From: an uncultured Acidobacteriota bacterium
GTDB lineage: Bacteria; Acidobacteriota; Thermoanaerobaculia; UBA5066; Gp7-AA6
Assembly: GCA_963815865.1 (NCBI GenBank)
Contig: CAWFIK010000003.1
Span: 283,771-347,770, forward strand
Direction of reading: 5' to 3'
Length of the DNA stretch: 64,000 bases
Part shown: one piece after another, positions 1-64,000 of the stretch
Layout: each line of letters begins with the position of its first letter
Position numbering within the stretch: position 1 is the first letter of the stretch
Notes under the pieces: model-generated
The model's database searches: none
What the model was told of the DNA's origin: nothing
What the model saw: the letters and a program-made list of their open reading frames with translations, nothing else
Position numbers and translations under genes: made by a program

Positions 1-909
1 CGTCAGCTCGTCGGTCGAGACGACGCCGGAGAGCGGAAAGCCGCCGCCGACGCCCTTGCCGACGGTCAGGATGTCGGGGACGACGCCGTCGTGGTCCACG
101 CCCCACATCTTTCCGGTCCGGCCGAAGCCGGTGATCATCTCGTCGGCGATGAGAAGAGCGCCGTGCTCCTTCGCGATCGACTGGATCGCGGGGAGAAAGC
201 CCGGCGGCGGAATGACGTTGCCCGCCGTGCCCTGCATCGGCTCGACGATCACGGCGGCGACGGCACCCGCGGTCTGATCGCGGATCACGTCGCGAGTCTT
301 CTCCGCGCAGGCGATCCCGCAGTCGGGATACGTCAGCGAGAGCGGGCAGCGGTAGCAGTAGGCGTAGGGCGCGGAGTAGCAGCCGGGCGCGAGGGGGCCG
401 AGGCCCTTCTTGAAATCGCCCCAGAGGAGCGGCAGCACGCCGCCGGTCTTGCCGTGGAACGCGCCCGTGTATCCGACGAACTCGTATTTCTTCGTCGCGG
501 ACTTGGCGAGCCGGAACGCGGCCTCGACCGCCTCGGCGCCTCCGGAGAAGAGCTGGATGCGCGTCAGACCGGGCGGCGTGACGCTCGCGAGCAGCTCCAG
601 GAACTTCGCCCGCGTCTCCGTCGTGAAGCTCCCGAAGGTCAGACGCTCGGCCTGTTCCTTCAGGCGCGCGACGTAGTGAGGGTGACAGTGGCCGACGCTC
701 CCGACCGCGATGCCGGCGATGAAATCGATGTAGCCGTTGCCGTCCTCGTCGAAGAGGCGGCTTCCCCGGCCGCGGGCCATCGCGAGGCCCGAGTAGAGCG
801 CGAAGGATTGCAACCCCGGCGCCATGTGGCGCCCCTCGTCTTCAAAGATCTTCCGCGACCGCGGCCCAACGGCGTTCCCTTTCTTCGCATTCTTCACGGC
901 GTCCGTCAT
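1..909 (-). CDS. Class-III PLP-dependent aminotransferase, partial; the C-terminus runs off the window start. Last gene of the dxs-ispH operon; HpnO-like candidate.
   Basis: The minus-strand translation from ATG at 909 reads MTDAVKNAKKGNAVGPRSRKIFEDEGRHMAPGLQSFALYSGLAMARGRGSRLFDEDGNGYIDF...GAVAAVIVEPMQGTAGNVIPPPGFLPAIQSIAKEHGALLIADEMITGFGRTGKMWGVDHDGVVPDILTVGKGVGGGFPLSGV, typical of class-III aminotransferases including the PLP-lysine region (TVGKG). There is no stop before position 1. The start overlaps the upstream stop (ATGA at 906-909). Confidence 0.85.
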   Translation of the reverse strand, partial: MTDAVKNAKKGNAVGPRSRKIFEDEGRHMAPGLQSFALYSGLAMARGRGSRLFDEDGNGYIDFIAGIAVGSVGHCHPHYVARLKEQAERLTFGSFTTETRAKFLELLASVTPPGLTRIQLFSGGAEAVEAAFRLAKSATKKYEFVGYTGAFHGKTGGVLPLLWGDFKKGLGPLAPGCYSAPYAYCYRCPLSLTYPDCGIACAEKTRDVIRDQTAGAVAAVIVEPMQGTAGNVIPPPGFLPAIQSIAKEHGALLIADEMITGFGRTGKMWGVDHDGVVPDILTVGKGVGGGFPLSGVVSTDELT

Positions 910-1793
910 TCTGGCACTCCGATCTCGACGTGTCCTCGGAACCGCGCCGCCAGGTACGAGGCGATCCGCTCCGACGCGGTGTCGCGGTAGAGGGCGAAGC
1001 TCGGCCAGGCGTTCAAGTCGATGACGATGATCCTCCCGTCGCGCGTCGCGATCGCGTCGCCGCCGTAGACCTCGAGACCCAGCGCCGCGGCCGCCTGCGA
1101 AGCGGAGCAGGCGAGTTCCTGCGGGTCGAACGGATGACCTTCCAGGTTCTGGTCCCGGTGATAGAACCACTGGAACCACCCGCCCGGCTCCCTCTCGTCC
1201 GCCGTTGCCGGGAGGCCGGCGTCCCCCACGCCGTAGAACTTGATCAGGTCTCCCTGGATGTGCTCCTGGAGGACCGCCCGCTCGATGCCGCGGGCGCGCA
1301 TCGCCGCCAGAGCCTGGGCCAGCGCCGTCGGGTCCGCCGCGAACGCGACGTCGCCCGGCTTTGTGGCATGCACATCGCCGCGCTTGACCCAGCAGCCGGT
1401 CGGCGCCTCCTTGAACGATTTGCCGATAGGAATGGGAAGGTCGGTGGGGACGAGGACGCTCGCGGGAAACGGGACGTGGCAGCTCTCGAAGAGGAGCAGT
1501 GTCCGGTCGCGGTAGGTGTTGCGGATCGACGAAGCGCTGTTGACCTGGCAGACGCCCTGCTCCTGCCACCGCTCGAGCTTCTTGAGAATCTCCAGCTGTT
1601 CGCACATGACGAAGAGGAACGGCGGCGGGTTCTCGGCGGAGGCCGTCTCCTCGGCGGTCTTCAGCGAGACGTGGAAGCCTTTGCTCTCGAGATGCCGCGC
1701 GGTGGCCTCGAGGATGCGGGCGTCGTCCGTCTCGCGCCCCGGCGAATGCGCGAGCTCGCGGTAGATGCCCCAGCAGGCCATCGCGGGCGTCAT
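906..1793 (-). CDS. ATP-grasp domain protein (RimK-like carboxylate-amine ligase family)
   Basis: Translation MTPAMACWGIYRELAHSPGRETDDARILEATARHLESKGFHVSLKTAEE...GCWVKRGDVHATKPGDVAF...ERAVLQEHIQGDLIKFYGVGD...IIVIDLNAWPSFALY shows ATP-grasp fold hallmarks. ATG at 1791-1793 overlaps the nucleotidyltransferase stop (ATGA). Stop at 906-908 overlaps the aminotransferase ATG. Confidence 0.75.
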   Translation of the reverse strand: MTPAMACWGIYRELAHSPGRETDDARILEATARHLESKGFHVSLKTAEETASAENPPPFLFVMCEQLEILKKLERWQEQGVCQVNSASSIRNTYRDRTLLLFESCHVPFPASVLVPTDLPIPIGKSFKEAPTGCWVKRGDVHATKPGDVAFAADPTALAQALAAMRARGIERAVLQEHIQGDLIKFYGVGDAGLPATADEREPGGWFQWFYHRDQNLEGHPFDPQELACSASQAAAALGLEVYGGDAIATRDGRIIVIDLNAWPSFALYRDTASERIASYLAARFRGHVEIGVPE

Positions 1794-2500
1794 CGGGACG
1801 GTCTCCGGGTCGACAGGTCCGCCGCCAGGGCGACGTCCGCCGCGCGGTCCACGTCCACGACGGTCTCGATGGAGATTCCGCGGACGGTCTCTCCGCTCTC
1901 GAGAAGCCAGGCGAGGTACTCGCGCAGACGCCCGAGGGTCGGCGGGGCGGCCGCTTCCCGCGCGCGCCGCGAGAAGCGATAGATCCCCGCGGTGACGGCG
2001 TCTCCCGAGTCTCCGCCGATTCTCGTGATTCTTCCGTCCGCGGTCTGGCGGACCCAGAGCGGCTTCTCGTCGGAGACGAACGGAGTGACGGCGAGGACCG
2101 TCTCTTCCGCAGCGGCCGTCGCGGCCCTCTCCGCGAAGCTCACGAAATCCGCGCGCGGGCACCAGGCGTCCACCGTCGAGACGAGCGCCGGTCCGGGCGG
2201 GAGCACGCCCAAGATCTCCCGATAGCTCTCGTAGGAGGAGGCCGTCGTCTTGACGAGGATCTCGATCGGAGCGTGCGGGAAGCGCGACCGGACGAAGCGC
2301 GCGCAGTCCTCTTCCCGGGCATTGAAGATGATCGCGAGTGTCTCGACTCCCGCGGCGAGGAGATTCCCGACGGCGTGCTCGATCAATCGAACGCCCTCGA
2401 TCGGCACGAGGGGCTTCGCCATTTCCCATCCGTCCTCGCGCAGCCGGCTCCCGTCTCCCGCCGCGATGATGCCTCCCGCGCGGATTCCGGCGGGACTCAC
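1790..2500 (-). CDS. Sugar-phosphate nucleotidyltransferase (NTP_transferase family)
   Basis: GTG start at 2498-2500 gives MSPAGIRAGGIIAAGDGSRLRE...KPLVPIEGVRLIEHAVGNLLAAGVETLAIIFNAREED..., a G-x-G-x-R-L nucleotidyltransferase signature. The start overlaps the HAD gene stop (GTGA). Confidence 0.8.
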   Translation of the reverse strand: MSPAGIRAGGIIAAGDGSRLREDGWEMAKPLVPIEGVRLIEHAVGNLLAAGVETLAIIFNAREEDCARFVRSRFPHAPIEILVKTTASSYESYREILGVLPPGPALVSTVDAWCPRADFVSFAERAATAAAEETVLAVTPFVSDEKPLWVRQTADGRITRIGGDSGDAVTAGIYRFSRRAREAAAPPTLGRLREYLAWLLESGETVRGISIETVVDVDRAADVALAADLSTRRPSR

Positions 2501-3252
2501 AGGAACATCTCCGCGAGCTCGTCCAGGCGCCGGATCACCGGGTCCCCGGGACAGCAGGAGCGCCGTCCATTGGAATCTTCGCCGGCGAGCAGGACGTGGC
2601 GCATTCCGACAGTCCGGGCGCCGATCATGTCCCGCTCGAGGGAATCCCCGATGAAGACCGATTTCCCGGGCTCGACGGAGAGCTGCGAAAGCGCCGCGTC
2701 GAAGATCGCCCGATCGGGCTTGCGGCAGCCGACGATGGCAGAGTCCACCTCGGCGGAGAGGAGCTCATGGATCCCGATCTCCCGGCAGACGGCCGTGAGA
2801 TTCCCGTAGAAGTTCGAAACGATAGCGAGCTTGTAGCGCGGAGCGAGTCTGCGGAGAAGTCCGGCGTTGCGTGAGAGGCTCTCGAGGCAGCCGGCGCTGA
2901 AGCGCGCCGCGACGCGGGCGGCCACGGCTTCGCCGCCCGTCCCGAGACCGGCCGCGACCCCGCGGGCGAGCCGCCCGACCGTCTCCGCGAAGGGCAGCGA
3001 CGCGGGAACGGACCCTTCGATCGCGTCGTCCGCCGCGAAGAACGCCCGATCGAAGCGTTCGCGCGGGATCTCTTCCTCCTCCCGCCAGAGCCGGAAGAAT
3101 CGTTCCCGCCAGGCGATCCCCGGGCCGTCGAGCGTTCCGCCGAAGTCGAACAGCAGGGCGGTGATGCCAGATTTGTGATTTGTGATTTGTGATTTGTGAT
3201 TTGGGGATCCCGAGTCCCGAGTCCCGAGTCCCGAGTCCCGAGGTGTGGTCAC
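2497..3252 (-). CDS. HAD-superfamily hydrolase/phosphatase with a repeat-encoded N-terminal leader
   Basis: HAD motif I ITALLFDFGGTLD plus downstream RLAPRYKLAIVSNF and FIGDSLERDMIGA motifs. The only in-frame canonical start is GTG at 3250-3252, overlapping the upstream stop TGA at 3249-3251 (GTGA). This puts the heptamer arrays at 3171-3245 in frame, encoding TTPRDSGLGTRDSGSPNHKSQITNHKSG. Confidence 0.6.
   Translation of the reverse strand: MTTPRDSGLGTRDSGSPNHKSQITNHKSGITALLFDFGGTLDGPGIAWRERFFRLWREEEEIPRERFDRAFFAADDAIEGSVPASLPFAETVGRLARGVAAGLGTGGEAVAARVAARFSAGCLESLSRNAGLLRRLAPRYKLAIVSNFYGNLTAVCREIGIHELLSAEVDSAIVGCRKPDRAIFDAALSQLSVEPGKSVFIGDSLERDMIGARTVGMRHVLLAGEDSNGRRSCCPGDPVIRRLDELAEMFL
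3171..3245. repeat. Two adjacent heptamer tandem arrays: (ATTTGTG)x4 plus ATTTGGG at 3171-3205, then GATCC, then (CGAGTCC)x4 plus CGAGGTG at 3211-3245
   Basis: Directly visible. On the minus (coding) strand they read (GGGACTC)n then (CACAAAT)n. They fill the whole space between the hpnL-like stop and HAD motif I. Confidence 0.95.
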
Positions 3253-4325
3253 GACAGTCTTCTCGCGGCGACGGTTTCCCTGGCCTGCCAGTGGAAGAAG
3301 ACGAGGAGGCCGGGGACGATCCAGGCGAGCTCGCGGCCGCGCCGCGCGAGGCTGTAGGCGGCGCCGGGTCCCGCGCCCAGGCCGAGCAGCAGGAAGACGC
3401 CGACGCGGATCCCCTCCGCGCTTCCGATGCGGGCGGGAATGAAGAGGAGCATGTTGTTGAGCGCCATCGCGAGCGCCTCGACGGCGAACGCCGCGACCCA
3501 GCCCGATCCGGGGGAGAGGAGCCGCAGGATCACGTACGTCTCGACGAGACCGCCGCACCACCCGAGGAAGCACCACCCCAACGCCGCCGCGTAGCGCCCG
3601 CGATGGTTCCGGTAGAAGTCCTGAATGCGGCCGTCGAGCTCCCGGGCGGGCGCCTGAAAGCGATCGAGGCGCCGGGCGAGGAACTTCCAGCGCGCGAGCA
3701 GCCGGAGCACCGGCGAGTAGGTCCCGCGGCGCAGGCCCCAGGTCATGAGAGCGAGGAGGACGCCGAGACCGGCCGCGCCCGCGAGCGCCGCGAGCCGCGC
3801 CGCGAGCGGCATCGGGAACCGCCAGAGGGCGGCGCCGACGCCGAGCGTCACGAAGACCCACTGCGCCGCGAGGTCTGCATGCTTGTGAACGGTGAGGGTG
3901 CCGATCGTCCTCGCCGTCTCCGAGGCGCCGAGCAGCATGCGGGCCTTCAGCGGCTCTCCGGCCACTCCACCGGGCGCGAGGTAGTTGAAGGAGTCTCCTG
4001 CCAGATAGACGCCGAAGAGTCGGACGAATCCGGGACGTCGGGACGGGTTGAAGATCACCCACCAGCCGAGCGCGAACGCGGCCTGCGCCGCGGCGTACAG
4101 GACGACGAGGAGCGCGAACCAGCCGCCGATCCGCGCGAGGTTCGACGCGATAGCCGGCCACCCCACCGACCGGAAGAGGAGGGCGAAGAGCGCGAGGCCG
4201 GCGAGGAGCAGCGCGAATCGAACGGCTTCCCGGCCTCCGAATCGGCGGCGCCGGGGCGGCGGCAGGGCTTCGCCCGGGGCGAGGTCTCCCGCCTCGTTGC
4301 GATCGAGTTGCGACCCGGCCGTCAC
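3249..4325 (-). CDS. UPF0104 (lysyl-PG-synthase-TM-like, flippase-like) membrane protein; the family of hopanoid-associated HpnL
   Basis: A 358-aa polytopic membrane protein, MTAGSQLDRNEAGDL...FALLLAGLALFALLFRSVGWPAIASNLARIGGWFALLVVLYAAAQ...LNNMLLFIPARIGSAEG. It sits between ispH and the HAD gene in the same operon, the position HpnL takes in hopanoid clusters. Confidence 0.7.
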   Translation of the reverse strand: MTAGSQLDRNEAGDLAPGEALPPPRRRRFGGREAVRFALLLAGLALFALLFRSVGWPAIASNLARIGGWFALLVVLYAAAQAAFALGWWVIFNPSRRPGFVRLFGVYLAGDSFNYLAPGGVAGEPLKARMLLGASETARTIGTLTVHKHADLAAQWVFVTLGVGAALWRFPMPLAARLAALAGAAGLGVLLALMTWGLRRGTYSPVLRLLARWKFLARRLDRFQAPARELDGRIQDFYRNHRGRYAAALGWCFLGWCGGLVETYVILRLLSPGSGWVAAFAVEALAMALNNMLLFIPARIGSAEGIRVGVFLLLGLGAGPGAAYSLARRGRELAWIVPGLLVFFHWQARETVAARRLS

Positions 4326-4334
4326 GTTTTCCGC

Positions 4335-5327
4335 CTAGAGAAGGTCGGGCCGGCTCGACTTCAAGAGGTCTTTGAGCTCGATCGGGAGCGGGAAGTTCAC
4401 GTCCTCCTGCACCGTCTCGAACTCCTCGACGGTCTTCACGCCGAGCTTCTCGCGCGCGTAGTCCACGACTTCCCGCACGAGGATCTCCGGCGCCGAAGCG
4501 CTTGCCGTCAGCCCGAGGACCCGCACCCCGGCGAGCCACTCCGGTTGGATATCCGTCGCCCGCTCGATCAGGTACGAAGGGATGTTGTGGGCGCGGCCGA
4601 CTTCGCAGAGGCGCAGCGAGTTCGAGCTGTTAGGCGCGCCGAGCACGAGGAGCGCGTCCACGTGCGGCGCCATCGCGCGGACCGCGTCCTGCCGGTTCTG
4701 GGTGGCGTAGCAAATGTCGCCCTTGGGAGGGCTGACCATGTTCGGGAAACGGCGCTTCAGGACCTCGACGATCTCCCGCGTGTCGTCGAGCGAGAGCGTC
4801 GTCTGGGTCAGGTAGGCCACCCGGTCGGGATCGGGAACCTCGACCGCTTCGGCTTCCTCCCGATTGCCGACGAGGCGGATCGCGCCCGGCGCCTCCCCGA
4901 GCGTCCCGATCGTCTCGTCGTGTTCCTCGTGCCCGATCAGGATGATCGTGTAGCTCTTCTTCGCGTAGTGGATCGCCTCCAGGTGCACCTTCGTGACGAG
5001 GGGGCAGGTCGCGTCGATCGTCTTGAGCTTCCTGCGCCCGGCGTCGGCGCGAACGGTGGGGGAGATGCCGTGGGCCGAATAGATGAGCCACGATCCGTCC
5101 GGCACCTCGGTGACTTCCTCGACGAAGATGGCGCCTTTCTCCCGCAGCTCGTCCACGACGTAGCGGTTGTGGATGATCTCCTTGCGCACGTAGACCGGCC
5201 CGTCGCAGACCTGCAGGGCCCGTTCCACGACGTCGATCGCGCGCACGACCCCCGCGCAGAAACCGCGCAGCCCGGCCACGAGGAGTTTTTCGACCCGCAC
5301 GGCGCCGGGCTCCGACGCTACGACCAT
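4335..5327 (-). CDS. ispH: 4-hydroxy-3-methylbut-2-enyl diphosphate reductase
   Basis: A 330-aa protein with conserved LytB/IspH blocks GFCAGVVRAI, TCPLVTKVH, ICYATQNRQ and LVLGAPNSSNS. Confidence 0.95.
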   Translation of the reverse strand: MVVASEPGAVRVEKLLVAGLRGFCAGVVRAIDVVERALQVCDGPVYVRKEIIHNRYVVDELREKGAIFVEEVTEVPDGSWLIYSAHGISPTVRADAGRRKLKTIDATCPLVTKVHLEAIHYAKKSYTIILIGHEEHDETIGTLGEAPGAIRLVGNREEAEAVEVPDPDRVAYLTQTTLSLDDTREIVEVLKRRFPNMVSPPKGDICYATQNRQDAVRAMAPHVDALLVLGAPNSSNSLRLCEVGRAHNIPSYLIERATDIQPEWLAGVRVLGLTASASAPEILVREVVDYAREKLGVKTVEEFETVQEDVNFPLPIELKDLLKSSRPDLL

Positions 5328-7268
5328 GTCACCGTCTCCACCGCCTTCTCCTCATCGCGCGACGCGGGCGCTTTCCCTCCGGGCGCCGCCAGGCGCGCGA
5401 GCTCCGGATACAGGGCGAGGACCGTCTCCACGACTCCCGCCGCGTCGAGCTTCAGGTTGGCCCGCTGGAGCGCCTGCGGGCTGTGCTCGACGAACTGGTC
5501 GGGGATCGCATGGACCCTCAACTTCTCGGACGGAAGGCCCGCCGCCTGGAAGGCCTCGAGCACGCCGCTCCCGAACCCGCCCGCCGAAAGGTGCTCTTCC
5601 AGCGTGAGGATGCGCGGCGTCATGATCGCGATCTGGCCGAGCAGCTCCCGGTCGAGCGGCTTGGCGAAGCGGGCGTCGGCGACGGCGCAATCGATCCGCC
5701 GCTCCTTGAGCATCTCCGCGGCGGCGAGGGCCACCGACACCATCGAGCCGTAGGCCAGCAGACAGACATCCTTCCCCTCGCGGAGGAGCTCTCCGCGCCC
5801 GATCGGGACCGTCTTGAGCTCCGGATCGAGATCGACGCCGACTCCGAGCCCGCGGGGATAGCGGATCGTGAACGGCCCGCCCGATTCGATCGCGGTGAAG
5901 AGGAGGTGCTGCAGCTCGTTCTCGTCCCTCGGCGCCGCGACGACCATGTTCGGCAGGGGGCGCGTGTAGGCGATGTCGAAGATCCCGTGGTGGGTCTTCC
6001 CGTCGTCGCCGACGAGGCCCGCCCGGTCCGCGCAGATCGTGACCGGGAGGTTCTGCAGGCAGACGTCGTGGATCAGCTGGTCGAACGCGCGCTGCAGGAA
6101 CGTCGAATAGATCGCGACGACCGGCTTCCATCCGGCCTTGGCCATGCCGGCCGCCATGATCACGGCGTGCTCTTCGGCGATCCCGACGTCGTACACGCGG
6201 TTGGGGAAGCGCCTCTGGACCTCGATCAGGGCGGTCCCCTCGAGCATCGCGGCGCTGATCGCGACGATCTTCTCGTCCTTCTCCATCAAGCGCAGGAGCG
6301 TCTTCGCGAAGACCTGGGAGTAGGTGTAACGCACGCCCGGGCCGGCGGCCGCCGAAGGGGTGCCCGGCTGGTGGAACCTGGAGGGGTTTTCCTCGGCCAG
6401 GGTGTAGCCGCGTCCCTTGTGCGTCAGGACGTGGACGACCACGGGCGTGCCTTCGCCGGAGATGTCCTTGACGCTCTTCAGGGCCTCGTCGAGCTCCTCC
6501 AGGTTGTGTCCGTCCACGGGTCCGATGTACTGGAGGCCCATCTCCTCCCAGATCAGGTTGGGGAAGAAGAGCCCCTCGACCGACGTCTTGACCTTGCGCG
6601 CGATCTTCCACGCTTCCTCGCCCAGGGGGAGCTTCGAGAGGAGCTTCTGTCCCGCCTCCGTCAGCTTCTGGTACTTGGGATGGAGCATCAACCGGTTGCG
6701 CCAGTGCGCGAGCCAGCCGACGTTCTCGGAGATCGACCAGCCGTTGTCGTTGAAGATCACGACGAGCCTTTTGGGCTTCAAGTGGACGATGTTGTTCAGG
6801 GCCTCGTAGCTCGGTCCCGAGGTCAGCGCGCCGTCTCCGACCACGGCGACGACGTACGGCTCTTCCGGGGCGTCCTGGAGCGCGACCGCCATCCCGAGCG
6901 CGTAGGACAGGCCCGGTCCCCGCGTGTCCTGCCGCGAGCATGTCGTGCGGGCTCTCCGCCGGCTCGGCGAAGCCGGACAGCCCGCCGGGCGTTCGAATCG
7001 TCGGGAACCGGTCCCGCCGGCCGGTCACGAGCTTGTGCGTGTAGCACTGGTTCGAGGTGTCCCAGACGATCCGGTCCTTCGGACTGTCGAACGCGCGGTG
7101 GAGGGCCAGCGTCAATTCCACGACGCCAAGGTTGGAGGCCAGGTGACCGCCGGTCCGGGTAATCGTCTCGACAATGACGTTGCGACAGTCCTGGGCGACC
7201 TCGCCCAGCTCCTCGATGCTCAAGGCCTTCAGGTCCTGAGGGCCTTCAATTTTGTCCAATCGTGACAT
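5318..7268 (-). CDS. dxs: 1-deoxy-D-xylulose-5-phosphate synthase, interrupted by a single-base frameshift near 6909-6920
   Basis: The N-terminal frame starting at 7268 reads MSRLDKIEGPQDLKALSIEELGEVAQDCRNVIVETITRTGGHLASNLGVVELTLALHRAFDSPKDRIVWDTSNQCYTHKLVTGRR...GLSGFAEPAESPHD. The C-terminal frame ending at 5318 continues LSYALGMAVALQDAPEEPYVVAVVGDGALTSG...IAEEHAV.... The frames switch in a GGG/CCC run (minus-strand ggggaccgggcctgtcc). Confidence 0.9.
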
Positions 7269-7354
7269 GGGTCTCCTCGACGTCGCCCGCCGCGGCGTTT
7301 TGACGTCCTTGCCGAGCCCGTTCCCGGGCCAGAGCGGCTCGAGTTATCGCGCTC

Positions 7355-7400
7355 CTCCTAATATATCAGCTTGATAGCATTCGGGTTTCAGCCCGTATCG
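7355..7400. promoter_or_regulatory. AT-rich core of the dxs / ferritin-like divergent intergenic region (TAATATAT ... TTGATA); putative divergent promoters
   Basis: ctcctaatatatcagcttgatagcatt is the only AT-rich stretch in the 205-bp divergent gap. Hexamer assignments are weak. Confidence 0.2.
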
Positions 7401-7473
7401 AGTGTTGCAATTCCCCGGCCGGGCGTGCAATCTCCCGTCTCGGGAGTTGGTCGAGAGGAGGTCCGGCAAGGAC

Positions 7474-8136
7474 ATGGATGGCTTCAAGATCGGGTCGGAC
7501 GAACACGCCCGTCTCTTCTGCGGGACGTTCGTCGAGACACACCGTCCGTTCCGGGCAGAGGACATCGTCTGGCCGGAGCTCGACCCGGAGAGCCTGGCGA
7601 GGTTGAAGGGCCTTCCCGTCTGGGACGAGGCGGCGCGGACCGAGGCCGCCACGGCGGTCAAGGTACAGACTCTCGGGGACACCGAGACGGACCCCGTGCT
7701 CAAGGAGGCGATCGCCCTCCAGGGGTACGAAGAGGGGCGCCATGCGGAGATCATCGCCCTCTTGACGAAGGCATACGGGATCGAGACGGCACCGTTTGGC
7801 GAGCCGGAGAAGCCGAAGAACCCGACGTGGACGTTCCTGCGCACCGGCTACGGCGAGTGCCTCGATTCCTTCTTCGCGTTCGGCCTCTTCGACATCGGGC
7901 GCAAAAGCGAGTTCTTCCACAAGGACCTGATCGCGATCTTCGACCAGATCATGCAGGAGGAGGCGCGGCACATCCTTTTCATCGTGAACTGGGCGGCCTA
8001 CCTGCGCGCCCGAAAGCCGTTCCCGCTGCGGCCAGTGTTCGACGCGCGGCGCGCCTGGAACATCGTTGCCCAGGCCTTCGACCGCGTGAAGGGCGCGATG
8101 CAGATGGCGGGCGGCGGCAACGGGAGACGGCGGTGA
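7474..8136 (+). CDS. Ferritin-like diiron-carboxylate protein (two E-x-x-H motifs)
   Basis: ATG at 7474 is preceded by GAGGAGG. The 220-aa product MDGFKIGSDEHARLF...YEEGRHAEIIALL...IMQEEARHILFIVNWAAY carries two EExxH motifs about 80 aa apart. It is transcribed divergently from dxs. Confidence 0.6.
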   Translation: MDGFKIGSDEHARLFCGTFVETHRPFRAEDIVWPELDPESLARLKGLPVWDEAARTEAATAVKVQTLGDTETDPVLKEAIALQGYEEGRHAEIIALLTKAYGIETAPFGEPEKPKNPTWTFLRTGYGECLDSFFAFGLFDIGRKSEFFHKDLIAIFDQIMQEEARHILFIVNWAAYLRARKPFPLRPVFDARRAWNIVAQAFDRVKGAMQMAGGGNGRRR

Positions 8137-8173
8137 GAAGAATGAGAAGAAGGGGACACAAGACGGATTCACG

Positions 8174-8380
8174 TTGAAGAGCCACTCGGCCTTCGGCGAC
8201 TTCAAACTGCGCTCGTTCCTGGAGCTCTGCCTGGCCGAGAACGAGCGGCGCCTCTCGCCATACGACCCGCGGCTCCTCCGCCCGACGCTCGTCCCCGGGT
8301 TCGTGCGGCGCTTCGTGAAGGTCTTGCCGAAGTCCAGGCCGGGACGCGGGACTCGGGACGCGGGACTCGAGCCAAGGTGA
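8174..8380 (+). CDS. Uncertain 68-aa ORF (TTG start) whose C-terminus is encoded by the (GGGACGC/GGGACTC) heptamer array
   Basis: Translation MKSHSAFGDFKLRSFLELCLAENERRLSPYDPRLLRPTLVPGFVRRFVKVLPKSRPGRGTRDAGLEPR* has a plausible composition. The repeat-derived tail PGRGTRDAGLE matches the repeat-derived HAD leader PRDSGLGTRDSGS. It is in the same frame as the downstream 8423 gene, separated by TGA at 8378-8380. Confidence 0.2.
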   Translation: MKSHSAFGDFKLRSFLELCLAENERRLSPYDPRLLRPTLVPGFVRRFVKVLPKSRPGRGTRDAGLEPR

Positions 8381-8420
8381 TCGTTCCGAGTTCCGAGTTC
8401 CGAGTCCCGGGTCCCGACTA
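8341..8420. repeat. Two heptamer arrays: (GGGACGC/GGGACTC)x4 at 8341-8368, a 17-nt spacer, then (CCGAGTT/CCGAGTC/CCGGGTC)x5 at 8386-8420, ending 2 nt before ATG 8423
   Basis: Directly visible. The first array uses the same GGGACTC unit as 3211-3245, in the same orientation relative to the downstream gene. Confidence 0.95.
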
Positions 8421-8422
8421 GG

Positions 8423-9586
8423 ATGGGAAACGACCTCGTCAGCGCCTGCGTTTTCTGCGCGGGCCTGCTTCTGGGGCTCGAGCTGCCGCCCCCCCCGGGC
8501 TACCACGCCGAGGTCGGGTTCTCCTATGCGACCGCGGCCCGGCGCTATCGGACGCCGGACGGGCTCGACGATGTTTCGGACGTCACGCCCAAGTTCGCCC
8601 TGGTCGGTTTCGGCTGGAATCGTCCGCCGGCCGCGGGACTGGGGGCCGGGACTCCCGAGGCGGAGTGGCGGGCGCGCGTCGCGCTCGGGCCCTCCCACGA
8701 CGAGCAGTCACAGGCCCCGCTGGCGATCACGAACACCAACGCGACCGGGACGGGGCGCTTCGAGAACTACGCGGTCGTTCTGCGTTACCCGTTCTCCTCG
8801 CGCGATTCCGTCGAGGTGGGTCTGACGCGGCGCTATCACTCCTCGACCGACGAGATCGACATCGGCCAGGAGCGCTTCGTGCTCTCCGAAACGCGAGTGC
8901 TGGCGGCCGAGCGAGTGGACGCCGGGATCGGGTGGAGGCACCGCTGGCCCGGGTTCGAAGCCGCGCTGTCGGAGCGCTACGTCCGGCCCAACGGCAGCAA
9001 CGCGACGGCCGGCGCCTTCCACATCACCGAGGGGCACCTCTGGGGCGGGACGGCGGAGGCGCGGGCGCGTTGGAAGGGATGGACGTTTTCCGGCTCCGCC
9101 GAATACGCCAGCGGCTCGCTCTCCGTCCACGAGGAGAACCAGCCGAACTTCGCGCCGCGCAACTTCGACGCGAAGGCGACGCTCGAGACCTACCGGCTGG
9201 GAGTCGGTCTCCTCCTCGGAAAGAGGGACTTTTTCCTGCAGGCGGCCTACGATCGTTCCCGCCTTCCGTTCGTGTCCCTCGCGGTCCTCGGCAGCGAGAT
9301 CGCGGCGTTCGAGTCGGGCTACCACCCGGATGCCCGCGCGCGCGTCGTCCTCTGGGACCTGACGGCGCGGCACGAGTTCGCGCCCGGCTTCCGCTTCAAG
9401 CTGCTCCTGCGCACCTCCCGCGGGGACGAGACGCTGACTCTGACGGATGCCTCCGGCGTCCTCCCTTCGCGACAGCTCGACGTCAAGCGGTCGGGCGTTT
9501 TCGGCGCCGGCCTCTCCCGCGCCCTCGGCAGCCCGGAGGCGACCCTCGGCTTCGGAGTGGAGCTTTCGCTGCCCGTCGCGAAGTGA
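8423..9586 (+). CDS. Hypothetical secreted/outer-membrane beta-barrel-like protein
   Basis: The 387-aa product has an N-terminal hydrophobic segment MGNDLVSACVFCAGLLLGLELPPPPG. It has alternating amphipathic, Gly/Tyr/Arg-rich beta-strand-like composition, and strong third-position GC periodicity. Confidence 0.5.
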   Translation: MGNDLVSACVFCAGLLLGLELPPPPGYHAEVGFSYATAARRYRTPDGLDDVSDVTPKFALVGFGWNRPPAAGLGAGTPEAEWRARVALGPSHDEQSQAPLAITNTNATGTGRFENYAVVLRYPFSSRDSVEVGLTRRYHSSTDEIDIGQERFVLSETRVLAAERVDAGIGWRHRWPGFEAALSERYVRPNGSNATAGAFHITEGHLWGGTAEARARWKGWTFSGSAEYASGSLSVHEENQPNFAPRNFDAKATLETYRLGVGLLLGKRDFFLQAAYDRSRLPFVSLAVLGSEIAAFESGYHPDARARVVLWDLTARHEFAPGFRFKLLLRTSRGDETLTLTDASGVLPSRQLDVKRSGVFGAGLSRALGSPEATLGFGVELSLPVAK

Positions 9587-9620
9587 TGTCGGAGATAATC
9601 CGTCTGCAACGGTGAGCTGC

Positions 9621-11216
9621 GTGAGGCGGATCCTCTGCGTCTTTCCCCGCTACGCCCGGTCGTTCGGGACGCTGCACCACGCCTACCCGCTCCTGCCGCG
9701 CGTGCGCGCCTTCATGCCGCCGCAGGGGCTCCTCCTGATCGCGGCCGCGCTGCCGGCCGGCTGGGAGGTCCGCTTCGTGGACGAGAACATGTCGGCGGCG
9801 CGCACCGAGGACTTCGCCTGGGCGGACGCGGTCTTCGTGACCGGCATGCACGTGCAGCGCGACTGCATCAACGACGTCAACGAGCGGGCGCACGCCGCCG
9901 GCAAGGTCACGGCGCTCGGAGGCCCCTCCGTCTCCGCGTCTCCCGAGTGGTACCCGGAATTCGACATCCTCCACATCGGGGAGCTGGGCGACGCGACGCG
10001 CGCTCTCTACGCGCGCCTGGACGAGACCGTCGAGCGGCCACTCGAGCAGATCCGCTTCACTACCGCGGACCGGACGCCGCTGACGGACTTTCCGACGCCC
10101 GCCTATCACCTGATCGACATCAAGCACTACTTCCTGGCGAGCGTGCAGTTCTCGAGCGGCTGTCCCTACCGCTGCGAGTTCTGCGACATCCCGGAGCTCT
10201 ACGGCAGGAACCCCCGATTGAAGAGCCCCGAGCAGGTCTGCCGCGAGCTCGACGCGATCGTCGCCGCGGGCCCTCCCGGCGCGATCTACTTCGTGGATGA
10301 CAACTTCATCGGCAACCAGAAGGCCACGCTCGAATTGCTGCCGCACCTCGTCGAATGGCAGCGGCGCACCGGCTACCGCGTTCGCTTCGCCTGCGAGGCG
10401 ACGCTGAACATCGCGCAGAACCGGAAGGTCCTGGAGCTCATGAGGGAGGCGTTCTTTCACACGGTGTTCATCGGCATCGAGACGCCGGACCCGGAAGCAC
10501 TGCGCGGGATGGTGAAGGACCAGAACCTTCGCCTTCCGATCCTGGAGGCCGTCGAGATCCTGAACTCCTACGGAATGGAGGTCGTCTCCGGGATCATCCT
10601 GGGACTCGATCAGGACACCGAGCATACGGCCGACGACATCCTGGCCTTCATCGAGGCGTCGAAGATCCCGATGCTCACGATCAATCTCCTGTACGCGCTC
10701 CCCAGGACCCCGCTCTGGCGCCGGCTGGAGAAGGAGGGCCGGATCCTCTCGGACGGAACCGGCGGAGAGGAGTCCAACGTCCAGTTCCTTCTCCCGCGAG
10801 ACGTCGTGCGGAGCAGCTGGTTGAAGTGCGTGGCGGAATCGAACAAGCCGGAACCGCTCTACCGCCGCTTCCAGCACCAGATCGAGAAGACCTATCCCAA
10901 CCGTTTCAACCCCGGCGCGCTGAGGAAGGTCGAGAGGAGCGACGTGGCCAACGGCTTCAAGATCCTCGGCCGGATCCTCTGGCGCGTGGGCCTGCGCTCA
11001 GACTACCGGAACGTCTTCTGGCGCATGGCGCGTCCGGCTTTGAAGCGCGGCGACATCGAGGCAGTCATCCACGTCGGCCTCGTCGCCCATCACCTGATCC
11101 GGTTCGCCCGCGACTGCGAGGCCGGCGTCGGCGAGTACTCCTTCTACTCCGAGAAGGGCGCCGCCTCGCGCTCCGGCTCGGCCGCCGACGTCCAGCCCGT
11201 CGGTGCCACCGGATAG
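9621..11216 (+). CDS. hpnJ: Cobalamin-binding radical SAM protein, hopanoid biosynthesis-associated HpnJ family
   Basis: Translation (M)RRILCVFPRYARSFGTLHHAYPLLP...FVTGMHVQ (B12-binding N-domain) and FSSGCPYRCEFCDIPELYG (CxxxCxxC radical-SAM cluster). It lies in the hopanoid context. The start is GTG at 9612 or 9621. Confidence 0.8.
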   Translation: MRRILCVFPRYARSFGTLHHAYPLLPRVRAFMPPQGLLLIAAALPAGWEVRFVDENMSAARTEDFAWADAVFVTGMHVQRDCINDVNERAHAAGKVTALGGPSVSASPEWYPEFDILHIGELGDATRALYARLDETVERPLEQIRFTTADRTPLTDFPTPAYHLIDIKHYFLASVQFSSGCPYRCEFCDIPELYGRNPRLKSPEQVCRELDAIVAAGPPGAIYFVDDNFIGNQKATLELLPHLVEWQRRTGYRVRFACEATLNIAQNRKVLELMREAFFHTVFIGIETPDPEALRGMVKDQNLRLPILEAVEILNSYGMEVVSGIILGLDQDTEHTADDILAFIEASKIPMLTINLLYALPRTPLWRRLEKEGRILSDGTGGEESNVQFLLPRDVVRSSWLKCVAESNKPEPLYRRFQHQIEKTYPNRFNPGALRKVERSDVANGFKILGRILWRVGLRSDYRNVFWRMARPALKRGDIEAVIHVGLVAHHLIRFARDCEAGVGEYSFYSEKGAASRSGSAADVQPVGATG

Positions 11217-13051
11217 GCACGCGTCCCCCACCGGCCGTGCCGCCGCTCGGCCAGGACGCCCTGCCCCGCTTCGCACTCTCCGTGCGACAGCAGGCGGCTG
11301 CGTGGGCCCTCGAGGAGGACGGTCGCCCCGGGCAGCATCAGGTCCCGGCCGCCGATGACGAAGACGCGATCGGAGGATTCCCAGCTCTTCAGAAACGCGT
11401 CCGGCGTCAGGAACACCTCCGGGGCGTCGCCGCGCCGGTAGCCGAAGAGCAGCTCCGGCCCCGGGCCCCCGAGGACCTGCGTCGCGAGGCCCGTATAGAA
11501 CGTGATCCCGCATGCCTCCTCGTAGTCTTCCGCCACGACGAGGCGGGATCCGGGCGCCCAATCCCGGTCGACGATCGCGGCGGCCGCGCGCTGGGATCGG
11601 TCTTCCCCGACCAGCCGCATCCCTCCGTCCGCCAGGCCGAGGACGAGCACGGCGCCGCCGACCCAGAGCGCGAAGGCGCGGAGGACCCGGGCCCGCCGGA
11701 TTAACAGGAAAGACAGGCCCCCGAGGATGAGGAGGACGATTGGAAAGGGGCGGGCCATCCGGAGAAGCTCGGTCCCGAACACCATGGCGGCTCCCGGATG
11801 GGACGCGAAATACTCCCGGTAGTAGCCGTCGAGATTGGAAACCAGCTCCGTCAGGCCGGCCGGGCCCGCTCGGGCCGAGAAGAAGACGATCGGCGCGAGG
11901 GCGAGCCCGATCCCGCCCACGATCAGGCTCGGCGTGAGAAAGGCGGGCGCGCGTCGGCTGCCGGTCATGAACCGGCGCCAGCCGGAGCCCAGGATCACGG
12001 CCAGCGCCGGAAAGGCGGGGAGCGCGTAGTACTCCATCCGGGAGCCGGTCAGCGTGAAGAAGAGCACGATCCCGGCCACCCAGATCCACGCGAGCGCCAG
12101 TCTCCGGCTCCACCGTCGCCCGCGCCGGGGAAGAGCGCTCGGAAGAAACAGGAACCAGGGGAAGATCCAGAGGAGCGTCGCAATCCAGAAATCTCTGATC
12201 GACAGCGGCGTGAAGTTCACGGGGTACCGCTGCCCCAGGAATCGGGCGAACTGCTCGTGGCCGAAGTAGAACGGGAGAAAGGCCGGGTCCTTCCACGCCA
12301 GGAGGACGTGCCAGGGGAGGAAGACGATCCCGACGATCGCGGCGCCGAGCCACGGGCGGAGCCTCCGGACGAAGTCCCGGCCGCCCACGAACAGCGCGTA
12401 CGCGGCGGCCGTCGCGAACGGAAAGAGGAGCCCGATCAATCCCTTCGTCAGGCCCGCGAGCGAAGCTCCCAGGAAGAACATCACCGGGCCGGCGAGACTC
12501 TCCCGCCTTCGGAGGGCCTTCGCCAGGCCGAGCAGCGAGACGCTCAGCCAGAAGACGAGCAGAGTGTCGGTGAAGAGAAAGCGGCCGAACAGGAACGGCC
12601 CGAGAGACGTCGCGTAGATGAGCGCGGCCAGCGGAGCGGTCCCGCTCCCGACGAGCTCCAGCGCCAGGAGAAAGGTCACGACGACCGTCCCGACGTAGGC
12701 CACCGCGCTCGGGAGCCGGGAGGCGAACTCCGTGAATCCGAGGAGCCGATAGGAGGCCGCGACGCACCAGTAGGTCAGCGGCGGCTTCTCGTAGTAACGC
12801 GCGTGGTTGAAGTGAGGCTGGATCCAGTCGCCGCTCTCCAGCATCTCCCGCGCGACGAGCGCGTAGCGTGCCTCGGCCGGGCTGATCAGCGGGCGCGCGC
12901 CGAGGCCGGAGAAGGCGAGCACCGAGGCGAGAAGCCCGCACCCGGCGAGGGAGACGAAGAGCGTGGGCCGCCGTCCCCGGGACGGCCCGTCGCGCGGAGA
13001 GGAATCTGTGCGACCCTCTGAGACGAGGTGGTTGATGCCTAACGGTATCAC
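11144..13051 (-). CDS. GT-C family 39 glycosyltransferase (ArnT/PMT-like; polyprenyl-phosphate-sugar dependent)
   Basis: A 635-aa polytopic membrane protein, GTG start at 13051, with the diagnostic block ESGDWIQPHFNHARYYEKPPLTYW. The 3' end overlaps the hpnJ 3' end convergently by about 70 nt. Confidence 0.8.
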   Translation of the reverse strand: MIPLGINHLVSEGRTDSSPRDGPSRGRRPTLFVSLAGCGLLASVLAFSGLGARPLISPAEARYALVAREMLESGDWIQPHFNHARYYEKPPLTYWCVAASYRLLGFTEFASRLPSAVAYVGTVVVTFLLALELVGSGTAPLAALIYATSLGPFLFGRFLFTDTLLVFWLSVSLLGLAKALRRRESLAGPVMFFLGASLAGLTKGLIGLLFPFATAAAYALFVGGRDFVRRLRPWLGAAIVGIVFLPWHVLLAWKDPAFLPFYFGHEQFARFLGQRYPVNFTPLSIRDFWIATLLWIFPWFLFLPSALPRRGRRWSRRLALAWIWVAGIVLFFTLTGSRMEYYALPAFPALAVILGSGWRRFMTGSRRAPAFLTPSLIVGGIGLALAPIVFFSARAGPAGLTELVSNLDGYYREYFASHPGAAMVFGTELLRMARPFPIVLLILGGLSFLLIRRARVLRAFALWVGGAVLVLGLADGGMRLVGEDRSQRAAAAIVDRDWAPGSRLVVAEDYEEACGITFYTGLATQVLGGPGPELLFGYRRGDAPEVFLTPDAFLKSWESSDRVFVIGGRDLMLPGATVLLEGPRSRLLSHGECEAGQGVLAERRHGRWGTRAYPVAPTGWTSAAEPEREAAPFSE

Positions 13052-13101
13052 CCGCCCGCGGGGCGCAACAGGTCTGAAAACGAGTCTCGGCGTGGCCGCG
13101 C

Positions 13102-14102
13102 CCTAATGAAGCCAGCCGGGACCCGATGGCCGCGAACAAGCCCCCTTCGCCGCCGAGCGCTCGCATCCACGAGAGCTGTGCGAGGACCCCCTCGATCGCC
13201 CAGTCGTCTTCCGACTGCGCGAAGAGATGGTTCGATTCGCCGGCGAGGAGCGCGCTCGGAAACGCGCGCAGGTACTCGAGCCCGTTGTCGCGGAACCAGG
13301 CCTGCACTTGCGCGAGCGTGTGCCGATGCTCCTCGACGGGATGATATTGATCGCGCAGCCACGCCTCGCGGCGCTCCGGCTGCGCGCGGCGGTCGCGCAG
13401 GACGGGATCCCACGGGATCCACCGGAACCCGGTCAGGCGCGCGACGGCGCGCCGCAGGCGCAGCGGCAGGCGCGCGTAGGCGTTGTAGAGCCCGACGACG
13501 AGAACGCCGCCCGGACGTACGAGGCGCGCCACGGAGGCGAACGACGCCCTCGGATCGGGAGTGTGGTGCAGGACACCCGAGCAAATCACGACGTCGAACG
13601 CCTCGCGCGCGAACCCCGGCGACCGCAGGTCCGTCTCCACGAAGGCAACGCCGGCGAGTCCGTAGCGCCCGGCCGCCGCGCGCGCGAGCGCGAGCGAGGG
13701 GCGCGCCAGGTCGGCGCCGACGACGACGCGGTCCGCGCTCGCCAGAAACAGGCTCAACTGTCCCGTCCCGCACCCCAGCTCCAGCACGGCCGCGTCGCCG
13801 GGAATCGACTCGTCCAGCCGCCGCGCGAACTCGCTGCGGGCGGCGCGGGCACGCAGGGCCGCAAGGCTGTCGCGCGGCGGGTAGCCGGGAAATGGCGCCC
13901 GCGAGTAGAACGCGCGCACTCTCTCGGTACGTGGATCGGAAGGGAGTCTCAGATCGGGAATGCCGCCGGGCGCGGTGTACTGCTCCGCGCAGGCGGCGCA
14001 GCGAAGGCCCGCCGGGGGAAATGGGGGACCGCAAGGGCCCCCGCTTGAGACCAGTCCGCCGCCGCAGCGCGGGCAGGCGAGCAGGTCGTCAAAAGATGGC
14101 AT
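13102..14102 (-). CDS. Class I SAM-dependent methyltransferase with N-terminal Trm112-like zinc ribbon; no in-frame stop found
   Basis: Translation MPSFDDLLACPRCGGGL...LRCAACAEQY (Cys4 ribbon) then AAVLELGCGTGQLSLFLA...DVVICSGVLHHTPDP (SAM-binding motifs I and post-I). The frame runs on with no stop into Arg-rich non-protein-like sequence. A TAG lies in the +1 frame at 13102-13104 just before the GT39 start. The 3' end is therefore uncertain, and a frameshift is suspected. Confidence 0.65.
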
Positions 14103-14301
14103 AGACGAACGGCGCCAGCGCCTCGACCGCGGCCGCCAGCACGAGCACGAGCCCGGTCGCGCAGAGGAAGATCAGGAGTGGCACCAGCCACTTGCGTCCC
14201 GATTCGCTGCGCCACAGTCCCCGCGCCCCGTCGGCAATCGTGGGAAAGGCGCTTCCCAGAATGAGCATCGTGCGCGTGAGCTTTCCGCGGCGCTTGATCA
14301 T
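14089..14301 (-). CDS. Small 2-TM membrane protein of the kind often found downstream of NodU/CmcH carbamoyltransferases
   Basis: The 70-aa product is MIKRRGKLTRTMLILGSAFPTIADGARGLWRSESGRKWLVPLLIFLCATGLVLVLAAAVEALAPFVYAIF. ATG at 14299-14301 overlaps the carbamoyltransferase stop (ATGA). The stop overlaps the methyltransferase start. Confidence 0.55.
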   Translation of the reverse strand: MIKRRGKLTRTMLILGSAFPTIADGARGLWRSESGRKWLVPLLIFLCATGLVLVLAAAVEALAPFVYAIF

Positions 14302-16067
14302 GCGACGGCCTCCGGCGCGGCCTGCGCCACCCTCGGCTTGGCGACGACGGCCTCCCCCGCGACGAGGAGGTCGATTCCGGAGCGGCGGAAGGTCGAGTAG
14401 CCCTCGACGGCGCGGTTGACGATCGGCTCGCCGGCGAGGTTGAAGCTGGTGTTCAGGAGGACCGGGATGCCGGTCAGCGCTCCGTACGCCTCGAGGAGCG
14501 CATGGAAGCGCGGGGCCATCTGCGGGTCCACGGTCTGCACGCGCGCGGTCCCATCCACGTGCGTAACCGCCGCGAGGCGCTCGCGCCACTCGCGGCGCAC
14601 CGGGAAGACCCCCGACATGTAACGTCCAAGCCGCGCGCCGCCGGGCGGCAGCTCGAAGAACCGCTCCGCCTGCCCGAGCGGCACCGCGGGTGCGAACGGC
14701 CGGAACTCCTCGCGATACTTGATCGAGCGGTTCAGCCGGTCGCGCATCGCGGCGTCGTGGGGCGCGGCGAGGATGCTGCGATTGCCGAGCGCCCGCGGGC
14801 CGAGCTCCGCCGGGCCCTGCATCCAGCCGACGATGCGACCGCGCGCGAGCTCGCGGGCGATCCGATCGGTCAGCGCGGACTCGCGGGGCAGCTCTTCGAA
14901 GTCGAGCCCGTCCTCCCGCGCGACCCGGGAAAGCTCGCGCGCGTCGATCGGCGGTCCCCAGTACGGATGGTCCGGGACGGCGCGGTGCGGCCTGCGGAAA
15001 TGCAGGCGGTCCGCGACGAGCGCCGCTCCGAGCGCGCAGCCGGCGTCGCCCGGAGCGCTCGGCACGTAGACGTTGCGGAAACCCGACTCGCGCAGAATGC
15101 GCGCGTTGGCGCAGCCGTTCAGCGCGACGCCGCCCCCGAGGCAGAGGTCGTCGAGGCCGGTCTCCTGCCGGAGCGAGCGCGCCAGGTCCACGAGGATTTC
15201 CTCGAGCACCCGCTGGACGCTCGCCGCGATGTCCGCGTACCGCGCACCTTCGGGCGTCGCGAGGTCGATCGGCTCCAGCGGATCGCGCGGCGGCCCCAGC
15301 TCTTCCACGAAGCGGTCGGAGAAACTCCGCCGCGCTCCTTCGTGGTATTCGAAATACGACAGGTCGAGCGCGATCGCGCCATCGGCTGTGTGCCGCACCA
15401 TCTTGCGCACCTGCGGCTCGAAGGCCGGCTTGCCGTAGGAGGCGAGCCCCATCACCTTGTACTCGCCTTCGTTGACCGGGAAGCCGAGATAGGCCGTGAA
15501 GGTCGAGTAGAGCATTCCGAGCGAATGCGGGAAGCGCAGCTCGCGAAGGAGCTCGAGCGTGATGGCGCCGTCGTCGGCGATCGCGCCGCGGCCGAGCGAG
15601 AGCGTCGCCCACTCGCCGACGCCGTCGGCGGTCAGGATCGCGGCCCGGCGCGTCGGCGCGGTCAGGAACGCCGCGGCCGCGTGCGACTGGTGGTGCTCGG
15701 CGAAGAGGATGCGCTTGCCCGGCACCCCGAGCTGCGAGGAGATGATTCCCTTGACCCAGAGCTTGCCGCCGAGGGCGTTCTTCATCGCGCGCGGAAAGCT
15801 CGGCCAGGAGCGCGGAAAACCGCGCAGCGCCATCGTCAGGATCCGCTCGAATTTGAGCATCGGCTTCTCGTAGAAGACAACCGCGTCCAGGTCCTCGGGC
15901 TCTAATCCGCCGCGCTCCAGGCACCATTCGATCGCCGCGAGCGGGAACGACGCGTCGTTCTTGCGCCGCGAGAGGCGTTCTTCCTGGACCGCGCAGACGG
16001 GAACGCCGTCGGCGAGGAGGGCCGCGGCCGAATCGTGGTAGTGCGCCGAAATGCCGAGGATTTTCAT
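14298..16067 (-). CDS. Carbamoyltransferase, NodU/CmcH/NovN family
   Basis: A 589-aa protein, MKILGISAHYHDSAAALLADGVPVCAVQEERLSRRKNDASFP...HHQSHAAAAF...LCLGGGVALNGCAN...THVDGTARVQTV, matching the YrdC/Kae1-like carbamoyltransferase architecture. ATG at 16065-16067 overlaps the upstream stop (TGATG). Confidence 0.9.
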   Translation of the reverse strand: MKILGISAHYHDSAAALLADGVPVCAVQEERLSRRKNDASFPLAAIEWCLERGGLEPEDLDAVVFYEKPMLKFERILTMALRGFPRSWPSFPRAMKNALGGKLWVKGIISSQLGVPGKRILFAEHHQSHAAAAFLTAPTRRAAILTADGVGEWATLSLGRGAIADDGAITLELLRELRFPHSLGMLYSTFTAYLGFPVNEGEYKVMGLASYGKPAFEPQVRKMVRHTADGAIALDLSYFEYHEGARRSFSDRFVEELGPPRDPLEPIDLATPEGARYADIAASVQRVLEEILVDLARSLRQETGLDDLCLGGGVALNGCANARILRESGFRNVYVPSAPGDAGCALGAALVADRLHFRRPHRAVPDHPYWGPPIDARELSRVAREDGLDFEELPRESALTDRIARELARGRIVGWMQGPAELGPRALGNRSILAAPHDAAMRDRLNRSIKYREEFRPFAPAVPLGQAERFFELPPGGARLGRYMSGVFPVRREWRERLAAVTHVDGTARVQTVDPQMAPRFHALLEAYGALTGIPVLLNTSFNLAGEPIVNRAVEGYSTFRRSGIDLLVAGEAVVAKPRVAQAAPEAVA

Positions 16068-16801
16068 CAGTACTGACTCTCCAGTTTCAAAACCGCGCGC
16101 GACGGGGCGAACCCCTCGGGCTCCCGCCGCGCCGCGCGCTTGGCGAGGAGGGAGAAGAGCGGCAGGATCACGAAATACTGGACGGCGAGCATCACCGTCC
16201 CGAGCAAGGCCGCTATCGCGGTGGCGATTCGGAGATATGCCTTCCAGAGCCGCCCGGCGCGCGCCTGCCACAGGCGCCATCCCTGTCGCCGCGGGGAGAG
16301 GCGGGCGAGCTGCTTGCGGGTGTAGGTCATGTGGAACACCTCGTCTTCGAGGATGCGGGCGAACATCGCGCGTGACGGCGGGTCGCAGGCGAGCACTCTT
16401 TCGTAAATGACGAAGCGGCCGGCCGCGGCTTTCTCGGACAGATGGAGAAACGCCAGGAGCGCTTCGTCTCCTCCCGACCCGACGTCGAGATCGTCGAGCC
16501 CGCGTTCTCCCGGCGCCAGCCAGTTCGCCTCGAACACCGCGCCGCTCGAGGAGTCGAGCAGCTCCCGCCCGCGCCGCTCGAAGAGAAACGCATGCCGCTG
16601 CTCGTCGTCGGCGTGCCGGAGATAGAGGCGGCGCAGCGTTGGATCGGACGTGAGCTCGGCCGCGCGGCTGATGTCGCGCGCGCCGTCGGCCTCCGTCGCG
16701 GAGAAGCTCAGCATCTTGCGCGCGCGCCGCTGGACGTCGCCCCACACCCAACGGTGCACCGGCGTGAGGAGCAGGTCCCAGGTCGACGGCGCGGCTCGCA
16801 T
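16067..16801 (-). CDS. Ferritin-like diiron-carboxylate protein with C-terminal transmembrane anchor
   Basis: Motifs LRHADDEQRHAF and ILEDEVFHMTY (ExxH x2), followed by hydrophobic LRIATAIAALLGTVMLAVQYFVILPLFSLLA. It is the first gene of the carbamoyltransferase operon. The start is M at 16801 or at the internal MLSFS near 16714. Confidence 0.6.
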   Translation of the reverse strand: MRAAPSTWDLLLTPVHRWVWGDVQRRARKMLSFSATEADGARDISRAAELTSDPTLRRLYLRHADDEQRHAFLFERRGRELLDSSSGAVFEANWLAPGERGLDDLDVGSGGDEALLAFLHLSEKAAAGRFVIYERVLACDPPSRAMFARILEDEVFHMTYTRKQLARLSPRRQGWRLWQARAGRLWKAYLRIATAIAALLGTVMLAVQYFVILPLFSLLAKRAARREPEGFAPSRAVLKLESQY

Positions 16802-16964
16802 GAATTCACGTTAGTCCCGCGTTCTCGCGAGCGTTTGGATTTATGGCAATTCTTAAAATCAACTCAGAGGCTAAACGTGAGAAATGTGCGAAAACTCTGC
16901 CAATCCTCGACGAGGAACGAGGTCGCTCGTTGGCGCGGTACGTTGTTTGCTCCTTTCCACGCCG

Positions 16965-17765
16965 ATGGGCAGGTGCTGTCTTCGGATTCTGTTGCTGGTT
17001 ATCGCCTCCGGCGTCATGGCGGCGGAGCCGGTGAGAGTGCGCCACACGGAGGGCGTGGTGCACGGTTTTCTGGCGCTGCGAACGCTCGAGGGGGAGACTC
17101 TGGCGGACGGCGATCTGATCCAGGCCTTCCGGGGGGGCCGCGTCACGAGCCGCCTCGTCTTTCACTTCAAAGACGGGTCGATCCACGACGAGACGGTCGT
17201 GTTCACCGAGCGGGGCCTCTTCCGGCTCGTCAGCGACCATCTCGTCCAGAAGGGACCGAGCTTTCCGCATCCGATCGATGTGACGATCGATGGAACCTCC
17301 GGGGATGTCCGTGTCGTTTATCAGGAGGACAATGAAGAAAAGAAACGATTGACGAAGCGGATGAAGCTGCCCGACGACGTCTCCAACGGACTGATGCTGA
17401 CGCTGCTCAAGAACATCGACTCCCGGTCGGCGATCACGAGAGTCTCGATGGTCGCCGCGACTCCCAAGCCGAGGCTCGTCAAGCTCGCCGTTTCACCGGA
17501 GGGGGAGGACCCATTCTCGACCGGAGGCTCCTCACGCAAGGCGATCCGGTACGTCGTCAAGGTCGAGATCGGCGGCATCGCCGGAGTGCTCGCTCCGATT
17601 GTCGGTAAGCAGCCTCCGGACACCCGTGTTTGGATCCTCACGGGCGAGGCCCCCGCCTTCGTCAAGTCGGAGGGGCCTCTCTTTTTCGGGGGGCCGGTCT
17701 GGCGGATCGAGCTGCTGAGCCCCATTTGGCCGCGGACTCCCTCGCCGTCCGCCACGCCCGGTTGA
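16965..17765 (+). CDS. Hypothetical secreted protein
   Basis: Signal-peptide-like N-terminus MGRCCLRILLLVIASGVMAAEP with good coding periodicity. I recognise no family. Confidence 0.5.
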   Translation: MGRCCLRILLLVIASGVMAAEPVRVRHTEGVVHGFLALRTLEGETLADGDLIQAFRGGRVTSRLVFHFKDGSIHDETVVFTERGLFRLVSDHLVQKGPSFPHPIDVTIDGTSGDVRVVYQEDNEEKKRLTKRMKLPDDVSNGLMLTLLKNIDSRSAITRVSMVAATPKPRLVKLAVSPEGEDPFSTGGSSRKAIRYVVKVEIGGIAGVLAPIVGKQPPDTRVWILTGEAPAFVKSEGPLFFGGPVWRIELLSPIWPRTPSPSATPG

Positions 17766-17781
17766 GGCGGAGCGTCCGCCC

Positions 17782-18957
17782 TTGAGCCGGTCTTCCGACA
17801 GGTCCCGTGTGGCCGTTCGCGCCGTCGCGTTTCTCGCGCTTGCCGCGCCCGCTGCCGGACTCGTGTGGTTCGCCGCGATCGCAAAGGAAGCCTGGTTCGA
17901 GCGCCATATCGTCGTGCCCGCGTACCGTCTTCCTCCACCGGGCTGGGCGCTGCCGGCGCTGCGGACCGGCGCGGCCGTCCTCGGCCTCGCTCTCGCCGCG
18001 TGCGCCGTCGCCGCGGGCCGGCGGGCGACGGCAGGGGGAGCGGCGCGGGTCGCGGCCGCGCTCGCGCTGTCGCTCTGCGCTTGCGAGCTCGTGCTGCGGT
18101 GGATGCGGCGGCCCGAGCCCGAGATGCCCGACCCCCGCCTCGAGTGGATCCTCGGCGCGCCCGACGCGCGCACCGGATGGGCGTTCGTTCCGAACCGGAC
18201 CATGGACCTGCCGCGGCGCGGCCGCCAGCGGATCGCGCGATATGCAATCGACGCGCACGGCGACCGCGCTCCTTCGCAGGACTGGGTCGAGGATCCGCAA
18301 GCGCCGACGCTCCTCTTGACCGGCGAATCGACCGCCGTCGGGCACGGCCTGCAGTGGCCCGACACGGTCGCGGCGCAACTGTCCGAGAAGCTGCGCATGC
18401 AGGTCGTCAACGTCGCCGAGGGGGGATACGGAAGCGATCAGGCGCACCTGCGCGCCGTGGACGCGCTGCCGCGCTTCGCGCATCCGCTCGCGGTCGTGAC
18501 GCTGGTGCTGCCGGTGCAGCTCCACCGCAACATCCAGGATGATCACCCGCGCCTCGTCGTGCGCGACGGGGCGCTCGTCGTCGAGCCCGCGTCCCGCTCG
18601 CCGTTCCGGCTCCGGCAGGTGTTCGTGGACGAGATCCCTTATCTCTCCGAGAGGGATCTCGAGCGGAGCCTGACGCTCACGCGTGAGATCCTCCACGCCA
18701 CCGCCGACGCCGCGCGGGCGCGCGGCGCGTGGCCGCTCTTCGTCGTGCCGTGCATCGGGCCGCAACGCCCGGCGGAGGCGCGTCCCGAGGCGTTCGTCGT
18801 GAGCGCGCTGCTCGACGACCTGCCGCACGTGGTCGTAGACATCGAGCCGGCGGAGCTGATTCCCTTCGACGGCCATCCCGACCGCGCCGGCGCCGCCCGG
18901 ATCGCCGACGCCATCGCCGGCGCACTCGCGCCGCTGCTGCGGCCGCCGGCCGGTTGA
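17782..18957 (+). CDS. Membrane-anchored SGNH/GDSL-like hydrolase family protein (tentative)
   Basis: TTG start. An N-terminal TM segment VAVRAVAFLALAAPAAGLVWFAAI, then a block LLLTGESTAVGHGLQWPD resembling the SGNH catalytic Ser block. Otherwise unrecognised. Confidence 0.45.
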   Translation: MSRSSDRSRVAVRAVAFLALAAPAAGLVWFAAIAKEAWFERHIVVPAYRLPPPGWALPALRTGAAVLGLALAACAVAAGRRATAGGAARVAAALALSLCACELVLRWMRRPEPEMPDPRLEWILGAPDARTGWAFVPNRTMDLPRRGRQRIARYAIDAHGDRAPSQDWVEDPQAPTLLLTGESTAVGHGLQWPDTVAAQLSEKLRMQVVNVAEGGYGSDQAHLRAVDALPRFAHPLAVVTLVLPVQLHRNIQDDHPRLVVRDGALVVEPASRSPFRLRQVFVDEIPYLSERDLERSLTLTREILHATADAARARGAWPLFVVPCIGPQRPAEARPEAFVVSALLDDLPHVVVDIEPAELIPFDGHPDRAGAARIADAIAGALAPLLRPPAG

Positions 18958-18991
18958 CGAAAGACGGGGAATCCTGTTTTGGGTTCGCAGG

Positions 18992-19897
18992 TCAGGGGCC
19001 GATGACGACCGCGGGCTCGCCGGCGTCGAGGGCCAGAACGACGCGCTTGCGGATCGCGAAGAGCTCGAGGCGCGAGATCTTGGAGCCGGGGCCCCGCTCC
19101 TCGACCTTCCTCAGCGTCGCCCAGGCAAGCTCCGTCGGGAGGGCGCAGAACTCGACGAGGCCTCGCGGCGCCTCGGCGCGTTGCAGCGCGAGGGTGTATT
19201 CAGCCGCGACGTGAAGGTCGCGGCGGGCCAGCGCGAAGACCTCGGAGCGCGCGACTCCACGCGGCAGGTAGCTTCGTCCCTCGGTGACGTCCACAGCCGC
19301 GTCCTTCAGAATGTTGACGAGTTGGAGGGCCTCGCCGAAGGTCGCGGCGCGCTCGCGCAGATATGGAGCGGCCGGCCGGAGCGTCTCGCGGTTCAGGAGG
19401 AAGAGCGCGGAGAGCATCTCTCCGACAATCCCGGCGACCGCGTAGCAGTAGTTGCGCAGATCGCGGAGATCGTTCAAGACAAGCGCGCCGCCGTCCGTGC
19501 GGCCGACGAAGACCGCCATCCCCTCGGCCGAGCGGCAGACGTGATCCCGCACAGAGGCGACAGCCTCGGGCTCGAGCGCGAAGAACGCTTCGAGGACGAA
19601 CGGCGTCTCCGTGACGAGCCGCCGGTAGCCGGCGTGGGGCGAAACTCCGGCCCCGGTCCACTGTCGCGCCAGCCGGTCTGCCTTCGCGGGGGAGAAATCG
19701 CGCAGCAGGTCCTGGAACTCCCGGAGCGCTTCGATGCGGCGCTCCGGCGGCCAGTGGGCCGCGTCCTCGAACGTGTCGGCGATCCGGAAGAGGAGATACG
19801 CGATCATGACCTGGCGCCGCGTCGGCTCGGGGAGCACGGGGATCGAGAGCGCGAACGTGCGGCTCGTCTTCTCCAGCAGTTCTTCGAGCGTCGTCAT
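18992..19897 (-). CDS. Squalene/phytoene synthase family protein (HpnC/HpnD/SQS-type, hopanoid precursor synthesis)
   Basis: The 301-aa product is MTTLEELLEKTSRTFALSIPVLPEPTRRQVMIAYLLFRIADTFEDAAH...NYCYAVAGIVGEMLSALF...LQLVNILKDAAVDVTEGRSYLP. These are trans-isoprenyl diphosphate synthase head-to-head motifs. ATG at 19897 overlaps the hpnG stop. Confidence 0.8.
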   Translation of the reverse strand: MTTLEELLEKTSRTFALSIPVLPEPTRRQVMIAYLLFRIADTFEDAAHWPPERRIEALREFQDLLRDFSPAKADRLARQWTGAGVSPHAGYRRLVTETPFVLEAFFALEPEAVASVRDHVCRSAEGMAVFVGRTDGGALVLNDLRDLRNYCYAVAGIVGEMLSALFLLNRETLRPAAPYLRERAATFGEALQLVNILKDAAVDVTEGRSYLPRGVARSEVFALARRDLHVAAEYTLALQRAEAPRGLVEFCALPTELAWATLRKVEERGPGSKISRLELFAIRKRVVLALDAGEPAVVIGP

Positions 19898-20634
19898 TCG
19901 AGTCCGTCCGCGAGGAATCGTTCGAGGAAGAGGGAAAGCTGCTTCGCGCAATCCAGGGTGCGGCGGCGCAGCCGGAAGAGGTCCGGGATCCTCGAGGGGC
20001 GGGCAAGCGCGCGAGCGACGACGGCGCCGCGGCGAATCGCGCCGTCCTCGCCCAGGCACTCGGCGAGGTACTCGGGCAGGCCCTCGTCCGCGCCGTCGCT
20101 GATCGAACGGACGACGACGTAGGGGATGCCGCGCGAGGCGGCCACGCGCGCCCAGGCGGCCGATTCCATGTCCACGGCGCAGACGCCTTCGAGGGTCGCG
20201 GCCAGCCGCGTCTTCTCGGCCGCGGACGTGACCGGCCTCCCGACCGTCAGGAGCGTGCCCTCCTCCGCGCCGGCCTCGAGGGCCCGGGAAAGGAGGCGGG
20301 CGTCGGGCGCTGGCGCCTCCCCGGCGGAGTCGCGGATGCGTTTGCCGGCGACGATCGCGCCGACGCCGAGCCCGGGGGAGAGAGCCCCGGCGATGCCGGC
20401 GCCGACGACGGCCTGCGGGCGCGTCCGCTCGCAGAAGGACTCCGCTCTCTCGCCCGCCCTCTCCGGACCGTCTCCCGTCGCCGCGATGACGACGTCCGTC
20501 GTTCCGAGCTGCGCGCCGATGACGCCTCTCCACTGGTAATGGATCCGCGAGGCGCGCCGGAGGATCGCGTTCAAGTCGAGCTCCTCGGAGATCGCCGTCA
20601 GGATGAGGACCCCGTTCGGCCTATCCGCGGACAT
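19894..20634 (-). CDS. hpnG: Hopanoid-associated phosphorylase/nucleosidase (PNP/MTAN family)
   Basis: The 246-aa product is MSADRPNGVLILTAISEELDL...VIAATGDGPERAG...VCAVDMESAAWARVAASRGIPYVVVRSISD, a nucleoside phosphorylase fold. It sits between hpnA and the squalene synthase-like gene. Confidence 0.8.
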   Translation of the reverse strand: MSADRPNGVLILTAISEELDLNAILRRASRIHYQWRGVIGAQLGTTDVVIAATGDGPERAGERAESFCERTRPQAVVGAGIAGALSPGLGVGAIVAGKRIRDSAGEAPAPDARLLSRALEAGAEEGTLLTVGRPVTSAAEKTRLAATLEGVCAVDMESAAWARVAASRGIPYVVVRSISDGADEGLPEYLAECLGEDGAIRRGAVVARALARPSRIPDLFRLRRRTLDCAKQLSLFLERFLADGLE

Positions 20635-21607
20635 AGCCGTTCTCGCGAAACCAGGCGACCGCGCGACCGAGGGCCTCCTCGACGGGACTCTGAGGAAGCC
20701 CGAGCTCCCGCACCGCCTTGCTCGAATCGAAGTACATCTTGTGGCGGGACATTCTCACGCCTTCGAGCGGCACTCGCGGCGGCCGCGCGGCGACCTTCGA
20801 CGCCAGTGTGCTCACGGCGGCGGCGGCGAGCGGGATCCAGTGCGGCAGCTTGATCGCCGGCGAGGGAACTCCGGTCAGCTTCGAGAGCGCGTCGAAGATC
20901 TCCTTGAGCGTCATATCGCGGTTTCCCAGGATGTATTTTTCTCCGACTCGTCCCTTCTCCGCGGCGAGCACGTGCCCCTCCGCGACGTCGCGCACGTCCA
21001 CGAGATTCAATCCCGTTTCGACATACGCCGGCATCCGGCGGTTCAGGAAGTCCACGATCATCTGTCCCGTGGGGGTCGGCTTGATGTCCCTCTCGCCGAC
21101 CGGCGTGGAAGGGTTGACGATGACGACCGGCAGTCCCCTGGCCGCGAACTCCACCGCCACGCATTCCGCTTCGTGCTTGCTCTTCTTGTAATGGCCGATC
21201 AGGGAGCGGGGTTCGACCGGCGTCTTCTCATTGCCCGGCCGGCCGTCGTGCGTCAGGCCCAGGGCCCCCACACTGCTCGTGTGCACGACCCGCTCGGCGC
21301 CGATCTCCGACGCGGCGGCCAGGACGTTTCGAGTCCCTTCGACGTTGGCGGCGTGGATTTCCCGGGGATGGCGCGCCGACAGCCGGTAATCCGCGGCGCA
21401 GTGATAGACGATCTTCGCGCCGCCCATCGCGCGCGCCAGCGACGCCGCGTCGGTGACGTCGCCCGTCACGATCTCGACCGGAAGCCCCTCGAGATTGCTC
21501 AGGCGGCTGGAGGAGCGCACAAGGCAGCGCACGGTCCGTCCGCGCGCCAGGAGCGCCCGGACGAGGTGCGCGCCGATGAAGCCCGTGCCCCCGGTGACGA
21601 AGTCCAC
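20621..21607 (-). CDS. hpnA: NAD-dependent epimerase/dehydratase, hopanoid-associated sugar epimerase family
   Basis: MDFVTGGTGFIGAHLVRALLARG (Rossmann GxxGxxG)...YKKSKHEAE (YxxxK) in a 328-aa protein. Positioned between hpnH and hpnG. Confidence 0.8.
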   Translation of the reverse strand: MDFVTGGTGFIGAHLVRALLARGRTVRCLVRSSSRLSNLEGLPVEIVTGDVTDAASLARAMGGAKIVYHCAADYRLSARHPREIHAANVEGTRNVLAAASEIGAERVVHTSSVGALGLTHDGRPGNEKTPVEPRSLIGHYKKSKHEAECVAVEFAARGLPVVIVNPSTPVGERDIKPTPTGQMIVDFLNRRMPAYVETGLNLVDVRDVAEGHVLAAEKGRVGEKYILGNRDMTLKEIFDALSKLTGVPSPAIKLPHWIPLAAAAVSTLASKVAARPPRVPLEGVRMSRHKMYFDSSKAVRELGLPQSPVEEALGRAVAWFRENGYVRG

Positions 21608-21621
21608 CGGGGAAGTCTAGG

Positions 21622-22623
21622 CTACCCCGTCAGGTTCCAGGCGACGAGGCGGAACATGTCGCCGGGATGCTTCGGGAGCTCCTTGACCACGGAGGCCTCG
21701 AAGCCGGAGTGCATCGCGCAGTTGGCGCAGAGCGGATCCTGGCGCGACTCCCAGTAGTCCCAGTCGGTGCCGCCCCAGAACTCCTCCCACGAGTGCGTGT
21801 ACTTCTTGCCGATCAGGTAGCACGGGCCCTTCCAGCCGTTGGGCGTGTACGTCACGGTGCTCCATGGAGAACACTTGTACTCGCGCAGCCCCGCCGCAAA
21901 CTCGAGGAACATCGGAGTCGAGGTCAGCTTGTATTTCTTCGAGATCTCCAGGACCCGCCGGAACTTCCTCTGGATCTCCGACTTCGTCAGGAACATGTCG
22001 CGCTCGACCGACTCGTAGTGATAGCCGGGCGAGACGAGGAGCCCCTCGACGCCGAGCCCGGTCAGGAGCTCGCAGACCTGCTCGACCTCGGAGACGTCGG
22101 TCTCCTTGAAGATCGTCATGTTGGCCATGACGTGATGGCCGAGGCGAACGCCCTCGCGGATCATCTCGACCGCCGTGTCGAAGACTCCTTCGCGCGCGCA
22201 GACCTTGTCGTGCGTCTCCCGCATGCCGTCCAGGTGGACGTTGATCATGAGGCGGCGGTTGGGAGGGATGACGCCGTACACCTTCGTGTCGAGGAGGAGG
22301 CCGTTCGTGCAAAGGTAGATGTGGCGCTTCCTCCGGATGATCTCGGAGACGAGCTGCGGCAGCTCCGGGTAGATCGTCGGCTCGCCGCCGCAGATCGAGA
22401 CGATCGGCGCCGTCGAAACGTCCACCGCCGCGAGGCATTTCTCGAGCGGGAGCCGGTCCTGGAGCTTCCCGGTGTGCCGCTCGATCGCGCACCCCAGGCA
22501 GGCGAGGTTGCAGGTGTAGAGGGGCTCGAGCATCAGGACGAACGGGTAGCGCTTGTTGCCCGCGAGCGCGTTGACGATCTGGTGCTTGATCGTGCCCGTC
22601 GTGATGTGCAGCGGAAACCTCAT
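21622..22623 (-). CDS. hpnH: Adenosylhopane-forming radical SAM enzyme
   Basis: The 333-aa product is MRFPLHITTGTIKHQIVNALAGNKRYPFVLMLEPLYTCNLACLGCAIERH (CxxxCxxC)...GGEPTIYPEL...HLDGMRETHDKVCAREGVFD. ATG at 22621-22623 overlaps the shc stop (ATGA). Confidence 0.9.
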   Translation of the reverse strand: MRFPLHITTGTIKHQIVNALAGNKRYPFVLMLEPLYTCNLACLGCAIERHTGKLQDRLPLEKCLAAVDVSTAPIVSICGGEPTIYPELPQLVSEIIRRKRHIYLCTNGLLLDTKVYGVIPPNRRLMINVHLDGMRETHDKVCAREGVFDTAVEMIREGVRLGHHVMANMTIFKETDVSEVEQVCELLTGLGVEGLLVSPGYHYESVERDMFLTKSEIQRKFRRVLEISKKYKLTSTPMFLEFAAGLREYKCSPWSTVTYTPNGWKGPCYLIGKKYTHSWEEFWGGTDWDYWESRQDPLCANCAMHSGFEASVVKELPKHPGDMFRLVAWNLTG

Positions 22624-24656
22624 CGGCTCGATTCTCCTTCTCTCGGTCTCGTGTCGGCGATGGCTTCCATGGCCTTCCGGCCGGCCTCCGGGGCCGAATC
22701 GGCCGGCCCGGCCTCCCGTTCGTAGACCGCGAGGGCCCAGAGCGGGAAGTACGTCGCGTAAAGATGGTAACGCAGGTAGAACACCCGCGGGAACCCCGTG
22801 CCGGTCCAGTGCTCGTCCTTCCAGGAGCCGTCGTACTCCTGGTTGCGTAGCAGGTACTCGAGGCCCCGCCGCACGCTGGTGGAAGCAATGTCGTCCAACG
22901 CAAAGAGTCCGAGCAACGCCCATGCCGTCTGGGACGGAGTGCTCGGCCCGATCCCCTTGCGGCCCGGCTCGTCGTAGGAGCGGGGGAGCTCTCCCCATCC
23001 GCCGTCCTCGTTCTGGTGCCGGCGCAGCCAGCTCCCCGCGCGCTGGTGGCGCTCCTGGGAGAGGTCCTCGCCGGCGGCGGCGAGCCCACGCAGCGCGAGC
23101 CACGTGCCGTAGAGGAAGTTGCACCCCCAGCGGCCGTACCACGTTCCGTCGGCGTCCTGCCTCCGGTTCAGGTACGCGGCGGCTCGCCGCACGGCCTTGA
23201 CGTCGCGCCCGACGCCGAGGCGCTCGAGCGCCTCGAGCGTGCGGCCCGTGATGTCCTCGCAGCTCGGATCGATCATCGCGTTGTGGTCGGCGAAGGGGAT
23301 GAACGTCAGGACCTCGTTGTCGCAGTCGCGGTCGAACGCGGGCCACCCCCCGTCGCCGTTCTGCATGGCGAGCTGCCAGGCGAGGCCGCGCGCGATCGCC
23401 CCCTGGCGCCGCCGCTCCTCGCGCTCGTCGGGAAAACGCACGGCGGCAAGCGAGGTCAGGACCTCCGCGGTGTCGTCGGTGTCGGGATAGAACTCGTTCT
23501 CGTACTCGAAGTACCAGCCTCCGGGAGGCGTCTTCGGGATCCGCCGCTGCCAGTCGCCGGGCACGCGGACCTCGCGATCGAGAAGCCAGCTCGCCGCGCG
23601 GAGCAGTCGCGGATCGTCCTCGGAGACTCCCGACTCCCGCAGGGCCACGACCGCGAGCGCCGTGTCCCAGACCGGTGGGAAGCAGGGCTGGAGGCGGAGG
23701 GTCTCTTCCTCCTCGATCTCCAGGTTCTGCAGCTCTTCCACCTGGCTCTTCACGATCGGATGGTCGGCCGCGTAGCCGCGGCAGCGCAGCGCGAGGATCG
23801 TGTTGACGATCGGAGGGAAGATCGCGCCGAGACCGTCGCTGCGCTCGAGACGCTCGAGGATCCAGGCCTCCGCCCGGTCGAGCGCGCGGCGGCGCAGCGG
23901 CGTCCACTGCCGGACCTCCAGCTCGTGGAGGAAGCGGTCCACGACGCCGAAAAAGGCCCCCCAGAGCCGCGCCCGGAGGCTCTTCGCGGGTCCCTTCGGC
24001 CGCGCCGCGCCCTCTGGAGTCTTGAGCTCCACCAGGGACGCGCTCTCCGGCACCGGGCAGGTCGGGCGATAGGCCGAGATGATCGAGAGCGGCACGACGA
24101 TCGCGCGGGACCAGGAGGACATCCGGTAGATCGAGACCGGCACCCAGTCGGGGAAGAGGATCAGCTCCGCCGGCACGGTCGGGCATTTCTCCCAGGCGTA
24201 CTGGCCGAAGATCGAGAGGTAGATCTTCGTGAAGGAGTTGCAGGCGTCGAGCCCCCCGAGCTCGACGATGACGCGGCGCGCCCTGGCCATGTGAGGCGCT
24301 TGCGAATCGTCCCCCACGAGCTTCAACACGAAGTAGGCTTTCGTCGAGGCGCTCACCTCCGCCGGCCCTCCCGGGTAGATCGCCCAGCCTCCCGACGGGA
24401 GCTGCTTGCGCCGCAGGTATTCGGCCGCCTTCCGGATCCGCGGCTCTTCGAGGCGCCCGAGGAAGTGCATCGTGAGCAGGTACTCGGACTCGAGGATCGT
24501 GTCCCCCTCGAGCTCGGCGCACCAGTGGCCGTCCTCGCGCTGGATCGAGAGGAGGTACCGGCGCGCCGCCGCCGCCGCGGCGTCCACGGAAAGAGCAGCC
24601 GCCGGCGCTCGGGCGCCGCCCGGATCGTCGGGGACCGCGTCTTGCTCTACCGACAT
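22620..24656 (-). CDS. shc: Squalene-hopene cyclase
   Basis: A 678-aa protein with multiple QW motifs (RRKQLPSGGWAIYPGG, MQNGDGGWPAFD, RRQDADGTWYGRWGCNFLYGTW, RHQNEDGGWGE, RNQEYDGSWKDEHWTGTGFPRVFYLRYHLY) and the DDTAEV catalytic Asp motif. Confidence 0.95.
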   Translation of the reverse strand: MSVEQDAVPDDPGGARAPAAALSVDAAAAAARRYLLSIQREDGHWCAELEGDTILESEYLLTMHFLGRLEEPRIRKAAEYLRRKQLPSGGWAIYPGGPAEVSASTKAYFVLKLVGDDSQAPHMARARRVIVELGGLDACNSFTKIYLSIFGQYAWEKCPTVPAELILFPDWVPVSIYRMSSWSRAIVVPLSIISAYRPTCPVPESASLVELKTPEGAARPKGPAKSLRARLWGAFFGVVDRFLHELEVRQWTPLRRRALDRAEAWILERLERSDGLGAIFPPIVNTILALRCRGYAADHPIVKSQVEELQNLEIEEEETLRLQPCFPPVWDTALAVVALRESGVSEDDPRLLRAASWLLDREVRVPGDWQRRIPKTPPGGWYFEYENEFYPDTDDTAEVLTSLAAVRFPDEREERRRQGAIARGLAWQLAMQNGDGGWPAFDRDCDNEVLTFIPFADHNAMIDPSCEDITGRTLEALERLGVGRDVKAVRRAAAYLNRRQDADGTWYGRWGCNFLYGTWLALRGLAAAGEDLSQERHQRAGSWLRRHQNEDGGWGELPRSYDEPGRKGIGPSTPSQTAWALLGLFALDDIASTSVRRGLEYLLRNQEYDGSWKDEHWTGTGFPRVFYLRYHLYATYFPLWALAVYEREAGPADSAPEAGRKAMEAIADTRPREGESSR

Positions 24657-24830
24657 GATGCGCTGTCGCCGGGGTCCTCCATCGGACCGGATCGCCCCGC
24701 TTGATTCCCTCCGCGTTGCCGGGAGTGTAATCCCTCCGCCCGGAACGCCCCCAACCGTCCCATCGCGGAGTATACGGTCCCGGCCGGAGAGGCGATTCAG
24801 GAGAAGCGCTCGATCACGGATAATGCCCTC

Positions 24831-27800
24831 GTGGCGAGTCCGGAAGAGAGAGCGGCATCCGCGAGGGAGCGGGCCGAGGCCCTGGCCGAGGTCCTCGCGG
24901 AGCGGATCCTCGTCCTGGACGGCGCCACGGGGACCTTCCTCCAGGGGGAGAACCTGACCTCGGCGGACTTCGGCGGCGAGCAGTACGAGGGGTGCAACGA
25001 GAATCTCGTCCTGACCCGGCCCGACGTCGTGCGGAAGATGCACGAGAGCTATCTCGCGGCGGGCGCCGACATGGTCGAGACCGACACGTTCGGCGGGACG
25101 CCGCTCGTTCTCGCCGAGTACGGTCTCGCGGAGAAGGCTTTCGAGATCAACGCGCAGGCGGCGCGACTGGCTCGCGAGGCCGCGGCGGAGCACTCGACAG
25201 CCGGGAACCCGCGCTTCGTCGCGGGCTCGATGGGTCCCACGACGCGGTCGGTGACCGTGACGGGGGGCGTCACGTTCGAGGAGCTGATCGGCCACTACCG
25301 GACGCAGGCCGCGGGGCTCCTCGCCGGCGGCGCCGACGTCCTGCTTCTCGAGACGACGCAGGACACGCGCAATCTCAAGGCGGGGCTGATTGCCGTCCAA
25401 GAGGCATTTGCGCAGGCGGGGTGGAGCGTGCCGGTCATGGCCTCCGTCACGATCGAGCCGATGGGGACGATGCTCGCCGGGCAGGCGATCGACGCGCTCT
25501 ACGCCTCGATCATGCACGCGCCGCTCCTGTCGGTGGGGTTGAACTGCGCGACCGGGCCGGAGTTCATGGCGGACCACCTCCGCACGCTCTCGGGGCTCGC
25601 GAGAACGCTCGTGTCGTGCTATCCCAACGCAGGGCTTCCCGACTCCGACGGCTGCTATCCGGAGACGCCGGAGAAGATCGCGGCGCACCTGACGCGCTTC
25701 ATGGAAGAGGGGCTCGTCAACATCGTCGGGGGGTGCTGCGGCACGACGCCGGCGCACATCCGGGCGCTCGCGGCCGCGGCGCGCGGGAAGAAGCCGCGCC
25801 GGCCGCCGATCCACAACAGGACGCTCGTGTCGGGCATCGAGATGCTCGAGATCAACGAGGACAACCGGCCGGTCCTGGTCGGCGAGCGCACGAACGTGCT
25901 CGGCAGCCGCAAGTTCAAGCGCCTCGTCGCGGAGGGGAAGTTCGAGGCGGCCGCCGAGATCGCCCGGGCGCAGGTCAAGGCGGGCGGCCAGGTCATCGAC
26001 GTCTGCCTCCAGGACCCGGACCGCGACGAAGTCGCCGACGCGAACGCGTTCCTCGAGCGCGCCACGAAGATGGTCAAGGTCCCGCTGATGCTCGACTCGA
26101 CGGACTGGCGGGTCATGGAGCTGGGACTCAAATGGAGCCAGGGGAAATCGATTCTGAACTCCATCAACCTCGAGGACGGCGAGGAGCGGTTCAAGGCGGT
26201 CGTTCCGCTCGCGCAGAAGTACGGCGCGGCCCTGATCGTCGGCACGATCGACGAGGACCCGGAAACCGGGATGGGCGTCACGCGCGAGAGGAAGCTCGAG
26301 ATCGCGCGGCGGAGCTACACGCTCCTGACCGAGAAGTACGGCGTCGCGCCGGAAGACATCTACTTCGACCCGCTCGTCTTCCCGTGCGGGACCGGCGACG
26401 AGAAGTACGTCGGGAGCGCGGTCGAGACGATCGAGGGGATCCGCGCGATCAAGGCGGCCTTTCCCGAGTCGCGGACGATCCTCGGGATCTCCAACGTCAG
26501 CTTCGGGCTGCCGGAGTCGGGGCGCGAGGTCCTGAACTCCGTCTTCCTCTATCACTGCGTCAAGGCGGGGCTCGATCTCGCGATCGTCAACTCCGAGAAG
26601 ATGATGCGGTATCCATCGATCCCCGAGGAGGAGCGGCGGCTCGCCGAGGACCTCCTCTACAACCGCGGCGCCGACCCGGTCGCGGCCTTCGCCGGCCACT
26701 TCAAGGCGAAGGGCGCTGCGCCGAGGAAGCCCGTCGAGCGTGCCGGCAACGCCGATCGAGCGGCTGCCGCGCTACATCCTGGAAGGCTCAAAGGAAGGGC
26801 TGCTTGACGACCTCGAGGCGGTGCGCGGCGGCGGCATGGGTCCGCTCGACATCATCAACGGCCCGCTGATGGAGGGGATGCGCGAGGTCGGCCGCCTCTT
26901 CAACGCGAACGAGCTGATCGTCGCGGAGGTGCTGCAGTCGGCCGAGGCGATGAAGGCGGCCGTGAGCCACCTCGAGAAGTTCATGGAGAAGAAGAGCGAC
27001 TCGCGCAAGGGGAAGGTCATCCTCGCGACGGTCAAGGGAGACGTCCACGACATCGGGAAGAACCTGGTCGAGATCATTCTCTCGAACAACGGCTACGAGG
27101 TCGTCAACCTCGGCATCAAGGTTCCGCCCGAGCGGCTGATCGAGGCATACCGGGAGCACCGGCCGGATCTCATCGGCCTCTCCGGCCTGCTCGTGAAGAG
27201 CGCGCAGCAGATGGTCGCGACGGCGAAGGACCTGACGGCGAGCGGAGTGGAGGCTCCGATGCTCGTCGGAGGCGCCGCGCTCTCGCAGAAGTTCACGGAT
27301 CTGAAGATCGCGCCCGCTTACGGCGGCCTCGCCGTCTACGCGCAGGACGCGATGCGGGGCCTCGCGCTCGCCGACCGGATCCTCTCGGGAGGAGAGGCGC
27401 GCGCGTCTCTCGCGGCGGAGGCGCAGGAGCGCCGGCGGTCCGCGGCCGCGGCGGCGGAGGTGGCGGAGGCCGAGAACCCGCTCGCGGCGCCGGAGGTTCG
27501 AAGCGAGAACGTCCCGATCGCCGAGCCGCTCCCCGCGCCGGATCTCAGCGGAGTACGTCCTGCCGGACCTCGACGCCGATGAAATATGGAAGTACATCAA
27601 TCCCCACATGCTCTACGCGAAGCACCTCGGCTTGCGCGGGAGCTACCGCAGGCTCAAGGAGGCCGGCGACCCGAAGCTTGCGGAGCTCGAGGCGGTCATC
27701 GCGCGCGTCCGGAGCGCCGGCTGGATCCGTCCGCGCGCGATGTATCGCTACCTGGAGGCGTACTCGGAGGGGAACGGGCTGCACCTCGTCTGCGGGGGAC

Positions 27801-28303
27801 GCCGGCTCGCGAGCTTCGCGTTCCCGCGGCAGGCAATGGGCGAGCGTCTCTGCCTCGCCGACTTCGTCGCTCCGCGAAAGGAGGGAGGCCAGCTCGACTC
27901 GGTCGCGCTCCTCATCACGACCGCGGGCGAGGGAGTTCGCGACCGGGCCGAGATTCTCAAGGCCAGCGGCGAGTATCTCCTCTGCCACTGCCTGCAGGCG
28001 CTTGCCGTCGAGACCGCCGAAGCCGCCGCCGAGTGGGTCCACCGGACTATCCGCGAGCGCTGGGGCTTCCCCGATCCCCCCGAGCTGACGATGACCGACC
28101 GCTTCCAGGCCCGTTACCGCGGCAAGCGCTACAGCCCCGGCTACCCCGCCTGCCCCGACCTCGCCGATCAGGCCACGATCTTCCAGCTTCTCCCCGGCTC
28201 CAAGATCGGCGTGGACCTGACCGAGGGCTTCATGATGGACCCCGAAGCCTCCGTCTCGGCCCTCGTCGTCCACCACCCCCACGCCCGCTACTACGCCGTC
28301 TGA
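24831..28303 (+). CDS. metH: Cobalamin-dependent methionine synthase; all four domains present but split over three reading frames (two +1 frameshifts)
   Basis: Frame A 24831-26807 holds the Hcy-binding and pterin-binding domains ([10 protein letters not shown]...[11 protein letters not shown]...). Frame B 26740-27582 holds the B12 cap and binding domain ([30 protein letters not shown]). Frame C 27608-28303 holds the AdoMet activation domain (...[11 protein letters not shown]...). Switch points are about 26715-26745 and 27550-27580. Confidence 0.9.
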
Positions 28304-28308
28304 CGTCG

Positions 28309-28343
28309 CTCCGCGCCTGCGCGGGGACGTCTGCGCTTCTTCC
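28309..28343 (+). terminator. Candidate intrinsic terminator after metH
   Basis: ctccgcg-cctg-cgcgggg gives a 7-bp stem (one G.U) 6 nt after the TGA, followed by the pyrimidine/T-rich run gtctgcgcttcttcc. Confidence 0.35.
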
Positions 28344-28403
28344 ATGTAGGGGAACTCTTGCGGCTCCCGCCCCTCGCCGTTCGAGCTGTCGCGTCGGGTC
28401 GAG

Positions 28404-29951
28404 TCAGTGGAGGTGGGCGGTGGGGTCGCCCGGGGGCAGGGCTGCAAAGGCGGGGTGGTCCGGGTTTCCTCGGGTCACGATCAACGCGTAGAGGAAGGGG
28501 CCGAAGCTCGTTCCCTTCCGGCCGTTGACCGCCACGATCGGCGTCCCGTCGGAGTCGAACAGGGCGGCGGCGGTGATGTCGTCTTCGAGCTTCAGGCCCG
28601 TCGCGGCGGAATCGATGCAGGCCGTCAGCGTGGCCCGAGGCATGAATGGCGCCGCGATCTCGAACACCTTCTCGCGCGTCAGGTCCTTCTGCGCGGCGAA
28701 GAGCGCGGCGGCAAACTCCTGCTCCTTGCCGGTCGGCTCCATGCAGATCCTCGATTTCGCGGCCACGCACCGGACGTCGTCCCCCTTCGCCTGGTGGACG
28801 AGGGAGTTGCAGCGTCCGTCGAGAGGAAACTGCCGCGCGTCCACGGAAAAGCTGCCAGGCGGCGAGCTCTCGCGCAGTGTCTGGAGGGTCTCCTGCAGCC
28901 CGGCGCAGTGCTCGCAGAGGATGTCGGTGAACTCGGTGATCCGCACCGGCGCCAGGTCCGATCCCGCGAGGGCGCGCGGCGGCGGGAGGCGCTGAGGCTG
29001 GGCCGCCCGGTAGATGGCCAGGGAGTCGGCGAGGGTCTGCTTGAGCGGCGGCTCGAGCGACGCGATCATGTTCGTGAGGATCTTGTCGGACTGCGGGTTG
29101 CCGGTGCCGGCCGGGGGGCGCGCGACGCTTCCGGACTGCGCGGCCGCCTCCGAGACGGCCCTCCGCCCCGCCTCCCCGCTCGATTTGGGCGTGTGCAGCC
29201 CTGGATAGAGAAGCAGCAGGAAGGCCGCGACGAACATGCCGCCGGCGATCATCACCCCGCGGGCGGCGCGCGGGAATCCCGCGGGACGCCACTGCAGGAG
29301 GGAGATGAAGCCGTAGGCCGCGACGATCAGGTACGTCACGGCGCATCCGGGGCAGAACGCGCCCGCGATCGCGCTCTCGGCGATCATCAACGCGACCGCC
29401 AGGATTCCCGAGAGCCCGACGAAACGCACCGCGCTCACGAATGGGCTGACGCTCTTCCCTTCCGCGCGGCGCAGCAGCGCGGCGAGCGGAAGGAGGAGAG
29501 CCGCAACGCTCCAGGCCAGGCCCCAGCCGGCGATCGGAAGCCCCGTGGCTCCGTGAATCGCCGCGGCGAACCCCCCGTTCCAGACCGCCTCGCAGTCGAA
29601 GCTGCCGCCGAACCCGCAGAAGGAGCTCCCTCCCGAGCGCACCAGCACGAGCTCCGACCAGAGGAAGAGGGACCAGAGCGCCGACAGAATTCCGAGCAGG
29701 CACAACTTCGCGAGGCTCCGCGGCGTGATCACCGCCCCCAGATCCGCCGGCGCCGGCGGGCGCTCCTCTGGCGCTGACACTTCAGCTTCACGCCGTTCTT
29801 TCCTGGCCACGCCGGGATTCTGACATGCGCCGACCGAGAAGCCCGCGGGAGGGAAACGCTCGTCCTCATTGCCGCCGAGGAACCGAGAGGCCGCCGTTTC
29901 GTTTCTGCCCGTCCCCATCGCGAGAACGTGGCAAACCAGTCTTCCCGGCAA
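28404..29951 (-). CDS. Vitamin K epoxide reductase (VKOR) domain fused to a C-terminal thioredoxin/DsbA-like domain
   Basis: Polytopic N-terminal half with paired Cys (FCGFGGSFDCEAV; CPGCAVTY) typical of VKOR. C-terminal half has FTDILCEHCAGL (CxxC thioredoxin fold). N-terminal start uncertain: the first about 80 aa are low-complexity. Confidence 0.7.
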   Translation of the reverse strand: MPGRLVCHVLAMGTGRNETAASRFLGGNEDERFPPAGFSVGACQNPGVARKERREAEVSAPEERPPAPADLGAVITPRSLAKLCLLGILSALWSLFLWSELVLVRSGGSSFCGFGGSFDCEAVWNGGFAAAIHGATGLPIAGWGLAWSVAALLLPLAALLRRAEGKSVSPFVSAVRFVGLSGILAVALMIAESAIAGAFCPGCAVTYLIVAAYGFISLLQWRPAGFPRAARGVMIAGGMFVAAFLLLLYPGLHTPKSSGEAGRRAVSEAAAQSGSVARPPAGTGNPQSDKILTNMIASLEPPLKQTLADSLAIYRAAQPQRLPPPRALAGSDLAPVRITEFTDILCEHCAGLQETLQTLRESSPPGSFSVDARQFPLDGRCNSLVHQAKGDDVRCVAAKSRICMEPTGKEQEFAAALFAAQKDLTREKVFEIAAPFMPRATLTACIDSAATGLKLEDDITAAALFDSDGTPIVAVNGRKGTSFGPFLYALIVTRGNPDHPAFAALPPGDPTAHLH

Positions 29952-30034
29952 CCACTCGTTGGGCCGGAGGTCCGTTTTTGAAACCTTCCATTCGGGCGCG
30001 GGTTTCTAAGGACTGAGATCGGCCCCCAAACCGC

Positions 30035-30063
30035 TTGACGAATCTTCTAAGAATAGTTAGATT
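30035..30063 (+). promoter_or_regulatory. Putative sigma70-type promoter for the Lrp-family gene (TTGACG-17 nt-TAGATT)
   Basis: cTTGACGaatcttctaagaatagtTAGATTttgcgaATG. This is a locally AT-rich island in a 70% GC genome, ending 6 nt before ATG 30070 (leaderless-like). Confidence 0.35.
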
Positions 30064-30069
30064 TTGCGA

Positions 30070-30564
30070 ATGATCAACGGTACTGATAGGCAAATACTGA
30101 ATATTCTGCAGGAAAATGCTCGAACTTCCAATGCCGAGATCGCGCGGCAGGTGGGGTTGGCGCCTTCAGCGGTGTTCGAGCGGGTCCGGAAGCTCGAAGA
30201 GAGAGGCGTCATTCGCGGCTATCGGGCGGAGATCGATCCGAAGGTCCTCGGGCTGGCGCAACTCGCGTTCACGTTCGTGCGGTCGAACGACCGGCCGGGC
30301 GGAGTCGTGACGGGGGAGAAGCTCGCCGAGATTCCGGAGATCCTCGAGGTGCATCACGTCGCCGGAGAGGACTGCTTCCTCATCAAGGCCCGCGCCCGCG
30401 ACGCGGAGGCCCTGGGACGGCTTCTGCGCGAGCGACTCGGCGCGATCGCCACGATCAGCTCGACGCGGACGACGATCGTCCTCGAGACCGTGAAGGAGAC
30501 AGCGGCGTTGCCGCTCGCCGGCGCCGAAACGGAGACCGATGACGAAGAGGCGGCGAATGCCTGA
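30070..30564 (+). CDS. Lrp/AsnC family transcriptional regulator
   Basis: MINGTDRQILNILQENARTSNAEIARQVGLAPSAVFERVRKLEERGVI (HTH_AsnC) plus a C-terminal RAM domain. An alternative TTG start at 30064 is possible. It is possibly leaderless, given the promoter-like TTGACG-17-TAGATT just upstream. Confidence 0.8.
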   Translation: MINGTDRQILNILQENARTSNAEIARQVGLAPSAVFERVRKLEERGVIRGYRAEIDPKVLGLAQLAFTFVRSNDRPGGVVTGEKLAEIPEILEVHHVAGEDCFLIKARARDAEALGRLLRERLGAIATISSTRTTIVLETVKETAALPLAGAETETDDEEAANA

Positions 30565-31504
30565 GGGTTCCACGGCGATCGCGCCCGGCCGGGCGAAGCT
30601 CGTCGCGGCGTTCGGGGCGGTGTACGTCCTGTGGGGCTCGACGTATCTCGCGATCCGGTTCGGCGTCGAGACGATTCCGCCGTTTCTGATGGCGGGGACG
30701 CGGCACCTGACCGCGGGGCTGATTCTCTTTCTCTGGACGCGGCTGCGCGGCGAGCCGCGTCCGGACAAGAGCCACTGGGCGACGGCCGTTTTCATCGGAG
30801 GGCTGATGCTTCTCGGCGGCAACGGTCTCGTGACGTGGGCGGAGCAGCGCGTGCCGTCGGGGCTCGCCGCGCTCATCGTGGCGTCGGTGCCGCTCTGGAT
30901 GGCGCTTCTGGACGGCGTGCACAAGAGGGTCCGGCCGCGCGCGCACGTGGTCGCCGGCCTCGTCATCGGCCTCGCGGGGATCCTCATGCTCGTCGCGCCG
31001 GGGCGCTTCGCTGGCAACGGGCGTGTGGACCTGCTCGGAGCGGGAGCGCTCCTGCTCGCGGCCTTGAGCTGGACGGCCGGATCTCTCTTCTCCCGCCACG
31101 CGCGGCTGCCCGAGTCGGTGCTGACCTCGACGGCGATGCAGATGATCGGCGGCGGCGTCCTCCTCTGGGTGACGGGTCTCGTCGTCGGCGAGGGGTCCCG
31201 GCTCGACCTCGCCGCCGTGTCGCAGCGCTCGATCCTCTCGCTCGGGTACCTGATCGTCTTCGGATCGTTGCTCGGCTTCTCGGCCTACGTCTGGCTCCTG
31301 AGGGCGACGACGCCGGCCCGGGTTTCGACCTACGCGTACGTCAATCCCGTCGTCGCGGTTTTCCTCGGATGGGCATTCGCTGGAGAGAGCGTGACGATTC
31401 GCGTCGCGCTCGCGACCATCGCGGTCGTCGCGTCCGTGGCGCTCATCATCCGTTACGGAGGGGCGCGAGCCAGGCAGGATCACCGGAAGGAGGCGGCGGC
31501 ATGA
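30557..31504 (+). CDS. EamA/DMT-superfamily transporter (10-TM drug/metabolite exporter)
   Basis: Two EamA repeats (…VYVLWGSTYLAIRF…, …LLAALSWTAGSLFSRH…). Overlaps the Lrp gene end. An alternative ATG at 30539. Confidence 0.8.
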   Translation: MPEGSTAIAPGRAKLVAAFGAVYVLWGSTYLAIRFGVETIPPFLMAGTRHLTAGLILFLWTRLRGEPRPDKSHWATAVFIGGLMLLGGNGLVTWAEQRVPSGLAALIVASVPLWMALLDGVHKRVRPRAHVVAGLVIGLAGILMLVAPGRFAGNGRVDLLGAGALLLAALSWTAGSLFSRHARLPESVLTSTAMQMIGGGVLLWVTGLVVGEGSRLDLAAVSQRSILSLGYLIVFGSLLGFSAYVWLLRATTPARVSTYAYVNPVVAVFLGWAFAGESVTIRVALATIAVVASVALIIRYGGARARQDHRKEAAA

Positions 31505-32016
31505 GGAAGAGAAGAGCGGCGCGGCGAGGCGGCGAGATCGCCGTGTTCCTCCACGCGCTCGACGAGGCCTATGAAGGGAACGCGTGGCACGGGACCACGC
31601 TCAAGGGCTCGCTTCGCGCCGTGACGGCGAAGGAGGCGGCATGGCGCCCGGCTCCGGGCCGGCACAACATCCGGGAGCTCGCCGTTCACGCGGCGTACTG
31701 GAAATATCGCGCGCGCCGGAGGCTCAGTGGGGAAAAGCGCGGTTCCTTTCCGATCGAAGGCAACAACTGGTTCGAGCGCTCGGACGTGAGCGAGAAGGGG
31801 TGGCTCCTGGAGAAGGAGCTCCTCGAGGTCGAGCACCGCGCTCTGCGCCGGACAGTCGCGGGCCTGCCGCCCGCGCGCCTGACAGGCACGCTGCCGGGGA
31901 CGCGCAGCCGCACCGCCCGTCGGGAGATCGTAGGAGCCGCCCTGCACGACGTCTACCATACGGGTCAGATCCAGCTGTTGAAGGCCCTGCTCAAGAAACG
32001 GCGTCGCGTCCGCTGA
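31501..32016 (+). CDS. DinB/YfiT-like (DinB_2) metal-dependent hydrolase-like protein
   Basis: The 171-aa product is MRKRRAARRGGEIAVFLHALDEAYEGNAWHGTTLKGSL...HAAYWKY...HDVYHTGQIQLL, with conserved His of the DinB four-helix bundle. The ATG overlaps the EamA stop (ATGA). Confidence 0.65.
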   Translation: MRKRRAARRGGEIAVFLHALDEAYEGNAWHGTTLKGSLRAVTAKEAAWRPAPGRHNIRELAVHAAYWKYRARRRLSGEKRGSFPIEGNNWFERSDVSEKGWLLEKELLEVEHRALRRTVAGLPPARLTGTLPGTRSRTARREIVGAALHDVYHTGQIQLLKALLKKRRRVR

Positions 32017-32029
32017 AACAGGAGGAACG

Positions 32030-32560
32030 ATGGACCCGCAATATCCGGTCGGCCCGTTCGTCAGGCCACAGGAGCCCTTGAGCGCGGAGGACCGCGGCCG
32101 CTTCATCGCCGAGATCGCCGCCGCGCCGGCGAAGCTGCGCGAAGCGGTCGCCGGCCTGACGGCCGCGCAGCTCGACACTCCCTACCGCCCGGGAGGCTGG
32201 ACCGCGCGGCAGGTGGCGCATCACATCCCCGACAGCCACTTGAACGCCTACATACGCGTCAAGCTCGCCCTGACAGAAGACGCGCCGGCGCTCCGGGGCT
32301 ACGAGGAATCGGAGTGGGCGAAGCTTCCCGACACGGCGGCGACGCCGGTCGAAGTGTCCCTCGAGCTGCTCGAAGCGCTCCACACGCGGTGGGTGACGCT
32401 GCTGCGCTCCCTCGGCGAGAAGGACTTCCGCCGTCCGGCGCAACACCCATCGTGGGGAGCGATCACCGTGGACTTCCTTCTCGCGCAGTACGCATGGCAC
32501 GGCCGGCATCACGTCGCCCACATCACGTCGCTGCGGGAGAGGGAAGGGTGGACGGCTTGA
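32030..32560 (+). CDS. DinB/YfiT-like (DinB_2) family protein, second copy
   Basis: The 176-aa product is MDPQYPVGPFVRPQEPLSAEDRGRFIAEIAAAPAKLREAV...WTARQVAHHIPDSHLNAY...AWHGRHHVAHI, with His triad-like residues. Confidence 0.7.
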   Translation: MDPQYPVGPFVRPQEPLSAEDRGRFIAEIAAAPAKLREAVAGLTAAQLDTPYRPGGWTARQVAHHIPDSHLNAYIRVKLALTEDAPALRGYEESEWAKLPDTAATPVEVSLELLEALHTRWVTLLRSLGEKDFRRPAQHPSWGAITVDFLLAQYAWHGRHHVAHITSLREREGWTA

Positions 32561-33228
32561 GCCGGCGCCGGCTCATCGATCTCTCCCATCCGATCGAACC
32601 CGGGATGACGACCTACCCGGGCCTTCCCGGGCCCGCCGTCTCGGAATTCCTGTCACGCGAGGCCTCGCTCGGAAAGTACGCTCCCGGCACGAGCTTCTCG
32701 ATCGCGCGGATCGAGATGGTCGCCAACACCGGGACTTACGTGGATGCGCCGTACCACCGGTTCGCCGACGGGCCCGACGTCGGTGGCCTTCCTCTGGAGC
32801 GTCTGGCGGACCTGGACGGCGTCGTCGTCGACAAGCCTGCCGGACGCGCATTCGACGCCGACCTCATTGCCGGACGCAATCTGGAAGGCAAGGCCGTCCT
32901 GCTTCGCTCCGGATGGGATGTCCACTGGCGGACGCCGGCGTACGCCCACGGCCACCCCTACGTCACGCGCCGGGCTGCCGAGGCGCTCGTCGCGGCGCGG
33001 CCGGCCCTGGTGGGAATCGACTCGCTCAACATCGACGACACGGAGGACGGGACGCGGCCCGCGCACACGCTGCTCCTCGAGGCGGGCATCCCGATCGCCG
33101 AGCATCTCTGCAACCTCGCGGGCCTGCCGGCGGGAGGATTCCGTTTCCACTGCGTGCCGGCGCCGCTCCTCGGCGTGGGGAGCTTCCCGGTCCGGGCCTA
33201 CGCGGTCCTCGAGGAGAGCGCGCCATGA
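32548..33228 (+). CDS. Putative cyclase family protein (kynurenine formamidase-like fold)
   Basis: GTG start after GGGAGAGGGAAGG. The product (M)DGLSRRRLIDLSHPIEPGMTTYPGLPGP...NTGTYVDAPYH matches the cyclase HxGTHxDxPxH-type motif. Confidence 0.75.
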   Translation: MDGLSRRRLIDLSHPIEPGMTTYPGLPGPAVSEFLSREASLGKYAPGTSFSIARIEMVANTGTYVDAPYHRFADGPDVGGLPLERLADLDGVVVDKPAGRAFDADLIAGRNLEGKAVLLRSGWDVHWRTPAYAHGHPYVTRRAAEALVAARPALVGIDSLNIDDTEDGTRPAHTLLLEAGIPIAEHLCNLAGLPAGGFRFHCVPAPLLGVGSFPVRAYAVLEESAP

Positions 33229-33662
33229 GCTCGACGAAGCTCCTCGTGCTGTCGGTGATCGTGATCGTCGCGTCGAACGTCCTGTATCACGTCTCGCAGA
33301 AGTCGATCCCGGCCGGCGTGCATCCGCTCCTCTCGGTCGCGGTGACGTACGCGGCGGCGCTTCTCGTGACGCTCGCCCTGTGGCCCCTTTCCCCCGGCGG
33401 GGCTCCGAAGCTCTCCCAGGTCTCGAAGCTCAACTGGGCGACTATCGGCGTCGCGGTATCGGCCGTGGGGATCGAGATCGGGTTTCTTCTCGCCTATCGG
33501 GCGGGGTGGAACATCAACGTCGGTTCGCTGATGGTCAGCGTCGCGGTCGCGCTCCTGCTCATTCCGACGGGAGCGCTGCTCTTCCAGGAACACCTGTCCG
33601 CCGCGAACGTCCTCGGGATCGTGCTCTGCCTGGCGGGGCTCGTCCTCGTCATGCAACGCTGA
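33225..33662 (+). CDS. Small DMT/EamA-like 4-TM membrane protein
   Basis: The 145-aa product is MSSTKLLVLSVIVIVASNVLYHVSQKS...IVLCLAGLVLVMQR. The ATG overlaps the cyclase stop (ATGA). Confidence 0.65.
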   Translation: MSSTKLLVLSVIVIVASNVLYHVSQKSIPAGVHPLLSVAVTYAAALLVTLALWPLSPGGAPKLSQVSKLNWATIGVAVSAVGIEIGFLLAYRAGWNINVGSLMVSVAVALLLIPTGALLFQEHLSAANVLGIVLCLAGLVLVMQR

Positions 33663-33682
33663 CGAGAAAGGGGATCGTCAGC
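33658..33682. terminator. Candidate bidirectional hairpin between the convergent DMT and lipoprotein genes
   Basis: gctgacga-gaaagggga-tcgtcagc forms a perfect 8-bp stem in the 23-bp gap between the two stop codons. Confidence 0.35.
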
Positions 33683-33685
33683 GGC

Positions 33686-34189
33686 CTACAGGCACTTGAC
33701 GATGCGCCCGGCGGTTCCGAGAGTGAGCACGAACGGGCCGAACGTCTGACCGAGGTCGGTCTCCGTGACCGAGAAGGTCATCGTCTTCCCGTCCACGGCG
33801 CCGGTATAGCGCGCCGGGTGCGTGTTGGACTCCCCTGGGTGGACCGGACCGGGCGATTCCGGAGTGTGCGTCCCGACGAGATCGAATTTGCCGGACTGGT
33901 CCGTGACGAAGGGCTGATCGATCGTCCCGTGGGCGCAGTCGTAGGAGAGGATCGTGCTCGCGGCGCCGACCGTGATCGTCAGGTGAGTTCCTCCCCACGT
34001 CCCGATCATTCCGTTGGGCGGGAGCTCTCTCGACGCAAGCGGGCGAGTCGAGGGGCGGCCTGCGGCGGACGCCGTTTGGAGGGACGCGGAGCTCGCCTCC
34101 ATGGAAACCGGCTGCGTCGGGGACTTGTCGCTGCAGGCGAGCGGGAGTGCCGCGGCGGCGAACAGAGCGAAAAACTTGCGGACGGCCAT
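33686..34189 (-). CDS. Hypothetical lipoprotein
   Basis: MAVRKFFALFAAAALPLACSDKS (lipobox LAC) followed by a soluble domain about 140 aa long that I do not recognise. Confidence 0.5.
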   Translation of the reverse strand: MAVRKFFALFAAAALPLACSDKSPTQPVSMEASSASLQTASAAGRPSTRPLASRELPPNGMIGTWGGTHLTITVGAASTILSYDCAHGTIDQPFVTDQSGKFDLVGTHTPESPGPVHPGESNTHPARYTGAVDGKTMTFSVTETDLGQTFGPFVLTLGTAGRIVKCL

Positions 34190-34847
34190 AACAAACTCCG
34201 AGAGCATGAATGCTATCACACCCAGGTCAAGGCGACAGATGCATAGGTAGTGGGTCAGTTTGCTTGTGGCTTTCAATCCGCCCCGGCGTCGGGCCCGCGG
34301 CTGTCGGCCGCGGCGTTCGCTTCGCGAACAGGCGGCCGAGAGAGTTCAAACCGGGGCTTTGATCAGGACAACACGAGACCAGGGCGGAAAAAGGCCGTCG
34401 CTCTGACGCGAAAGCACAGTCATCGGGAGGCAATTCGGGATTCGTGGTGGCGTGCTTTCGCTCACGGCGCTCCTCCGGGAGGCGGCCCCGCCGCCGGGGC
34501 TCCACGGTGGCGGAGCCGAACTGCAAGCTCCCGTTTAGAACCTCTCGGCCGCTGGTCGCGTAGCGACCGCCGCGGCCGAAAGCCATGGGTGACGAGCATG
34601 GAACGCCACCGCCGGCACCACGGTGAGACTGCGAGGAGCTCTCAGCGCCCGCCGGTTCTCACCGACACGGCCTGCGGGCGCGTGCCCCGTAGGGAATGCC
34701 GCCGGCTCCGGGGCGTCCTTTTCGCTTGGATCGGCTCGATGTGCAAAGTGACCCAGTATTGACGCATACAATCGTGTCGGCCTTCACGGGATGTGGGTGA
34801 GAACGGCGATCGGCTGAGCACCTCGTCCCCCACGGGCTGCAAAGTCT

Positions 34848-36117
34848 ATGCACAGGGCAATCCTCCTGATCACCGCCGTTCTTCTCTTCACCGCGGCCGG
34901 GAGCCTTCCGCCCGCGGAGCGGCCGGAGGGCGTCACGGCCGTGCCCGAGATCACGCTCGTCCCGCTCGCGGCGGGGATCGGGCCGATCACCTCGATCGCG
35001 AATGCGGGGGACGCGCGCCTCTTCCTGACCGTCCAGACCGGGAAGATCCTGATCTTCCGCGGCGGGCAGGTCCAGCCGGGGGCGTTCCTGGATCTGGCGC
35101 CGCTCATCTCCTGCTGCGCCGAGCGCGGCCTCCTCGGCCTCGCGTTTTCATCCGCAATACGCCGCGAACCGTTTCTTCTTCGTGGACTACACCAACGCCG
35201 CCGGCGACACGGTCATCGCGCGCTATCAGGCCTCGGCCGGGAACGCCGACCTCGCCGATCCGGCGAGCGGCGTCATTCTGATGACGATCTCACAGCCTTT
35301 CAGCAATCACAATGGCGGGCAACTGCAGTTCGGACCGGACGGTTACCTCTACATCGGCATGGGAGACGGAGGCTCGGCCAACGATCCGCAGTGCAACGGG
35401 CAGCGCAGCGACTCCTTGCTCGGCAAACTCCTGAGGATCGATGTCAACCAGAACGCCGACACGCCTCCCTTCTTCGGGATCCCGCCGTCCAACCCATTCG
35501 CCGCGGCTGGCTCGCCCGCCGACAGGATCTGGGCCATGGGATTGCGCAACCCCTGGCGGTTCTCCTTCGACCGCGCGACCGGGGACCTCTACGTTGCCGA
35601 CGTCGGACAGAGCGCGCGCGAAGAGATCGACTTCCAGCAGCGCGCGAGCGTGGGAGGGGAAAATTACGGCTGGAAGATCATGGAGGGAACGCTCTGCGGC
35701 GCCGGCGGCAGCTCGGGATGTCCGGCCGGCGTGCCCCCCTGCAACTCTCCGGTCTTCAAGGCCCCGCTCTACGAGTACGGCCACGCGGGCAGCGGCGGCT
35801 GCACCGGAACGGTCATCGGCGGCTACGTTTACCGCGGTGCGCTGTATCCGGCGCTCGACGGCGTCTACCTCTACGGCGACTACTGTTTCGGATCGCTCTT
35901 CGGAGACGGTCAGACGCTCTCGCCGAACGTCCCGCAGTTGACGACGTTCGGCGAGGACGCGACGGGAGAGCTGTATCTCGGCACTGAGGACGGGAAGCTC
36001 TTCCGGATCGCCTCTCTGATCCCCCCGACGCCGACGCCAGGTCCGTCTCGGGCGACCCCCGCGCTGTCTCTTCCGCCGCGGCCGCCGCCCCGCGTCGTCA
36101 CGCGCCCGCCCGGGTAA
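34848..36117 (+). CDS. PQQ-dependent sugar (glucose/sorbosone) dehydrogenase, beta-propeller; one +1 frameshift at the TTTT run 35145-35148
   Basis: Signal peptide MHRAILLITAVLLFTAAGS. Frame 1 reaches LLGLAF, then the conserved continuation HPQYAANRFFFVDYTNAAGDTVIARY...HNGGQLQFGPDGYLYIGMGDGG...GLRNPWRFSFD lies in frame 2. An extra T in gcgTTTTcat explains the shift. Confidence 0.8.
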
Positions 36118-36129
36118 CGTCCGCGCCGG

Positions 36130-37812
36130 CTACTGCTGCGCGGCGCGCCGTCCCCACGCGAGAAAGGCCGCCGCGGAGAGGGCCGCGAGGAGAACGCCGT
36201 ATGCGGCGGCGGCGCCCGTGTCCTGCATCCGGAGCGAGGAGAGAATCTCGATGGAGATCGGGCGCGTCTCGAACGTGTAGAGGACGATCGAGACGACGAA
36301 GTCTCCGAGCGACGTCAGGAACGCGAGGGAAGCTCCGGCGAGGAGGGCGGGCGCGAGAAGCGGGATCGTGATCCGAACCAGCCGCCTCCAGCGACGCGCG
36401 CCGAGAGAGGCTCCCGCTTCGTCCAGAGAGCGGTCGAGCTGCCGGAGTCCGGCGAAGGCGGCGCGCCCGGTCAGCGGGAGATTCCGGACGAGGTAGCCGA
36501 GCGGCAGGATCGCTGCCGTGCCGACGAGCACGAAGCGTCCCGCCCAGGGAGCGTGGCGGGAGAACGTCGCCGCAAGCGCCACCGCGAAGACGGTCCCGGG
36601 GAGCGCCCACGGCACGGCGACGAGCGCTTCGAGCGCTCCGCGCCAGCGGGTTCGCCGCGCCACCGCGAGCCACGCCGCGAAGAACCCCAGCAGGAGCGCG
36701 ATCGCGGTCGAGACGACGGCCATCCAGAGTGAGTTGACGATCGGCCGCAGGCGCTCCGTCTGCGAGAAGACCGACGCCCAGTTGGTCAAGTTCAGGACCG
36801 GCGGCCACGCCTCGATCGTCCACGTCCCCGGCGGCACGAAGGAGACGAGCAGGAGCGTGGCGTGCGGGAGCAGAAGGAATGCCGCGAGCAGCCACGCGAG
36901 GAGAGCCACCAGCGTCCCGCGGCGCAGCCGGCGTCGCGAAGGGGGCGTGCCCCGGATCGCCCCGGCCACCTCGCGGCGTTTCTCCGCGCGCTGAAGGAAG
37001 TAGAGGCCGATGAGAGCGAGCGCCGCGAGCGTCGTCGTCTCGACCATCGCCATCTCGTTATCGCCGTTCAAGCGCGAGAAGACGATCTGCGTCGTCATGA
37101 CGCGAAACGTCCCGCCGAAGAGGTACGGCGCCGAAAAGGAGGAGAGGGAAGTCATGAACGTCAGCAGCGCGCCGCCGGCGAGCGCGGGCGCGAGCAACGG
37201 CAGGGTCACCCGGGCGAGGACGCGTCCCGGCCCCGCCCCGAGGGCCGCGGCCGCCTCGAGGTATGCGGCGTCCAGGCGGGCGAGCCCGGCGCGCGTGAAG
37301 AGATAGAAGTAGACGTACATCGAATAGGCGTGCACGAGCAGGACGGCGCCCGGGCCGGAGAGGCGCCAGGGCGGCTCCTTCGAGCCCGTCACCGCCTGGA
37401 GCGCGCGCGCGAAGAATCCGCTTTCTCCGTAGAGAAAGAGGAACGCGACGACGCCGACGAGCGGAGGGAGGACGACCGGCAGCGCGATCAAGGTTCCCAG
37501 CACGCGGCGCCCCGGGAAGTCCGCGCGCTCGAAGAGGAACGCGAGCGGGATGCCGATCGAGGCCGCGAGGACGACCGTGGCGAGCGAGATCCAGAGACTC
37601 GCCCAGAGCGCCTGCCACTCATCGGGCCGGCGAAAAAACTCCGCGAAGTAGCGCAGGCTCCACCCCGGCGCCGCGAGCGCTTCCCGAAACGTCAACAGAA
37701 GCGGATAACAAACCAGCCACGCAAGAAGTACGACGAGGAGTCCCGCCGCCAGACCTCCCTCTCCCCCCGGGAGAGGGCCGGGGTGAGGGCGAGACCGGCG
37801 CCAGGGCATCAA
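36130..37812 (-). CDS. ABC transporter permease with two fused permease domains (Fe(III)/thiamine FbpB-type)
   Basis: The 560-aa product has two EAA-like loops (EAAAALGAGPGRVLARVTLPLL; DEAGASLGARRWRRLVRITIPLL) and 12 predicted TM segments. Confidence 0.85.
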   Translation of the reverse strand: MMPWRRSRPHPGPLPGGEGGLAAGLLVVLLAWLVCYPLLLTFREALAAPGWSLRYFAEFFRRPDEWQALWASLWISLATVVLAASIGIPLAFLFERADFPGRRVLGTLIALPVVLPPLVGVVAFLFLYGESGFFARALQAVTGSKEPPWRLSGPGAVLLVHAYSMYVYFYLFTRAGLARLDAAYLEAAAALGAGPGRVLARVTLPLLAPALAGGALLTFMTSLSSFSAPYLFGGTFRVMTTQIVFSRLNGDNEMAMVETTTLAALALIGLYFLQRAEKRREVAGAIRGTPPSRRRLRRGTLVALLAWLLAAFLLLPHATLLLVSFVPPGTWTIEAWPPVLNLTNWASVFSQTERLRPIVNSLWMAVVSTAIALLLGFFAAWLAVARRTRWRGALEALVAVPWALPGTVFAVALAATFSRHAPWAGRFVLVGTAAILPLGYLVRNLPLTGRAAFAGLRQLDRSLDEAGASLGARRWRRLVRITIPLLAPALLAGASLAFLTSLGDFVVSIVLYTFETRPISIEILSSLRMQDTGAAAAYGVLLAALSAAAFLAWGRRAAQQ

Positions 37813-38903
37813 GAGTTCGCCCTCGGAAACGCCCGAGGCGCCGGCCCCTCCCGATCCGGCGCGGCAGAGACCTTCTCCCCCGGACGCGCCGAGTCGGAGG
37901 CCGCCTGAACCTCGACGCTCTCTCCGTTCTCGAGCGCCACGTCGAGCAGCGCCACGCGCCCCGCGTACCGCCGCGCCGTCACCTCGCCCGCGATCGAATC
38001 CGGCTCCGCCGCGCTCACGAGTCTCAATCCCTCCGGCCGAACGACGAGGTCAACTGCCGCCCCGTCCCGGAGGCCCTCGCCTCCCGTAGCGCGCCAGACC
38101 GGACCCGCCGCGAGGCGCACGCCTCCCGCCGTCCAGATTCCCGCGAGAACGCTCGACCGCCCGATGAACGTGGCGACGAAGCGGCTCGCCGGTTCCTCGT
38201 AGAGGGCTTCCGGCGGTCCGACCTGCTCCAGTCGCCCCGCGTTGATGACGGCCACGCGGTCGCCCAGGTCGAACGCCTCCTCCTGCTCGTGGGTGACGAA
38301 GAGCGTCGTGATTCCGACCTTCCGGATGATCCGCTTCAGCTCCCGCCGCGTGCGCTCGCGCAGGGTCGGATCGAGATTGGAGAACGGCTCGTCAAGCAGG
38401 AGGACGCGCGGCTGAGGCGCGAGCGCGCGCGCGACCGCGACGCGCTGCTGCTGACCTCCGGAAATCTCCCCGATCCTCCGCCGCTCGAAGCCCGCCAACT
38501 CCACCGCCGCGAGGGTCTCCGCGACGCGGCGCTCCACGTCCGCCCGCGGCATCCCCTGAGCCTCCAGGCCGAACGCGATGTTCTCCCCGACGCTCATGTG
38601 CGGAAAGAGCGCGTAGTGCTGGAACACCATCCCGAACCGCCGGCGCTCCGGGGGGAGCCGCGTCACGTCCTCCTCCTCGACGCGCACGGTTCCGGAGTCG
38701 GGCGTCTCGAACCCGGCGACCAGGCGCAGCACGGTCGTCTTGCCGCTCCCCGACGGCCCGAGCAGCGCCACGATCTCGCTTCGCGAGACCGACAGGGACA
38801 GGTCGGCTGTTACATGCAGATTGCCGAAACGCTTCTCGAGGCGATCGAGGTGAAGGAAGTCGTGAGTTGTGAACTGTGAGTTGTGAGTCGGGTCTCTTAT
38901 CAC
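37809..38903 (-). CDS. ABC transporter ATP-binding protein (FbpC/PotA-like) with a repeat-encoded N-terminal leader
   Basis: Walker A LLGPSGSGKTT, signature ISGGQQQRVAVARAL, Walker B VLLLDEPFSNLD, and a C-terminal TOBE-like domain. The only canonical in-frame start is GTG at 38901-38903, overlapping the substrate-binding-protein gene stop (GTGA). This places the (CACAACT) repeats in frame as IRDPTHNSQFTTHDF. Confidence 0.85.
   Translation of the reverse strand: MIRDPTHNSQFTTHDFLHLDRLEKRFGNLHVTADLSLSVSRSEIVALLGPSGSGKTTVLRLVAGFETPDSGTVRVEEEDVTRLPPERRRFGMVFQHYALFPHMSVGENIAFGLEAQGMPRADVERRVAETLAAVELAGFERRRIGEISGGQQQRVAVARALAPQPRVLLLDEPFSNLDPTLRERTRRELKRIIRKVGITTLFVTHEQEEAFDLGDRVAVINAGRLEQVGPPEALYEEPASRFVATFIGRSSVLAGIWTAGGVRLAAGPVWRATGGEGLRDGAAVDLVVRPEGLRLVSAAEPDSIAGEVTARRYAGRVALLDVALENGESVEVQAASDSARPGEKVSAAPDREGPAPRAFPRANS
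38862..38889. repeat. Heptamer tandem array (GTGAGTT/GTGAACT)x4; on the coding minus strand it reads (AACTCAC)n
   Basis: Directly visible. It lies between the substrate-binding-protein stop (38900) and the ABC ATPase conserved N-terminus. Confidence 0.95.
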
Positions 38904-39952
38904 TTCCCTTTGCCTCTTACTTCTCGGTCCCACTTCGCCATCCAGGCCTGGCCTTCCCGCTCGAGCTGATCCCAGTCCATCTTCGCGGGCTTCATTTTCT
39001 TCTCGACGTCGCGAGCCCACTCGGGCAAGTTCCCCTCGGGAAGGTCGGTGCGCGCGGGAAGGCGGTAGGCGCTGCGCGCGGCCGCGAGCTGCGCCTCGGG
39101 GCTGCCGATCCATTCGAGAAGCTCCCGCGCCTCGCGCGGATGCTTCGCGCCGGCGACGAGGCCGGCGGCATCGTCGATGACCGGAGTGCCGCTCGAGGGG
39201 AAGACGTAGGCGAGGTCCTTGCTTCGCTGCATCTCGAGCAGGACGTCGGGCAGGTCCCAGACCGTGACGAGCCCCTCGCGCCTCGCGATCTTCTCGACGA
39301 GGACGGAGGCGTTCATCACGTACTCCTTCGTTTGCGCGTCCAGCCGCGAGAGCCACTGGAAGCCGCGATCCGTCGAGCCCGTGTCGGCGAGCGACCGCTC
39401 GAGGATCATCCCGAAGATCGCTCGCATCGTGCCGGAGGCGATCGGATACCGGATGAGGATCTTCCCCTTCCAGCGCGGATCGAGCAGGTCCTCCCAGTCG
39501 CGCGGAGCCTCCCCCGAGGCGACGGCGCCCGAGTTGTAGACGAGGACGGCGGGAGTCCTGTAGACGCCGAAGTAGAGGTCCTGCGCCTGCCGGCTCTCCG
39601 GCGGGATCGCCGCCGACCAGGACGGCCGGTAAGGCTGCAGGAGGCCTTCGCGCGCGCCGCGTGCGAAGATCGTGTTCGGACCGCCGAACCAGAGGTCCGC
39701 CTGCGGATTCGCCTTCTCGGAGCGAACCCGGTCGTAAACCTCCTGCGATCCCATGTCGAGCCACCGCACGTCCACCTCCGGATGCTTCGCCTCGTACGTC
39801 TTCTCCACCAGGCCGAGCAGGTCTCTTCCGTGCGGCGAGTAGAGAACGATCGGCGTCCGGGCGTCTCTGTGGCAGCCGGCCGGAAGGACGAGGAGAGGCG
39901 TCAGCCAGCAGAGCGTGACAACTCTCCGGCGGCTCATGGTCCGGCGGAGCAT
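38900..39952 (-). CDS. ABC transporter periplasmic substrate-binding lipoprotein (Fe(III)/FbpA-like family)
   Basis: MLRRTMSRRRVVTLCWLTPLLVLPAGC (lipobox), then the SBP fold IVLYSPHG...DLWFGGP.... The start is ATG at 39952 or 39937. Confidence 0.8.
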   Translation of the reverse strand: MLRRTMSRRRVVTLCWLTPLLVLPAGCHRDARTPIVLYSPHGRDLLGLVEKTYEAKHPEVDVRWLDMGSQEVYDRVRSEKANPQADLWFGGPNTIFARGAREGLLQPYRPSWSAAIPPESRQAQDLYFGVYRTPAVLVYNSGAVASGEAPRDWEDLLDPRWKGKILIRYPIASGTMRAIFGMILERSLADTGSTDRGFQWLSRLDAQTKEYVMNASVLVEKIARREGLVTVWDLPDVLLEMQRSKDLAYVFPSSGTPVIDDAAGLVAGAKHPREARELLEWIGSPEAQLAAARSAYRLPARTDLPEGNLPEWARDVEKKMKPAKMDWDQLEREGQAWMAKWDREVRGKGK

Positions 39953-39988
39953 AGCAGCAGAGTCCGATGGTTTATCTTCCGGAAGAGC

Positions 39989-40723
39989 ATGGGCGACTTC
40001 AGCGAGTTCTCGCTCAAGGTGCAGCTGTTTCTCAAGGCGTATCGGTGGCGGCGGATCGATCCGGTGCCGTGGACGCCGCTCGGAAAGCCGCTCGCGCAGT
40101 GTCGCGTCGCGCTCGTCTCGAGCGCGGGATTCGTCCTGCCGGATCAGGAGCCGTTCGACGAGAAGAAGCGAGGCGGAGATCCGAGGTTCCGCGAGATCCC
40201 GGCGGACACGGACGTCGCCACGCTCGTCGATACCCACCGCAGCGGCTCCTTCGATCACGCGGCGATGCTCAAAGACCCGAACCTCGCGTTTCCGATCGAC
40301 CGGCTCCGGGAGCTCGCCGAGTCCGGCGTGATCGGGCAGGTCAACCGCCGGCACCTCTCCTTCATGGGCTCGCTGACGGCGACGGGCCGCCTCGTCGCCG
40401 AGACCGCCCCGGAGGCCGCGCGCCTTCTCGCCGGGGACCGCGTGGACGCGGCGCTCCTCGTCCCCGTCTGACCGATGTGCAACCAGACCGTGTGTCTGGT
40501 GGCAGCGGAGCTCGAGCGGCAGGGGATCGCGACGGTCGCGATCCAACTCCTGCGGGAAGTCGCCGTCCGCGTGCGTCCGCCGCGGGCGCTCGTCGTTCCC
40601 TTCCGCCACGGCCATCCGCTGGGAGAGCCGCACCGGCCCGAGCAGCAGCGCGCGGTTCTCGAGGCGGCGCTCCGGATGCTCGAGGACAGGGCGCTGCGTC
40701 CCCCGGCGCTGTCCGATTACTGA
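39989..40723 (+). CDS. GrdB-like (glycine/sarcosine/betaine reductase selenoprotein B family) predicted selenoprotein; in-frame TGA (Sec) at 40469-40471
   Basis: MGDFSEFSLKVQLFLKAYRWRRIDPVPWTPLGKPLAQCRVALVSSAGF...AALLVPV-TGA-PMCNQTVCLVAAELERQGIATVAIQLLREV.... The ORF stays in frame through the TGA for 82 more codons. The UGA is followed 10 nt later by a 7-bp hairpin (ACCAGAC-CGUGU-GUCUGGU) resembling a bacterial SECIS. Confidence 0.65.
40482..40500 (+). promoter_or_regulatory. Candidate bacterial SECIS hairpin for the GrdB-like selenoprotein
   Basis: accagac cgtgt gtctggt forms a perfect 7-bp stem with a 5-nt loop containing GU. It is extendable to about 10 bp with one A.G mismatch. The apical loop lies 18-22 nt downstream of UGA. 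Confidence 0.5.
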
Positions 40724-40724
40724 G

Positions 40725-41492
40725 TTATTTCGCGGGTGGGGGAGTCTTCCCGGACGGGGAGCTCTTCATCGGCTTCTGCTCGGGCGCCGCCGCTGCGGGC
40801 ATGTCGCTCAGCTGCTTGTACCCCGCCGGCACCTCGAAGAGAGAGGGCGCCACCGGCTTCCTCTCGAACCGCACGAGCTCCATCGTGGAGACCGGCGGGG
40901 AGTTTCCCTTGCCGCGCATGACGAAGCGGATCGGAAAGGCGTCGAGGCCGTTCGCGCGCAGCGCCTTGACGAGGTTGTCCGAGCGGTCGCGCCGGCTCTG
41001 GAGCGCCAGGAACGCGGAGGAAGGGAAGAGCTCGCGGGCGGCGCAGATCTCCCACCGCGAGCCGCTCGAGGAGATGAGAAGTGCCTTCTCGCACGAATAC
41101 CCGGCGATCGTGTCGCGCCCCATCCGCCGTACCCGGTAGGTGCTCCGCGCCTCCTGCGGCGAGGCCTTCCGGAACTCCTTCAGATCGGTGATGGAGTAGG
41201 CCTTCCGGGTGTCGTCGATGTTGACGATGTGGTCCGGGTCGGACAGCTTCTGGATGATGACGATCTTCTGTCCCGCCGGCGGCGCGCCTTTCCCCGGCGT
41301 AGAGTCCGCCGTTTTGATCTCCCATTCCATCCGGTAGGCGCCCTTGGACAGATAGACCTTGCCGGAGCCGGGCACCGTCTTCCCGCCCCCCGCCCAGGCG
41401 GAGCCCTGGAACTCGGCGACCCCCTCGCTCTGAGCGAAGGCGGCCGCGCGCAGCGCGAGGAGCGCGGCGGCGGCGAGGGTCCAGGGCTTCAC
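40725..41492 (-). CDS. Hypothetical secreted protein
   Basis: GTG start. Signal peptide (M)KPWTLAAAALLALRAAAFAQSEG, then a domain about 230 aa long that I do not recognise. The start overlaps the upstream gene stop by 4 nt. Confidence 0.5.
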   Translation of the reverse strand: MKPWTLAAAALLALRAAAFAQSEGVAEFQGSAWAGGGKTVPGSGKVYLSKGAYRMEWEIKTADSTPGKGAPPAGQKIVIIQKLSDPDHIVNIDDTRKAYSITDLKEFRKASPQEARSTYRVRRMGRDTIAGYSCEKALLISSSGSRWEICAARELFPSSAFLALQSRRDRSDNLVKALRANGLDAFPIRFVMRGKGNSPPVSTMELVRFERKPVAPSLFEVPAGYKQLSDMPAAAAPEQKPMKSSPSGKTPPPAK

Positions 41493-44118
41493 TGGCCGCC
41501 GGCCTTCCAGGCGAGGAGGTTGGCGAAGAGGCGGTAGGCGCCCGGCACGCCAGCGGGGAGCTGCCGGAAGAACGCCACGCCCGTGTAGATGTAGCGCCCC
41601 TTCCCGATCGTGGCGGCGAGGAGCGAGCCCTGGCGCTCCGGCTCGCCCGGGTCCGCCATGCCGAGGAGCGGCCTGTACGCGGGCGCCCAGGTGTTGGCGA
41701 AGTAGAGGCCGCGCTCCTGGACCCAGCCGTCCCAGTCCCTCTCGCCGATCCGGTTCGGGGTCGTGAGAATCGGATGGGACGGGTCGAGGAGCCGGACGGG
41801 CGCCGTCTCGTCTGTCACGCGGTCGATCGGGCGCGTGATCTCGATCTTCTCCGGGGCGAAGTTGCCGGCGGCGAACGGGCCCTGCTGGTACTGGACGATC
41901 AAGAGTCCGCCGCGACGGACGTAGCCGAGGAGGCGGCCGTTGCCCGCCACCAGAGACGCGTCGGTCTCGTAGGCGCGCGGCCCGACGACGATCGCGTCGT
42001 AGCGCGAGAGGTCGCCGTGCTCGAGCTGCCGTGGCGTCAGGATCTCGACCGGGATCCCGATCGCGGTGAGCGCCTCCGGCACGCGGTCCGAGGCGCCGCG
42101 GACGTAGCCGACGTGGCGCAGGGGAGGGAGCCGCAGGTCCACGACGGAGAGCTCGACCGAGCTCGACAGCGGCAGGGGAGTCGGCCGGATGTGCTCGTAA
42201 TCCACGAGGCGAATGGAGAAATCGGAGCGCTCTCCGCTCTCGAGAACCGCCGCGACCGGAATCGCTCCGCGAAACGGTGCGAGCGCGGCCGGAGGGCGGA
42301 GCGCTAGCTCGATCGTCTGCGCGGCGTTTCGCTTCTCGAGCAGGAAGGGGGCCGATGCGACCGCGGGCCATCCCGGCGGGACGCCGACCTCGAGGCTTCC
42401 CTTCAAGGGCTCGGGTGAGTTCGACACAATGCGCGCCTCCAGCCTCGGCGCCTCCCTTTTGCCCGTCGGCCAGACGATCAGGCCCGGCTCGACGAAGACC
42501 TCGACCGGCGGCACAGCGCGAAGCGAATGGCGGACCTCGCCGAACGCTTCGTCGCGGAACCGGTACGTCACCTCGCGCTCGATCCGGATCTTCGTCCTTC
42601 CGATCGAGATCGTCGCCGCGGCCGTCAGGGGCGGAGGCTGGAACGGCTCTCCGCGCACGGAGGACGCGGCGTCGGTCCAGTCGTAGAGAGCGCCTTTCAG
42701 CGGCCGCCGCAGGAAGTAGGGGATCGTCGGCGCCGCCCCCTTCGGCGGACCCGCCGTGAGCTTCCATTCCTCGAGCCTTCCGGGCGGGAGATCGCGTGCC
42801 GCGCTCTGCGCCGCCGGCACGTTCCAGCCGTCCGGGCTCGCGAGCTCGACGTCGGTCACGGACGCCGGGCGCGGCCCCGCGTTCCAGACGCTGACGGAGA
42901 TCTGCAGCGACTCTCCCGGCACCGCCGTCTCGCGGTCGGCGAGCGCGTCCATCGTGACGCCGGCGGCGGCGGCGAGCGCTGACTGCGCGGCCGCGATCTT
43001 CTCGTCGAGCAGCAGGAGCGTCGCGGAGGGCTTCTCCTTCGGCTCCGCGGCGGCCGCGGCGGAGCGCGCCGCGCGCAGCTCTTCCAGCGCCGCCGAGAGG
43101 GGAGTGATCGCCGCCGCGAGATCGCCCGGCGTCAACTGCCGGCGCGTCTCTTCGGCGAGCTTCTGCACCGTGCGCAGCCGCTCCTCGACGCGGCGCCGCG
43201 CCGGCGCGTCGGCGACCCCGGCTGCGATCGCGGGGAGTGTCGTGTCCACCTGTGCGAAGAGGTCCTTCTCCTGCGGCCCGCCGGCCCCGGCCACCCACGC
43301 CCCCCGCGTGTCGCCGCCGCCGATCGGCTGGAGCGCGCCGGTCGACTGCGAACGCTGCAGGCTGCGGCTGGCGATCGCAATCTGCTGGTAGGAGCGCCCC
43401 GTGAACGGCTCGATCCCTCCCGTCGGAAGGATCACCGTCGTCGCTTCGCGGTCGAGAAACCGGGTGCCACGGTAGAGCGCGACCGGCTTCCACGGAGTCA
43501 GCCCCTCGGCGGCGAGCTCGGGATAGGCCGACGGGTCGCCCGCCGCGGCAAACGCGTCCCTCGCGACGAGCGCCGACTCCTGGTGCTGGCCGTGACCGTC
43601 GCGCGGCGTGCCCGAGAAGACGGCCCAGACGATTTGCGGCCGGAAGCGCCGAATCACGCGGACGGCGTCCCGGACGATCTCCTCTCGCGGCCAGAACTTG
43701 AACGCTTCCTCGACGCTCTTGGAGAACCCGAAGTCGTACGCCCGAGTGAAGTACTGCCGCGCGCCGTCGAGCTTGCGCGCCGCGTTCAGTTCCTGCGTGC
43801 GGATGACGCCGAGGCCCGTCCCCAGCTCCTCGCCGATGAGATTCTGTCCGCCGTCGCCGCGCGAGAGCGACAGATACGCCGACTCCCCCCCATCCCGCGC
43901 GCGACGAGCGTCAGGAGCGCCGTGTCCTCGTCGTCCGGATGCGCCGCGATGACGAGCACCCGCCGGTGCGTCGTGAGCTTCGCCACCATCGCGTCGAGCG
44001 CCGGGAGCCCTCCCGTCGAGGGGGGCGGCAGGGCAGTTCCGGGCGCGTTGGCAGCAAACGAATCGCCCGCCGCCAGGCCGGCGAGGGCGGCAAGGAGGAG
44101 CAGGAGTGTTCGTTTCAT
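41489..44118 (-). CDS. Secreted PIG-L/LmbE-family deacetylase fused to a large C-terminal domain (about 600 aa); one frameshift in a C7 homopolymer near 43884-43891
   Basis: MKRTLLLLLAALAGLAAG (signal) ...RVLVIAAHPDDEDTALLTLVARGMGG. The conserved continuation ESAYLSLSRGDGGQNLIGEELGTGLGVIRTQEL appears only if one G is added to the G7 run. The C-terminal ORF continues (VIRRFRPQIVWAVFSGTPRDGHGQHQESALVARDAFAAAGDP...). Confidence 0.7.
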
Positions 44119-44170
44119 TGCGAACGGAGTGTACGACGAGCCGCGCCCCGGGTTCTTCGGACGGAGCGAG

Positions 44171-45982
<1,812 letters not shown>

Positions 45983-47863
45983 CCTCTGTCGCGCCGAAGC
46001 GCCGCGCCTGAAGCTCGAACATCGTGCAGTAGCGCCCCCGCCGCGCCATCAGCTCGTCGTGCGAGCCGAGCTCGATCACCCGTCCGTGCTCGATCACGGC
46101 GACCCGCTCGGCGTGGCGCACGGTCGAGAAGCGGTGCGAGATCAGGACCGTCGTGACGTTGCGCGTCGCCGCGAGGATGCGGTCGAAGATCTCCGCCTCG
46201 CCGCGGACGTCGAGCTGCGCAGTCGGCTCGTCCAGGAGCACCAGCCCGGCGCCGAGCCGGACGGCGCAGAGCGCCCGCGCGAGCGCGATGCGCTGCCACT
46301 GTCCGCCCGAAAGTTCCGTCCCCCCCGCGTAGCCGCGCGCGAGCGGCGTGTCGAGAGAAGCCAGGTTGCCGGCGCCCGCCTCGGCCAGCGCGGCAAGGAC
46401 CGCGTCGTCGGGGGCGCCGGCCGGGGCGACGTTGTCCCGGAGCGGCAGCTCGAAGCGGATGAAGTCCTGGAACACCGCGGCGAGGCGCGCGCGCCAGCCG
46501 TCGAGGTCAAGGTCGCGCAGGTCTACGCCGTCCACCTCGATCGAGCCGGACTGCGGGTCGTAGAGGCGGCAGAGGAGCTTCGCGAGCGTCGTCTTTCCGG
46601 CGCCGTTCTGCCCGACGATCGCGAGCGAGGACCCGGCGGGGATCGTCAGATCGAAGCCCTCGAGCACCGGCCCGCCGCCTCCGGGATACGCGAAGGTCAC
46701 GCCGCGGAAGCGAATCTCGCGCGCCGGCATTCCGGTCGCCGGGAGGGGCGCTCCCTTCGGCGGAGCGAGCACGCCCGCCGCGCGCATCGCGGGCTCGAGG
46801 CGCAGAACGGCGACGACGGGCGCGGCCGCTCCGTCGAGCACCCAGTTCAGGCCGCCGAACGCGATCATGCTCGCGCCGATCGCGGCCTGCGCGAAGATGA
46901 CCAGGCGAGAGAGATCAATCCGGCCCGCGGCGGCCGCGCCGGCGAGCGACCAGAACACGGCGACGTTGGCGGCGGTGACGAGCAGGAGGCTCCAGGCGAG
47001 CGGTCTTTCGCGCAGCCGCGTCGCCTTGTACTGGAGGTCGAACAGGAGCCGGCGGCGGCCGAGGAACCGCTCGATCGTCCAATCGGCGAGGCCGAAGAGG
47101 CGCAGCTCCTTCGCAGCGGGCGGATCGACCGCGAGTCGGTAGGCGTACTCGGCGTCGCGCTGCGCCGCGCGCACCGGTTCCGTGTTGCGGTCGCGCCACA
47201 CGGAGCTCTCGCGCAGCAGCCAGTGTGTGGCGATCCATGCGCCGCCGAGAACGAGCGGCGCCCACCACGTGTAGCTGAAGAGCAGGACCGAGCAGGCGGC
47301 GCCGCCGATCATCGTGACGAGACTGCCGGCGATGAAGTCCATGTCGATGTGCATCGGCGGGCCGGTCATCCCCATGTCGAATTCCCGCGCGACGGTCATG
47401 TCGCCGGTGAGCCTGGGGTCTTCCAGATGGCCCATCCCCGGCGGGCGCACGCACGCCTCCGTCATCCGGTCGTAGAGCCATGCGGCGACGCGGCTTCCCA
47501 GGTTGGCGGAGAGCGTCTGGTGGACCGGCGACAGCACCTGGAGGAGCACGAAGACGACGCCGACGAACGAGAGGGGAGCGGCGAGACTCTCGCGGCGCTC
47601 GACCGCACCGATGAGCGCCCCCATCGCGACGGCGAAAAACGCCGGGAGCACACCCCGCAGGACGAGCACGACCCACCATGCCGACGCGAGCGGCCGGTCC
47701 GCCCGGGCCAGCGCCCCGAAGAACTTCCACTCCTGTCTTTCGCGCAGCCAACGCGGCATGGATCTCCCCGTCAACAGCACATCGTAGACCGGAGACCCGC
47801 GCGGGAAGGGCTGCCGTTCGTCTGGAAACGGCTGGACCGGCCGTCTTCCTCGGTCTCCGAGCT

Positions 47864-49363
47864 CTAGAAGTGTTGGAGGGCCTCCACCGGGGCGTAGGCG
47901 TCCGTCAGCTCGGTGGTTCCGGCCGGGGGTTGCGGACTATGGATCAGGCCATCCGCAGCGAGGACGAGGCCCGGGAGCTTCCATTGCGCGGACATTTCCG
48001 CGGCGTTGCGCCGGATCACGTCCAGAGGCAGAGGATCCGCCGACACCGTGGCAAAGACGAGGACATTTCCTTTCAGGGCGGTCTGACCCGCGGAGAGGTC
48101 GGCATTGATCACATAAACCTGGCCGAACTGACGGCGGATCGTCTGATACGTCGCCCAGAAGAGACGGCCGTTCTTTCCCATGAGGCTGCCGATGAAGTTG
48201 GCGGCGAAGGCGCCGTCGGGAGAAAGGCGGCTGCGAACCGTCTCGAAGAACTCCCGCGTCGTCAGATGAAACGGAACGCCGGTGGAATTGAAGGCATCGA
48301 GGATGATCAGGTCGTAGGGCGAACCGCCTTTGGCCAGAAAGGACCTTCCGTCCTCGATTGCCGTCATCGCTTTCTCGGACTCTTTGTACAGGAACAGATC
48401 GCGAGCGATGTCCCGGACAACCGGGTCGATCTCCACGCTCTGGACGACAACGTCCGGCCGAATCCGTCTGAGAGTTCTGACGACTCCGCCGCCGCCCAGG
48501 CCGATCATGCAGACGTTCCGGATCCCGGGACGTATCGCGAACGCGAGAGGAAGGCCCTGCTCGTACGGCAGGACCGCCCTCTCCGGATGGGCGACGTTGA
48601 CCGCGCTCTGCGTCAGGTTGTCGAATCGGAGCCACCGCGTGTCGAGGAGTTGCGTCACGACGATGTGGTGGTAGGCCGTGTCCTTCTCCAGGAGGATTCG
48701 CTCATAGTGCGGAGCGTCGCGCCGGGCGAAGCCCGTCATCCCGCAGGCCGCCGCCGCCAGGCCGGCGATCACGACGCTGGAAGGGTCGCGCATCATCAGG
48801 AACGCGCAGAGGGCGAGCGTCCCGGCAAGCCCGAGCAGAAGCGAGTTGACCGGAAAAGCGGGAATCAGAACGAACGTCGTCAGGAGCGTGCCCAGGATCG
48901 ATCCCGCCGTGGACAGCGCCGAGTACCCGCCGGCGACCGATCCCGCCGCTTCCATCTGGCGAATGGCGATCCGCACCGCGAAGGGGGTCACCATTCCCAT
49001 GGCGATCGACGCGGGCAGGAAGAGGAGGACGGCCGCCGCCAGCACCGACCACCGCGCATCGAGGCCGCTCGCGACGAGCACGCGCAGGAGGGCGCCTCCC
49101 CACGCGACACAGGGAAGGACGAGCACCGCTCCAACCGACAGGATGATCGACAGAACCGCCGCCGAGGGGCGTCGGTCTGCCAGCCGCCCGCCGAACGCAT
49201 AGCCGAGGGCCAGGGCCGTTAGAAACGTGGAAATCAAGCTCCCCCAGACATAGACCGACGACCCGTAACTCGGCGCCAGCACACGCGATCCCAGAATCTC
49301 GAGGGCCATCAACACGGCTCCCGCGATCGCGACGACGGCCTTCAACACCCAGTTCGCCTTCAT
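47864..49363 (-). CDS. Membrane-fused spermidine-synthase-like aminopropyltransferase family protein
   Basis: The N-terminus has about 7 TM helices. The C-terminal half has a SpeE-type Rossmann fold (VCMIGLGGGGVVRTLRRIRPDVVVQSVEIDPVV...YDLIILDAFNSTG). Confidence 0.75.
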   Translation of the reverse strand: MKANWVLKAVVAIAGAVLMALEILGSRVLAPSYGSSVYVWGSLISTFLTALALGYAFGGRLADRRPSAAVLSIILSVGAVLVLPCVAWGGALLRVLVASGLDARWSVLAAAVLLFLPASIAMGMVTPFAVRIAIRQMEAAGSVAGGYSALSTAGSILGTLLTTFVLIPAFPVNSLLLGLAGTLALCAFLMMRDPSSVVIAGLAAAACGMTGFARRDAPHYERILLEKDTAYHHIVVTQLLDTRWLRFDNLTQSAVNVAHPERAVLPYEQGLPLAFAIRPGIRNVCMIGLGGGGVVRTLRRIRPDVVVQSVEIDPVVRDIARDLFLYKESEKAMTAIEDGRSFLAKGGSPYDLIILDAFNSTGVPFHLTTREFFETVRSRLSPDGAFAANFIGSLMGKNGRLFWATYQTIRRQFGQVYVINADLSAGQTALKGNVLVFATVSADPLPLDVIRRNAAEMSAQWKLPGLVLAADGLIHSPQPPAGTTELTDAYAPVEALQHF

Positions 49364-49532
49364 ATTTGCGGCGGCACCCGTCGGAAGAGTCCCTGCGTTG
49401 ATTGACGTGACATCCCGTCAGGCAGCATCCAGATCTTGGAGCGAAGAGGTGTCGAGGCTACGGCTCGGTGCCGCGGTTGTCAATGAAGAGCTCCCCTCAG
49501 GCGTGAGCTCCCGGAGCGCGTCGCTGGAGCAC

Positions 49533-52500
49533 TCAACCGAGGACGACTTCGATCGTGTGGGTCTTGCCGTCGGAGGCGAGGGGGATCGCGGCGACGGAGC
49601 AGGCCTCGCCGTCGAGCGTGACGCGCGCGATGCCGCGGGTGACGCCGTGGGGGTTCTGGACGGAGAGCTGGTACTGCGCGGAGTGGTAGCGGAAGGAGAT
49701 CTTGTATCCGCGCCACGCCCTCGGAATGCACGGGTCGAGGTGGAGCGTCGTGCCGCGCAGGCGGAAGCCGAGGATCCACTCCATGCCCGCGCGGTACATC
49801 CAGCCGGCCGAGCCCGTGTACCAGGTCCATCCCCCGCGTCCGACGTGGGGGTTCTCGGTGTAGATGTCGGCGGCCGCGACATACGGCTCGACCTTGTAGC
49901 GGTGGAGTCCCGCGCGCGTCGAGGCGTGGTTGATCGGGTTCAGGATCGCGAAGAGCTCGCCCGCCTTGTCCCCTTCGTCGAGCTCGGCGAACGCGATGAC
50001 CGACCAGATCGCGCCGTGCGTGTACTGCCCGCCGTTCTCGCGCACTCCGGGGAGGTAGCCCTTGATGTAGCCCGGATCGAGCGGCGTCTTGTCGAACGGG
50101 GGAGTGAAGAGGAGCACGAGCCCGTCGCCGCGCCGCACGAGGTATTCCTCGACGGCGGCCATCGCGCGGCGGCGCCGCTCGTGGTCGCCGGCTCCGGAAA
50201 GGACGGCCCACGACTGCGCGATCGAGTCGATCCGGCACTCCGCGTTCTGCGCCGAGCCGAGCGGCGTCCCGTCGTCGAAATACGCGCGCCGGTACCAGTC
50301 TCCGTCCCAGGCGTCCCGCTCGACCGCCATCTTCAGCGCGTCCACGTGCGCGCGCCAGCGGTCCGCGCGCTCGACGTCGCCGCGCTCCCGCGCGAGGCGG
50401 GCGAACTCCCACAGGTTCGTGTGGAGGAACCAGGCGAGCCAGACGCTCTCCCCCTTCCCCTCGAGACCGACGCGGTTCATTCCGTCGTTCCAGTCCCCGG
50501 TGCCGATGAGCGGCAGGCCGTGCGCCCCGACCTCGAGGCTGCGGTCGAGCGCGCGGGCGCAATGCTCGTAGAGCGTCGCGCTCTCGGCGGAGACCTCGGG
50601 CGCGAAGAACCGCTCGAGCTCCTCGGGCTTGAGAGGCTCGCCGCGCACGAACGGCACGCGGTCGTCGAGCACGCTCGCGTCGCCGGTGACCTCGATGTAG
50701 TGCGTGACGGCGTAGGGGAGCCAGATCCGGTCGTCGGACATCCGCGTGCGGACACCTCCTCCGGACGGAGAGTGCCACCAGTGCTGCACGTCCCCCTCCT
50801 CGAACTGGCGCGAGGCGGCGCGCAGCAGGTGCCCCCGCGTGACTTCGCGGCGGGCCGCGGTCAGCGCCATGACGTCCTGGAGCTGATCGCGGAAACCGTA
50901 GGCGCCGGAGGCCTGGTAGAACGCGGTGCGCCCCCAGACCCGGCAGGAAAGGGTCTGGTAGAGAAGCCACCGGTTGAGGAGGATGTCCATCGAGCGGTCG
51001 GGCGTCTCGATCCGCACGGCGCCGAGCGTGTCGTCCCACATCCGGCGCACGGAGGCGAGGCACGCGCCGAGGTCTTCCTTGCGATAGCGCGCGATGAGAC
51101 TGCGCGCGTCGGCCTCGTTGTCCCCCTGGCCGAGGAGGAACACGACGTGCGCCTTCTCGCCGGGAGCGAGGCGCAGCGTGGTCTGCAGCGCGGCGCACGG
51201 ATCGAGCCCCGCGCCCGCCTTTCCCGAGAGCTTCCCCTCGAGGGAGAGCGCGGCGGGGGCGTCGAGGGTCCCGTTGCGGCCGAGGAACTCGGAGCGGTCC
51301 GCCGTCCACGCCGTCGGGTCCGGGGTCATGTCTGCAAAGGCCACACGCCCGGCGAACTGCTCGTTCCACGGGTTCAGCGCGAAGAGCGCCCCGCTCTCCG
51401 CGTCCCGCTGCGTGATGAGAAACGGCGCCGCGGCGCCGCGCTGAGTGCCGAGCACCCACTCGGCGTAGGCGGTGACGGAGAGATCCCGGTGCGAGCGGGA
51501 GCGGTTCTCGACGGAGAGAAACGAGATCTTGACCGGGTCCTCGAGCGGCACGAACTGCGTCAGGTCGAGCCGGATGCCGCGGCTCTCGTGCTCGAAGCGG
51601 CTGTACCCCTGCCCGTGCCGCGCCACGTAGGGCCACGCGTCGCGAGCGGGGAGGGGCGTCGCTCCCCAGATCTCGCCGGTCTCCTCGTCGCGGACGAGGA
51701 TCGCCTCGCCGGGCGGGTCGCTGACGGGGTCGTTGGACCAGGGCGTCAACTGGTTCTGCTGGCTGTTGACCGCCCAGGTGCAGCCGGAGCCGGACTCGGA
51801 CACGAAGAATCCGAACGCGGGGTTGGCGATGACGTTGATCCAGGGGGCCGGGGTCCACTGCCGCTCCCCCAGGATCGTGACGTACTCGCGCCCGTCGTCT
51901 CCGAATCCGCCGAGGCCGTTGAAGAACTCCAGCTCCAGCTGCGGCGCGGGAACGTCCCCCGTCGGCGCGCTCGGAGGCGAGGGGCGGGGAGGCCGGGCCG
52001 CCGGCTCGCGGCGAAGCAGGCGGACGATCTGCTCGGCGAGCGTGCCGTGCCGCGACAGCAGGACCACGCGCGCCGCGGAGCGGAGCAGATCGTGGTCATC
52101 GGTCGAGACGAGGTCGCGGCGCAGGAGGAAAATCCCTCCGACCGGCGGCGCCCCGTCCGCGGAATCGGCCTGGCGGCGCGAGCGCACGAGCGCCTCGAGC
52201 GCCTGCCGCAGGTCCTCGCCGTAGGAGGTCGCCTGCTCGTTGACGATCACCAGGTCCACGGCGAGCCCCTTCGTGCGCCAGTACTCGTGGGCGCGCAGAA
52301 GCTGGCGGACGATGTCCTGGTCGTCCGGATCGTCGATCCGCAAAAGCACGATCGGCAGGTCGCCGGAGATCCCGTGGGGCCAGAGCGCCGAGGGACCCTT
52401 GCGGTTGCGCAGGAGGACGTGCGCGGGGGCGCGCAGCGTCGGATCGGAATAGAGGATCCGCGTCGCGACTCTCTGGAAGAGGTGCGCCTCGTCGGCGGTA

Positions 52501-55500
52501 ATGCCGAGGTGCCGCAGCTGCACCTGGGCCTGCGTCCAGGCGACATTGGCCGTGCGCTCGAACGCCGCCGGCTCGCGGTACTTGTCGGCCAGCTCCACGG
52601 CCTTCTCGCGCGAATCCGCGGCGAGGGTCGCGAAGTGGATGCGCGCCGTCGCGCCGGCCGGCAGCCGCACGCGGCGCCGCAGGCTCATGATCGGATCGAG
52701 CACGGAGCCGACGGTGTTGGAGAGGGGGCGACCGTCCTCGATCGAGCCGGCGTTGCGGATGCCGCGGCCGCGCCCGAGGAACCGCGCGCGGTCCGTCTCG
52801 AATTGCACCGCTCCCACCGTCTCTCCCTCGACCGCCGCCACATGCGCGATCCAGATCGGCTTCTCGTCCGGCTCGCGCGGCCGGCGCGTGGCGAGGATCG
52901 CCTCGAGGTGGGGCACGAACTGCGTCTGGACGAAGAGGTTCGAGAAGGCGGGATGCGCCCGGTCCGCAGCGGAGGGCGCGAGCGCCAGCTCCGCGTAGGA
53001 GGTGATCTCGATCTCGCGCGGCCGCGTCCCGAGGTTCGTGACGGAGACCTGCCGGATCTCCGCGTCGTCTTCCGCGGAGACCACGATGTGCGTCGTCGTC
53101 GTCAGGGACGCGTCCCGTCTCCGGATCTCGACGTGGTCCTCGGAATAGAAGACCTCATACGCGCTCGCCTCCGCGCCGGCGGGCTGGTAGCCGGCCGACC
53201 AGACGCGCCCGGCGTCCACGTCGCGCAGGAAGACGTACGTTCCCCAGCAGTCGCGCGTGACGTCTTCCCGCCAGCGCGTCACGTCCCGGCCGCGCCAGCG
53301 GGAATAGCCGGAGCCCGCGGCCGTGATCATGACCGAATAGCGTCCGTTGGAGAGCAGGTGCGCGCGCGGCGTCGGGTCGTGCGGGGAGCGGAAGCGCCTC
53401 AGCACCGGCGGCACGAAGTCGCGCACGTGCAGATGGGTCGAAACCTCGTCGGCCCGCGGGCGCGCGACGGAGACCGTCGATGGGGTCCGCTCCTGCAGGA
53501 GCAGCTCCGTCGCCTGCACGGCCGGCTCGGCGTGGAAGCGTGTCCTCATCGCTCCGCGAGTGAGGACGTTGCCGAGGGCCACGACCGTCATCCCCTGGTG
53601 GTGCGCCATGACGGCGTGCACGATCGCGCCCTTCTCTCCCTCGCGCAATCTCAGGGCCGTGTAGTCCACGGCCTCGTAGAACCCGTACCGGCCGAGGGCG
53701 CCCGCCGCCGCGAGGCGCTCGAAGTTGCGGACGGCGGCGGCGGCGTCCACCATCGCCGCGAGGGCCGTCGCATACGGCGCGACGACGAGGTCCTCCGAGA
53801 GGCCGCGCTTCAGGCCCAGGCCGCTGACGCCGAAGTTGGAGTACTGATAGGTGAAGTGCAGGTCCTGGGCGTTGAAGGCCGACTCCGAGATGCCCCACGG
53901 CACGCCGCGCTCCTCGCCGTAGGTGATCTGCCTCTGCACGATGAGCCGGTTGGTCTGGTCGAGGAGGCTTCCGGCCGGCGCCTTCATGACGAGATCCGGC
54001 ATCAGGTACTCGAACATCGAGCCGGACCAGGAGATGAGCGCCGAGCCCTTTCCGATCGGGGTCAGCGAGCGGCCGAGGCGGAACCAGTGGGACACGGGAA
54101 CGTCTCCGCGCGCGATCGCGATGAAGCTCGCCAGGCGCGCCTCCGAGGCGAGCAGGTCGTAGTACCCCGGGTCCAGCCGGCCGTCGGACAGGTTGAAGCC
54201 GATCGAGAAGAGCTTGCGCTCGGGGTCGAAGAGGAACGTGAAGTCCATCTCTTCGATGAGGCCCGTGGCCAGGCGGGACAGCTCCGTCAGGCGCCGGGTC
54301 AGGGCCGCGACGCGGCCGGCGCAGTGCCGCAGCTCCCGAACGAGCGTGGCGGCGGCCGCGCCTCCCTCGGCGCCGATCTTCTCGATTTCCCCGGCGGCCG
54401 CCTCATAGGCGTCGGGAAGCGCCTCGAGGGGCGCCTCTTCTCCGTTCAACTCCTCGAGCGTCCGGGAGGCGGCGGCGGGGAGCTCCGAGGAGCGCGGCGA
54501 GCCGCCGGGCAGGAAGCGGGTCCAGCACTGCGTCTCCTCGAAGTCGCGGGCATGGCTCGCGACCGCGAGGGCGACTGCCTGGGCCCATTCGAGCGCCTCC
54601 GCGAAGCGCGCGTCCGGCCGGTCCTGGGCGAGCGCCCGGACTGTATCCAGGACGGTCTCGGCCCTCTGCGAGAGCTGCGAGAGGCGCCGGCCCCACTGTG
54701 CCGCGGAGACGGGCTCCGGCCCGAGGCACGCTTCGAGCGCGTCGAGCGACGTCTCCAGCTGCCGGCGCGTCACGGCTCCCTCTTCCCCCGGGGCGAGGTC
54801 CGCGGCGGTCTCGCGCAGGAGCGCGAAGGCGTCGCCGATCCCCCCGAGCGCGCCGGCGAAAGTGATGGGGTTCCCGATCTGCTCGAGGCACGCCTGTTTG
54901 ACGACGATGAGGTCTCCGGCCAGGTTGCCGCTGTCCACCGTCGAGACATACCGCGGATCGAGAGGCTTCAGGCTCCGCGTGTCATACCAATTGTAGAGGT
55001 GGCCCCTGTACCGCTCGAGCCGCCCGACCGTTCTGAGGGTCTCCTCGAGGCGGTCGACCATCTCCTCCGTCCCGATCCAGCCGAGGTCGTTCGCGGTGAT
55101 CGTCGAAAGGAGAAGAAGGCCGATGTTCGTCGGCGAGGTACGGTGCGCCACGACCGGCTGGGGAAGCTGCTGGAAGTTGTCGGGCGGAAGCGCGTTCTCC
55201 TCCGTCCGGGCGAATACGTCGAAGAACCTCCAGGTCCGCCGCGCGATCGAGCGCAGGAACCTCGTGTCGGCGGCCGGCAGCGGTTTCTCCTCCTCGTCGC
55301 GGGGGGGGAGGCTTGCCCAGCGGGCCACGGCCGGAGAGGCGACCCAGGCCGCGAGGAAGAGGCCCGCCTGGGCGAAGGAGCCCGGCCGCAGAAGCGCGAC
55401 GGCGAGCGCGGCCGCGACCGCCAGGAGCGGAGCGGAGCTCATGCGCTGGTAGAACCCGGAGAGCGCGAGGTCGAGGTGGCGCCGCGCCTGTCGGGCGGGG

Positions 55501-58289
55501 ACCCATTCGAGCAGGCGACGCCGCGTGATCCAGAGCCGCGCAAGCGTCCTCGCGCCGGCGTCGGCCATGAGCCAGGCCTGATGCGCGAGGAGCACGATCC
55601 GCAGCGCTCCCTGGGCGAACGACAGCGCCAGCTCGGCGCCGAGGCGTCCCACGTAGCTTCTCTTGGCGATCCCGCGGCGCGGCGGGATCAGCAGCCCGGT
55701 GAAGAACGCCAGAAGCCCCGGGATCAGGATCGTGGCGACGACGAACCCGGTCCAGATGTCGGGTCTTCCGCCGGGCAGCGTCCAGCTCGCGACGAGCGTC
55801 GCCAACGCGGCCGGCGGGAAGAGGCTGCGGCGGAGGTTGTCGAGCATCTTCCAGCGGCCGATCGCGGAAATCGGGTTGCGGACCCTCCGGCCCGCCGCGT
55901 CCGGCACCTTGCCGAAGATCCAGGGGAGCAGCTGCCAGTCGCCCCGCGCCCAGCGGTGCTTGCGAATGGCCGCGGCCTCGTAGTGCGCCGGGTAACCCTC
56001 GAAGAGCTCGATGTCGGCGACGAGGCCTGCGCGCGCGAAAAGGCCCTCGAAGAGGTCGTGGGAGAGGAGCGCGTTTTCCGGAATGCGGCCGGCAAGCGCG
56101 CGCTCGAACGCGTCCACGTCGTAGATCCCCTTGCCCGTGTAGATCCCTTCGCCGAAGAGATCCTGGTACAGATCGGACGCGGCGAACGCGTAGGGGTCGG
56201 TGCCGCGCGGCCCGGAGAACACCTGCTGGAAGATCGTGCCGGAGCCGGTCTCCGGGAGCGTCGGGGTCACACGCGGCTGGAGCACCGCGTGCCCCCCGGC
56301 GACGCACCCGGTCTCCAGGTCGAAGACCGGCTGGTTCAGCGGATGGGCCATCGTGCCGATCAGGCCCCGGGCGGCTTCCCGCGGCAGGCGCGTGTCTTCG
56401 TCGAGGGTGATCACGTAGCGCACGTCGGCAGGGACGGAGGCCACGCTCGGGGCGAGCGGAAGGAACGTCGTGTCCTTCGCACCGCGCAGGAGCCGGTTCA
56501 ACTCGTGGAGCTTTCCCCGTTTCCTCTCCCAGCCGATCCATTCCCCTTCCTTCTCGTTCCAGGAGCGCCGGCGGTGGAGAAGCAGAAACCGCTCGCCTCC
56601 GCCGGGAGCGGGTCCGTGGCGCGCGTTGAGCTGCGCGATGCCGGCGGCCGCGGCCGCGACGAGCTCTTCGTCCCCGTCCGCGCTCTCGGCCGGCGCGTCG
56701 GTCCAGTCCGAGAGGAGAGCGAACCGCAGGTCCCCCTCGCTGTTGGCGAGGTAGTGAACCTCGAGGCGCTCGATCTGCTGGGCGATGTCGCTCTCGCTCG
56801 CGAGGAGCGTCGGGACCACGACGAGCGTCCGGAGCTCGCCCGGAACTCCGCTCTTCAGCTCGAGCTTCGGCAGGCGCCGCGGCCGGACGATCCGCGCGAC
56901 GTCGCGGTTGACGACCGCGATCGCGAGGTCGGAGGCGGGGACGAGCGCGAGCAGGGCGATCAGGATCAACGGAAGGAGGGGCTCCCCCGCGAACGCCGCG
57001 ATCACGACCGGGCAGCTGACGATCACCGCGGTCAGGAACACGACCGTCCCGATGTAGCCGCCGGTCGCGTGGCGCAGCCAGGCGCGCTTCAACCAGTGCC
57101 GCAGGGGAACGCGGTAGGCGAGCTCCTTCTCGAAACTCTCCCGCCCCTGCGCGATCAGGAAGAAGCCCGGGTCCGCGAGTCGGGACTCGCTCGCTGATCT
57201 CAGCGGGGGACCCTGCGGTCCCCCGAACCCCCTGCCGGCAAGGCCAGCGGCCGCCTTCGCCGCCCGGCTCGCCGCGCGCCGCGCGACCTCGACCTCGGAG
57301 AAGCGGCTCCCCCGGGCGAGCTCCTCGACGGCGCGCCGGTACTGGTCGCGCGTCGGGAAGTCCATCTCGGCCACGCGCGTCCCCTCGCGCAGCGCTTCCT
57401 CGACGAGGCTGACGCTCTCGAAGAACTCGGCCCAGTCCACCGAGGAGAGCAGCCGCATGCTCGTGATGACGTTGCGCACGGTGACGTGCGTCGCGACCTG
57501 CTCCTGCTGTTCCTGCCGCACGATCTCTTCGGCCGAGACTCCCTGGGCGGCGAGCCGCTCCGCAAGCCAGGAGATGGCGGGCGTGACATGGGGGTCCTGC
57601 TCGCGCAGCCGCTCGATGAGCCGGACGGCGAACGGGCCGGAGAGCGGCCGCTCCTCCAGCGCGCGCAGGATCGGGCGCGCGTCCGGGGGCGGCTGTCCCT
57701 CGACGCCCAGGAGCGTGTCGCTGATCGCGTCGGCTTCCTCGCGGCCGCTGCGCCGCTCGACGATGCGCACCGCGAGGCGCCGCAGGTTCTCGACGAGGAC
57801 GACTCTCAGGGAGATCGCGATCGCCCAGAGCTCTCCGATTGTCAGGAGCCGGGAGCGCTGGTACGCGCGCACGAACCGGCGCAGCGTCTCCGGGTCGAAA
57901 TGGCTGTCGGTGTGCTCGACGAAGGCCCAGGCCAGCGCGTAGACGCGCGGGTATCCCTCGAGCGGGCCGCGGGAGAGTTTCGGCAGCTCGCGGTAGAAGC
58001 CGGGGGGGAGATCTTCGCGGATCTCCCGCAGCTGGTCCTCCACGATGTGGAAGTTGTCCACGAGCCATTCGGCCGCGGGAGAGATCGTCCGCTCCTCGCG
58101 GATCGCGCTCGCGATCGAGCGGTACGAGGAGAGCAGGACGCGCCCGTTTTCCTGCAGCCTCGGCAGGAGCGGGCGACCCCGGCGCTGGCCGGGGAAAACC
58201 GCGTGCTCGGCCGCCAATCCCTCCGCGAACTGTTCGAGGCGCTCGGTCGAGAAGAGCTCGCCGCGGATGGGCTCAGCGGCCGTCGGCAT
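49533..58289 (-). CDS. ndvB: Cyclic beta-1,2-glucan synthase (GT84 + GH94 cellobiose-phosphorylase-like domains)
   Basis: A single uninterrupted 2918-aa ORF with an N-terminal TM-containing glycosyltransferase region and a C-terminal GH94-like region (…[19 protein letters not shown]…). The size and domain order match NdvB/ChvB/Cgs. Confidence 0.9.
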
Positions 58290-58463
58290 TCCGGTTCCCC
58301 TCGCCGCCGGCGGCGAAGGGCCGCGGCCGAACCGATCCGCCGGGCGAGCAGAGCCTCCGCCTGCTGAGGACGAAGTCGTTTGAGAAATTCATCCGCAGAG
58401 CAACGAGGCAGCAGAAACCGTGCCAGTCCATGACGGCACGCGGAGGCGCGCGGCGCGACCGCG

Positions 58464-58870
58464 CTACTTCTTCAATCGGGCCCGAACGATCGGCGCCGAA
58501 GCCGCGGCGAGAGCGGCGAGGAGCGCGGCGACGAACTGCGTCCGGCGCTTCGTGTCCATTCCTTCCCACTCTTTCGCCAGGCGCGCGATCGTCTTCTTCG
58601 ACGCCGCGCCCGCGCCCGGAAGGCCTTCCCGGCAGCGTCCGTGCCCTGCCCGGACAGAGTCTTCAGCCCCTTTCCGGCGGCGGCCGCTTTGGCCGACCAT
58701 CCGTCCAGTAATGCCGACAGGTTCTTCGCCGTCGCGCGGGCCCGGCCCGTCGCTTTCTTGCGCCGCGCCGGCGCCTTGCGCGAAGGGGCCTTGCGCCGGG
58801 CCGGCGCCTTGCGGCGTTTTTGAGCCGCTGCCGGTGCCGGATTCTCAGCGGGAGTCTCGGTCTCTACCAC
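58464..58870 (-). CDS. Lys/Ala-rich histone H1-like (AlgP/Hc1-type) small basic protein; probable internal frameshift
   Basis: N-terminal frame MVETETPAENPAPAAAQKRRKAPARRKAPSRKAPARRKKATGRARATAKNLSALLDGWSAKAAAAGKGLKTL. A protein-like C-terminal continuation, ASKKTIARLAKEWEGMDTKRRTQFVAALLAALAAASAPIVRARLKK*, lies in the +1 frame. The frames meet in a cgggcgcgggcgcgg stretch. Confidence 0.3.
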
Positions 58871-58968
58871 GGTTCACCTCCAGTTGTTTCGCTCACAGCA
58901 AGATGCAAGCCGATGAGGGTCATCGAATTCGTCATCGGCCGCTCTCGTAGATGCGCGCCGCAGCTCCG

Positions 58969-60739
58969 TCATTTCTCACCGGCCGCCGTGAAAACCGGAG
59001 CGATGTCGACCGGCACATCGCCCAGATGAGCGATCGTGGCCTTGATCTCCGGCGTCATCCTCCCGTAGCGCTCGAGCAGCAGGCGCGCGCGCGGGAGGTC
59101 TCCGGTCGCTTCGATCTCCAGCAGCTCCGTGGCGAGCGAGCGGACCGCTTCGCGGACCTTCTCCATTCGCACGCGGAAACGGCCGCTCGAGGAGGGCTCG
59201 ATCGCCCGCTTCTCCCGGTACCAGTTCCACTGCACCGCCGTGCCGCCGCCGTGCGCCTCCTCCAGCCCGAAGCGCATCGAGCGGAACATCAGGCCGGCAT
59301 CGGTCGCGAAGAGCGCCGCTTCATCGAACCCCTTCATCCACTTCCGGTCCATGCCATAGAGGATGTTCCAGATGCCGAGCACGTCGGCCTTGCATTCCTC
59401 GATCGTCGAGTGGAGGTTCTTGAGCAGGAGCCGCGCCTCCACCTTCTTCCCGTCGGGTCCCATGATGATGCCCGGTCCGAGGCCGTGCGACATCTCGTGG
59501 AAGAGGGTGTGATTGAAATATGCGTCGAAGGAGAGGAGTCCCGCCTGCGCCGGATCGAGGACGCGCTGCGCGATCGGCAGACCGCTCGACCGGAACTTCG
59601 CCTCCATCACGTTCTTGAGCAGGACCTTCTTGGAGCCTTTCGCCTGCCGCACGCGCTCGTCGTTGGGGAGGTTGAACGCGGAGGTCTGGACGGCGATGCG
59701 CGAGTCGCCCGCCGTCATGGCCTCCTGCACCACCCGGATGGGAGATTCGAACTTGCGCGAGAAGTTCTTCTGCTCCTCGCGGATGGGCAGGTTCTTCTCC
59801 ATGTCCTGCAGGTGAGCGGCATAGACGGCGAGCTTCGCGCTCTCGGCCTTGTCGCGCACCGTGACGAACGCCTCGAAGGCGGCCTTGTAGTTGAAGAGAG
59901 CGTCCTCGTACACTTCGTAGGGTCCCAGAATCACCTCGATGTCGGAGTCAAGGTCAATCCACGCGAGGTCGGAGGCGTAGTAGTCGTCGGAGAGGACCGC
60001 ACCGGCCAGGAGCGTCAGATACTTCTTCAGGGACGCGTTTGCCGTCAGGCCGGCCGCGTCGCGCAGGATCTTCGCGAGGCGGGTCAGCTCCGGACCGTAG
60101 TACTTCGAGTACGGGATCGCGACGAGCCGCTTGCCGTCGCGGCGGATCACGGTGAAGAGACCCAGGAACTTCGCCTTGTCTTCCGGATGGGCCTTCAGCC
60201 AGCCCTCGAACTCCTCCTTCGTGAGGTCGGCCGGATAGAAGGCCGCCCCGGGCGGCTTGCCGCGCGAGCCGATGAACGGCTCGTTTCCCTTGAGCCTGTC
60301 CCACGGCCCCTGGTTGATGGTGAAGTAACGGAGAGCGTCGTTGGCATCCGGCCGGCTGCCGGCGGCCCGCTGGAGCGACGCCCGCAGCGACGGGTTCTCC
60401 TCGGACACCTGCCGCAGATAGATCTCGTCGATCACGCGCAAGGCTTCGAGCAGCTTGTTGAGAGCCCGTTTCTCCGGCTCGCTCAGAAGGGAATGGTCAT
60501 AGTCGAGCTTCGTGGCGGGGAGCTGCCGCAACCGTCCCGCGATATCGGGTGCGAACGCGAGCGTTTCCCCCGTCGCGGACGCCGCGGGGGCCGGGGACGG
60601 TTTCTTCTCGATCACCGGCTCGGTCGAAAACGCCGGGCCCGCAACCGCGCTCGCGATGAGAGCCAGCGCAACAACGCGAAGGAGGAGAGCGGCGCCGCGC
60701 ACAGGCTCGAATCTAACACCCCTTCGGCATCGTATTAGC
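58969..60739 (-). CDS. Secreted zinc metallopeptidase, DPP III (M49)-like
   Basis: Signal peptide MLIRCRRGVRFEPVRGAALLLRVVALALIASAVAG. HEMSHGLG (HExxH) followed 33 aa later by EECKADVLG, resembling the M49 HExxGH/EECRAE pair. The start may be further upstream at 60828. Confidence 0.55.
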
Positions 60740-62068
60740 ATGAAGTCGCCGATGATGACGTTCGATCGCCGGGCTTTTGTGGAATGGTTCGACAGGAACC
60801 GCAGGCGCTCGCGGGAGTTGTTCGACACTGTCGTTCCCGAGGCCTACGAAGCGCGCCCGATCCCTTTGCGCAATCCGATCTGTTTCTACGAGGGGCATCT
60901 GCCGGCGTTCAACGTGAACACGCTGGTCAAGAGGGGACTCCGGGAGCGCGGAATCGATGCCGGCTACGAGGTCCTGTTCGAGCGCGGTATCGACCCGGAA
61001 GACGAGTCGGCGGTCGGCCGCGCCCCGTTCCGCTGGCCGTCTCGAGAGCAGATCCAGTCGTACGGAGATCGCGCCGACCGGGCGATCCGGGAGGCGTTGC
61101 TCGAAAAGGACGTCCTCCGCGACGACCAACCTGTGCTCCGCGGCGGCCTTGCCGTGTACACGGTGCTCGAGCACGAGCCGATGCACCAGGAGACGCTGCG
61201 TTACATGTGGCACCGCCTTCCGTTCGACAGGAAGATCCGTCCCGCCTCCGAGCCGCCGTTGCTGGCCGGCAACGGTTCGCCGCCGCCGAGAACCGTCCGG
61301 GTCCCGGCCGGCGTGGCGACGCTCGGCGCCGCGCGCGATCGTGTGCCCTTCGGCTGGGACAACGAATTTCCCGAGCACCGCGTCGAAGTCGCCGGTTTCG
61401 AGATCGACGTCTTCAACGTCACAAATGGCGAGTTCCTGAAGTTCGTCGAGGCGGGGGGGTACGGCAAGCGCGAGCTCTGGGACGAGGAGGGATGGGAGTG
61501 GCGTTCGCGAGGCGGCGTCGAGCACCCGACTTTCTGGGAGCGCGCGGATGGAACCTGGTCCTGGCGCGGAATGTACGAGGCAATTCCGCTCCCCGCGGCC
61601 TGGCCCGTATACGTCTCGCACGCGGAGGCGGAGGCCTACGCCCGCTGGAAGGGGAAACGTCTGCCGACCGAAGCGGAGTTTCACCGCGCCGCCTACGGGA
61701 CGCCGGGCGGCGAGGAGCTCTCCTATCCGTGGGGGGAAGAGCCGCCCGACGAGACCCGGGGGAATTTCGACTTCCGCCGCTCCGACCCGGTGCCGGTCGG
61801 CTCGTTTCCTGCGGGCGCGAGCGCGTGGGGAGTCCTCGACCTCGTCGGCAATGGCTGGGAATGGACTTCGACGGTGTTCAGCGGTTTTCCCGGATTCGAG
61901 CCGATGGCCTCCTACCCCGTCTATTCCACGGACTTCTTCGACGGAAAACACTGGGTCATGAAGGGCGCGTCCCCGGCCACCGCGAAAGAGCTGCTGCGGA
62001 GAAGCTTTCGGAATTGGTTCCGCGGGAACTATCCGTATGTGTATGCGGGGTTCCGGTGTGCCAAGTGA
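60739..62068 (+). CDS. egtB: Ergothioneine biosynthesis sulfoxide synthase (DinB_2 + FGE-sulfatase domains)
   Basis: MKSPMMTFDRRAFVEWFDRNRRRSRELF...FYEGHLPAF...HEPMHQETL (DinB-like iron-binding), then the FGE domain VTNGEFLKFV...VSHAEAEAYARWKGKRLPTEAEF...GNGWEWT. The ATG shares CATG with the divergent peptidase start. Confidence 0.85.
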
Positions 62069-62173
62069 TCGGGTGATCGGAAGATCGGGTGATCGGGTGA
62101 TCGACCGAAGCCTGAGCGCGTCTGCCCCATTTCAATCACCCGATCACCAATCACCCGATCACCAGATTGGCGA
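62065..62173. repeat. Octamer array (GTGATCGG)x5 at 62065-62104 and an inverted, degenerate copy (CGATCACC/AATCACCC)x4 at 62143-62173, about 38 nt apart. A potential long imperfect hairpin spanning the egtB stop and egtD start.
   Basis: Directly visible. Each unit contains GATC. The second array is the reverse complement of the first. Confidence 0.9.
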
Positions 62174-63101
62174 TTTCGCGGCGGACGTCAAACGCGACCT
62201 GTCGCTCAAGCCGAAGCAGATCCAGTCAAAGTACCTGTATGACGCGCTCGGGTCCTGTCTCTTCGAGGCGATCAGCCGGCTCCCATGGTATCGGGTCACG
62301 CGGGCCGAAGGGAGGCTGCTCTCCCGGTGGGCGGACCAGGTCGTCGCGCAGCTGGCGAACCCGCTGACGCTCGTCGAGCTCGGGTGCGGCAGCGGCGAGA
62401 AGATCGCGATGCTCGCCGAAGCGCTACGCAGCCGCCGCCGTCCGGTCTCGGTCCACCTGATCGACATCTCGCCCACGGCCCTCGAGCTGTCCGAGCGAAC
62501 GCTCGGCCGCTTCGAGCACGTCTCGGTCGTCGGGCACCGCGCGACCTACGAGGAGGGGCTGCGGCGCGCCGCGGAGGGGCGGGGACGGGGGACGATGTTC
62601 GTCCTCTTCCTCGGGTCGAACATCGGCAACTTCGACCCGCCGGCCTCCCACGAATTCCTCTCGGAGATCCGGCGGGCGCTGCGTCCGGGAGACGCGCTCC
62701 TGCTGGGAGCGGATCTCGTCAAGCCGGAGAAGGACCTTCAGCTCGCCTACGACGATCCGCTCGGCATCACCGCGGCGTTCAACAAGAACCTGCTCGTGCG
62801 GATCAACCGCGAGCTCGACGGGAACTTCGACCTCGGAGGTTTCGACCACCGCGCGATCTGGAACGCGGCCGAGAGCCGCGTCGAGATGCACCTCGTGTCG
62901 CGGCGCGCGCAGCGGGTCGCGATCCCGCGCGCCGACTGCGACGTCTCTTTTGAGGCCGGCGAGTTCATCTGGACCGAGAGCTCCTACAAGTACTCCGCCG
63001 AGCAGGTGCTCGCGATGGGCGCGGCGACCGGCTTCCGGGCCCTGGAGCAATGGATCGAGCCCGAGGCCCGCTTTGCGCTGACGCTGTTTCTGGCCGAGTA
63101 G
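62094..63101 (+). CDS. egtD: L-histidine N-alpha-methyltransferase
   Basis: IGDFAADVKRDLSLKPKQIQSKYLYDALGSCLFEAISRLPWYRVTRAE...LVELGCGSGEKIAML...VLFLGSNIGNF, the EgtD family. There is no ATG upstream of the conserved block. Candidate in-frame GTG starts lie inside the octamer repeat array (for example 62094). The N-terminus is repeat-encoded (…DRSLSASAPFQSPDHQSPDHQ). Confidence 0.8.
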   Translation, partial: RVIDRSLSASAPFQSPDHQSPDHQIGDFAADVKRDLSLKPKQIQSKYLYDALGSCLFEAISRLPWYRVTRAEGRLLSRWADQVVAQLANPLTLVELGCGSGEKIAMLAEALRSRRRPVSVHLIDISPTALELSERTLGRFEHVSVVGHRATYEEGLRRAAEGRGRGTMFVLFLGSNIGNFDPPASHEFLSEIRRALRPGDALLLGADLVKPEKDLQLAYDDPLGITAAFNKNLLVRINRELDGNFDLGGFDHRAIWNAAESRVEMHLVSRRAQRVAIPRADCDVSFEAGEFIWTESSYKYSAEQVLAMGAATGFRALEQWIEPEARFALTLFLAE

Positions 63102-63205
63102 CCGGCTGGCTCGACCGGCCGCCCGCGCAAAGAGCTGTAATTTTTCCCCCGTTTTCATCGTATGGTAGCGTGCGATTTCCATATTTTCTTGAGGAGGAGG
63201 TCCCC

Positions 63206-64000
63206 TTGCGAAAGGTTTTCGCCGCTGCGCTCTGCTCGCTCCTGCTGGTTTCGTCTCTGCCGGGACAGGAGCGGGTGGACCTGGACATGGTCACCCGGAT
63301 CCGGCTGGAGGGGTTCCGCAACTCGAAGGTCATGGAGACCGCGAGCACTCTCATGGACAAGATCGGCCCGCGCCTGACCGGGTCCCCCAACATGCGGCGG
63401 GCCAACGAATGGACGCGCCAGCAGCTGGAGGAGTGGGGGCTCGTCAACGCGCACCTCGAAGCGTGGGAGCCGTTCGGGCGCGGCTGGAGCTACGAGGTCG
63501 CGACGGTGCGGATGCTGTCGCCCGATGTCGCCGAGCTCCTCGCGTTGCCGCTCGCCTGGAGCCCCGGAACCGACGGGCCGGTGCGCGCCCAGGCGGTCAA
63601 GGTCAAGCTGACGGAGAAGGACGACCTCGAGAAGCAGAAGGGGAAGCTCGCCGGCAAGATCGTGATGCTCGGCGAGACGCGCGACGTGAAGCCGCAGGAG
63701 AAGGCGCTCTCGGAGCGCTACGACGAGAAGTCGCTCGCGGACATCGCCCGCTACGAGATCCCGGGCCGCCCTTACATGCGCGCGGGCCAGCCCTTCAATC
63801 GCGAGGAGTTCGCCCGGCGGCGCGCGTTCCAGCGCGAGCTGACGAAGTTCCTCGTCGAGGAGAAAGTCGCCGCGGTCCTCGAGGCGGGCGCGCTCGATGG
63901 CGGCACGTTCCGCGTCCAGGGAGTCCAGGGCGGGCAGCGCAAGGACGCGCCCGCGACGGTGCCCTCGCTCATGATGGCGATCGAGCACTGGGAGCGGATC
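63206..64000 (+). CDS. M28-family (PA-domain) aminopeptidase, partial (3' end beyond the window)
   Basis: TTG start 5 nt after GAGGAGGAGG. Signal peptide (M)RKVFAAALCSLLLVSSLPGQ, then DMVTRIRLEGFRNSKVMETASTLMDKIGPRLTGSPNMRRANEWTRQQL, typical of the M28 N-terminal region. Confidence 0.7.
   Translation, partial: MRKVFAAALCSLLLVSSLPGQERVDLDMVTRIRLEGFRNSKVMETASTLMDKIGPRLTGSPNMRRANEWTRQQLEEWGLVNAHLEAWEPFGRGWSYEVATVRMLSPDVAELLALPLAWSPGTDGPVRAQAVKVKLTEKDDLEKQKGKLAGKIVMLGETRDVKPQEKALSERYDEKSLADIARYEIPGRPYMRAGQPFNREEFARRRAFQRELTKFLVEEKVAAVLEAGALDGGTFRVQGVQGGQRKDAPATVPSLMMAIEHWERI

What the first reader, a model, noticed from the sequence alone, without database searches (positions are those of the whole stretch)
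1..7268. Seven-gene translationally coupled operon: dxs, ispH, HpnL-like, then HAD, nucleotidyltransferase, ATP-grasp, class-III aminotransferase
All seven genes are on the minus strand with junctions of -10, +9, -4 (GTGA), -4 (GTGA), -4 (ATGA) and -4 (ATGA) nt. dxs, ispH and the HpnL-like gene are standard members of hopanoid clusters (established for HpnL-family, IspH and Dxs co-localisation). The last four genes are not part of the described hpn gene set. A class-III aminotransferase is what HpnO is, the enzyme that forms 35-aminobacteriohopanetriol. An ATP-grasp ligase co-transcribed with it is a plausible catalyst for the amide bond in N-acyl (ornithinyl or tryptophanyl) aminobacteriohopanetriols, whose biosynthetic genes are unknown. 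The nucleotidyltransferase plus HAD phosphatase pair suggests a nucleotide-activated polar head group. This is inference from gene content and operon structure only.
Basis: inference. Interest (0 to 1): 0.6.

Follow-up and report, generated by a model that had tools for sequence, protein, structure and literature searches.

The report
Inositol head-group operon beside hopanoid genes
The "extra" genes after dxs and ispH begin a conserved eight-gene operon, cut off by the window edge, that most likely builds a modified (amino)inositol-phosphate head group for a membrane lipid; it often sits beside hopanoid genes in uncultured soil bacteria, and I found no described product.

Summary
The seven minus-strand genes and their junctions (-10, +9, -4, -4, -4, -4) are real. 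Three corrections apply. dxs carries a one-base insertion (frameshift) in this assembly. The "HpnL-like" gene scores below the HpnL cut-off. The aminotransferase is cut by the window edge.

Relatives, and short contigs matching this organism, show the operon continues with a Gfo/Idh/MocA oxidoreductase, an AF2299/DIPPS-like CDP-alcohol phosphotransferase and myo-inositol-1-phosphate synthase. The conserved unit is eight genes: flippase-like membrane protein, HAD, nucleotidyltransferase, ATP-grasp, aminotransferase, oxidoreductase, CDP-alcohol transferase, MIPS. ATP-grasp relatives occur in 386 species genomes; the 80 best loci are all MAGs from Acidobacteriota, Methylomirabilota/Rokubacteria, Nitrospirota and Binatia.

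This points to an inositol or aminocyclitol phosphate head-group pathway, not an HpnO-type aminobacteriohopanetriol pathway. The aminotransferase belongs to a different class-III subgroup from a hopanoid-cluster aminotransferase.

The link to hopanoid genes is real but not universal. It holds here (shc-hpnH-hpnA-hpnG-sqs lie 12-17 kb away), in Methylomirabilales (shc/hpnN/hpnM adjacent) and in one Nitrospirota MAG. It is absent in the Nitrospiraceae locus whose flanks I annotated.

The lipid anchor, the ATP-grasp substrate and the role of the non-canonical HAD are unresolved. I found no paper describing the cassette.

The parts
5318..7268 (-). dxs (1-deoxy-D-xylulose-5-phosphate synthase), interrupted by a +1 frameshift near 6893-6912
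   Evidence: DXP_synthase_N, Transket_pyr and Transketolase_C domains; TIGR00204 548 bits against cut-off 466 for the C-terminal 524 aa. One extra base relative to every relative aligned.
4335..5327 (-). ispH (HMBPP reductase), 330 aa; overlaps the dxs stop by 10 nt
   Evidence: PF02401 298 bits; TIGR00216 316 bits against cut-off 188.
3249..4325 (-). Flippase-like membrane protein (LPG_synthase_TM family), 358 aa; first gene of the conserved cassette
   Evidence: PF03706 96 bits. HpnL model TIGR03476 123 bits, below the cut-off of 195.65. It precedes HAD-NT-grasp in the Acidobacteriota, Methylomirabilales and Nitrospiraceae loci, including those without dxs/ispH; in Rokubacteria-type loci it lies elsewhere in the locus.
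2497..3252 (-). HAD-superfamily hydrolase, 251 aa, with a non-canonical motif I (FDFGGTL)
   Evidence: PF00702, PF13242 and PF13419. Asp+2 is replaced by Gly in 71/71 homologues. Nearest solved structures are uncharacterised HADs and HDHD3.
1790..2500 (-). Nucleotidyltransferase, 236 aa, carrying AAGDGSRL and KPL motifs
   Evidence: PF12804 35 bits against cut-off 27, plus PF00483. Weak hits to sugar-1-phosphate and polyol-phosphate nucleotidyltransferases, including IPCT/DIPPS. 31% identity over 80 aa to the IPCT domain of L031.
906..1793 (-). ATP-grasp enzyme of an undescribed family, 295 aa
   Evidence: No Pfam hit. Profile against PDB: RimK 1.3e-7. AlphaFold pLDDT 86, pTM 0.85; Foldseek top 50 hits are Ddl, PsnB, RimK, VanA and LysX. 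K137, D246, D259 and N261 are invariant in 47 sequences. At least 2,500 relatives in metagenomes.
1..909 (-). Class-III aminotransferase, N-terminal 303 of about 441 aa; cut by the window edge
   Evidence: PF00202 235 bits. The PLP-lysine motif TVGKGVGGG is present. 95% identical to the full-length genes in L004 and L005, and 75-79% identical to those of Nitrospirota and Methylomirabilis.
19001..24650 (-). Context: hopanoid core operon shc, hpnH-like, hpnA, hpnG-like, sqs-like; the near end lies about 12 kb and the far end about 17 kb upstream of dxs
   Evidence: shc TIGR01507 687 bits against cut-off 431. hpnA TIGR03466 475 bits against 368. hpnG-like 134 bits, below the cut-off of 187. hpnH-like and sqs-like found by tblastn.
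7402..11216 (+). Context: divergent conserved trio orf244, orf387 and a B12-binding radical SAM protein with DUF4070
   Evidence: No family hit for the first two genes. The radical SAM protein is not HpnJ or HpnR (60 bits or less against cut-offs of 578-650). The first two genes are syntenic next to dxs in many Acidobacteriota loci and the radical SAM gene in seven of them.

Best explanation
Window positions 1-4325 hold the first five genes of a conserved eight-gene operon. [quoted passage not shown] In Acidobacteriota this operon is fused behind dxs-ispH inside a hopanoid/MEP gene neighbourhood.

Most likely mechanism, with the strength of each step:
1. MIPS makes L-myo-inositol-1-phosphate. 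This is a strong family-level inference.
2. The nucleotidyltransferase makes a CDP-alcohol, most simply CDP-inositol as IPCT does. Moderate.
3. The membrane CDP-alcohol phosphotransferase forms a phosphodiester, releasing CMP. This joins the inositol phosphate to a membrane alcohol, or joins inositol-1-phosphate to a CDP-activated partner. The chemistry is a strong inference; the partner is unknown.
4. The oxidoreductase and aminotransferase convert one ring hydroxyl through a ketone to an amine, giving an inosamine-type head group. Moderate; this is established logic in aminocyclitol and kanosamine pathways.
5. The ATP-grasp enzyme adds a carboxylate, such as an amino acid, to the head group as an amide or ester. 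Weak to moderate.
6. The HAD enzyme removes a residual phosphate, as PIP and DIPP phosphatases do. Weak, because its motif I lacks the general-acid Asp.
7. The LPG_synthase_TM protein translocates the finished lipid, as the MprF flippase domain does. Weak.

The product is a so far undescribed polar lipid functionally tied to hopanoid-containing membranes. Whether the anchor is a bacteriohopanepolyol or a glycerolipid is open.
For: Extension of the operon:
- Syntenic relatives show HAD-NT-grasp-AT-GFO-CDPOH-MIPS with 4-nt overlaps.
- tblastn maps of 80 genome loci show the same order in most loci long enough to show it.
- CDPOH protein P0137 is listed with a longest contig of the same length (687,547 bp) as the window's own ATP-grasp P0001, and was found in the same sequencing run. 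Its short contig shows GFO-end, CDPOH, MIPS-start.

CDP-alcohol transferase:
- The full DX2DGX2AR...GX3DX3D motif is present.
- Its best NCBIfam hit is IPCT/DIPPS at 88 bits, above AIP and PIP synthases at 54 and 53 bits.
- An AlphaFold model (pLDDT 90) is closest to A. fulgidus AF2299 and IPCT-DIPPS (E about 4e-15, TM 0.65/0.79). This includes an N-terminal nucleotidyltransferase-like domain.

ATP-grasp: it is a ligase-type fold with intact ATP/Mg residues.

Aminotransferase and oxidoreductase: they are adjacent wherever the sequence reaches, and both are absent together in one nested clade.

Precedent: the same core (MIPS + NTP transferase + CDP-alcohol transferase + HAD, with an LPG-synthase-like gene nearby) was proposed, unconfirmed, as an alternative inositol-lipid pathway in Bacteroides vulgatus and Prevotella (PMC9246714).

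Hopanoid context:
- This window carries shc, hpnH-like, hpnA, hpnG-like and sqs-like.
- 46/50 Acidobacteriota loci have dxs or ispH directly upstream, and 17/50 have a hopanoid-specific gene within 10 kb.
- Methylomirabilales-type loci show hpnM-like, hpnN-like and shc followed directly by the cassette.
- Nitrospirae locus L003 has ispG and a true HpnH (553 bits) just downstream.
Against: - There is no biochemical or lipidomic evidence. All 80 best loci are MAGs, and no named isolate appeared among the listed hits.
- The HAD lacks the Asp+2 general acid in all 71 homologues, so 'phosphatase' is unsafe.
- The ATP-grasp stays intact where AT and GFO are absent. It also has a deep paralogue paired with a second CDP-alcohol transferase and no AT/GFO. 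It may therefore not act on the amine.
- The nucleotidyltransferase's substrate is not identifiable from sequence.
- The hopanoid link is not universal. Nitrospiraceae locus L023 is flanked by polyamine and radical-SAM genes, and the apparent HpnH in L050 is a generic radical SAM/SPASM protein (47 bits against cut-off 225). Rokubacteria-type loci show Mla genes, HpnN-like genes, a phosphonopyruvate-decarboxylase-like gene and a second NT/CDPOH pair; shc appears within 10 kb only in L016, an unclassified MAG with that layout.
- The continuation beyond position 1 of this exact contig was not read directly.
Confidence: 0.6

Rival explanations
1. Hopanoid-anchored product. The CDP-alcohol transferase joins phospho-(amino)inositol to the polyol side chain of bacteriohopanetetrol, or to a CDP-activated hopanoid. 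This would give a phosphodiester-linked composite hopanoid, which the flippase-like protein and HpnN/HpnM then move outward.
For: The cassette is physically linked to different hopanoid genes in different lineages. In this window the partners are shc, hpnH, hpnA, hpnG and sqs. 46/50 Acidobacteriota loci sit behind dxs or ispH. In Methylomirabilales-type loci, shc with hpnN-like and hpnM-like genes lies immediately upstream. In L003, HpnH and ispG lie downstream. The flippase-like gene is a paralogue of HpnL, whose function is unknown (preprint 10.1101/2025.07.29.667474).
Against: My searches found no paper linking hopanoids with inositol head groups. No CDP-alcohol transferase is known to use a hopanoid acceptor (my own knowledge). 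Hopanoid genes are absent from the flanks of the Nitrospiraceae locus I annotated and from the Rokubacteria-named loci. [quoted passage not shown]
Confidence: 0.28
2. Glycerolipid- or sphingolipid-anchored product. The cassette makes a phosphatidylinositol-like lipid with an aminated and acylated inositol by a Kennedy-type CDP-inositol route. The proximity to hopanoid genes reflects a shared envelope-lipid island or shared regulation only.
For: The core equals the proposed alternative inositol-lipid cluster of Bacteroides vulgatus and Prevotella. Rokubacteria-type loci place it among other head-group genes (a second NT+CDPOH, a Ppd-like enzyme) and MlaC/MlaD phospholipid-transport genes. Nitrospiraceae locus L023 has no hopanoid neighbours.
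Against: This does not explain the repeated, differently arranged adjacency to shc, hpnN, hpnH, dxs and ispH in several lineages. The Bacteroides pathway is itself unconfirmed.
Confidence: 0.3
3. The ATP-grasp is a kinase, not a ligase. It would phosphorylate an inositol phosphate or a lipid alcohol. The HAD and nucleotidyltransferase would then reposition and activate the phosphate, as in the kinase / HAD phosphatase / nucleotidyltransferase logic of NDP-heptose synthesis.
For: ITPK1-type inositol-phosphate kinases have an ATP-grasp fold and share the C-terminal IDxNAxP-type motif (E 0.009-0.03 over about 40 residues). The ATP-grasp is retained without AT/GFO and always accompanies a CDP-alcohol transferase.
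Against: The profile match to RimK is far stronger and spans 208 residues (1.3e-7). All top 50 structural neighbours are carboxylate-amine or carboxylate-alcohol ligases, with no ITPK1 among them.
Confidence: 0.15
4. Soluble product. The cassette makes a di-myo-inositol-phosphate-like compatible solute, modified by amination and acylation.
For: MIPS + cytidylyltransferase + DIPPS-like transferase + phosphatase is the four-step DIP pathway (established knowledge). The transferase is closest to IPCT/DIPPS and AF2299.
Against: DIP is known from hyperthermophiles, whereas these are soil, sediment and groundwater MAGs (my own knowledge). A flippase-like membrane protein is a conserved cassette member. 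Mla, HpnN and hopanoid neighbours point to membranes.
Confidence: 0.07
5. The aminotransferase acts like HpnO to make 35-aminobacteriohopanetriol, and the ATP-grasp N-acylates it with an amino acid.
For: The context is a hopanoid cluster, and the pair is a class-III aminotransferase with a ligase-type ATP-grasp.
Against: It ignores the co-transcribed MIPS, CDP-alcohol transferase and oxidoreductase. The aminotransferase is only 32% identical to a hopanoid-cluster aminotransferase and falls in another class-III subgroup. It is followed by the oxidoreductase wherever sequence is available, which implies a ketone made in situ. The ATP-grasp persists without the aminotransferase.
Confidence: 0.04

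Closest known systems
IPCT/DIPPS pathway for di-myo-inositol phosphate (Archaeoglobus, Thermococcales, Thermotoga), and the A. fulgidus AF2299 CDP-alcohol phosphotransferase
   Same: Both combine MIPS, a cytidylyltransferase, a membrane CDP-alcohol transferase with an N-terminal nucleotidyltransferase-like domain, and a phosphatase-type enzyme. The transferase is the best sequence match (88 bits) and the best structural match (TM 0.65/0.79).
   Different: The N-terminal domain lacks the GxGxR signature, and the active nucleotidyltransferase is a separate gene. The score is far below the family cut-off (88 against 580). This cassette adds an ATP-grasp, an aminotransferase, an oxidoreductase and a flippase-like protein. 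It occurs in environmental MAGs that are presumably mesophilic, and in a membrane-lipid context.
Putative alternative inositol-lipid cluster of Bacteroides vulgatus and Prevotella (Heaver et al. 2022, PMC9246714)
   Same: MIPS + NTP transferase + CDP-alcohol phosphatidyltransferase + HAD hydrolase, with an LPG-synthase-like gene nearby. A CDP-inositol route has been proposed for it.
   Different: That cluster is functionally unconfirmed. It has no ATP-grasp, aminotransferase or Gfo oxidoreductase, and no hopanoid neighbourhood. Orthology between the two clusters was not tested here.
HpnO (aminobacteriohopanetriol aminotransferase)
   Same: It is a class-III PLP aminotransferase encoded in a hopanoid gene neighbourhood.
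   Different: Identity to the Streptomyces hopanoid-cluster enzyme is only 32% (159 bits). The nearest solved relatives differ: GabT and DGD here, PigE, AcOAT and putrescine AT there. This aminotransferase is followed by a Gfo oxidoreductase.
HpnL (TIGR03476) and the MprF flippase domain (LPG_synthase_TM)
   Same: Same Pfam family (PF03706). It is found beside lipid head-group genes. HpnL's function is unknown.
   Different: It scores 123 bits against the HpnL cut-off of 195.65. Genomes can carry a separate HpnL-type copy, beside hpnI/K/J-like genes in one contig or beside a second DIPPS-like gene in L031. There is no C-terminal aminoacyl-transferase domain as in MprF.
Oxidoreductase + aminotransferase (+ HAD) modules of aminocyclitol and kanosamine biosynthesis (inositol to scyllo-inosose to scyllo-inosamine; NtdC/NtdA/NtdB)
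   Same: A Gfo/Idh/MocA dehydrogenase adjacent to a PLP aminotransferase, with a HAD enzyme in the same operon (recalled knowledge; the adjacency is shown).
   Different: The aminotransferases of those pathways are mostly of the DegT type, not class III. The substrate and ring position here are unknown.
RimK / Ddl / LysX / PsnB ATP-grasp ligases
   Same: The fold and the ATP/Mg-binding residues match. RimK is the best profile hit.
   Different: There is no Pfam or NCBIfam membership. The family has its own invariant motifs: HSPGRExDDA, WFxWFYHRDQ and IDxNAWPSFA. The substrates are unknown.

Membership tests
HpnL (NCBIfam TIGR03476) | Score at or above the curated cut-off of 195.65 bits | tested here: not met
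   123 bits. The cassette copy in L031 scores 116 bits, and a second copy there scores 177 bits.
HpnL (NCBIfam TIGR03476) | Member of the LPG_synthase_TM / flippase-like superfamily | tested here: met
   PF03706 96 bits against cut-off 33.
HpnO-type aminotransferase | Specific relatedness to the aminotransferase encoded in characterised-type hopanoid clusters | tested here: not met
   32% identity and 159 bits to the Streptomyces fungicidicus hopanoid-cluster aminotransferase (L086). The two have different nearest solved relatives. Calling the Streptomyces gene the HpnO orthologue rests on its position in the cluster and on my own knowledge.
HpnO-type aminotransferase | Class-III PLP fold with catalytic lysine | tested here: met
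   PF00202 235 bits; the TVGKGVGGG motif is present.
ATP-grasp superfamily | ATP-grasp fold | tested here: met
   AlphaFold pLDDT 86. Foldseek matches Ddl, PsnB, RimK and LysX at E about 1e-13 to 1e-12, TM 0.6-0.7.
ATP-grasp superfamily | Conserved ATP-binding Lys and Mg-binding Asp/Glu-x-Asn | tested here: met
   K137, D246, D259 and N261 are invariant in 47 sequences. In the RimK alignment K137, D246 and N261 align to identical residues and D259 aligns to the equivalent Glu.
ATP-grasp superfamily | Match to a curated ATP-grasp family model (Pfam or NCBIfam) | tested here: not met
   No Pfam family at E<=0.01. The only NCBIfam hit is MptN at E 0.004, 16 bits against cut-off 350.
IPCT/DIPPS (NF041135) / AF2299-like CDP-alcohol phosphotransferase | DX2DGX2AR...GX3DX3D catalytic motif | tested here: met
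   LDGCDGELARLKFQESRFGGVLDFWGD in L002. The motif residues D249, D252, G253, A256, R257, G266 and D274 are invariant and D270 nearly invariant in 45 sequences, including P0137.
IPCT/DIPPS (NF041135) / AF2299-like CDP-alcohol phosphotransferase | Two-domain architecture: N-terminal nucleotidyltransferase-like domain plus six-helix transferase domain | tested here: met
   The model of P0137 (pLDDT 90) aligns over about 400 columns to 4o6m, 4q7c and 4mnd. The N-terminal domain alone also hits GlmU, RmlA and IspD.
IPCT/DIPPS (NF041135) / AF2299-like CDP-alcohol phosphotransferase | Curated score cut-off (580 bits) and an active IPCT signature in the N-terminal domain | tested here: not met
   83-88 bits only, and only over the transferase part. 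The N-terminal consensus has no GxGxR(L).
HAD phosphatase | Motif I DxDxT, with the Asp+2 general acid/base | tested here: not met
   FDFGGTL in 65/71 homologues and LDFGGTL in 6/71. The nucleophile Asp is present, but Asp+2 is Gly.
HAD phosphatase | HAD fold motifs II-IV | tested here: met
   SNF, RKPD and GDSxxRD are conserved. PF00702 53 bits.
Nucleotidyltransferase (NTP_transf_3 / NTP_transferase) | Pfam score above cut-off, and a GxGxR signature | tested here: met
   PF12804 35.3 bits against 27; PF00483 27.9 bits against 21.2; AAGDGSRL motif.
Bacteroides vulgatus-type alternative inositol-lipid cluster | Co-located MIPS + NTP transferase + CDP-alcohol transferase + HAD | tested here: met
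   Present in most of the 80 related loci. For this organism, shown by P0137 and L087.
Bacteroides vulgatus-type alternative inositol-lipid cluster | Product is an inositol phospholipid or sphingolipid | not testable with these tools
   Needs lipid analysis. The Bacteroides pathway is itself unconfirmed.
Dxs (TIGR00204) | Single intact reading frame | tested here: not met
   +1 base at about 6905 splits the gene in this assembly. This is probably an assembly error.

The most novel reading that the evidence does not exclude
The operon makes the first phosphodiester-linked composite hopanoid. This would be a bacteriohopanepolyol carrying a phospho-inosamine (aminoinositol) head group, possibly amino-acylated by the ATP-grasp. 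It would be assembled by CDP-alcohol chemistry borrowed from the archaeal/thermophile di-inositol-phosphate pathway, and exported with HpnN/HpnM. This would define a new lipid class in abundant uncultured soil Acidobacteriota and in Methylomirabilota. It would also give the HpnL-type flippase-like proteins a first testable role.
Probability: 0.25. Interest if true: 0.85.

Novelty: new variant of a known kind. Interest (0 to 1): 0.6.

Why it matters
Hopanoid side-chain diversity underlies many geochemical biomarkers, yet the genes for most composite hopanoids are unknown. HpnL-type proteins also have no assigned function. This cassette is a conserved eight-gene head-group pathway. ATP-grasp relatives occur in 386 species-level genomes, and the 80 best loci are all from uncultured lineages of soil, groundwater and sediment. 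It combines inositol-phosphate transfer chemistry with an amination step and an ATP-dependent ligation, and it repeatedly sits next to hopanoid synthesis or transport genes.

Whichever anchor it uses, it predicts an undescribed polar lipid with calculable masses that can be searched for in existing environmental lipidomes. It also gives an independent bacterial example of the still unconfirmed CDP-inositol route proposed for gut Bacteroidota.

Tried and rejected
- Pfam and NCBIfam on the ATP-grasp gave nothing usable. A profile search against PDB and structure prediction were needed instead.
- The idea that the ATP-grasp is an ITPK1-like inositol-phosphate kinase was kept only as a minor rival. 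RimK and Ddl similarity dominates.
- I tried to read the window's own contig beyond position 1. The look-up of encoding contigs returned only short Logan contigs for P0001 and P0137. The continuation is therefore inferred from those contigs and from 86%-identical relatives.
- The apparent HpnH next to the cassette in L050 is a generic radical SAM/SPASM protein (47 bits against cut-off 225), so I dropped it.
- The B12 radical SAM gene at 9447-11216 is not HpnJ or HpnR (60 bits or less against cut-offs of 578 or more).
- Nine literature searches combining hopanoid, BHP, inositol, inosamine, CDP-inositol, ATP-grasp, HpnL and related terms found no description of the cassette.
- No named cultured organism appeared among the listed homologues, including a search seeded from Methylomirabilis.
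- PDB searches with the HAD and the nucleotidyltransferase gave only uninformative relatives.
- The sigma-70 promoter scan found nothing, which is uninformative in this phylum.

Full report
OBSERVATION

The window is 69% G+C. Real genes stand out by third-position GC of 0.8-0.93.
- dxs, 7268..5318
- ispH, 5327..4335
- an LPG_synthase_TM protein, 4325..3249
- a HAD hydrolase, 3252..2497
- a nucleotidyltransferase, 2500..1790
- a 295-aa protein, 1793..906
- a class-III aminotransferase, 909..1

The junctions are -10, +9, -4 (GTGA), -4 (GTGA), -4 (ATGA) and -4 (ATGA). No minus-strand terminator-like site lies inside the unit.

Four corrections are needed.

First, dxs is split between two frames. 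The window has one extra base in GCGGGGACCGGGCCTG compared with every relative aligned. metH at 24.8-28.3 kb is also broken into three ORFs. Many related genomes are 'MFD' MAGs, which I recall to be long-read assemblies. An assembly indel is therefore the likeliest cause.

Second, the 295-aa protein has no Pfam hit. The ATP-grasp call is still correct. A 15-sequence profile matches RimK at 1.3e-7 over residues 75-282. An AlphaFold model (pLDDT 86, pTM 0.85) has Ddl, PsnB, RimK, VanA and LysX as its top 50 neighbours. In the RimK alignment K137, D246 and N261 align to identical ATP/Mg-binding residues and D259 aligns to the equivalent Glu; all four are invariant in 47 homologues.

Third, the 'HpnL-like' protein scores 123 bits against the HpnL model, whose cut-off is 195.65.

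Fourth, the aminotransferase is cut by the window edge at codon 303 of about 441.

WHAT LIES BEYOND THE EDGE

Homologues of the ATP-grasp are numerous: at least 2,500 in the protein collection. All listed ones come from metagenomes or MAGs.

Gene maps were obtained around three relatives. These were a 76%-identical syntenic Acidobacteriota contig, a 249-kb JGI contig and a Nitrospirae contig. In each, the aminotransferase is followed, mostly with 4-nt overlaps, by three more genes: a Gfo/Idh/MocA oxidoreductase, a CDP-alcohol phosphotransferase of about 350-410 aa, and myo-inositol-1-phosphate synthase.

A scan of 185,579 species genomes found 386 with a relative. In the best 80 loci, tblastn maps give the same order in most loci long enough to show it. 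That order is flippase-like, HAD, NT, ATP-grasp, AT, GFO, CDPOH, MIPS.

For the window's own organism, the CDP-alcohol transferase P0137 is listed with a longest contig of the same length (687,547 bp) as the window's ATP-grasp P0001. It was also found in the same sequencing run. Its short contig shows the end of a GFO gene, then P0137, then 20 nt later a MIPS start that is 93-96% identical to the relatives.

The window's aminotransferase fragment is 95% identical to the full-length genes of L004 and L005.

The real unit is therefore dxs-ispH plus an eight-gene cassette. The window holds the first four and two-thirds of those eight genes.

WHAT THE PARTS ARE

CDP-alcohol transferase.
- It carries the complete DX2DGX2AR...GX3DX3D motif.
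- Its best curated match is IPCT/DIPPS (88 bits), above archaetidylinositol-phosphate synthase (54 bits) and phosphatidylinositol-phosphate synthase (53 bits).
- The model of P0137 (pLDDT 90) is closest to A. fulgidus AF2299 and IPCT-DIPPS, with E about 4e-15 and TM 0.65/0.79 over about 400 columns.
- Its N-terminal 165 residues adopt a nucleotidyltransferase-like fold but lack GxGxR.
- In L002 that N-terminal domain is duplicated at the C-terminus of the preceding oxidoreductase.

Nucleotidyltransferase. The separate gene has the AAGDGSRL and KPL signatures. Its similarities are weak and non-diagnostic: MurU, GlmU, RmlA, IspD and IPCT.

Oxidoreductase. It resembles IolG, UDP-GlcNAc 3-dehydrogenase and Gfo6 about equally.

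Aminotransferase.
- It is nearest GabT and dialkylglycine decarboxylase (257 and 240 bits).
- A Streptomyces hopanoid-cluster aminotransferase, taken as an HpnO orthologue by position, is nearest PigE, acetylornithine and putrescine aminotransferases.
- The two are only 32% identical.

HAD.
- It keeps the nucleophile Asp and motifs II-IV.
- All 71 homologues have Gly in place of the Asp+2 general acid: FDFGGTL in 65 and LDFGGTL in 6.
- Its nearest solved relatives are uncharacterised.

PATTERNS ACROSS GENOMES

AT and GFO are adjacent wherever the sequence reaches. Both are missing together in one nested clade (L013, L019/L085, L044, L051), which indicates a single loss. The ATP-grasp remains intact there.

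About nine Acidobacteriota loci carry a second, divergent set: flippase-like, HAD, grasp', CDPOH'. Its ATP-grasp forms a deep separate clade. The ATP-grasp therefore pairs with the CDP-alcohol transferase rather than strictly with the aminotransferase.

The flippase-like gene travels with the cassette where dxs and ispH are absent. It is a cassette member, not a standard hopanoid-cluster gene. One contig also has a separate LPG_synthase_TM gene beside hpnI/K/J-like genes.

HOPANOID CONTEXT

Present:
- The window has shc (687 bits), hpnH-like, hpnA (475 bits), hpnG-like and sqs-like at 19.0-24.7 kb.
- 46/50 Acidobacteriota loci have dxs or ispH directly upstream. 17/50 have a hopanoid-specific gene within the 10-kb flank.
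- Loci L021, L024, L031, L045 and L016 show hpnM-like, hpnN-like (596 bits) and shc (800 bits). In the first four, shc lies directly in front of the cassette; in L016 Mla genes lie between.
- Nitrospirae locus L003 has ispG and a true HpnH (553 bits) just after MIPS.

Absent:
- Nitrospiraceae locus L023 is flanked by polyamine and radical-SAM genes. The apparent HpnH in L050 is not one.
- Rokubacteria-type loci show MlaC/MlaD, HpnN-like genes, a phosphonopyruvate-decarboxylase-like enzyme and a second NT/CDPOH pair.

The association is strong and recurs in different arrangements, but it is not universal.

MECHANISM

The core is MIPS, nucleotidyltransferase, DIPPS-like transferase and HAD. This reproduces the logic of di-myo-inositol-phosphate synthesis. 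It also matches the unconfirmed alternative inositol-lipid cluster proposed for Bacteroides vulgatus and Prevotella, which likewise has an LPG-synthase-like neighbour (PMC9246714).

I conclude that the cassette builds an inositol-phosphate phosphodiester through a CDP-alcohol. It aminates the ring with the oxidoreductase/aminotransferase pair and modifies it with an ATP-grasp ligase. A flippase-like protein then moves the product.

What is shown:
- gene content, gene order and conservation;
- folds and catalytic motifs.

What is inferred:
- every substrate;
- the order of the steps;
- the anchor;
- the role of the HAD;
- the role of the ATP-grasp.

I put about 0.6 on the general statement. I split the anchor roughly evenly between a bacteriohopanepolyol and a glycerolipid. 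Small weights go to a soluble product or another envelope target.

COMPARISON AND NOVELTY

The cassette is not a member of the HpnO or HpnL families by the tests available. Nor does it reach the cut-off of the curated IPCT/DIPPS family, although it works like that family.

I found no paper describing it in nine searches. A 2025-26 preprint on hopanoid gene neighbourhoods states that HpnL's function is unknown and does not mention inositol.

I classify the cassette as a new variant of a known kind: CDP-alcohol/inositol-phosphate head-group pathways. It has a moderately high chance of pointing to an undescribed lipid class.

Noticed in passing
window 19001-24650 (-): A complete hopanoid core operon: shc (TIGR01507 687 bits), hpnH-like, hpnA (475 bits), hpnG-like (134 bits, below cut-off) and sqs-like. 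The mechanical ORF for shc runs on to 26771, opposite metH; that extension is spurious.
   Followed up: partly
window 24831-28303 (+) and about 6893-6912 (-): metH is split into three consecutive ORFs, and dxs carries a +1 base in a G/C run. This suggests indel errors in the assembly rather than pseudogenes.
   Followed up: partly
window 7402-11216 (+): A divergently transcribed trio: orf244, orf387 (no family hits) and a B12-binding radical SAM protein with DUF4070. The best hit for the radical SAM protein is a PhpK-type P-methyltransferase (84 bits); it is not HpnJ or HpnR. The first two genes are conserved next to dxs in many Acidobacteriota loci, the radical SAM gene in seven.
   Followed up: partly
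window 11144-14102 (-): A PMT_2 (GT-C, ArnT-like) glycosyltransferase and a SAM methyltransferase. A PMT_2 gene also follows the cassette in Rokubacteria-type loci L018 and L084.
   Followed up: no
L002 12213-13850; L005, same region: The Gfo/Idh/MocA protein is 545 aa. Its C-terminal ~165 residues duplicate the nucleotidyltransferase-like N-terminal domain of the next gene, the CDP-alcohol transferase.
   Followed up: no
L084 1446-8617; also L017, L018, L042: Rokubacteria-type loci place several genes directly in front of CDPOH-HAD-NT-grasp-AT-GFO. These are MlaD/MlaC, a phosphonopyruvate-decarboxylase-like TPP enzyme (308 bits against cut-off 312.5), a second NT + CDP-alcohol transferase, a flippase-like gene and a short MIPS. 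No PEP mutase was seen.
   Followed up: partly
L031 16574-19055: In a Methylomirabilales MAG, the cassette is followed by a bifunctional IPCT/DIPPS-like protein (497 aa, 243 bits) and a second flippase-like gene that is closer to HpnL (177 bits).
   Followed up: partly
L002 16507-20225; L085 13415-14577: After MIPS, Acidobacteriota loci encode a membrane-fusion protein, a MacB/FtsX-type permease and an outer-membrane factor. This may be an export system for the product.
   Followed up: no
L086 1-2035 (Streptomyces fungicidicus plasmid p1): A classical Streptomyces hopanoid cluster is preceded by an Fe-alcohol dehydrogenase family protein, a CDP-alcohol phosphatidyltransferase and a glycosyltransferase.
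   Followed up: no
window 909..1 against L003 and L021: The aminotransferase is far more conserved between phyla (75-79% identity) than its operon neighbours (51-60%).
   Followed up: no
window 49533-58289 (-): A single 2,918-codon ORF with GC3 of 0.93. I did not examine it.
   Followed up: no
L078 (DATIWG010000096.1): One cassette-bearing contig is binned as the archaeon Nitrosotalea sp. Its ATP-grasp clusters with Rokubacteria-type sequences, so it is probably mis-binned.
   Followed up: no

Follow-up and report, generated by a model that had tools for sequence, protein, structure and literature searches.

Heptameric simple-sequence repeats (SSRs) of the GGGNATC type are known from Xanthomonas, where the unit is GGGAATC, and from Nostoc, where it is GGGGA(C/T)T (Rehm et al. 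2015, PMC4692102). They comprise about four units, occupy the boundaries of co-oriented genes and often form inverted pairs (PMC4692102). The STRR heptamers of cyanobacteria and the TAACTGA repeats of Beggiatoaceae, cyanobacteria, and Bacteroidetes are present in 2-6 copies beside start codons and at operon junctions, and translational regulation has been proposed for them (PMC4679880). Where heptamer repeats fall inside open reading frames (ORFs), the residues that they encode are confined to the extreme ends of proteins (MacGregor 2015, PMC4679880). The SSR contingency loci of Haemophilus, Neisseria, and Campylobacter have units that are not a multiple of three and are located near the 5' coding end (PMC11868660; statistics in PMC3315296).

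The window, that is, the whole 64-kb stretch of DNA analysed here, belongs to a member of the class Thermoanaerobaculia, phylum Acidobacteriota. A G-rich (GGGACTC) and an A/C-rich (CACAAAT) heptamer array are located at the junction of an hpnL-like gene and a gene for a HAD-superfamily hydrolase. These share with GGGNATC-type SSRs the 7-nt unit with a G3 tract and a 4-nt loop; GGGACTC is one base from the Nostoc GGGGACT after rotation. The Nostoc repeat is known as STRR1. Further similarities are the number of units (about 4-5), the distance of less than 50 bp from the start or stop of co-oriented genes with some arrays overlapping stops, the variation in length and sequence between close relatives, and the ordinary metabolic genes in the neighbourhood. 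Inverted pairs, which are frequent among the published repeats, are represented by a pair at 8340-8417. The differences concern the phylum and class and the strand: the G-rich strand is the coding strand within an ORF, a situation under-represented in the published sets. Abundance was sampled here in 64 kb. Also, the folding model applied here favours a hairpin over a quadruplex.

As in STRR and TAACTGA repeats, copies are few, and residues are encoded only at the protein extremes where the arrays lie within ORFs. TAACTGA contains stop codons in the forward orientation and is normally untranslated, whereas the coding strand of the units described here has no stops, and translation passes through them from an upstream coupled start. 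In addition, TAACTGA is one genome-wide sequence, while the unit at the HAD junction differs among orthologous loci. The mycobacterial interspersed repetitive units (MIRU) are reportedly tandem repeats at junctions of co-transcribed genes, with reading frames that join the flanking genes by overlaps of stop and start codons and so keep translational coupling. The HAD junction is similar in that the repeat frame is joined to the flanking genes by a stop/start overlap (GTGA 3252-3249; NTGA in 15 relatives) and coupling would be preserved, but the units in the window measure 7-8 nt as against about 46-101 bp and form part of the adjoining protein instead of separate small ORFs. With SSR contingency loci, the arrays have in common the unit length and the 5' position, the loss of frame by one unit and its restoration by three, and a possible polar effect on the operon. 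Unlike these loci, the arrays are short, belong to a free-living soil lineage, have many decayed orthologues, are not confined to surface, host-interaction, or restriction-modification genes, and occur at non-switchable positions as well.

Judged by sequence, the arrays at the HAD junction appear to be fast-evolving members of the class of heptamers known from gene boundaries in Xanthomonas, Nostoc, and Beggiatoaceae, and to be translated here because the only start lies upstream. The reading that we favour, with a probability of about 0.6, is that they are lineage-wide gene-boundary SSRs translated via a GTGA-coupled start, with length variants fixed in 21-nt steps and no evolved switch. An over-representation of heptamer tandem repeats is known from several bacterial phyla, to which this locus adds another.

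Structure of the hpnL-like/HAD junction

The junction comprises the following features.

3249-4325, minus strand: ORF of 358 aa for an HpnL-like/LPG_synthase_TM flippase-like membrane protein (Pfam PF03706, E=2.7e-27), TGA stop at 3251-3249
3259-3264, minus strand: putative Shine-Dalgarno-like GAGAAG, 6 nt 5' of the GTG start, assigned from position and conservation
3249-3252, minus strand: GTGA overlap of the upstream stop (TGA 3251-3249) and the HAD start (GTG 3252-3250)
3208-3242, minus strand: G-rich array (GGGACTC)x5 (Tandem Repeats Finder: period 7, 5.0 copies, 100% matches), encoding RDSGLGTRDSGS
3170-3203, minus strand: A/C-rich, G-free array (CACAAAT)x4.9, equal to (AATCACA)n (Tandem Repeats Finder: period 7, 4.9 copies, 100% matches), encoding NHKSQITNHKS
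2497-3252, minus strand: HAD-superfamily hydrolase ORF of 251 aa (Pfam PF00702, PF13242, PF13419), motif I FDFGGTLD

The hpnL-like product scored 123 bits against TIGR03476 (HpnL), under the cut-off of 195.65; the GC3 of its ORF was 0.89. On the minus strand, GTG (3252-3250) is followed by ACCACACCTC, (GGGACTC)x4, GGGATCC, CCAAAT, (CACAAAT)x4 and CTGGC ATC ACC GCC CTG CTG TTC GAC. The product read from GTG 3252 is VTTPRDSGLGTRDSGSPNHKSQITNHKSG, then ITALLFDFGGTLD. The first position of the Pfam Hydrolase profile corresponds to HAD residue 30, which leaves a low-complexity leader of 29 residues ahead of the core. A scripted search for ATG, GTG, and TTG in any frame between 3252 and HAD motif I found none. 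The preliminary description of this DNA, made by reading the letters without database searches, was therefore right to name the GTG of the GTGA overlap as the sole canonical HAD start. The identical 251-aa protein has been annotated by NCBI (P0001). A perfect 35-nt period-7 array has a chance expectation of 4e-11 in 64 kb of the window's composition, and none arose in 100 Markov simulations.

It is extremely improbable that the repeats or their copy numbers are artefacts of assembly or sequencing, an alternative raised in the preliminary description. The short-read contig L172, from a nearly identical strain (run ERR11718635), does break inside the array, and dxs within the window carries a probable 1-nt indel. 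Such a break is accounted for by purely periodic 31-mers common to other arrays, and the reading frame of the HAD gene is intact. Arrays at the same junction are present in many independent assemblies from JGI, ENA, NCBI, and Logan, and L172, assembled independently and differing from the window by 2 mismatches in 2.5 kb, also carries the CACAAAT array; both findings rule against an artefact. Look-up of the nucleotidyltransferase encoded downstream returned one Logan contig, L172, which starts inside the CACAAAT array, and an exact look-up of the hpnL-like protein for near-identical strains gave no match. Interpretation of the contig break as a longer allele was rejected, since the 31-mers at the break would be common to any (AATCACA)n array in the metagenome. 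With at least one probable indel error (dxs) in the assembly, frame arguments from the single window carry some risk when taken alone.

Reading frame and leader length in related loci

Few close relatives were among the matches listed in a metagenome scan, and they were collected through protein clusters from JGI, ENA, NCBI, and Logan. Eighteen loci were inspected as DNA, together with about 190 protein N-termini; in two of these loci the array belongs to the end of the upstream gene. In the raw DNA of 15 related loci, an NTGA start overlaps the upstream stop and is in frame with the HAD core. Leaders in these loci measured 39, 54, 57, 60, 63, 66, 87, and 102 nt, every one divisible by 3; with an unconstrained frame, the probability of this at eight distinct lengths is (1/3)^8 = 1.5e-4. 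A Shine-Dalgarno-like GGGAG or GAGGAG was present 6-9 nt 5' of the NTGA start. Most related loci possess no canonical start 3' of the array. The exceptions are L002, L162, L170, and L171, in which such a codon is located 2-5 codons ahead of the FDF motif.

The repeat units varied. Units at this junction in relatives include AATCACA, AATCCAA, CACAATT, AATCGAC, GATTTCG, and GGGACTC, and the leader peptides include NHKSQIT, IQNPKSK, IHNSQFT, IDNRQSS, SDFEFRN, and RDSGLGT. L161, L163, and L001 have CACAAAT at the position that it occupies in the window, and GGGACTC occurs by itself at the junction in L162. The arrays are perfect in the window and in L163, L164, L168, and L083, and degenerate or decayed in L001, L082, L002, L003, L170, and many protein leaders. 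In L081 and L169 the array makes up the end of the upstream gene, with a separate ATG for the HAD gene; an array may thus be located on either side of the stop.

Differences in length also preserved the frame. Within one protein cluster of at least 90% identity, L166 and L167 differ from L001 by an exact 21-nt deletion, with flanks identical over the approximately 60 nt of upstream sequence shown. This three-unit difference separates HAD members of 230 aa from those of 237 aa. The leader in the window is 42 nt longer than that of L161. The prediction that a change of three units restores the frame is matched by both natural differences. The comparison of copy number across strains, proposed as a check for phase variation, did reveal differences, but only of 21 nt and 42 nt and with no one- or two-unit alleles.

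Because the frame is kept while leader length and unit vary among relatives, in-frame translation of the arrays from the GTGA-coupled GTG, as first described, is supported. The conserved feature is, by all indications in these sequences, the reading frame and not the peptide.

The same data bear on the view that the arrays are an untranslated intercistronic spacer, with HAD initiation at a non-canonical codon after them, for example ATC 3164-3162 or CTG. HAD proteins normally start few residues before motif I, distant homologues have short N-termini (e.g., MMPPKALLFDF), and each AATCNNN unit supplies a near-cognate ATC or ATT. We consider this view very unlikely, given that the frame to the upstream NTGA is kept at eight leader lengths and that the Shine-Dalgarno-like motif precedes NTGA and not the post-array position. 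The candidate start codon itself varies in relatives between GTT, GTC, ATT, ATC, TCG, TAC, and GCA.

Arrays at other gene boundaries

The window contains seven arrays at four loci, all four being junctions of co-oriented genes, at about 50 bp or less from a start or stop. In 860 kb made up of the window and the fetched loci, 10 of the 29 arrays of at least 3.5 copies had period 7, more than had any other period. The three further loci of the window are listed below.

38858-38903, minus strand: ABC ATPase leader array (CACAACT/CACAGTT) encoding THNSQFTTH, in a second operon; the stop of the preceding solute-binding protein gene lies within GTGA 38903-38900
8340-8417, plus strand: inverted array pair, (CGGGACK)x4 and (GTTCCGA/GTCCCGA)x5, predicted hairpin of -72.8 kcal/mol
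62065-62167, plus strand: octamer array (GTGATCGG)x4.9 and inverted copy (62135-62167), upstream of the Methyltransf_33 (EgtD-like) core in an open egtD frame

ABC ATPase orthologues from the same clade have heptamer-encoded leaders, e.g., PNHKSQITNHKS and THNSQLTTHN, which are absent from distant orthologues. Of the inverted pair, (CGGGACK)x4 (8340-8369) encodes the C-terminal tail of an ORF with the stop TGA at 8378-8380, and (GTTCCGA/GTCCCGA)x5 (8383-8417) occupies part of a spacer of 42 nt, ending 5 nt short of ATG 8423. In the octamer array (62065-62103), which pairs with 62135-62167, the first unit holds the stop of an egtB-like gene; by direct reading, the degenerate third unit (AAGATCGG) removes a would-be in-frame TGA. 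The GGGACTC and CACAAAT arrays of the HAD junction, unlike the pairs at 8340-8417 and egtB/egtD, are not inverted relative to each other.

RNA structure and accessibility of the junction

The mRNA strand of (GGGACTC)x5 carries five GGG tracts and is predicted to fold into a local hairpin of about -20 kcal/mol. With quadruplex energies included, ViennaRNA gave the same hairpin as the minimum free energy structure and no preference for a G-quadruplex, despite the five G3 tracts and 4-nt loops. The CACAAAT array is predicted to be unpaired. Over 171 nt, the junction folded no better than shuffled sequence (z = 0.12). An Rfam scan of positions 2900-3600 returned only a chance miRNA match (E = 0.22, far under the gathering score), and no promoter or terminator was found within the junction.

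These properties relate to the idea that the arrays persist because they adjust expression at the coupled junction in cis, as elements of the mRNA or DNA, with translation being incidental. An unstructured ramp or ribosome standby site would be provided by the A/C-rich, G-free tract just 3' of the start, and a quadruplex or hairpin brake by the G-rich tract. The units are AT-rich and G-poor (29-43% GC) in a genome of 69% GC. The opening energy of the Shine-Dalgarno/start region was lower than in random 69%-GC leaders in 12/12 loci, by a mean of about 2.8 kcal/mol; the effect was absent for L162, which has the G-rich array only, and for the decayed L003, and is largely a consequence of base composition. 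(GGGACTC)5 has the G3N4 architecture, and GGGAATC repeats with G3N4 form quadruplexes in vitro (PMC4692102). TAACTGA heptamers beside start codons are proposed translational regulators (PMC4679880), and in two genes of the clade studied here the position of the array is kept while its sequence turns over. We regard it as unlikely that a cis-acting role is the reason for retention. The junction has no structure better than shuffled sequence, the hairpin is favoured over the quadruplex, and the start region at a coupled junction is already opened by the terminating ribosome. The distance between start and array varies widely in ABC ATPase orthologues, decayed leaders enriched in GC persist (P0051, P0075), and there is no Rfam match.

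Possible links of AATCAC/GGTGATC units to the 16S rRNA 3' end and of GACTC to GANTC methylation sites were considered and dropped as coincidences.

Downstream operon and the question of phase variation

Downstream of the HAD gene, three further overlaps were identified.

2497-2500, minus strand: GTGA overlap of the HAD stop and the start of the nucleotidyltransferase gene (Pfam NTP_transf_3)
1790-1793, minus strand: ATGA overlap
906-909, minus strand: ATGA overlap

Recurrence of 4-nt coupling in this operon was thus confirmed, but the number of additional cases within the window is three (2500-2497, 1793-1790, and 909-906), not the four reported before. Among the labels given earlier to downstream genes, nucleotidyltransferase and aminotransferase agree with Pfam (NTP_transf_3 and, for a class-III aminotransferase, Aminotran_3); the 295-aa product labelled as ATP-grasp had no Pfam match. 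Addition or removal of one repeat unit in silico moved termination to codon 164 or 206, which leaves over 130 nt to the next coupled start and would uncouple the downstream GTGA junction. This prediction agrees with the earlier statement that a one-unit change is a frameshift.

The preliminary description had seen in this architecture that of a contingency locus. In a dedicated locus of this kind, slipped-strand mispairing would change the unit number at high frequency and reversibly switch the HAD gene and, through loss of translational coupling, the nucleotidyltransferase, aminotransferase, and oxidoreductase genes downstream. The operon is probably one for envelope-lipid or sugar modification. 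Several features are in line with a switch. The units of 7 nt, a length not divisible by 3, are located in the 5' coding region directly after the sole start codon, and the in silico stops precede the next coupled start. Two arrays of equal period are present, so a change in one can compensate the other. The three-unit polymorphism between near-identical strains implies that the arrays are mutationally active, and perfect arrays are found in several divergent lineages. The operon also adjoins hopanoid/isoprenoid-associated genes (dxs, ispH, hpnL-like), which makes a surface-related role conceivable.

Nevertheless, a dedicated switch was not demonstrated and is, in our judgement, unlikely. No out-of-frame array allele was detected among the 18 loci or the approximately 190 protein N-termini: each locus inspected as DNA is in frame, as are about 170 repeat-encoded leaders among the N-termini. 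Such alleles are, however, concealed by gene calling. In L165, the sole contig with a frameshift, the break lies in motif I and the array is not affected. The arrays have approximately five units, as against the usually far longer tracts of classical phase-variable genes. Whereas tracts of contingency loci are long and perfect across a lineage, arrays in many relatives are decayed at unchanged length, which is unexpected under selection for mutability. Arrays also occur at the three other junctions, namely at the ABC ATPase gene, at egtB/egtD, and in non-coding and inverted configurations, beside genes of housekeeping type. For the analogous repeats of Xanthomonas and Nostoc, phase variation was judged unlikely by the authors for the same reason (PMC4692102).

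Three candidate out-of-frame alleles were rejected. P0180, the truncated HAD call on L165, results from the loss of 1 nt within motif I, on a contig that contains other broken genes. The short calls P0006 (L162) and P0015 (L170) both belong to loci with an in-frame GTGA start, for which the callers picked a later TTG or GTG.

Frameshift switching at the HAD junction is possible as far as the sequence goes. A wider proposal holds that translated and conserved heptamer arrays after coupled starts in free-living soil Thermoanaerobaculia are reversible frame switches, a 'phasome' stochastically toggling downstream operon segments, in which the two-array leader of the window would be a multi-state vernier. 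We consider this conjecture quite improbable. If true, the phasome would take in transport operons as well as this envelope-lipid or sugar-modification cluster. Contingency loci would then be known also from environmental bacteria that are high in GC and not pathogenic, and the enigmatic heptamer repeats would gain a function.

Origin and maintenance of the arrays

In the explanation that we prefer, arrays of 7-8 nt units would be a lineage-wide family occupying gene boundaries in this Thermoanaerobaculia clade. Because the GTG overlapping the stop is the only usable start, ribosomes ending the hpnL-like gene would re-initiate there, and translation would run through the G-rich repeat (42 nt) and the A/C-rich repeat (about 35 nt), giving a 29-residue tail before the HAD core. 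The arrays may grow, shrink, and swap units by replication slippage and possibly recombination. Fixation would be limited to variants differing by multiples of 21 nt (three units), since other lengths destroy the HAD protein and uncouple the downstream genes. Frameshifted 'off' variants must presumably arise at some rate and are treated as a mutational by-product without a dedicated switching function. Physical effects are likely secondary: in a genome of 69% GC, the G-free array may prevent structure around the site of initiation, and the G-rich one would form a local hairpin or quadruplex.

Two observations run counter to the preferred explanation. Perfect arrays persist where the HAD proteins are only 75-86% identical (window, L163, L164, L083). 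Their presence in divergent lineages implies continuing homogenisation inside a coding region at the cost of frameshifts, which could point to a selected function. Also, two unrelated genes have each retained arrays at a constant position throughout the clade, which is more persistence than purely neutral insertion obviously predicts.

Arrays within frames at orthologous positions in uncultured relatives offer a clean natural experiment, in which units turn over and only 21-nt steps survive. They also affect annotation. In L162 and L170, JGI and NCBI place the HAD start 2 codons before motif I, 3' of the array. This disagreement among gene callers suggests that N-termini at these junctions are systematically mislabelled in the annotation of this clade.

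Structure of the hpnL-like/HAD junction

The window has a GC content of 69.2%. The boundary between the hpnL-like gene and the HAD-superfamily hydrolase gene (2497–3252, minus strand) is occupied by two heptamer arrays. The following features were located at this junction and downstream of it:

3170–3203, in minus-strand genes: perfect period-7 array, 4.9 copies (Tandem Repeats Finder)
3208–3242, in minus-strand genes: perfect period-7 array, 5.0 copies, adjacent to the preceding one (Tandem Repeats Finder)
3252–3250, minus strand: GTG start of the HAD gene, overlapping the TGA at 3251–3249 (sequence)
3251–3249, minus strand: TGA stop of the LPG_synthase_TM/HpnL-like ORF, 358 aa (sequence, profile search)
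3264–3259, minus strand: Shine-Dalgarno-like GAGAAG (window sequence)
2500, 1793 and 909, minus strand: further 4-nt overlaps, GTGA, ATGA and ATGA, respectively (sequence)

Read on the minus strand, the segment from the start through the repeats is GTG ACC ACA CCT C, (GGGACTC)x4 GGGATCC, CCAAAT (CACAAAT)x4; the CACAAAT array is followed by CTGGC ATC ACC GCC CTG CTG TTC GAC. Between the HAD GTG and motif I, the window contains no ATG, GTG or TTG in any frame, as determined by script. Translation from the GTG gives a low-complexity leader of 29 residues, and position 1 of the Pfam Hydrolase profile falls on HAD residue 30. Exactly the same 251-aa protein was annotated by NCBI (P0001) on a contig of 687,547 bp. 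Perfect 35-nt period-7 arrays are expected at 4e-11 per 64 kb at the window composition; none appeared in 100 Markov simulations.

The repeats and the GTGA-coupled HAD start were thus confirmed as given in the preliminary description, by repeat finder, direct reading and the start-codon script. The 4-nt coupling elsewhere in the operon was also found, but with three overlaps inside the window instead of 'four more'. The label 'ATP-grasp' for a downstream gene had no Pfam match.

The dxs gene (5318–7268, minus strand) is split over two frames, with Pfam DXP_synthase_N positions 1–115 separated from 123–274. A single additional base within a short run of G/C, ACCGGGCCTGTCC, accounts for the break at about 6890–6900 (minus strand). 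The split points to a pseudogene or to an indel in the assembly, a 1-nt indel being probable. Frames read from the window alone are therefore not fully reliable, and comparative data carry the argument.

Conservation of the reading frame

The closest HAD homologues come from MAGs of Thermoanaerobaculia and other Acidobacteriota, and also from soil metagenomes. Nearly all homologues at 57–86% identity possess an N-terminal leader of 20–22 residues with 7-residue periodicity, such as MTPNHKSPITNHKSGVS, VTSSIQNPKSKIQNRSIS, MTSSITHNSQFTIHNSPVS and MTSPIDNRQSSIVNPPVS. In Rokubacteria and Methylomirabilota, the homologues are more distant, their N-termini are short, and the junction lacks an array.

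Junctions were examined as raw DNA in 18 loci (L-numbers). The start overlaps the upstream stop as ATGA or GTGA (NTGA) in 15 related loci, or 16 with the window and L170. In those loci, GGGAG, GAGGAG or GAGGAAG lies 6–9 nt 5' of the start, and a heptamer array of about 4–5 units (1.6 in L166/L167) begins 7–17 nt past it. A canonical start 3' of the array is absent in most NTGA loci; where present (L002, L162, L170 and L171), it lies only 2–5 codons ahead of the FDF that opens motif I. The start-to-FDF distances are 39, 54, 57, 60, 63, 66, 87 and 102 nt. All eight are divisible by 3, with a chance of (1/3)^8 = 1.5e-4 were the frame free.

The repeat units themselves differ: AATCACA in L161, L163 and L001; AATCCAA in L164, L168 and L082; CACAATT in L083; an AATCGAC-like unit in L165; and GATTTCG in L002. 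GGGACTC forms the sole array of L162, while the window has two arrays. Preservation of the frame despite differing units indicates a constraint on the reading frame rather than on the peptide. Such a pattern would be expected if ribosomes start at NTGA and the amino acids of the leader are irrelevant. [quoted passage not shown] The array therefore belongs to the junction DNA and did not evolve as a leader peptide. At the level of sequence comparison, in-frame translation of the arrays from the GTG, as originally proposed, is well supported by the eight leader lengths and the NTGA starts.

In L162 (position 3001) and L170 (position 83), the JGI/NCBI callers chose a TTG or GTG two codons ahead of motif I as the HAD start, despite an in-frame GTGA-coupled start 5' of the array. 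Annotation of N-termini is inconsistent at such array junctions.

Repeat turnover

Within clusters of at least 90% protein identity, leaders differ sharply between members. The cluster of protein P0004 has the majority leader MTPNHKSPITNHKSGV (237 aa), MTPNHKSGVS in three members (230 aa) and an AATCCAA-type leader in two members (238 aa). Relative to L001, L166/L167 (the 230-aa form) carry an exact deletion of 21 nt, or three units, with identical flanks over the ~60 nt shown upstream. This natural deletion bears out the earlier claim that a three-unit change keeps the frame. Leaders shortened by 7 residues are also present in P0037 and P0048, and the window exceeds L161 by 42 nt, equal to six units. 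Perfect arrays occur in the window, L163, L164/L168 and L083, although HAD identity to the window in these lineages is only 59–83%, which suggests ongoing homogenisation rather than simple descent. By these comparisons, the arrays are mutationally active, with only frame-preserving changes seen. A 27-nt GC-rich palindromic insert, CCGCCGAAGCCTCGGCGAAGGCGG, was found inside the AATCCAA leader array of L171 (1275–1362), with the frame kept.

Arrays at other junctions

The same kind of array occurs at three further junctions of the window:

38903–38858, minus strand: GTGA-coupled start with a CACAACT/CACAGTT array encoding leader THNSQFTTH of an ABC ATPase (sequence)
8340–8417, plus strand: inverted pair of GGGAC-type heptamer arrays around TGA 8378–8380 (sequence)
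62065–62167, plus strand: octamer array (GTGATCGG)x4.9 with an inverted copy 30 nt downstream (sequence)

At the first site, the upstream gene, whose stop is overlapped by the GTGA, encodes a solute-binding protein. ABC ATPase orthologues of the same clade have heptamer-encoded leaders (PNHKSQITNHKS, THNSQLTTHN and SIGNPQSS); distant orthologues begin with MSEFLRLE. The peptide PNHKSQITNHKS is also found in HAD leaders. The inverted pair ends 5 nt short of ATG 8423 and has a predicted hairpin of -72.8 kcal/mol. ORF 8174–8380 encodes only 68 aa with coding-like GC3, lies downstream of gene 7378–8136 in a different frame, and is possibly the end of a gene broken by a frameshift. At the third site, the first unit holds the egtB-like stop (GTGA), and both arrays are located within the open frame 5' of the EgtD-like methyltransferase core. 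Because unit three (AAGATCGG) is degenerate, a TGA that would lie in frame is absent; ATG 62037, GTG 62073 and GTG 62097 are candidate starts.

Period 7 was the commonest among multi-copy arrays in 860 kb of window and fetched loci. Among the fetched loci, only L086, a 54%-identity relative, has a period-7 array away from the HAD junction. This array, (TGAGAAT)x4 at 1007–1034, is untranslated, lies one junction further downstream in the operon, and extends from the HAD stop codon to the nucleotidyltransferase ATG.

Phase variation as an alternative

The preliminary description read the junction as a contingency locus, in which repeat slippage switches the frame. Its premise that a one-unit change shifts the frame of HAD was reproduced in silico: whichever array gains or loses a single unit, translation stops at codon 164 or 206, well ahead of the GTGA coupling the next gene. 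Loss in one array can be offset by gain in the other. Out-of-frame array alleles were absent among 18 loci and about 190 N-termini; as gene calling and consensus assembly would hide minority alleles, this absence is weak evidence against switching. Many relatives (L003, L170, P0051, P0075) have decayed arrays of unchanged length, not expected were mutability the selected trait. Together with the arrays at other junctions, this leaves a contingency switch plausible but currently disfavoured as the primary explanation.

L165, the only locus with a truncated HAD call, was rejected as an off allele, since its frameshift is in motif I and other genes on the contig are broken. L172 (1–35; Logan short-read contig, run ERR11718635; 2 mismatches to the window in 2.5 kb) breaks inside the CACAAAT array. 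The break is uninformative on copy number because the first 31-mers are purely periodic and common to any similar metagenome array.

Proposed mechanism and RNA-level properties

Besides the anatomy, frame conservation, 21-nt polymorphism and recurrence observed here, we propose that HAD is translated by termination-reinitiation at the GTGA, with GAGAAG as the Shine-Dalgarno-like motif. Slippage would create and homogenise the arrays, and purifying selection would remove length changes other than multiples of 21 nt. Secondarily, the G-free, A/C-rich array may have the physical effect of holding the initiation region open. Compared with random 69%-GC leaders, the natural leader reduced the energy for opening the Shine-Dalgarno/start region in 12 of 12 loci (mean reduction 2.8 kcal/mol; nil for L162, with its G-array only, and decayed L003). 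Predicted self-folding of the G-rich array is about -20 kcal/mol, and this array could form a quadruplex. The site matched no known RNA family, and neither a promoter nor a terminator was found there.

Relation to known heptamer repeats

G-rich heptamers, GGGAATC in Xanthomonas and GGGGA(C/T)T in Nostoc, are dispersed genome-wide with a preference for about four units (Rehm et al., PMC4692102). They are concentrated between co-oriented ORFs, at most 50 bp from a start or stop, and some overlap stops; inverted pairs are frequent, and length and sequence differ among close relatives. As they adjoin ordinary metabolic genes, these authors considered phase variation unlikely. GGGACTC in the window conforms to this pattern, down to the inverted pairing seen at 8340–8417. 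TAACTGA heptamers occur directly 5' of start codons, and those within ORFs code solely for extreme N- or C-terminal residues (MacGregor, PMC4679880), the same situation as at the HAD junction. Protein termini are in general enriched in SSRs, in part from purely structural causes (Lin and Kussell, PMC3315296). Our literature search found no published account of such arrays in Thermoanaerobaculia or Acidobacteria. The feature is a gene-boundary heptamer repeat, of a known but unexplained class, in a new phylum. Since numerous copies fall within ORFs, metagenome sequences can be used to read out the constraints on frame.

HAD motif I

Motif I of this HAD family (gene 2497–3252; alignment A1) is invariantly FDFGGTLD, with Gly replacing the second Asp of canonical DxDxT. 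This family therefore lacks the general acid/base found in HAD phosphatases, which makes the name 'phosphatase' used by some sources doubtful. An invariant CC pair is located close to the C-terminus in the same alignment.

Follow-up and report, generated by a model that had tools for sequence, protein, structure and literature searches.

The question raised by this locus is what a set of carbamoyl- and methyltransferase genes is doing in the midst of a hopanoid cluster. The window, by which we mean the whole 64,000-nucleotide stretch of DNA analysed here, comes from an uncultured Acidobacteriota bacterium, and within it a first-pass annotation had described five minus-strand genes as a lipid head-group tailoring module, with hopanoid side chains as its most economical target. 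The core of the finding is an uncharacterised carbamoyl/methyl "tailoring" cassette, the components and surroundings of which are collected in the Table.

Table. The cassette and its neighbours, with positions counted from the first letter of the window
Feature	Position	Strand	Remarks
B12-binding radical-SAM protein with DUF4070	9447-11216	+	likely start ~9621; Pfam B12-binding, Radical_SAM, DUF4070
ArnT-like GT-C glycosyltransferase	11144-13051	-	635 aa; PMT_2 63.3 bits, PMT 61.9 bits
Class I SAM methyltransferase	13103-14102	-	start 14102; end presumes 1-nt correction at 13105-13106
DUF5989 small membrane protein	14089-14301	-	70 aa; Pfam DUF5989 38.1 bits vs cut-off 27
O-carbamoyltransferase, NodU/CmcH/TobZ family	14298-16067	-	589 aa; Pfam Carbam_trans_N 2.4e-69, Carbam_trans_C 3e-62
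Ferritin-like diiron protein	16067-16801	-	244 aa; diiron-carboxylate domain residues ~23-168 plus C-terminal hairpin
Secreted-looking 293-aa protein	16884-17765	+	between diiron and SGNH genes; coding-type GC3
Membrane-anchored SGNH/GDSL-type hydrolase	17782-18957	+	391 aa; three N-terminal hydrophobic helices, then catalytic domain
Squalene-synthase-like gene	18992-19897	-	NCBIfam squalene synthase 92.7 bits vs cut-off 286.75
hpnG-like	19894-20634	-	NCBIfam HpnG 133.9 bits, below cut-off 187
hpnA	20621-21607	-	NCBIfam HpnA 475.3 bits vs cut-off 367.7
hpnH	21622-22623	-	NCBIfam HpnH 356.9 bits vs cut-off 225
shc	22620-24656	-	NCBIfam hopene cyclase 677.9 bits vs cut-off 431.1

The five co-directional open reading frames are real, with GC3 of coding type, and their co-transcription as a membrane-associated tailoring module is supported. 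Overlapping stop and start codons had been claimed for the five genes, and three junctions are exactly as described, namely the TGATG at 16067, the ATGA at 14298-14301 and the 14-nt overlap at 14089-14102, the last two of which couple the DUF5989 gene translationally on both sides. The claim fails between the methyltransferase and GT-C genes, where the methyltransferase frame as sequenced meets its first stop only at 10998, to give a 1034-aa ORF, and there is therefore no stop/start overlap. The missing stop is apparently the result of a 1-nt indel. Coding-type GC3 in this frame runs out at ~13100, homologues terminate 3-10 residues past an EGGLFxxxGxR motif, and removal of one A of the AA at 13105-13106 (TT on the coding strand) would yield ...GSRLAS followed by a TAG stop at 13103-13105, which would leave a gap of ~50 nt ahead of the GTG start of the GT-C gene at 13051.

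The carbamoyltransferase is matched over its full length by PDB entry 7xb6 (2.9e-88) and also by GdmN, NovN and TobZ, scores 161.9 bits against the NodU equivalog, below the cut-off of 1000, and has more than 7900 homologues at E of 1e-50 or less. By hydropathy, hydrophobic segments are present in the diiron, DUF5989 and SGNH proteins and are absent from the carbamoyltransferase and methyltransferase. The DUF5989 protein, on which no papers were found in the literature searched, is hydrophobic at residues 36-70, and an HMM built from the DUF5989 proteins of the window's clade matches 81 of 85 carbamoyltransferase loci examined, mostly directly before or after the carbamoyltransferase gene and in some loci up to ~3 kb away. 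Pfam matches of the methyltransferase (Methyltransf_11, _25, _31, _12 and _23) lie over residues 84-277; the label Trm112 that it had been given finds no match in Pfam, and its one basis is a zinc-ribbon-like N-terminal motif, CPxC...CxxC...GIPDLR, that is kept in homologues.

The diiron protein has no match in either Pfam or NCBIfam, and all six of its metal ligands (E37, E67, H70, E123, E154 and H157) are strictly conserved across 32 sequences. Its AF2 model (pLDDT 81.6) is a four-helix bundle with a long C-terminal helix, for which Foldseek returns a Dps-like protein, bacterioferritin and rubrerythrin as weak matches (TM 0.65-0.70, E at least 0.02); the domain could also be a non-catalytic iron-binding or regulatory one. 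The membrane anchor, previously placed at the N-terminus, is C-terminal, the sole hydrophobic stretch being that of residues 188-221 in a hydrophobic hairpin of residues ~173-226. Judged from sequence profiles, this hairpin appears to share ancestry with a small membrane protein whose gene precedes those of related carbamoyltransferases, as HMM positions 161-235 match small ORFs directly upstream of the carbamoyltransferase gene in over 20 loci belonging to other clades, and one of these ORFs has a sub-threshold match to Pfam SxtJ (E 0.057).

The glycosyltransferase is composed of about 11-13 hydrophobic segments and a soluble C-terminal part. Its nearest relative is ArnT (PDB 5EZM, 2e-28), and it scores 134 bits against the ArnT equivalog PRK13279, the cut-off of which is 567. 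Of the original designation "GT39 (ArnT-like)", the second half is thus retained and the first is not, since ArnT belongs to CAZy family GT83.

The SGNH gene, transcribed divergently from the operon, is a conserved cassette member that lay outside the gene set first described. The protein has a weak Pfam match to ALGX (8.7e-5), and its AF2 model (pLDDT 93.3) retrieves from the PDB, by Foldseek, CgnD (8a2n, 4.8e-7), TesA, acetyl-xylan esterase and PatB; with CgnD the identity is 14% and the TM-score about 0.45-0.58, and generic SGNH esterases come close to it in score. No variation is seen at GES183, G215, N250 and D363-x-H365 across 34 homologues, and in the majority of related loci a homologue adjoins the diiron gene. 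From hydropathy and charge distribution only, the hydrolase probably faces outward. The adjoining 293-aa protein has an N-terminal hydrophobic segment (residues 21-50) and no Pfam match; its homologues, of 56-67% identity, are found beside the SGNH gene in L084, L134, L141, L149 and L164, with the order reversed, and the gene is a sporadic accessory.

The hopanoid neighbourhood is itself genuine, with shc, hpnH and hpnA above their NCBIfam cut-offs, and the cluster, which also includes the hpnG-like and squalene-synthase-like genes, ispH and dxs, flanks the cassette on both sides. The gene that had been called hpnJ does not encode HpnJ. It is convergent with the operon and encodes the B12-binding radical-SAM/DUF4070 protein, which reaches 59.9 bits against the HpnJ model TIGR03471 (cut-off 577.6) and 56 bits as HpnR (cut-off 650). 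Its homologues are absent from all related cassette loci, and the gene does not belong to the cassette. The occurrence of isoprenoid/hopanoid genes on both sides in the window is something that a chance insertion explains without predicting.

The clade of the cassette was defined by carbamoyltransferase identity of 67% or more and encompasses, among the matches listed, ~36 species-level genomes (GTDB) in four phyla, with hosts in the Acidobacteriota, Myxococcota, Sphingomonadales, Caulobacterales and Steroidobacteraceae. The unit conserved among them consists of the SGNH hydrolase gene, usually divergent, followed by those for the ferritin-like protein, carbamoyltransferase, DUF5989 protein and methyltransferase, the last four of which are adjacent in every sufficiently long clade locus among the matches listed. 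Between phyla (Acidobacteriota, Myxococcota and Alphaproteobacteria, among the matches listed) the carbamoyltransferases are 70-81% identical, which fits horizontal spread. The module as first drawn does bring together a carbamoyltransferase, a methyltransferase, a diiron protein and an ArnT-like GT-C, but the operon is not conserved as a unit. The GT-C gene lies downstream of the methyltransferase gene only in the window, L085, L092 and L097 (76-78% identity), is absent from all cassettes more distant than this narrow lineage, and is a lineage-specific addition.

In the ~36 listed species-level genomes no GT-C, shc, hpnH, hpnA, hpnG, dxs, ispH or B12-radical-SAM gene occurs within 10 kb of the cassette, and no other gene is conserved over that distance, the commonest occurring in at most 6 of 35 loci. 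The cassette adjoins hydrogenase genes in L001, LigD/Ku in L082/L083, aro genes and an ABC transporter in L085, and an ECF sigma factor and the kdp operon on a 1.28-Mb replicon in the cultured Sphingobium sp. TomTYG65. Among close relatives, hpn adjacency is confined to L084 (hpnH-hpnA-hpnG-sqs) and L100 (sqs), which make up a sub-lineage with the window (diiron identity 84-85% to the window); hpn genes are absent beside the cassette in L085, L091, L093, L095 and L097. The junction is variable, for in L084 the cassette is separated from sqs by an antitoxin gene and a further ORF. As the conserved core is found in many soil bacteria without hopanoid genes nearby, its presence within the hpn cluster seems to be a chance event of a single lineage and no proof of function, and one insertion or rearrangement in a sub-lineage accounts for it.

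With middling confidence, we regard the system as a self-contained, horizontally spread, membrane-tethered envelope-tailoring cassette and not as a dedicated hopanoid module. The cassette is without biosynthetic genes of its own, and the likeliest acceptor is some common membrane-associated molecule, be it a membrane lipid or a lipid-linked glycan or polysaccharide. TobZ forms a carbamoyl-adenylate from carbamoyl phosphate and ATP and then carbamoylates a hydroxyl group; the soluble TobZ/NodU-type enzyme would act here in the same manner, tethered to the cytoplasmic face of the inner membrane by the two small membrane modules, the SxtJ-position hairpin and the DUF5989 protein. The diiron domain would probably oxidise or hydroxylate the same membrane-embedded acceptor, which the zinc-ribbon methyltransferase would methylate. 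After export, the SGNH hydrolase, probably outward-facing, may remove or transfer an acyl or carbamoyl group, a step modelled on what has been suggested for SxtL. The ArnT-like enzyme, appended in the window's narrow lineage, would contribute a sugar, taken from a polyprenyl-phosphate donor, at the outer face.

Hopanoid tailoring is possible in the window's lineage but not supported by conservation, and we consider it unlikely. The carbamoyltransferase would then produce 35-O-carbamoyl bacteriohopanepolyols (BHPs), the diiron protein the extra hydroxyls of BHpentol/BHhexol, the methyltransferase methyl ethers or methylated derivatives, and the GT-C a glycosylated side chain at the outer face. 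A lipid acceptor would suit the membrane tethering, the gene for BHP carbamoylation is not named in the literature searched, and the cassette does sit between confirmed hopanoid/isoprenoid genes in the window, beside hpn genes in L084 and beside sqs in L100; that adjacency is, however, limited to one sub-lineage, is missing from the next closest relatives, has a variable junction in L084, and has no counterpart within 10 kb in the listed genomes or in most metagenome contigs. Carbamoyl BHPs of Enhydrobacter aerosaccus are mainly pentol and hexol derivatives (PMC12583986), a pattern that a hydroxylase and carbamoyltransferase pair would match, but known carbamoyl-BHP producers are absent among the matches listed, and carbamoyl BHP was not found in the Sphingomonadales strains analysed (PMC12583986). 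Some hosts, such as Bryobacteraceae, fall in hopanoid-producing groups (PMC5462960). Others include three Allosphingosinicella MAG species (shc not found in reference genomes; PMC12583986, Table 2, footnote e), Caulobacter and Phenylobacterium (shc in about 5% of genomes; PMC12583986), and Thermoanaerobaculia and gp6 Acidobacteria MAGs, from the cultured members of which subdivisions hopanoids are absent (PMC5462960). The first-pass annotation had reasoned that homologous operons in non-hopanoid producers with an LPS-modification context would count against a hopanoid target; homologous operons do occur, at genus level, in non-hopanoid producers, and the LPS context is missing, as nothing in the surroundings of the cassette is conserved.

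Tailoring of a diffusible secondary metabolite, or of an external compound, in the manner of SxtI/J/K/L or of the crocagin set (carbamoyltransferase, methyltransferase, oxygenase and SGNH-like CgnD), appears quite improbable. The gene types do parallel sxtI-J-K-L (PMC2679770, PMC2885083), and the cassette is horizontally spread and context-independent, but scaffold genes (NRPS, PKS, RiPP precursor, amidinotransferase etc.) show no conservation within 10 kb of the cassette across 35 loci. The closest solved carbamoyltransferases, GdmN, NovN and TobZ, are natural-product enzymes, and CgnD is the top PDB fold of the SGNH model, a weak match against which stand the similar scores of generic esterases and the membrane anchoring of three of the five proteins. 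An ArnT- or RgtA-like modification of LPS/lipid A, in which the GT-C glycosylates lipid A or core and the cassette modifies the transferred sugar or the lipid that carries it, is very unlikely: ArnT is the nearest relative of a GT-C operonic with the cassette in the window's lineage, and core-heptose carbamoylation by a NodU-family enzyme has reportedly been proposed in Pseudomonas, but the GT-C scores far under the ArnT equivalog cut-off and is missing outside that lineage, no lpx, waa, arn or kds genes were seen near cassettes in the loci examined, and ~10 host species among the matches listed are Sphingomonadales, which have glycosphingolipids in place of LPS.

The envelope-tailoring cassette that we favour can be set beside two kinds of known arrangement. 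Carbamoyltransferase genes of other clades, at 54% identity or less and thus distinct from the window's clade, are found among sugar-nucleotide and glycosyltransferase genes, whose functions, read by eye from the sequences, include a UXS-like epimerase, DegT aminotransferase, GT4, Gfo/Idh/MocA, UDP-glucose dehydrogenase and a WbaP-like protein. The layout of the cassette parallels SxtJ–SxtI–SxtK(–SxtL), of which SxtJ and SxtK are themselves uncharacterised. The diiron hairpin occupies the SxtJ position, although the window protein itself gives no Pfam SxtJ match, the DUF5989 protein occupies that of SxtK, and sxtI-J-K-L holds the same gene types as the cassette, GDSL lipase included (PMC2679770, PMC2885083).

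The best-supported reading of the carbamoyltransferase and its neighbours is that they belong to a self-contained, horizontally spread cassette, one that would act on a widely available membrane-associated acceptor. The cassette encompasses an SGNH hydrolase, a ferritin-like diiron protein, an O-carbamoyltransferase (CT), a DUF5989 protein and a methyltransferase (MT). All but the divergent SGNH gene lie in a minus-strand operon, which in the window ends with an ArnT-like glycosyltransferase (GT-C).

Coordinates of genes and reading frames discussed in the text
Feature	Position	Strand	Length, family matches or frame
Ferritin-like protein	16067-16801	minus	244 aa; no Pfam or NCBIfam match
O-carbamoyltransferase (CT)	14298-16067	minus	589 aa; Carbam_trans_N (PF02543, residues 2-350) 2.4e-69, Carbam_trans_C (PF16861, residues 404-577) 3e-62
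DUF5989 protein	14089-14301	minus	70 aa; PF19451, 38.1 bits against a cut-off of 27
Class I SAM methyltransferase (MT)	start 14102	minus	about 332 aa; Methyltransf_11, _25, _31, _12, _23
PMT_2/ArnT-like GT-C	11144-13051	minus	635 aa
Secreted-looking protein	16884-17765	plus	293 aa; no family match
dxs, two reading frames	5318-7268	minus	N-terminal ~115 residues in the frame of ORF 5352..7268; remainder is ORF 5318..7024
MetH-like gene (cobalamin-dependent methionine synthase)	24705-28303	plus	apparently three overlapping ORFs
MetH-like, first ORF	24705-26807	plus	three different frames
MetH-like, second ORF	26605-27582	plus	three different frames
MetH-like, third ORF	27305-28303	plus	three different frames
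Trio within the hopanoid cluster	7402-11216	plus	includes a B12 radical-SAM/DUF4070 protein
Trio, first gene	7402-8136	plus	no Pfam or NCBIfam match
Trio, second gene	8423-9586	plus	no Pfam or NCBIfam match
Left-end genes adjoining ispH	1-4334	minus	
Giant ORF	49533-58388	minus	2952 aa; strong coding-type GC3

The window has a GC content of about 69%, and long spurious ORFs are therefore abundant; genuine frames were chosen by their third-position GC (GC3). The overlaps that the first-pass annotation gave for the five-gene operon (TGATG, ATGA and one of 14 nt) are exact, but the methyltransferase frame stays open down to 10998. In this frame GC3 loses its coding character near 13100. The 1034-aa ORF 10998-14102 was rejected as a true methyltransferase fusion because GC3 falls to non-coding past ~13100 and the GT-C frame has both coding signal and homology. 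Homologues of the methyltransferase terminate 3-10 residues past the motif EGGLFxxxGxR, and in L085, the closest complete relative, the protein ends in VGCRPS before its stop codon and is overlapped by the start of the GT-C gene. Removal of one A from the AA at 13105-13106 gives the window protein the end GSRLAS-TAG. Since dxs, with an apparent frameshift near 6930, and the MetH-like gene are broken as well, the breaks are read as assembly indels; all three suggest the errors typical of long-read assembly, and real mutations are possible too. A 328-aa ORF at 13048-14034 and other Arg-rich ORFs were rejected as frame artefacts of 70% GC DNA. A promoter and terminator scan of 10800-19200 returned nothing over shuffled expectation to mark the ends of the operon.

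The carbamoyltransferase contains both domains of its family, matches solved structures of the TobZ/GdmN/NovN type over its full length (E 1e-67 to 1e-88), and harbors the His-rich motifs ISAHYHD and AEHHQSH. It scores 161.9 bits against the NodU equivalog (NF041651), for which the cut-off is 1000. More than 7900 homologues are found at E<=1e-50, mostly in soil metagenomes. Neither the carbamoyltransferase nor the methyltransferase has a hydrophobic segment, and the small membrane protein beside the former belongs to DUF5989, a family on which our literature search found no paper. The DUF5989 HMM matches 81 of the 85 carbamoyltransferase loci compared, mostly close to the carbamoyltransferase. 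On the other side, in more than 20 loci of other clades, ORFs of ~70-120 aa directly upstream of the carbamoyltransferase are matched by the diiron-family HMM over positions 161-235 alone, which correspond to a hydrophobic hairpin with basic flanks; homology between this hairpin in the window protein and the small ORFs has E values of 1e-4 to 4e-9. One such ORF, from locus L075, approaches SxtJ (PF19588) at E 0.057 and 14.6 bits, below the cut-off of 24.4, and neither the window diiron protein nor its C-terminal 81 residues alone match PF19588. The hairpin homology, together with the near-constant presence of DUF5989, suggests that the ancestral unit is a triad of small membrane protein, carbamoyltransferase and DUF5989 protein, and that in the clade of the window the first peptide of this triad was probably fused to a ferritin-like domain. 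The same triad arrangement is found in sxtJ/sxtI/sxtK, which sxtL, encoding a GDSL lipase, adjoins (PMC2679770, PMC2885083).

In the fused protein the membrane anchor is located at the opposite end from the N-terminal position first proposed for it, as the sole hydrophobic stretch covers residues 188-221. An AF2 model (pLDDT 81.6) has a four-helix bundle, with helices at 23-50, 54-84, 112-136 and 141-168, followed by a long helix at 173-226. The bundle holds the ligand set E, ExxH, E, ExxH (E37, E67/H70, E123, E154/H157), invariant in 32 sequences. The best PDB folds found by Foldseek are a Dps-like protein, bacterioferritin and rubrerythrin, with target-normalised TM scores of 0.65-0.70 but E values of 0.02 or more, and there is no Pfam or NCBIfam match at E<=0.01, Rubrerythrin (PF02915) included. 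Homologues number more than 4,000, again mostly from soil metagenomes; JGI labels many of them as rubrerythrin, and a few carry PF02915.

The methyltransferase has an N-terminal CPxC...CxxC...GIPDLR motif that is kept in 30 homologues and gives no Pfam Trm112p match at E<=0.01. The SGNH protein, of 391 aa, combines three N-terminal hydrophobic helices with a classical SGNH domain (model pLDDT 93.3), in which GES183, G215, N250 and D363-x-H365 are invariant; its model is closest to crocagin CgnD, TesA, acetyl-xylan esterase and PatB (E 4.8e-7 to 1e-4), and its Pfam ALGX match lies below the cut-off (22.7 bits against 26.5). Beside the SGNH gene, the secreted-looking 293-aa protein recurs in five related loci (L084, L134, L141, L149, L164), on the far side of that gene, an order that is swapped in the window. 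The GT-C has ~11-13 hydrophobic segments and clear PMT-type domains (PF13231, 63.3 bits against 26.1; PF02366, 61.9 against 22.7). Its closest match is ArnT (5EZM, 2e-28, residues 41-390 only), and against the ArnT equivalog PRK13279 it reaches 134.1 bits, where the cut-off is 567.

The case for a self-contained cassette comes from its distribution. A carbamoyltransferase scan with one genome per species returned at least 80 loci, with one clade at >=67% identity and the other clades at <=54%. Among the matches listed, the close clade encompasses about 36 species, from Acidobacteriota (Bryobacteraceae, Thermoanaerobaculia, gp6), Myxococcota/Polyangia, Sphingomonadales, Caulobacter, Phenylobacterium and Steroidobacteraceae; the nearest relatives of the window protein among those matches are 'MFD' Acidobacteriota MAGs, at 81%. 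When 18 window proteins were compared by tblastn with all loci and 10 kb on each side, the diiron, carbamoyltransferase, DUF5989 and methyltransferase genes were always adjacent in the close clade, and the SGNH homologue was usually divergent and upstream. Within the same 10 kb, the ~36 species-level loci gave no homologue of the GT-C or the B12 radical-SAM gene, nor of shc, hpnH, hpnA, hpnG, the squalene synthase-like gene, dxs or ispH. Clustering of ORFs from the cassette loci yielded no further gene common to more than 6 of 35. The neighbours are instead varied, and include hydrogenase genes, LigD/Ku, and aromatic amino-acid genes with an ABC transporter. One or two extra class I methyltransferase genes lie near the cassette in up to six Sphingomonadales loci (L016, L024, L025, L027, L028, L046). 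A cultured host is Sphingobium sp. TomTYG65, where the cassette (L166) lies on the 1.28-Mb replicon pTomTYG65a (AP027331.1, ~148.6-157.3 kb); its neighbours there are the kdp operon and genes for an ECF sigma factor and a serine protease. Identities are 30% for SGNH, 47% for the diiron protein, 66% for the carbamoyltransferase (annotated 'nolO'), 63% for DUF5989 and 60% for the methyltransferase, and the strain is amenable to experimental work. Sphingomonas sp. PR090111-T3T-6A is another cultured host.

The window itself is a genuine hopanoid locus, a point that comes out more clearly here than in the first-pass annotation. Upstream of the operon on the minus strand are shc (677.9 bits against a cut-off of 431), hpnH (356.9 against 225) and hpnA (475 against 368), together with hpnG-like and squalene-synthase-like genes, and on the opposite flank are dxs (557.8 against 466), ispH and an HpnL-like membrane protein, such that the cassette is placed between shc-hpnH-hpnA-hpnG and ispH-dxs. 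Two plus-strand genes, for the 293-aa protein and the 391-aa membrane protein, separate the diiron gene from the squalene-synthase-like gene. The gene that had been named hpnJ encodes a B12-binding radical-SAM protein with a DUF4070 domain, which reaches 59.9 bits against the 577.6 of TIGR03471 (HpnJ) and has the PhpK family as its top NCBIfam match (84 bits against 600); HpnJ, HpnR and HpnP were all rejected on NCBIfam cut-offs. This gene belongs to a plus-strand trio, possibly a hopanoid- or isoprenoid-related module that has yet to be characterised. The left-end genes, which may be a further side-chain module, are a class III aminotransferase truncated at the window edge, a 294-aa protein with no assigned function, a nucleotidyltransferase-like protein, a HAD hydrolase and the HpnL-like protein (122.9 bits against 195.65).

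Close relatives were resolved by scanning metagenomes with the diiron protein and by contig look-ups. Apart from the window, L084 and L100 (diiron identity 84-85%) are the only ones in which genes of the hpn series adjoin the cassette, and none lies upstream of the cassette in five other related contigs (L085, L091, L093, L095, L097); the adjacency can therefore be put down to a single insertion or rearrangement within one sub-lineage. The cassette of L084 is set apart from the hpn genes by an antitoxin gene and one further ORF, and the SGNH and 293-aa genes are in reverse order relative to the window. The GT-C gene follows the methyltransferase gene in the window, L085, L092 and L097, which are all four of the informative contigs with diiron identity of at least 79%, and in none of the more distant relatives compared; its presence is explained by a separate, slightly older event.

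The proposal that the operon tailors hopanoid head groups has the position of the cassette inside an hpn cluster in its favour, as well as the plausibility of a lipid acceptor and the co-occurrence of carbamoyl bacteriohopanepolyols (BHPs) with BHpentol and BHhexol in E. aerosaccus. Its linkage to hpn genes is not conserved, with 0 of ~36 species-level loci having one within 10 kb, and conservation gives the claim no support. With regard to the hosts, shc occurs in 3/55 Caulobacter, 3/61 Phenylobacterium, 77/409 Sphingomonas and 2/123 Sphingobium genomes, and Allosphingosinicella is listed, from reference genomes, among the genera without it (PMC12583986); the cassette is found in three Allosphingosinicella MAG species, at least four Phenylobacterium MAG species and one Sphingobium isolate. 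Neither hopanoids nor hopanoid genes were found in Acidobacteria cultures from subdivisions 6 and 23 (PMC5462960), and one gp6 MAG and one Thermoanaerobaculia MAG harbor the cassette. Enhydrobacter aerosaccus (GCF_900167455.1), Rhodoblastus acidophilus and R. palustris are known to produce carbamoyl BHPs. Carbamoyl BHPs were detected in Enhydrobacter aerosaccus only, among 52 strains, and in no Sphingomonadales strain (PMC12583986). At the level of the genus, these observations point away from a hopanoid-specific role, and we regard a hopanoid acceptor as unlikely. The literature searched contains no assignment of carbamoyltransferase or methylcarbamate genes to hopanoids or bacteriohopanepolyols. 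A bolder and somewhat less probable idea is that the cassette in the lineage of the window provides the hitherto missing enzymes for BHPs that bear carbamoyl groups and extra hydroxyls: the diiron protein as hydroxylase and the carbamoyltransferase, held at the membrane by SxtJ/SxtK-like peptides, would act on the side chain, the methyltransferase and GT-C would add a methyl group and a sugar, and SxtJ/DUF5989 peptides in general would be scaffolds that make a soluble carbamoyltransferase lipid-modifying.

A role in secondary metabolism, as the kinship with antibiotic and toxin carbamoyltransferases might imply, is improbable given that scaffold genes are missing. Modification of LPS is very doubtful indeed, ArnT-like GT-C notwithstanding, as the hosts include Sphingomonadales and there are no lpx, waa or arn neighbours. 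Among the loci compared, then, the cassette has neither a conserved hopanoid nor a conserved LPS context. The carbamoyltransferase clades at <=54% identity have recurrent neighbours, read from their sequences with no family scan, namely a UXS-like epimerase (14 loci), a DegT-type aminotransferase (12), GT4 (10), a Gfo/Idh/MocA oxidoreductase (9), UDP-glucose dehydrogenase (6) and a WbaP-like initiating transferase (6), which points to glycan biosynthesis as the probable usual setting of the triad.

For the self-contained cassette, we envisage that its products build a membrane-tethered carbamoyltransferase complex to which a putative diiron oxidase is attached and in which the methyltransferase may also act. 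The SGNH hydrolase would face outward, the acceptor would be a widely available membrane-associated molecule, and in the lineage of the window an ArnT-like GT-C extends the system.

The protein families are already known, as is the sxtIJK(L) arrangement, itself unexplained. What is new, as far as the literature searched shows, is the conservation of the five genes as one cassette, the fusion of a ferritin-like domain to the SxtJ-position module and the wide distribution of the cassette. The cassette is 70-80% identical across phyla and has no characterised member; with cultured hosts in existence, it is a good experimental target. Definition of its acceptor would give a function to DUF5989, to a new membrane-anchored ferritin-like family and to the SxtJ-position peptides, which have been unexplained since the saxitoxin cluster was described. 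If the acceptor is a hopanoid, the genes for carbamoyl BHPs would be supplied, and possibly those for BHpentol and BHhexol, which serve as geochemical biomarkers. Should the acceptor prove to be something else, the window would be a caution against functional assignments that rest on one occurrence beside hpn genes.

In comparison with known systems, the likeness to the hopanoid side-chain enzymes (HpnG/H/I/J/K/O) is one of genomic neighbourhood only, as no cassette protein falls in any hpn family. The GT-C has in common with ArnT, the lipid A 4-amino-4-deoxy-L-arabinose transferase, a PMT_2 domain, a multi-spanning N-terminal half and ~350 residues of alignment to 5EZM, but it is not accompanied by arnA-F genes and is tied to a carbamoylation cassette in one lineage only. 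Rubrerythrin, bacterioferritin and Dps-like proteins resemble the diiron protein in their four-helix bundle and E/ExxH/E/ExxH ligand set; the latter differs in a long disordered insert (~85-111) that holds an invariant EANWLAPGERG motif, and in a C-terminal membrane hairpin in common with carbamoyltransferase-associated peptides. Membrane-bound ferritin-like relatives such as Coq7 offer a functional analogy, in which catalysis by the window protein would be putative. The two-domain architecture (Kae1-like and YrdC-like) of TobZ, GdmN and NovN extends over the full length of the window carbamoyltransferase, which nevertheless belongs to a distinct, highly conserved clade with 70-81% identity across phyla. 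TobZ, GdmN and NovN modify soluble antibiotics within dedicated clusters, and no obligatory small membrane partners are known for them. The SxtI-SxtJ-SxtK(-SxtL) block of saxitoxin has a NodU/CmcH-family carbamoyltransferase between two very small proteins, with a GDSL/SGNH hydrolase beside them (PMC2679770, PMC2885083). The small downstream protein of the window is a DUF5989 protein, and the upstream membrane module of related loci matches SxtJ weakly, below threshold. The cassette departs from the Sxt block in being free of toxin scaffold genes, in having a zinc-ribbon methyltransferase as a fixed member, and in the apparent fusion of its SxtJ-position module to a ferritin-like diiron domain.
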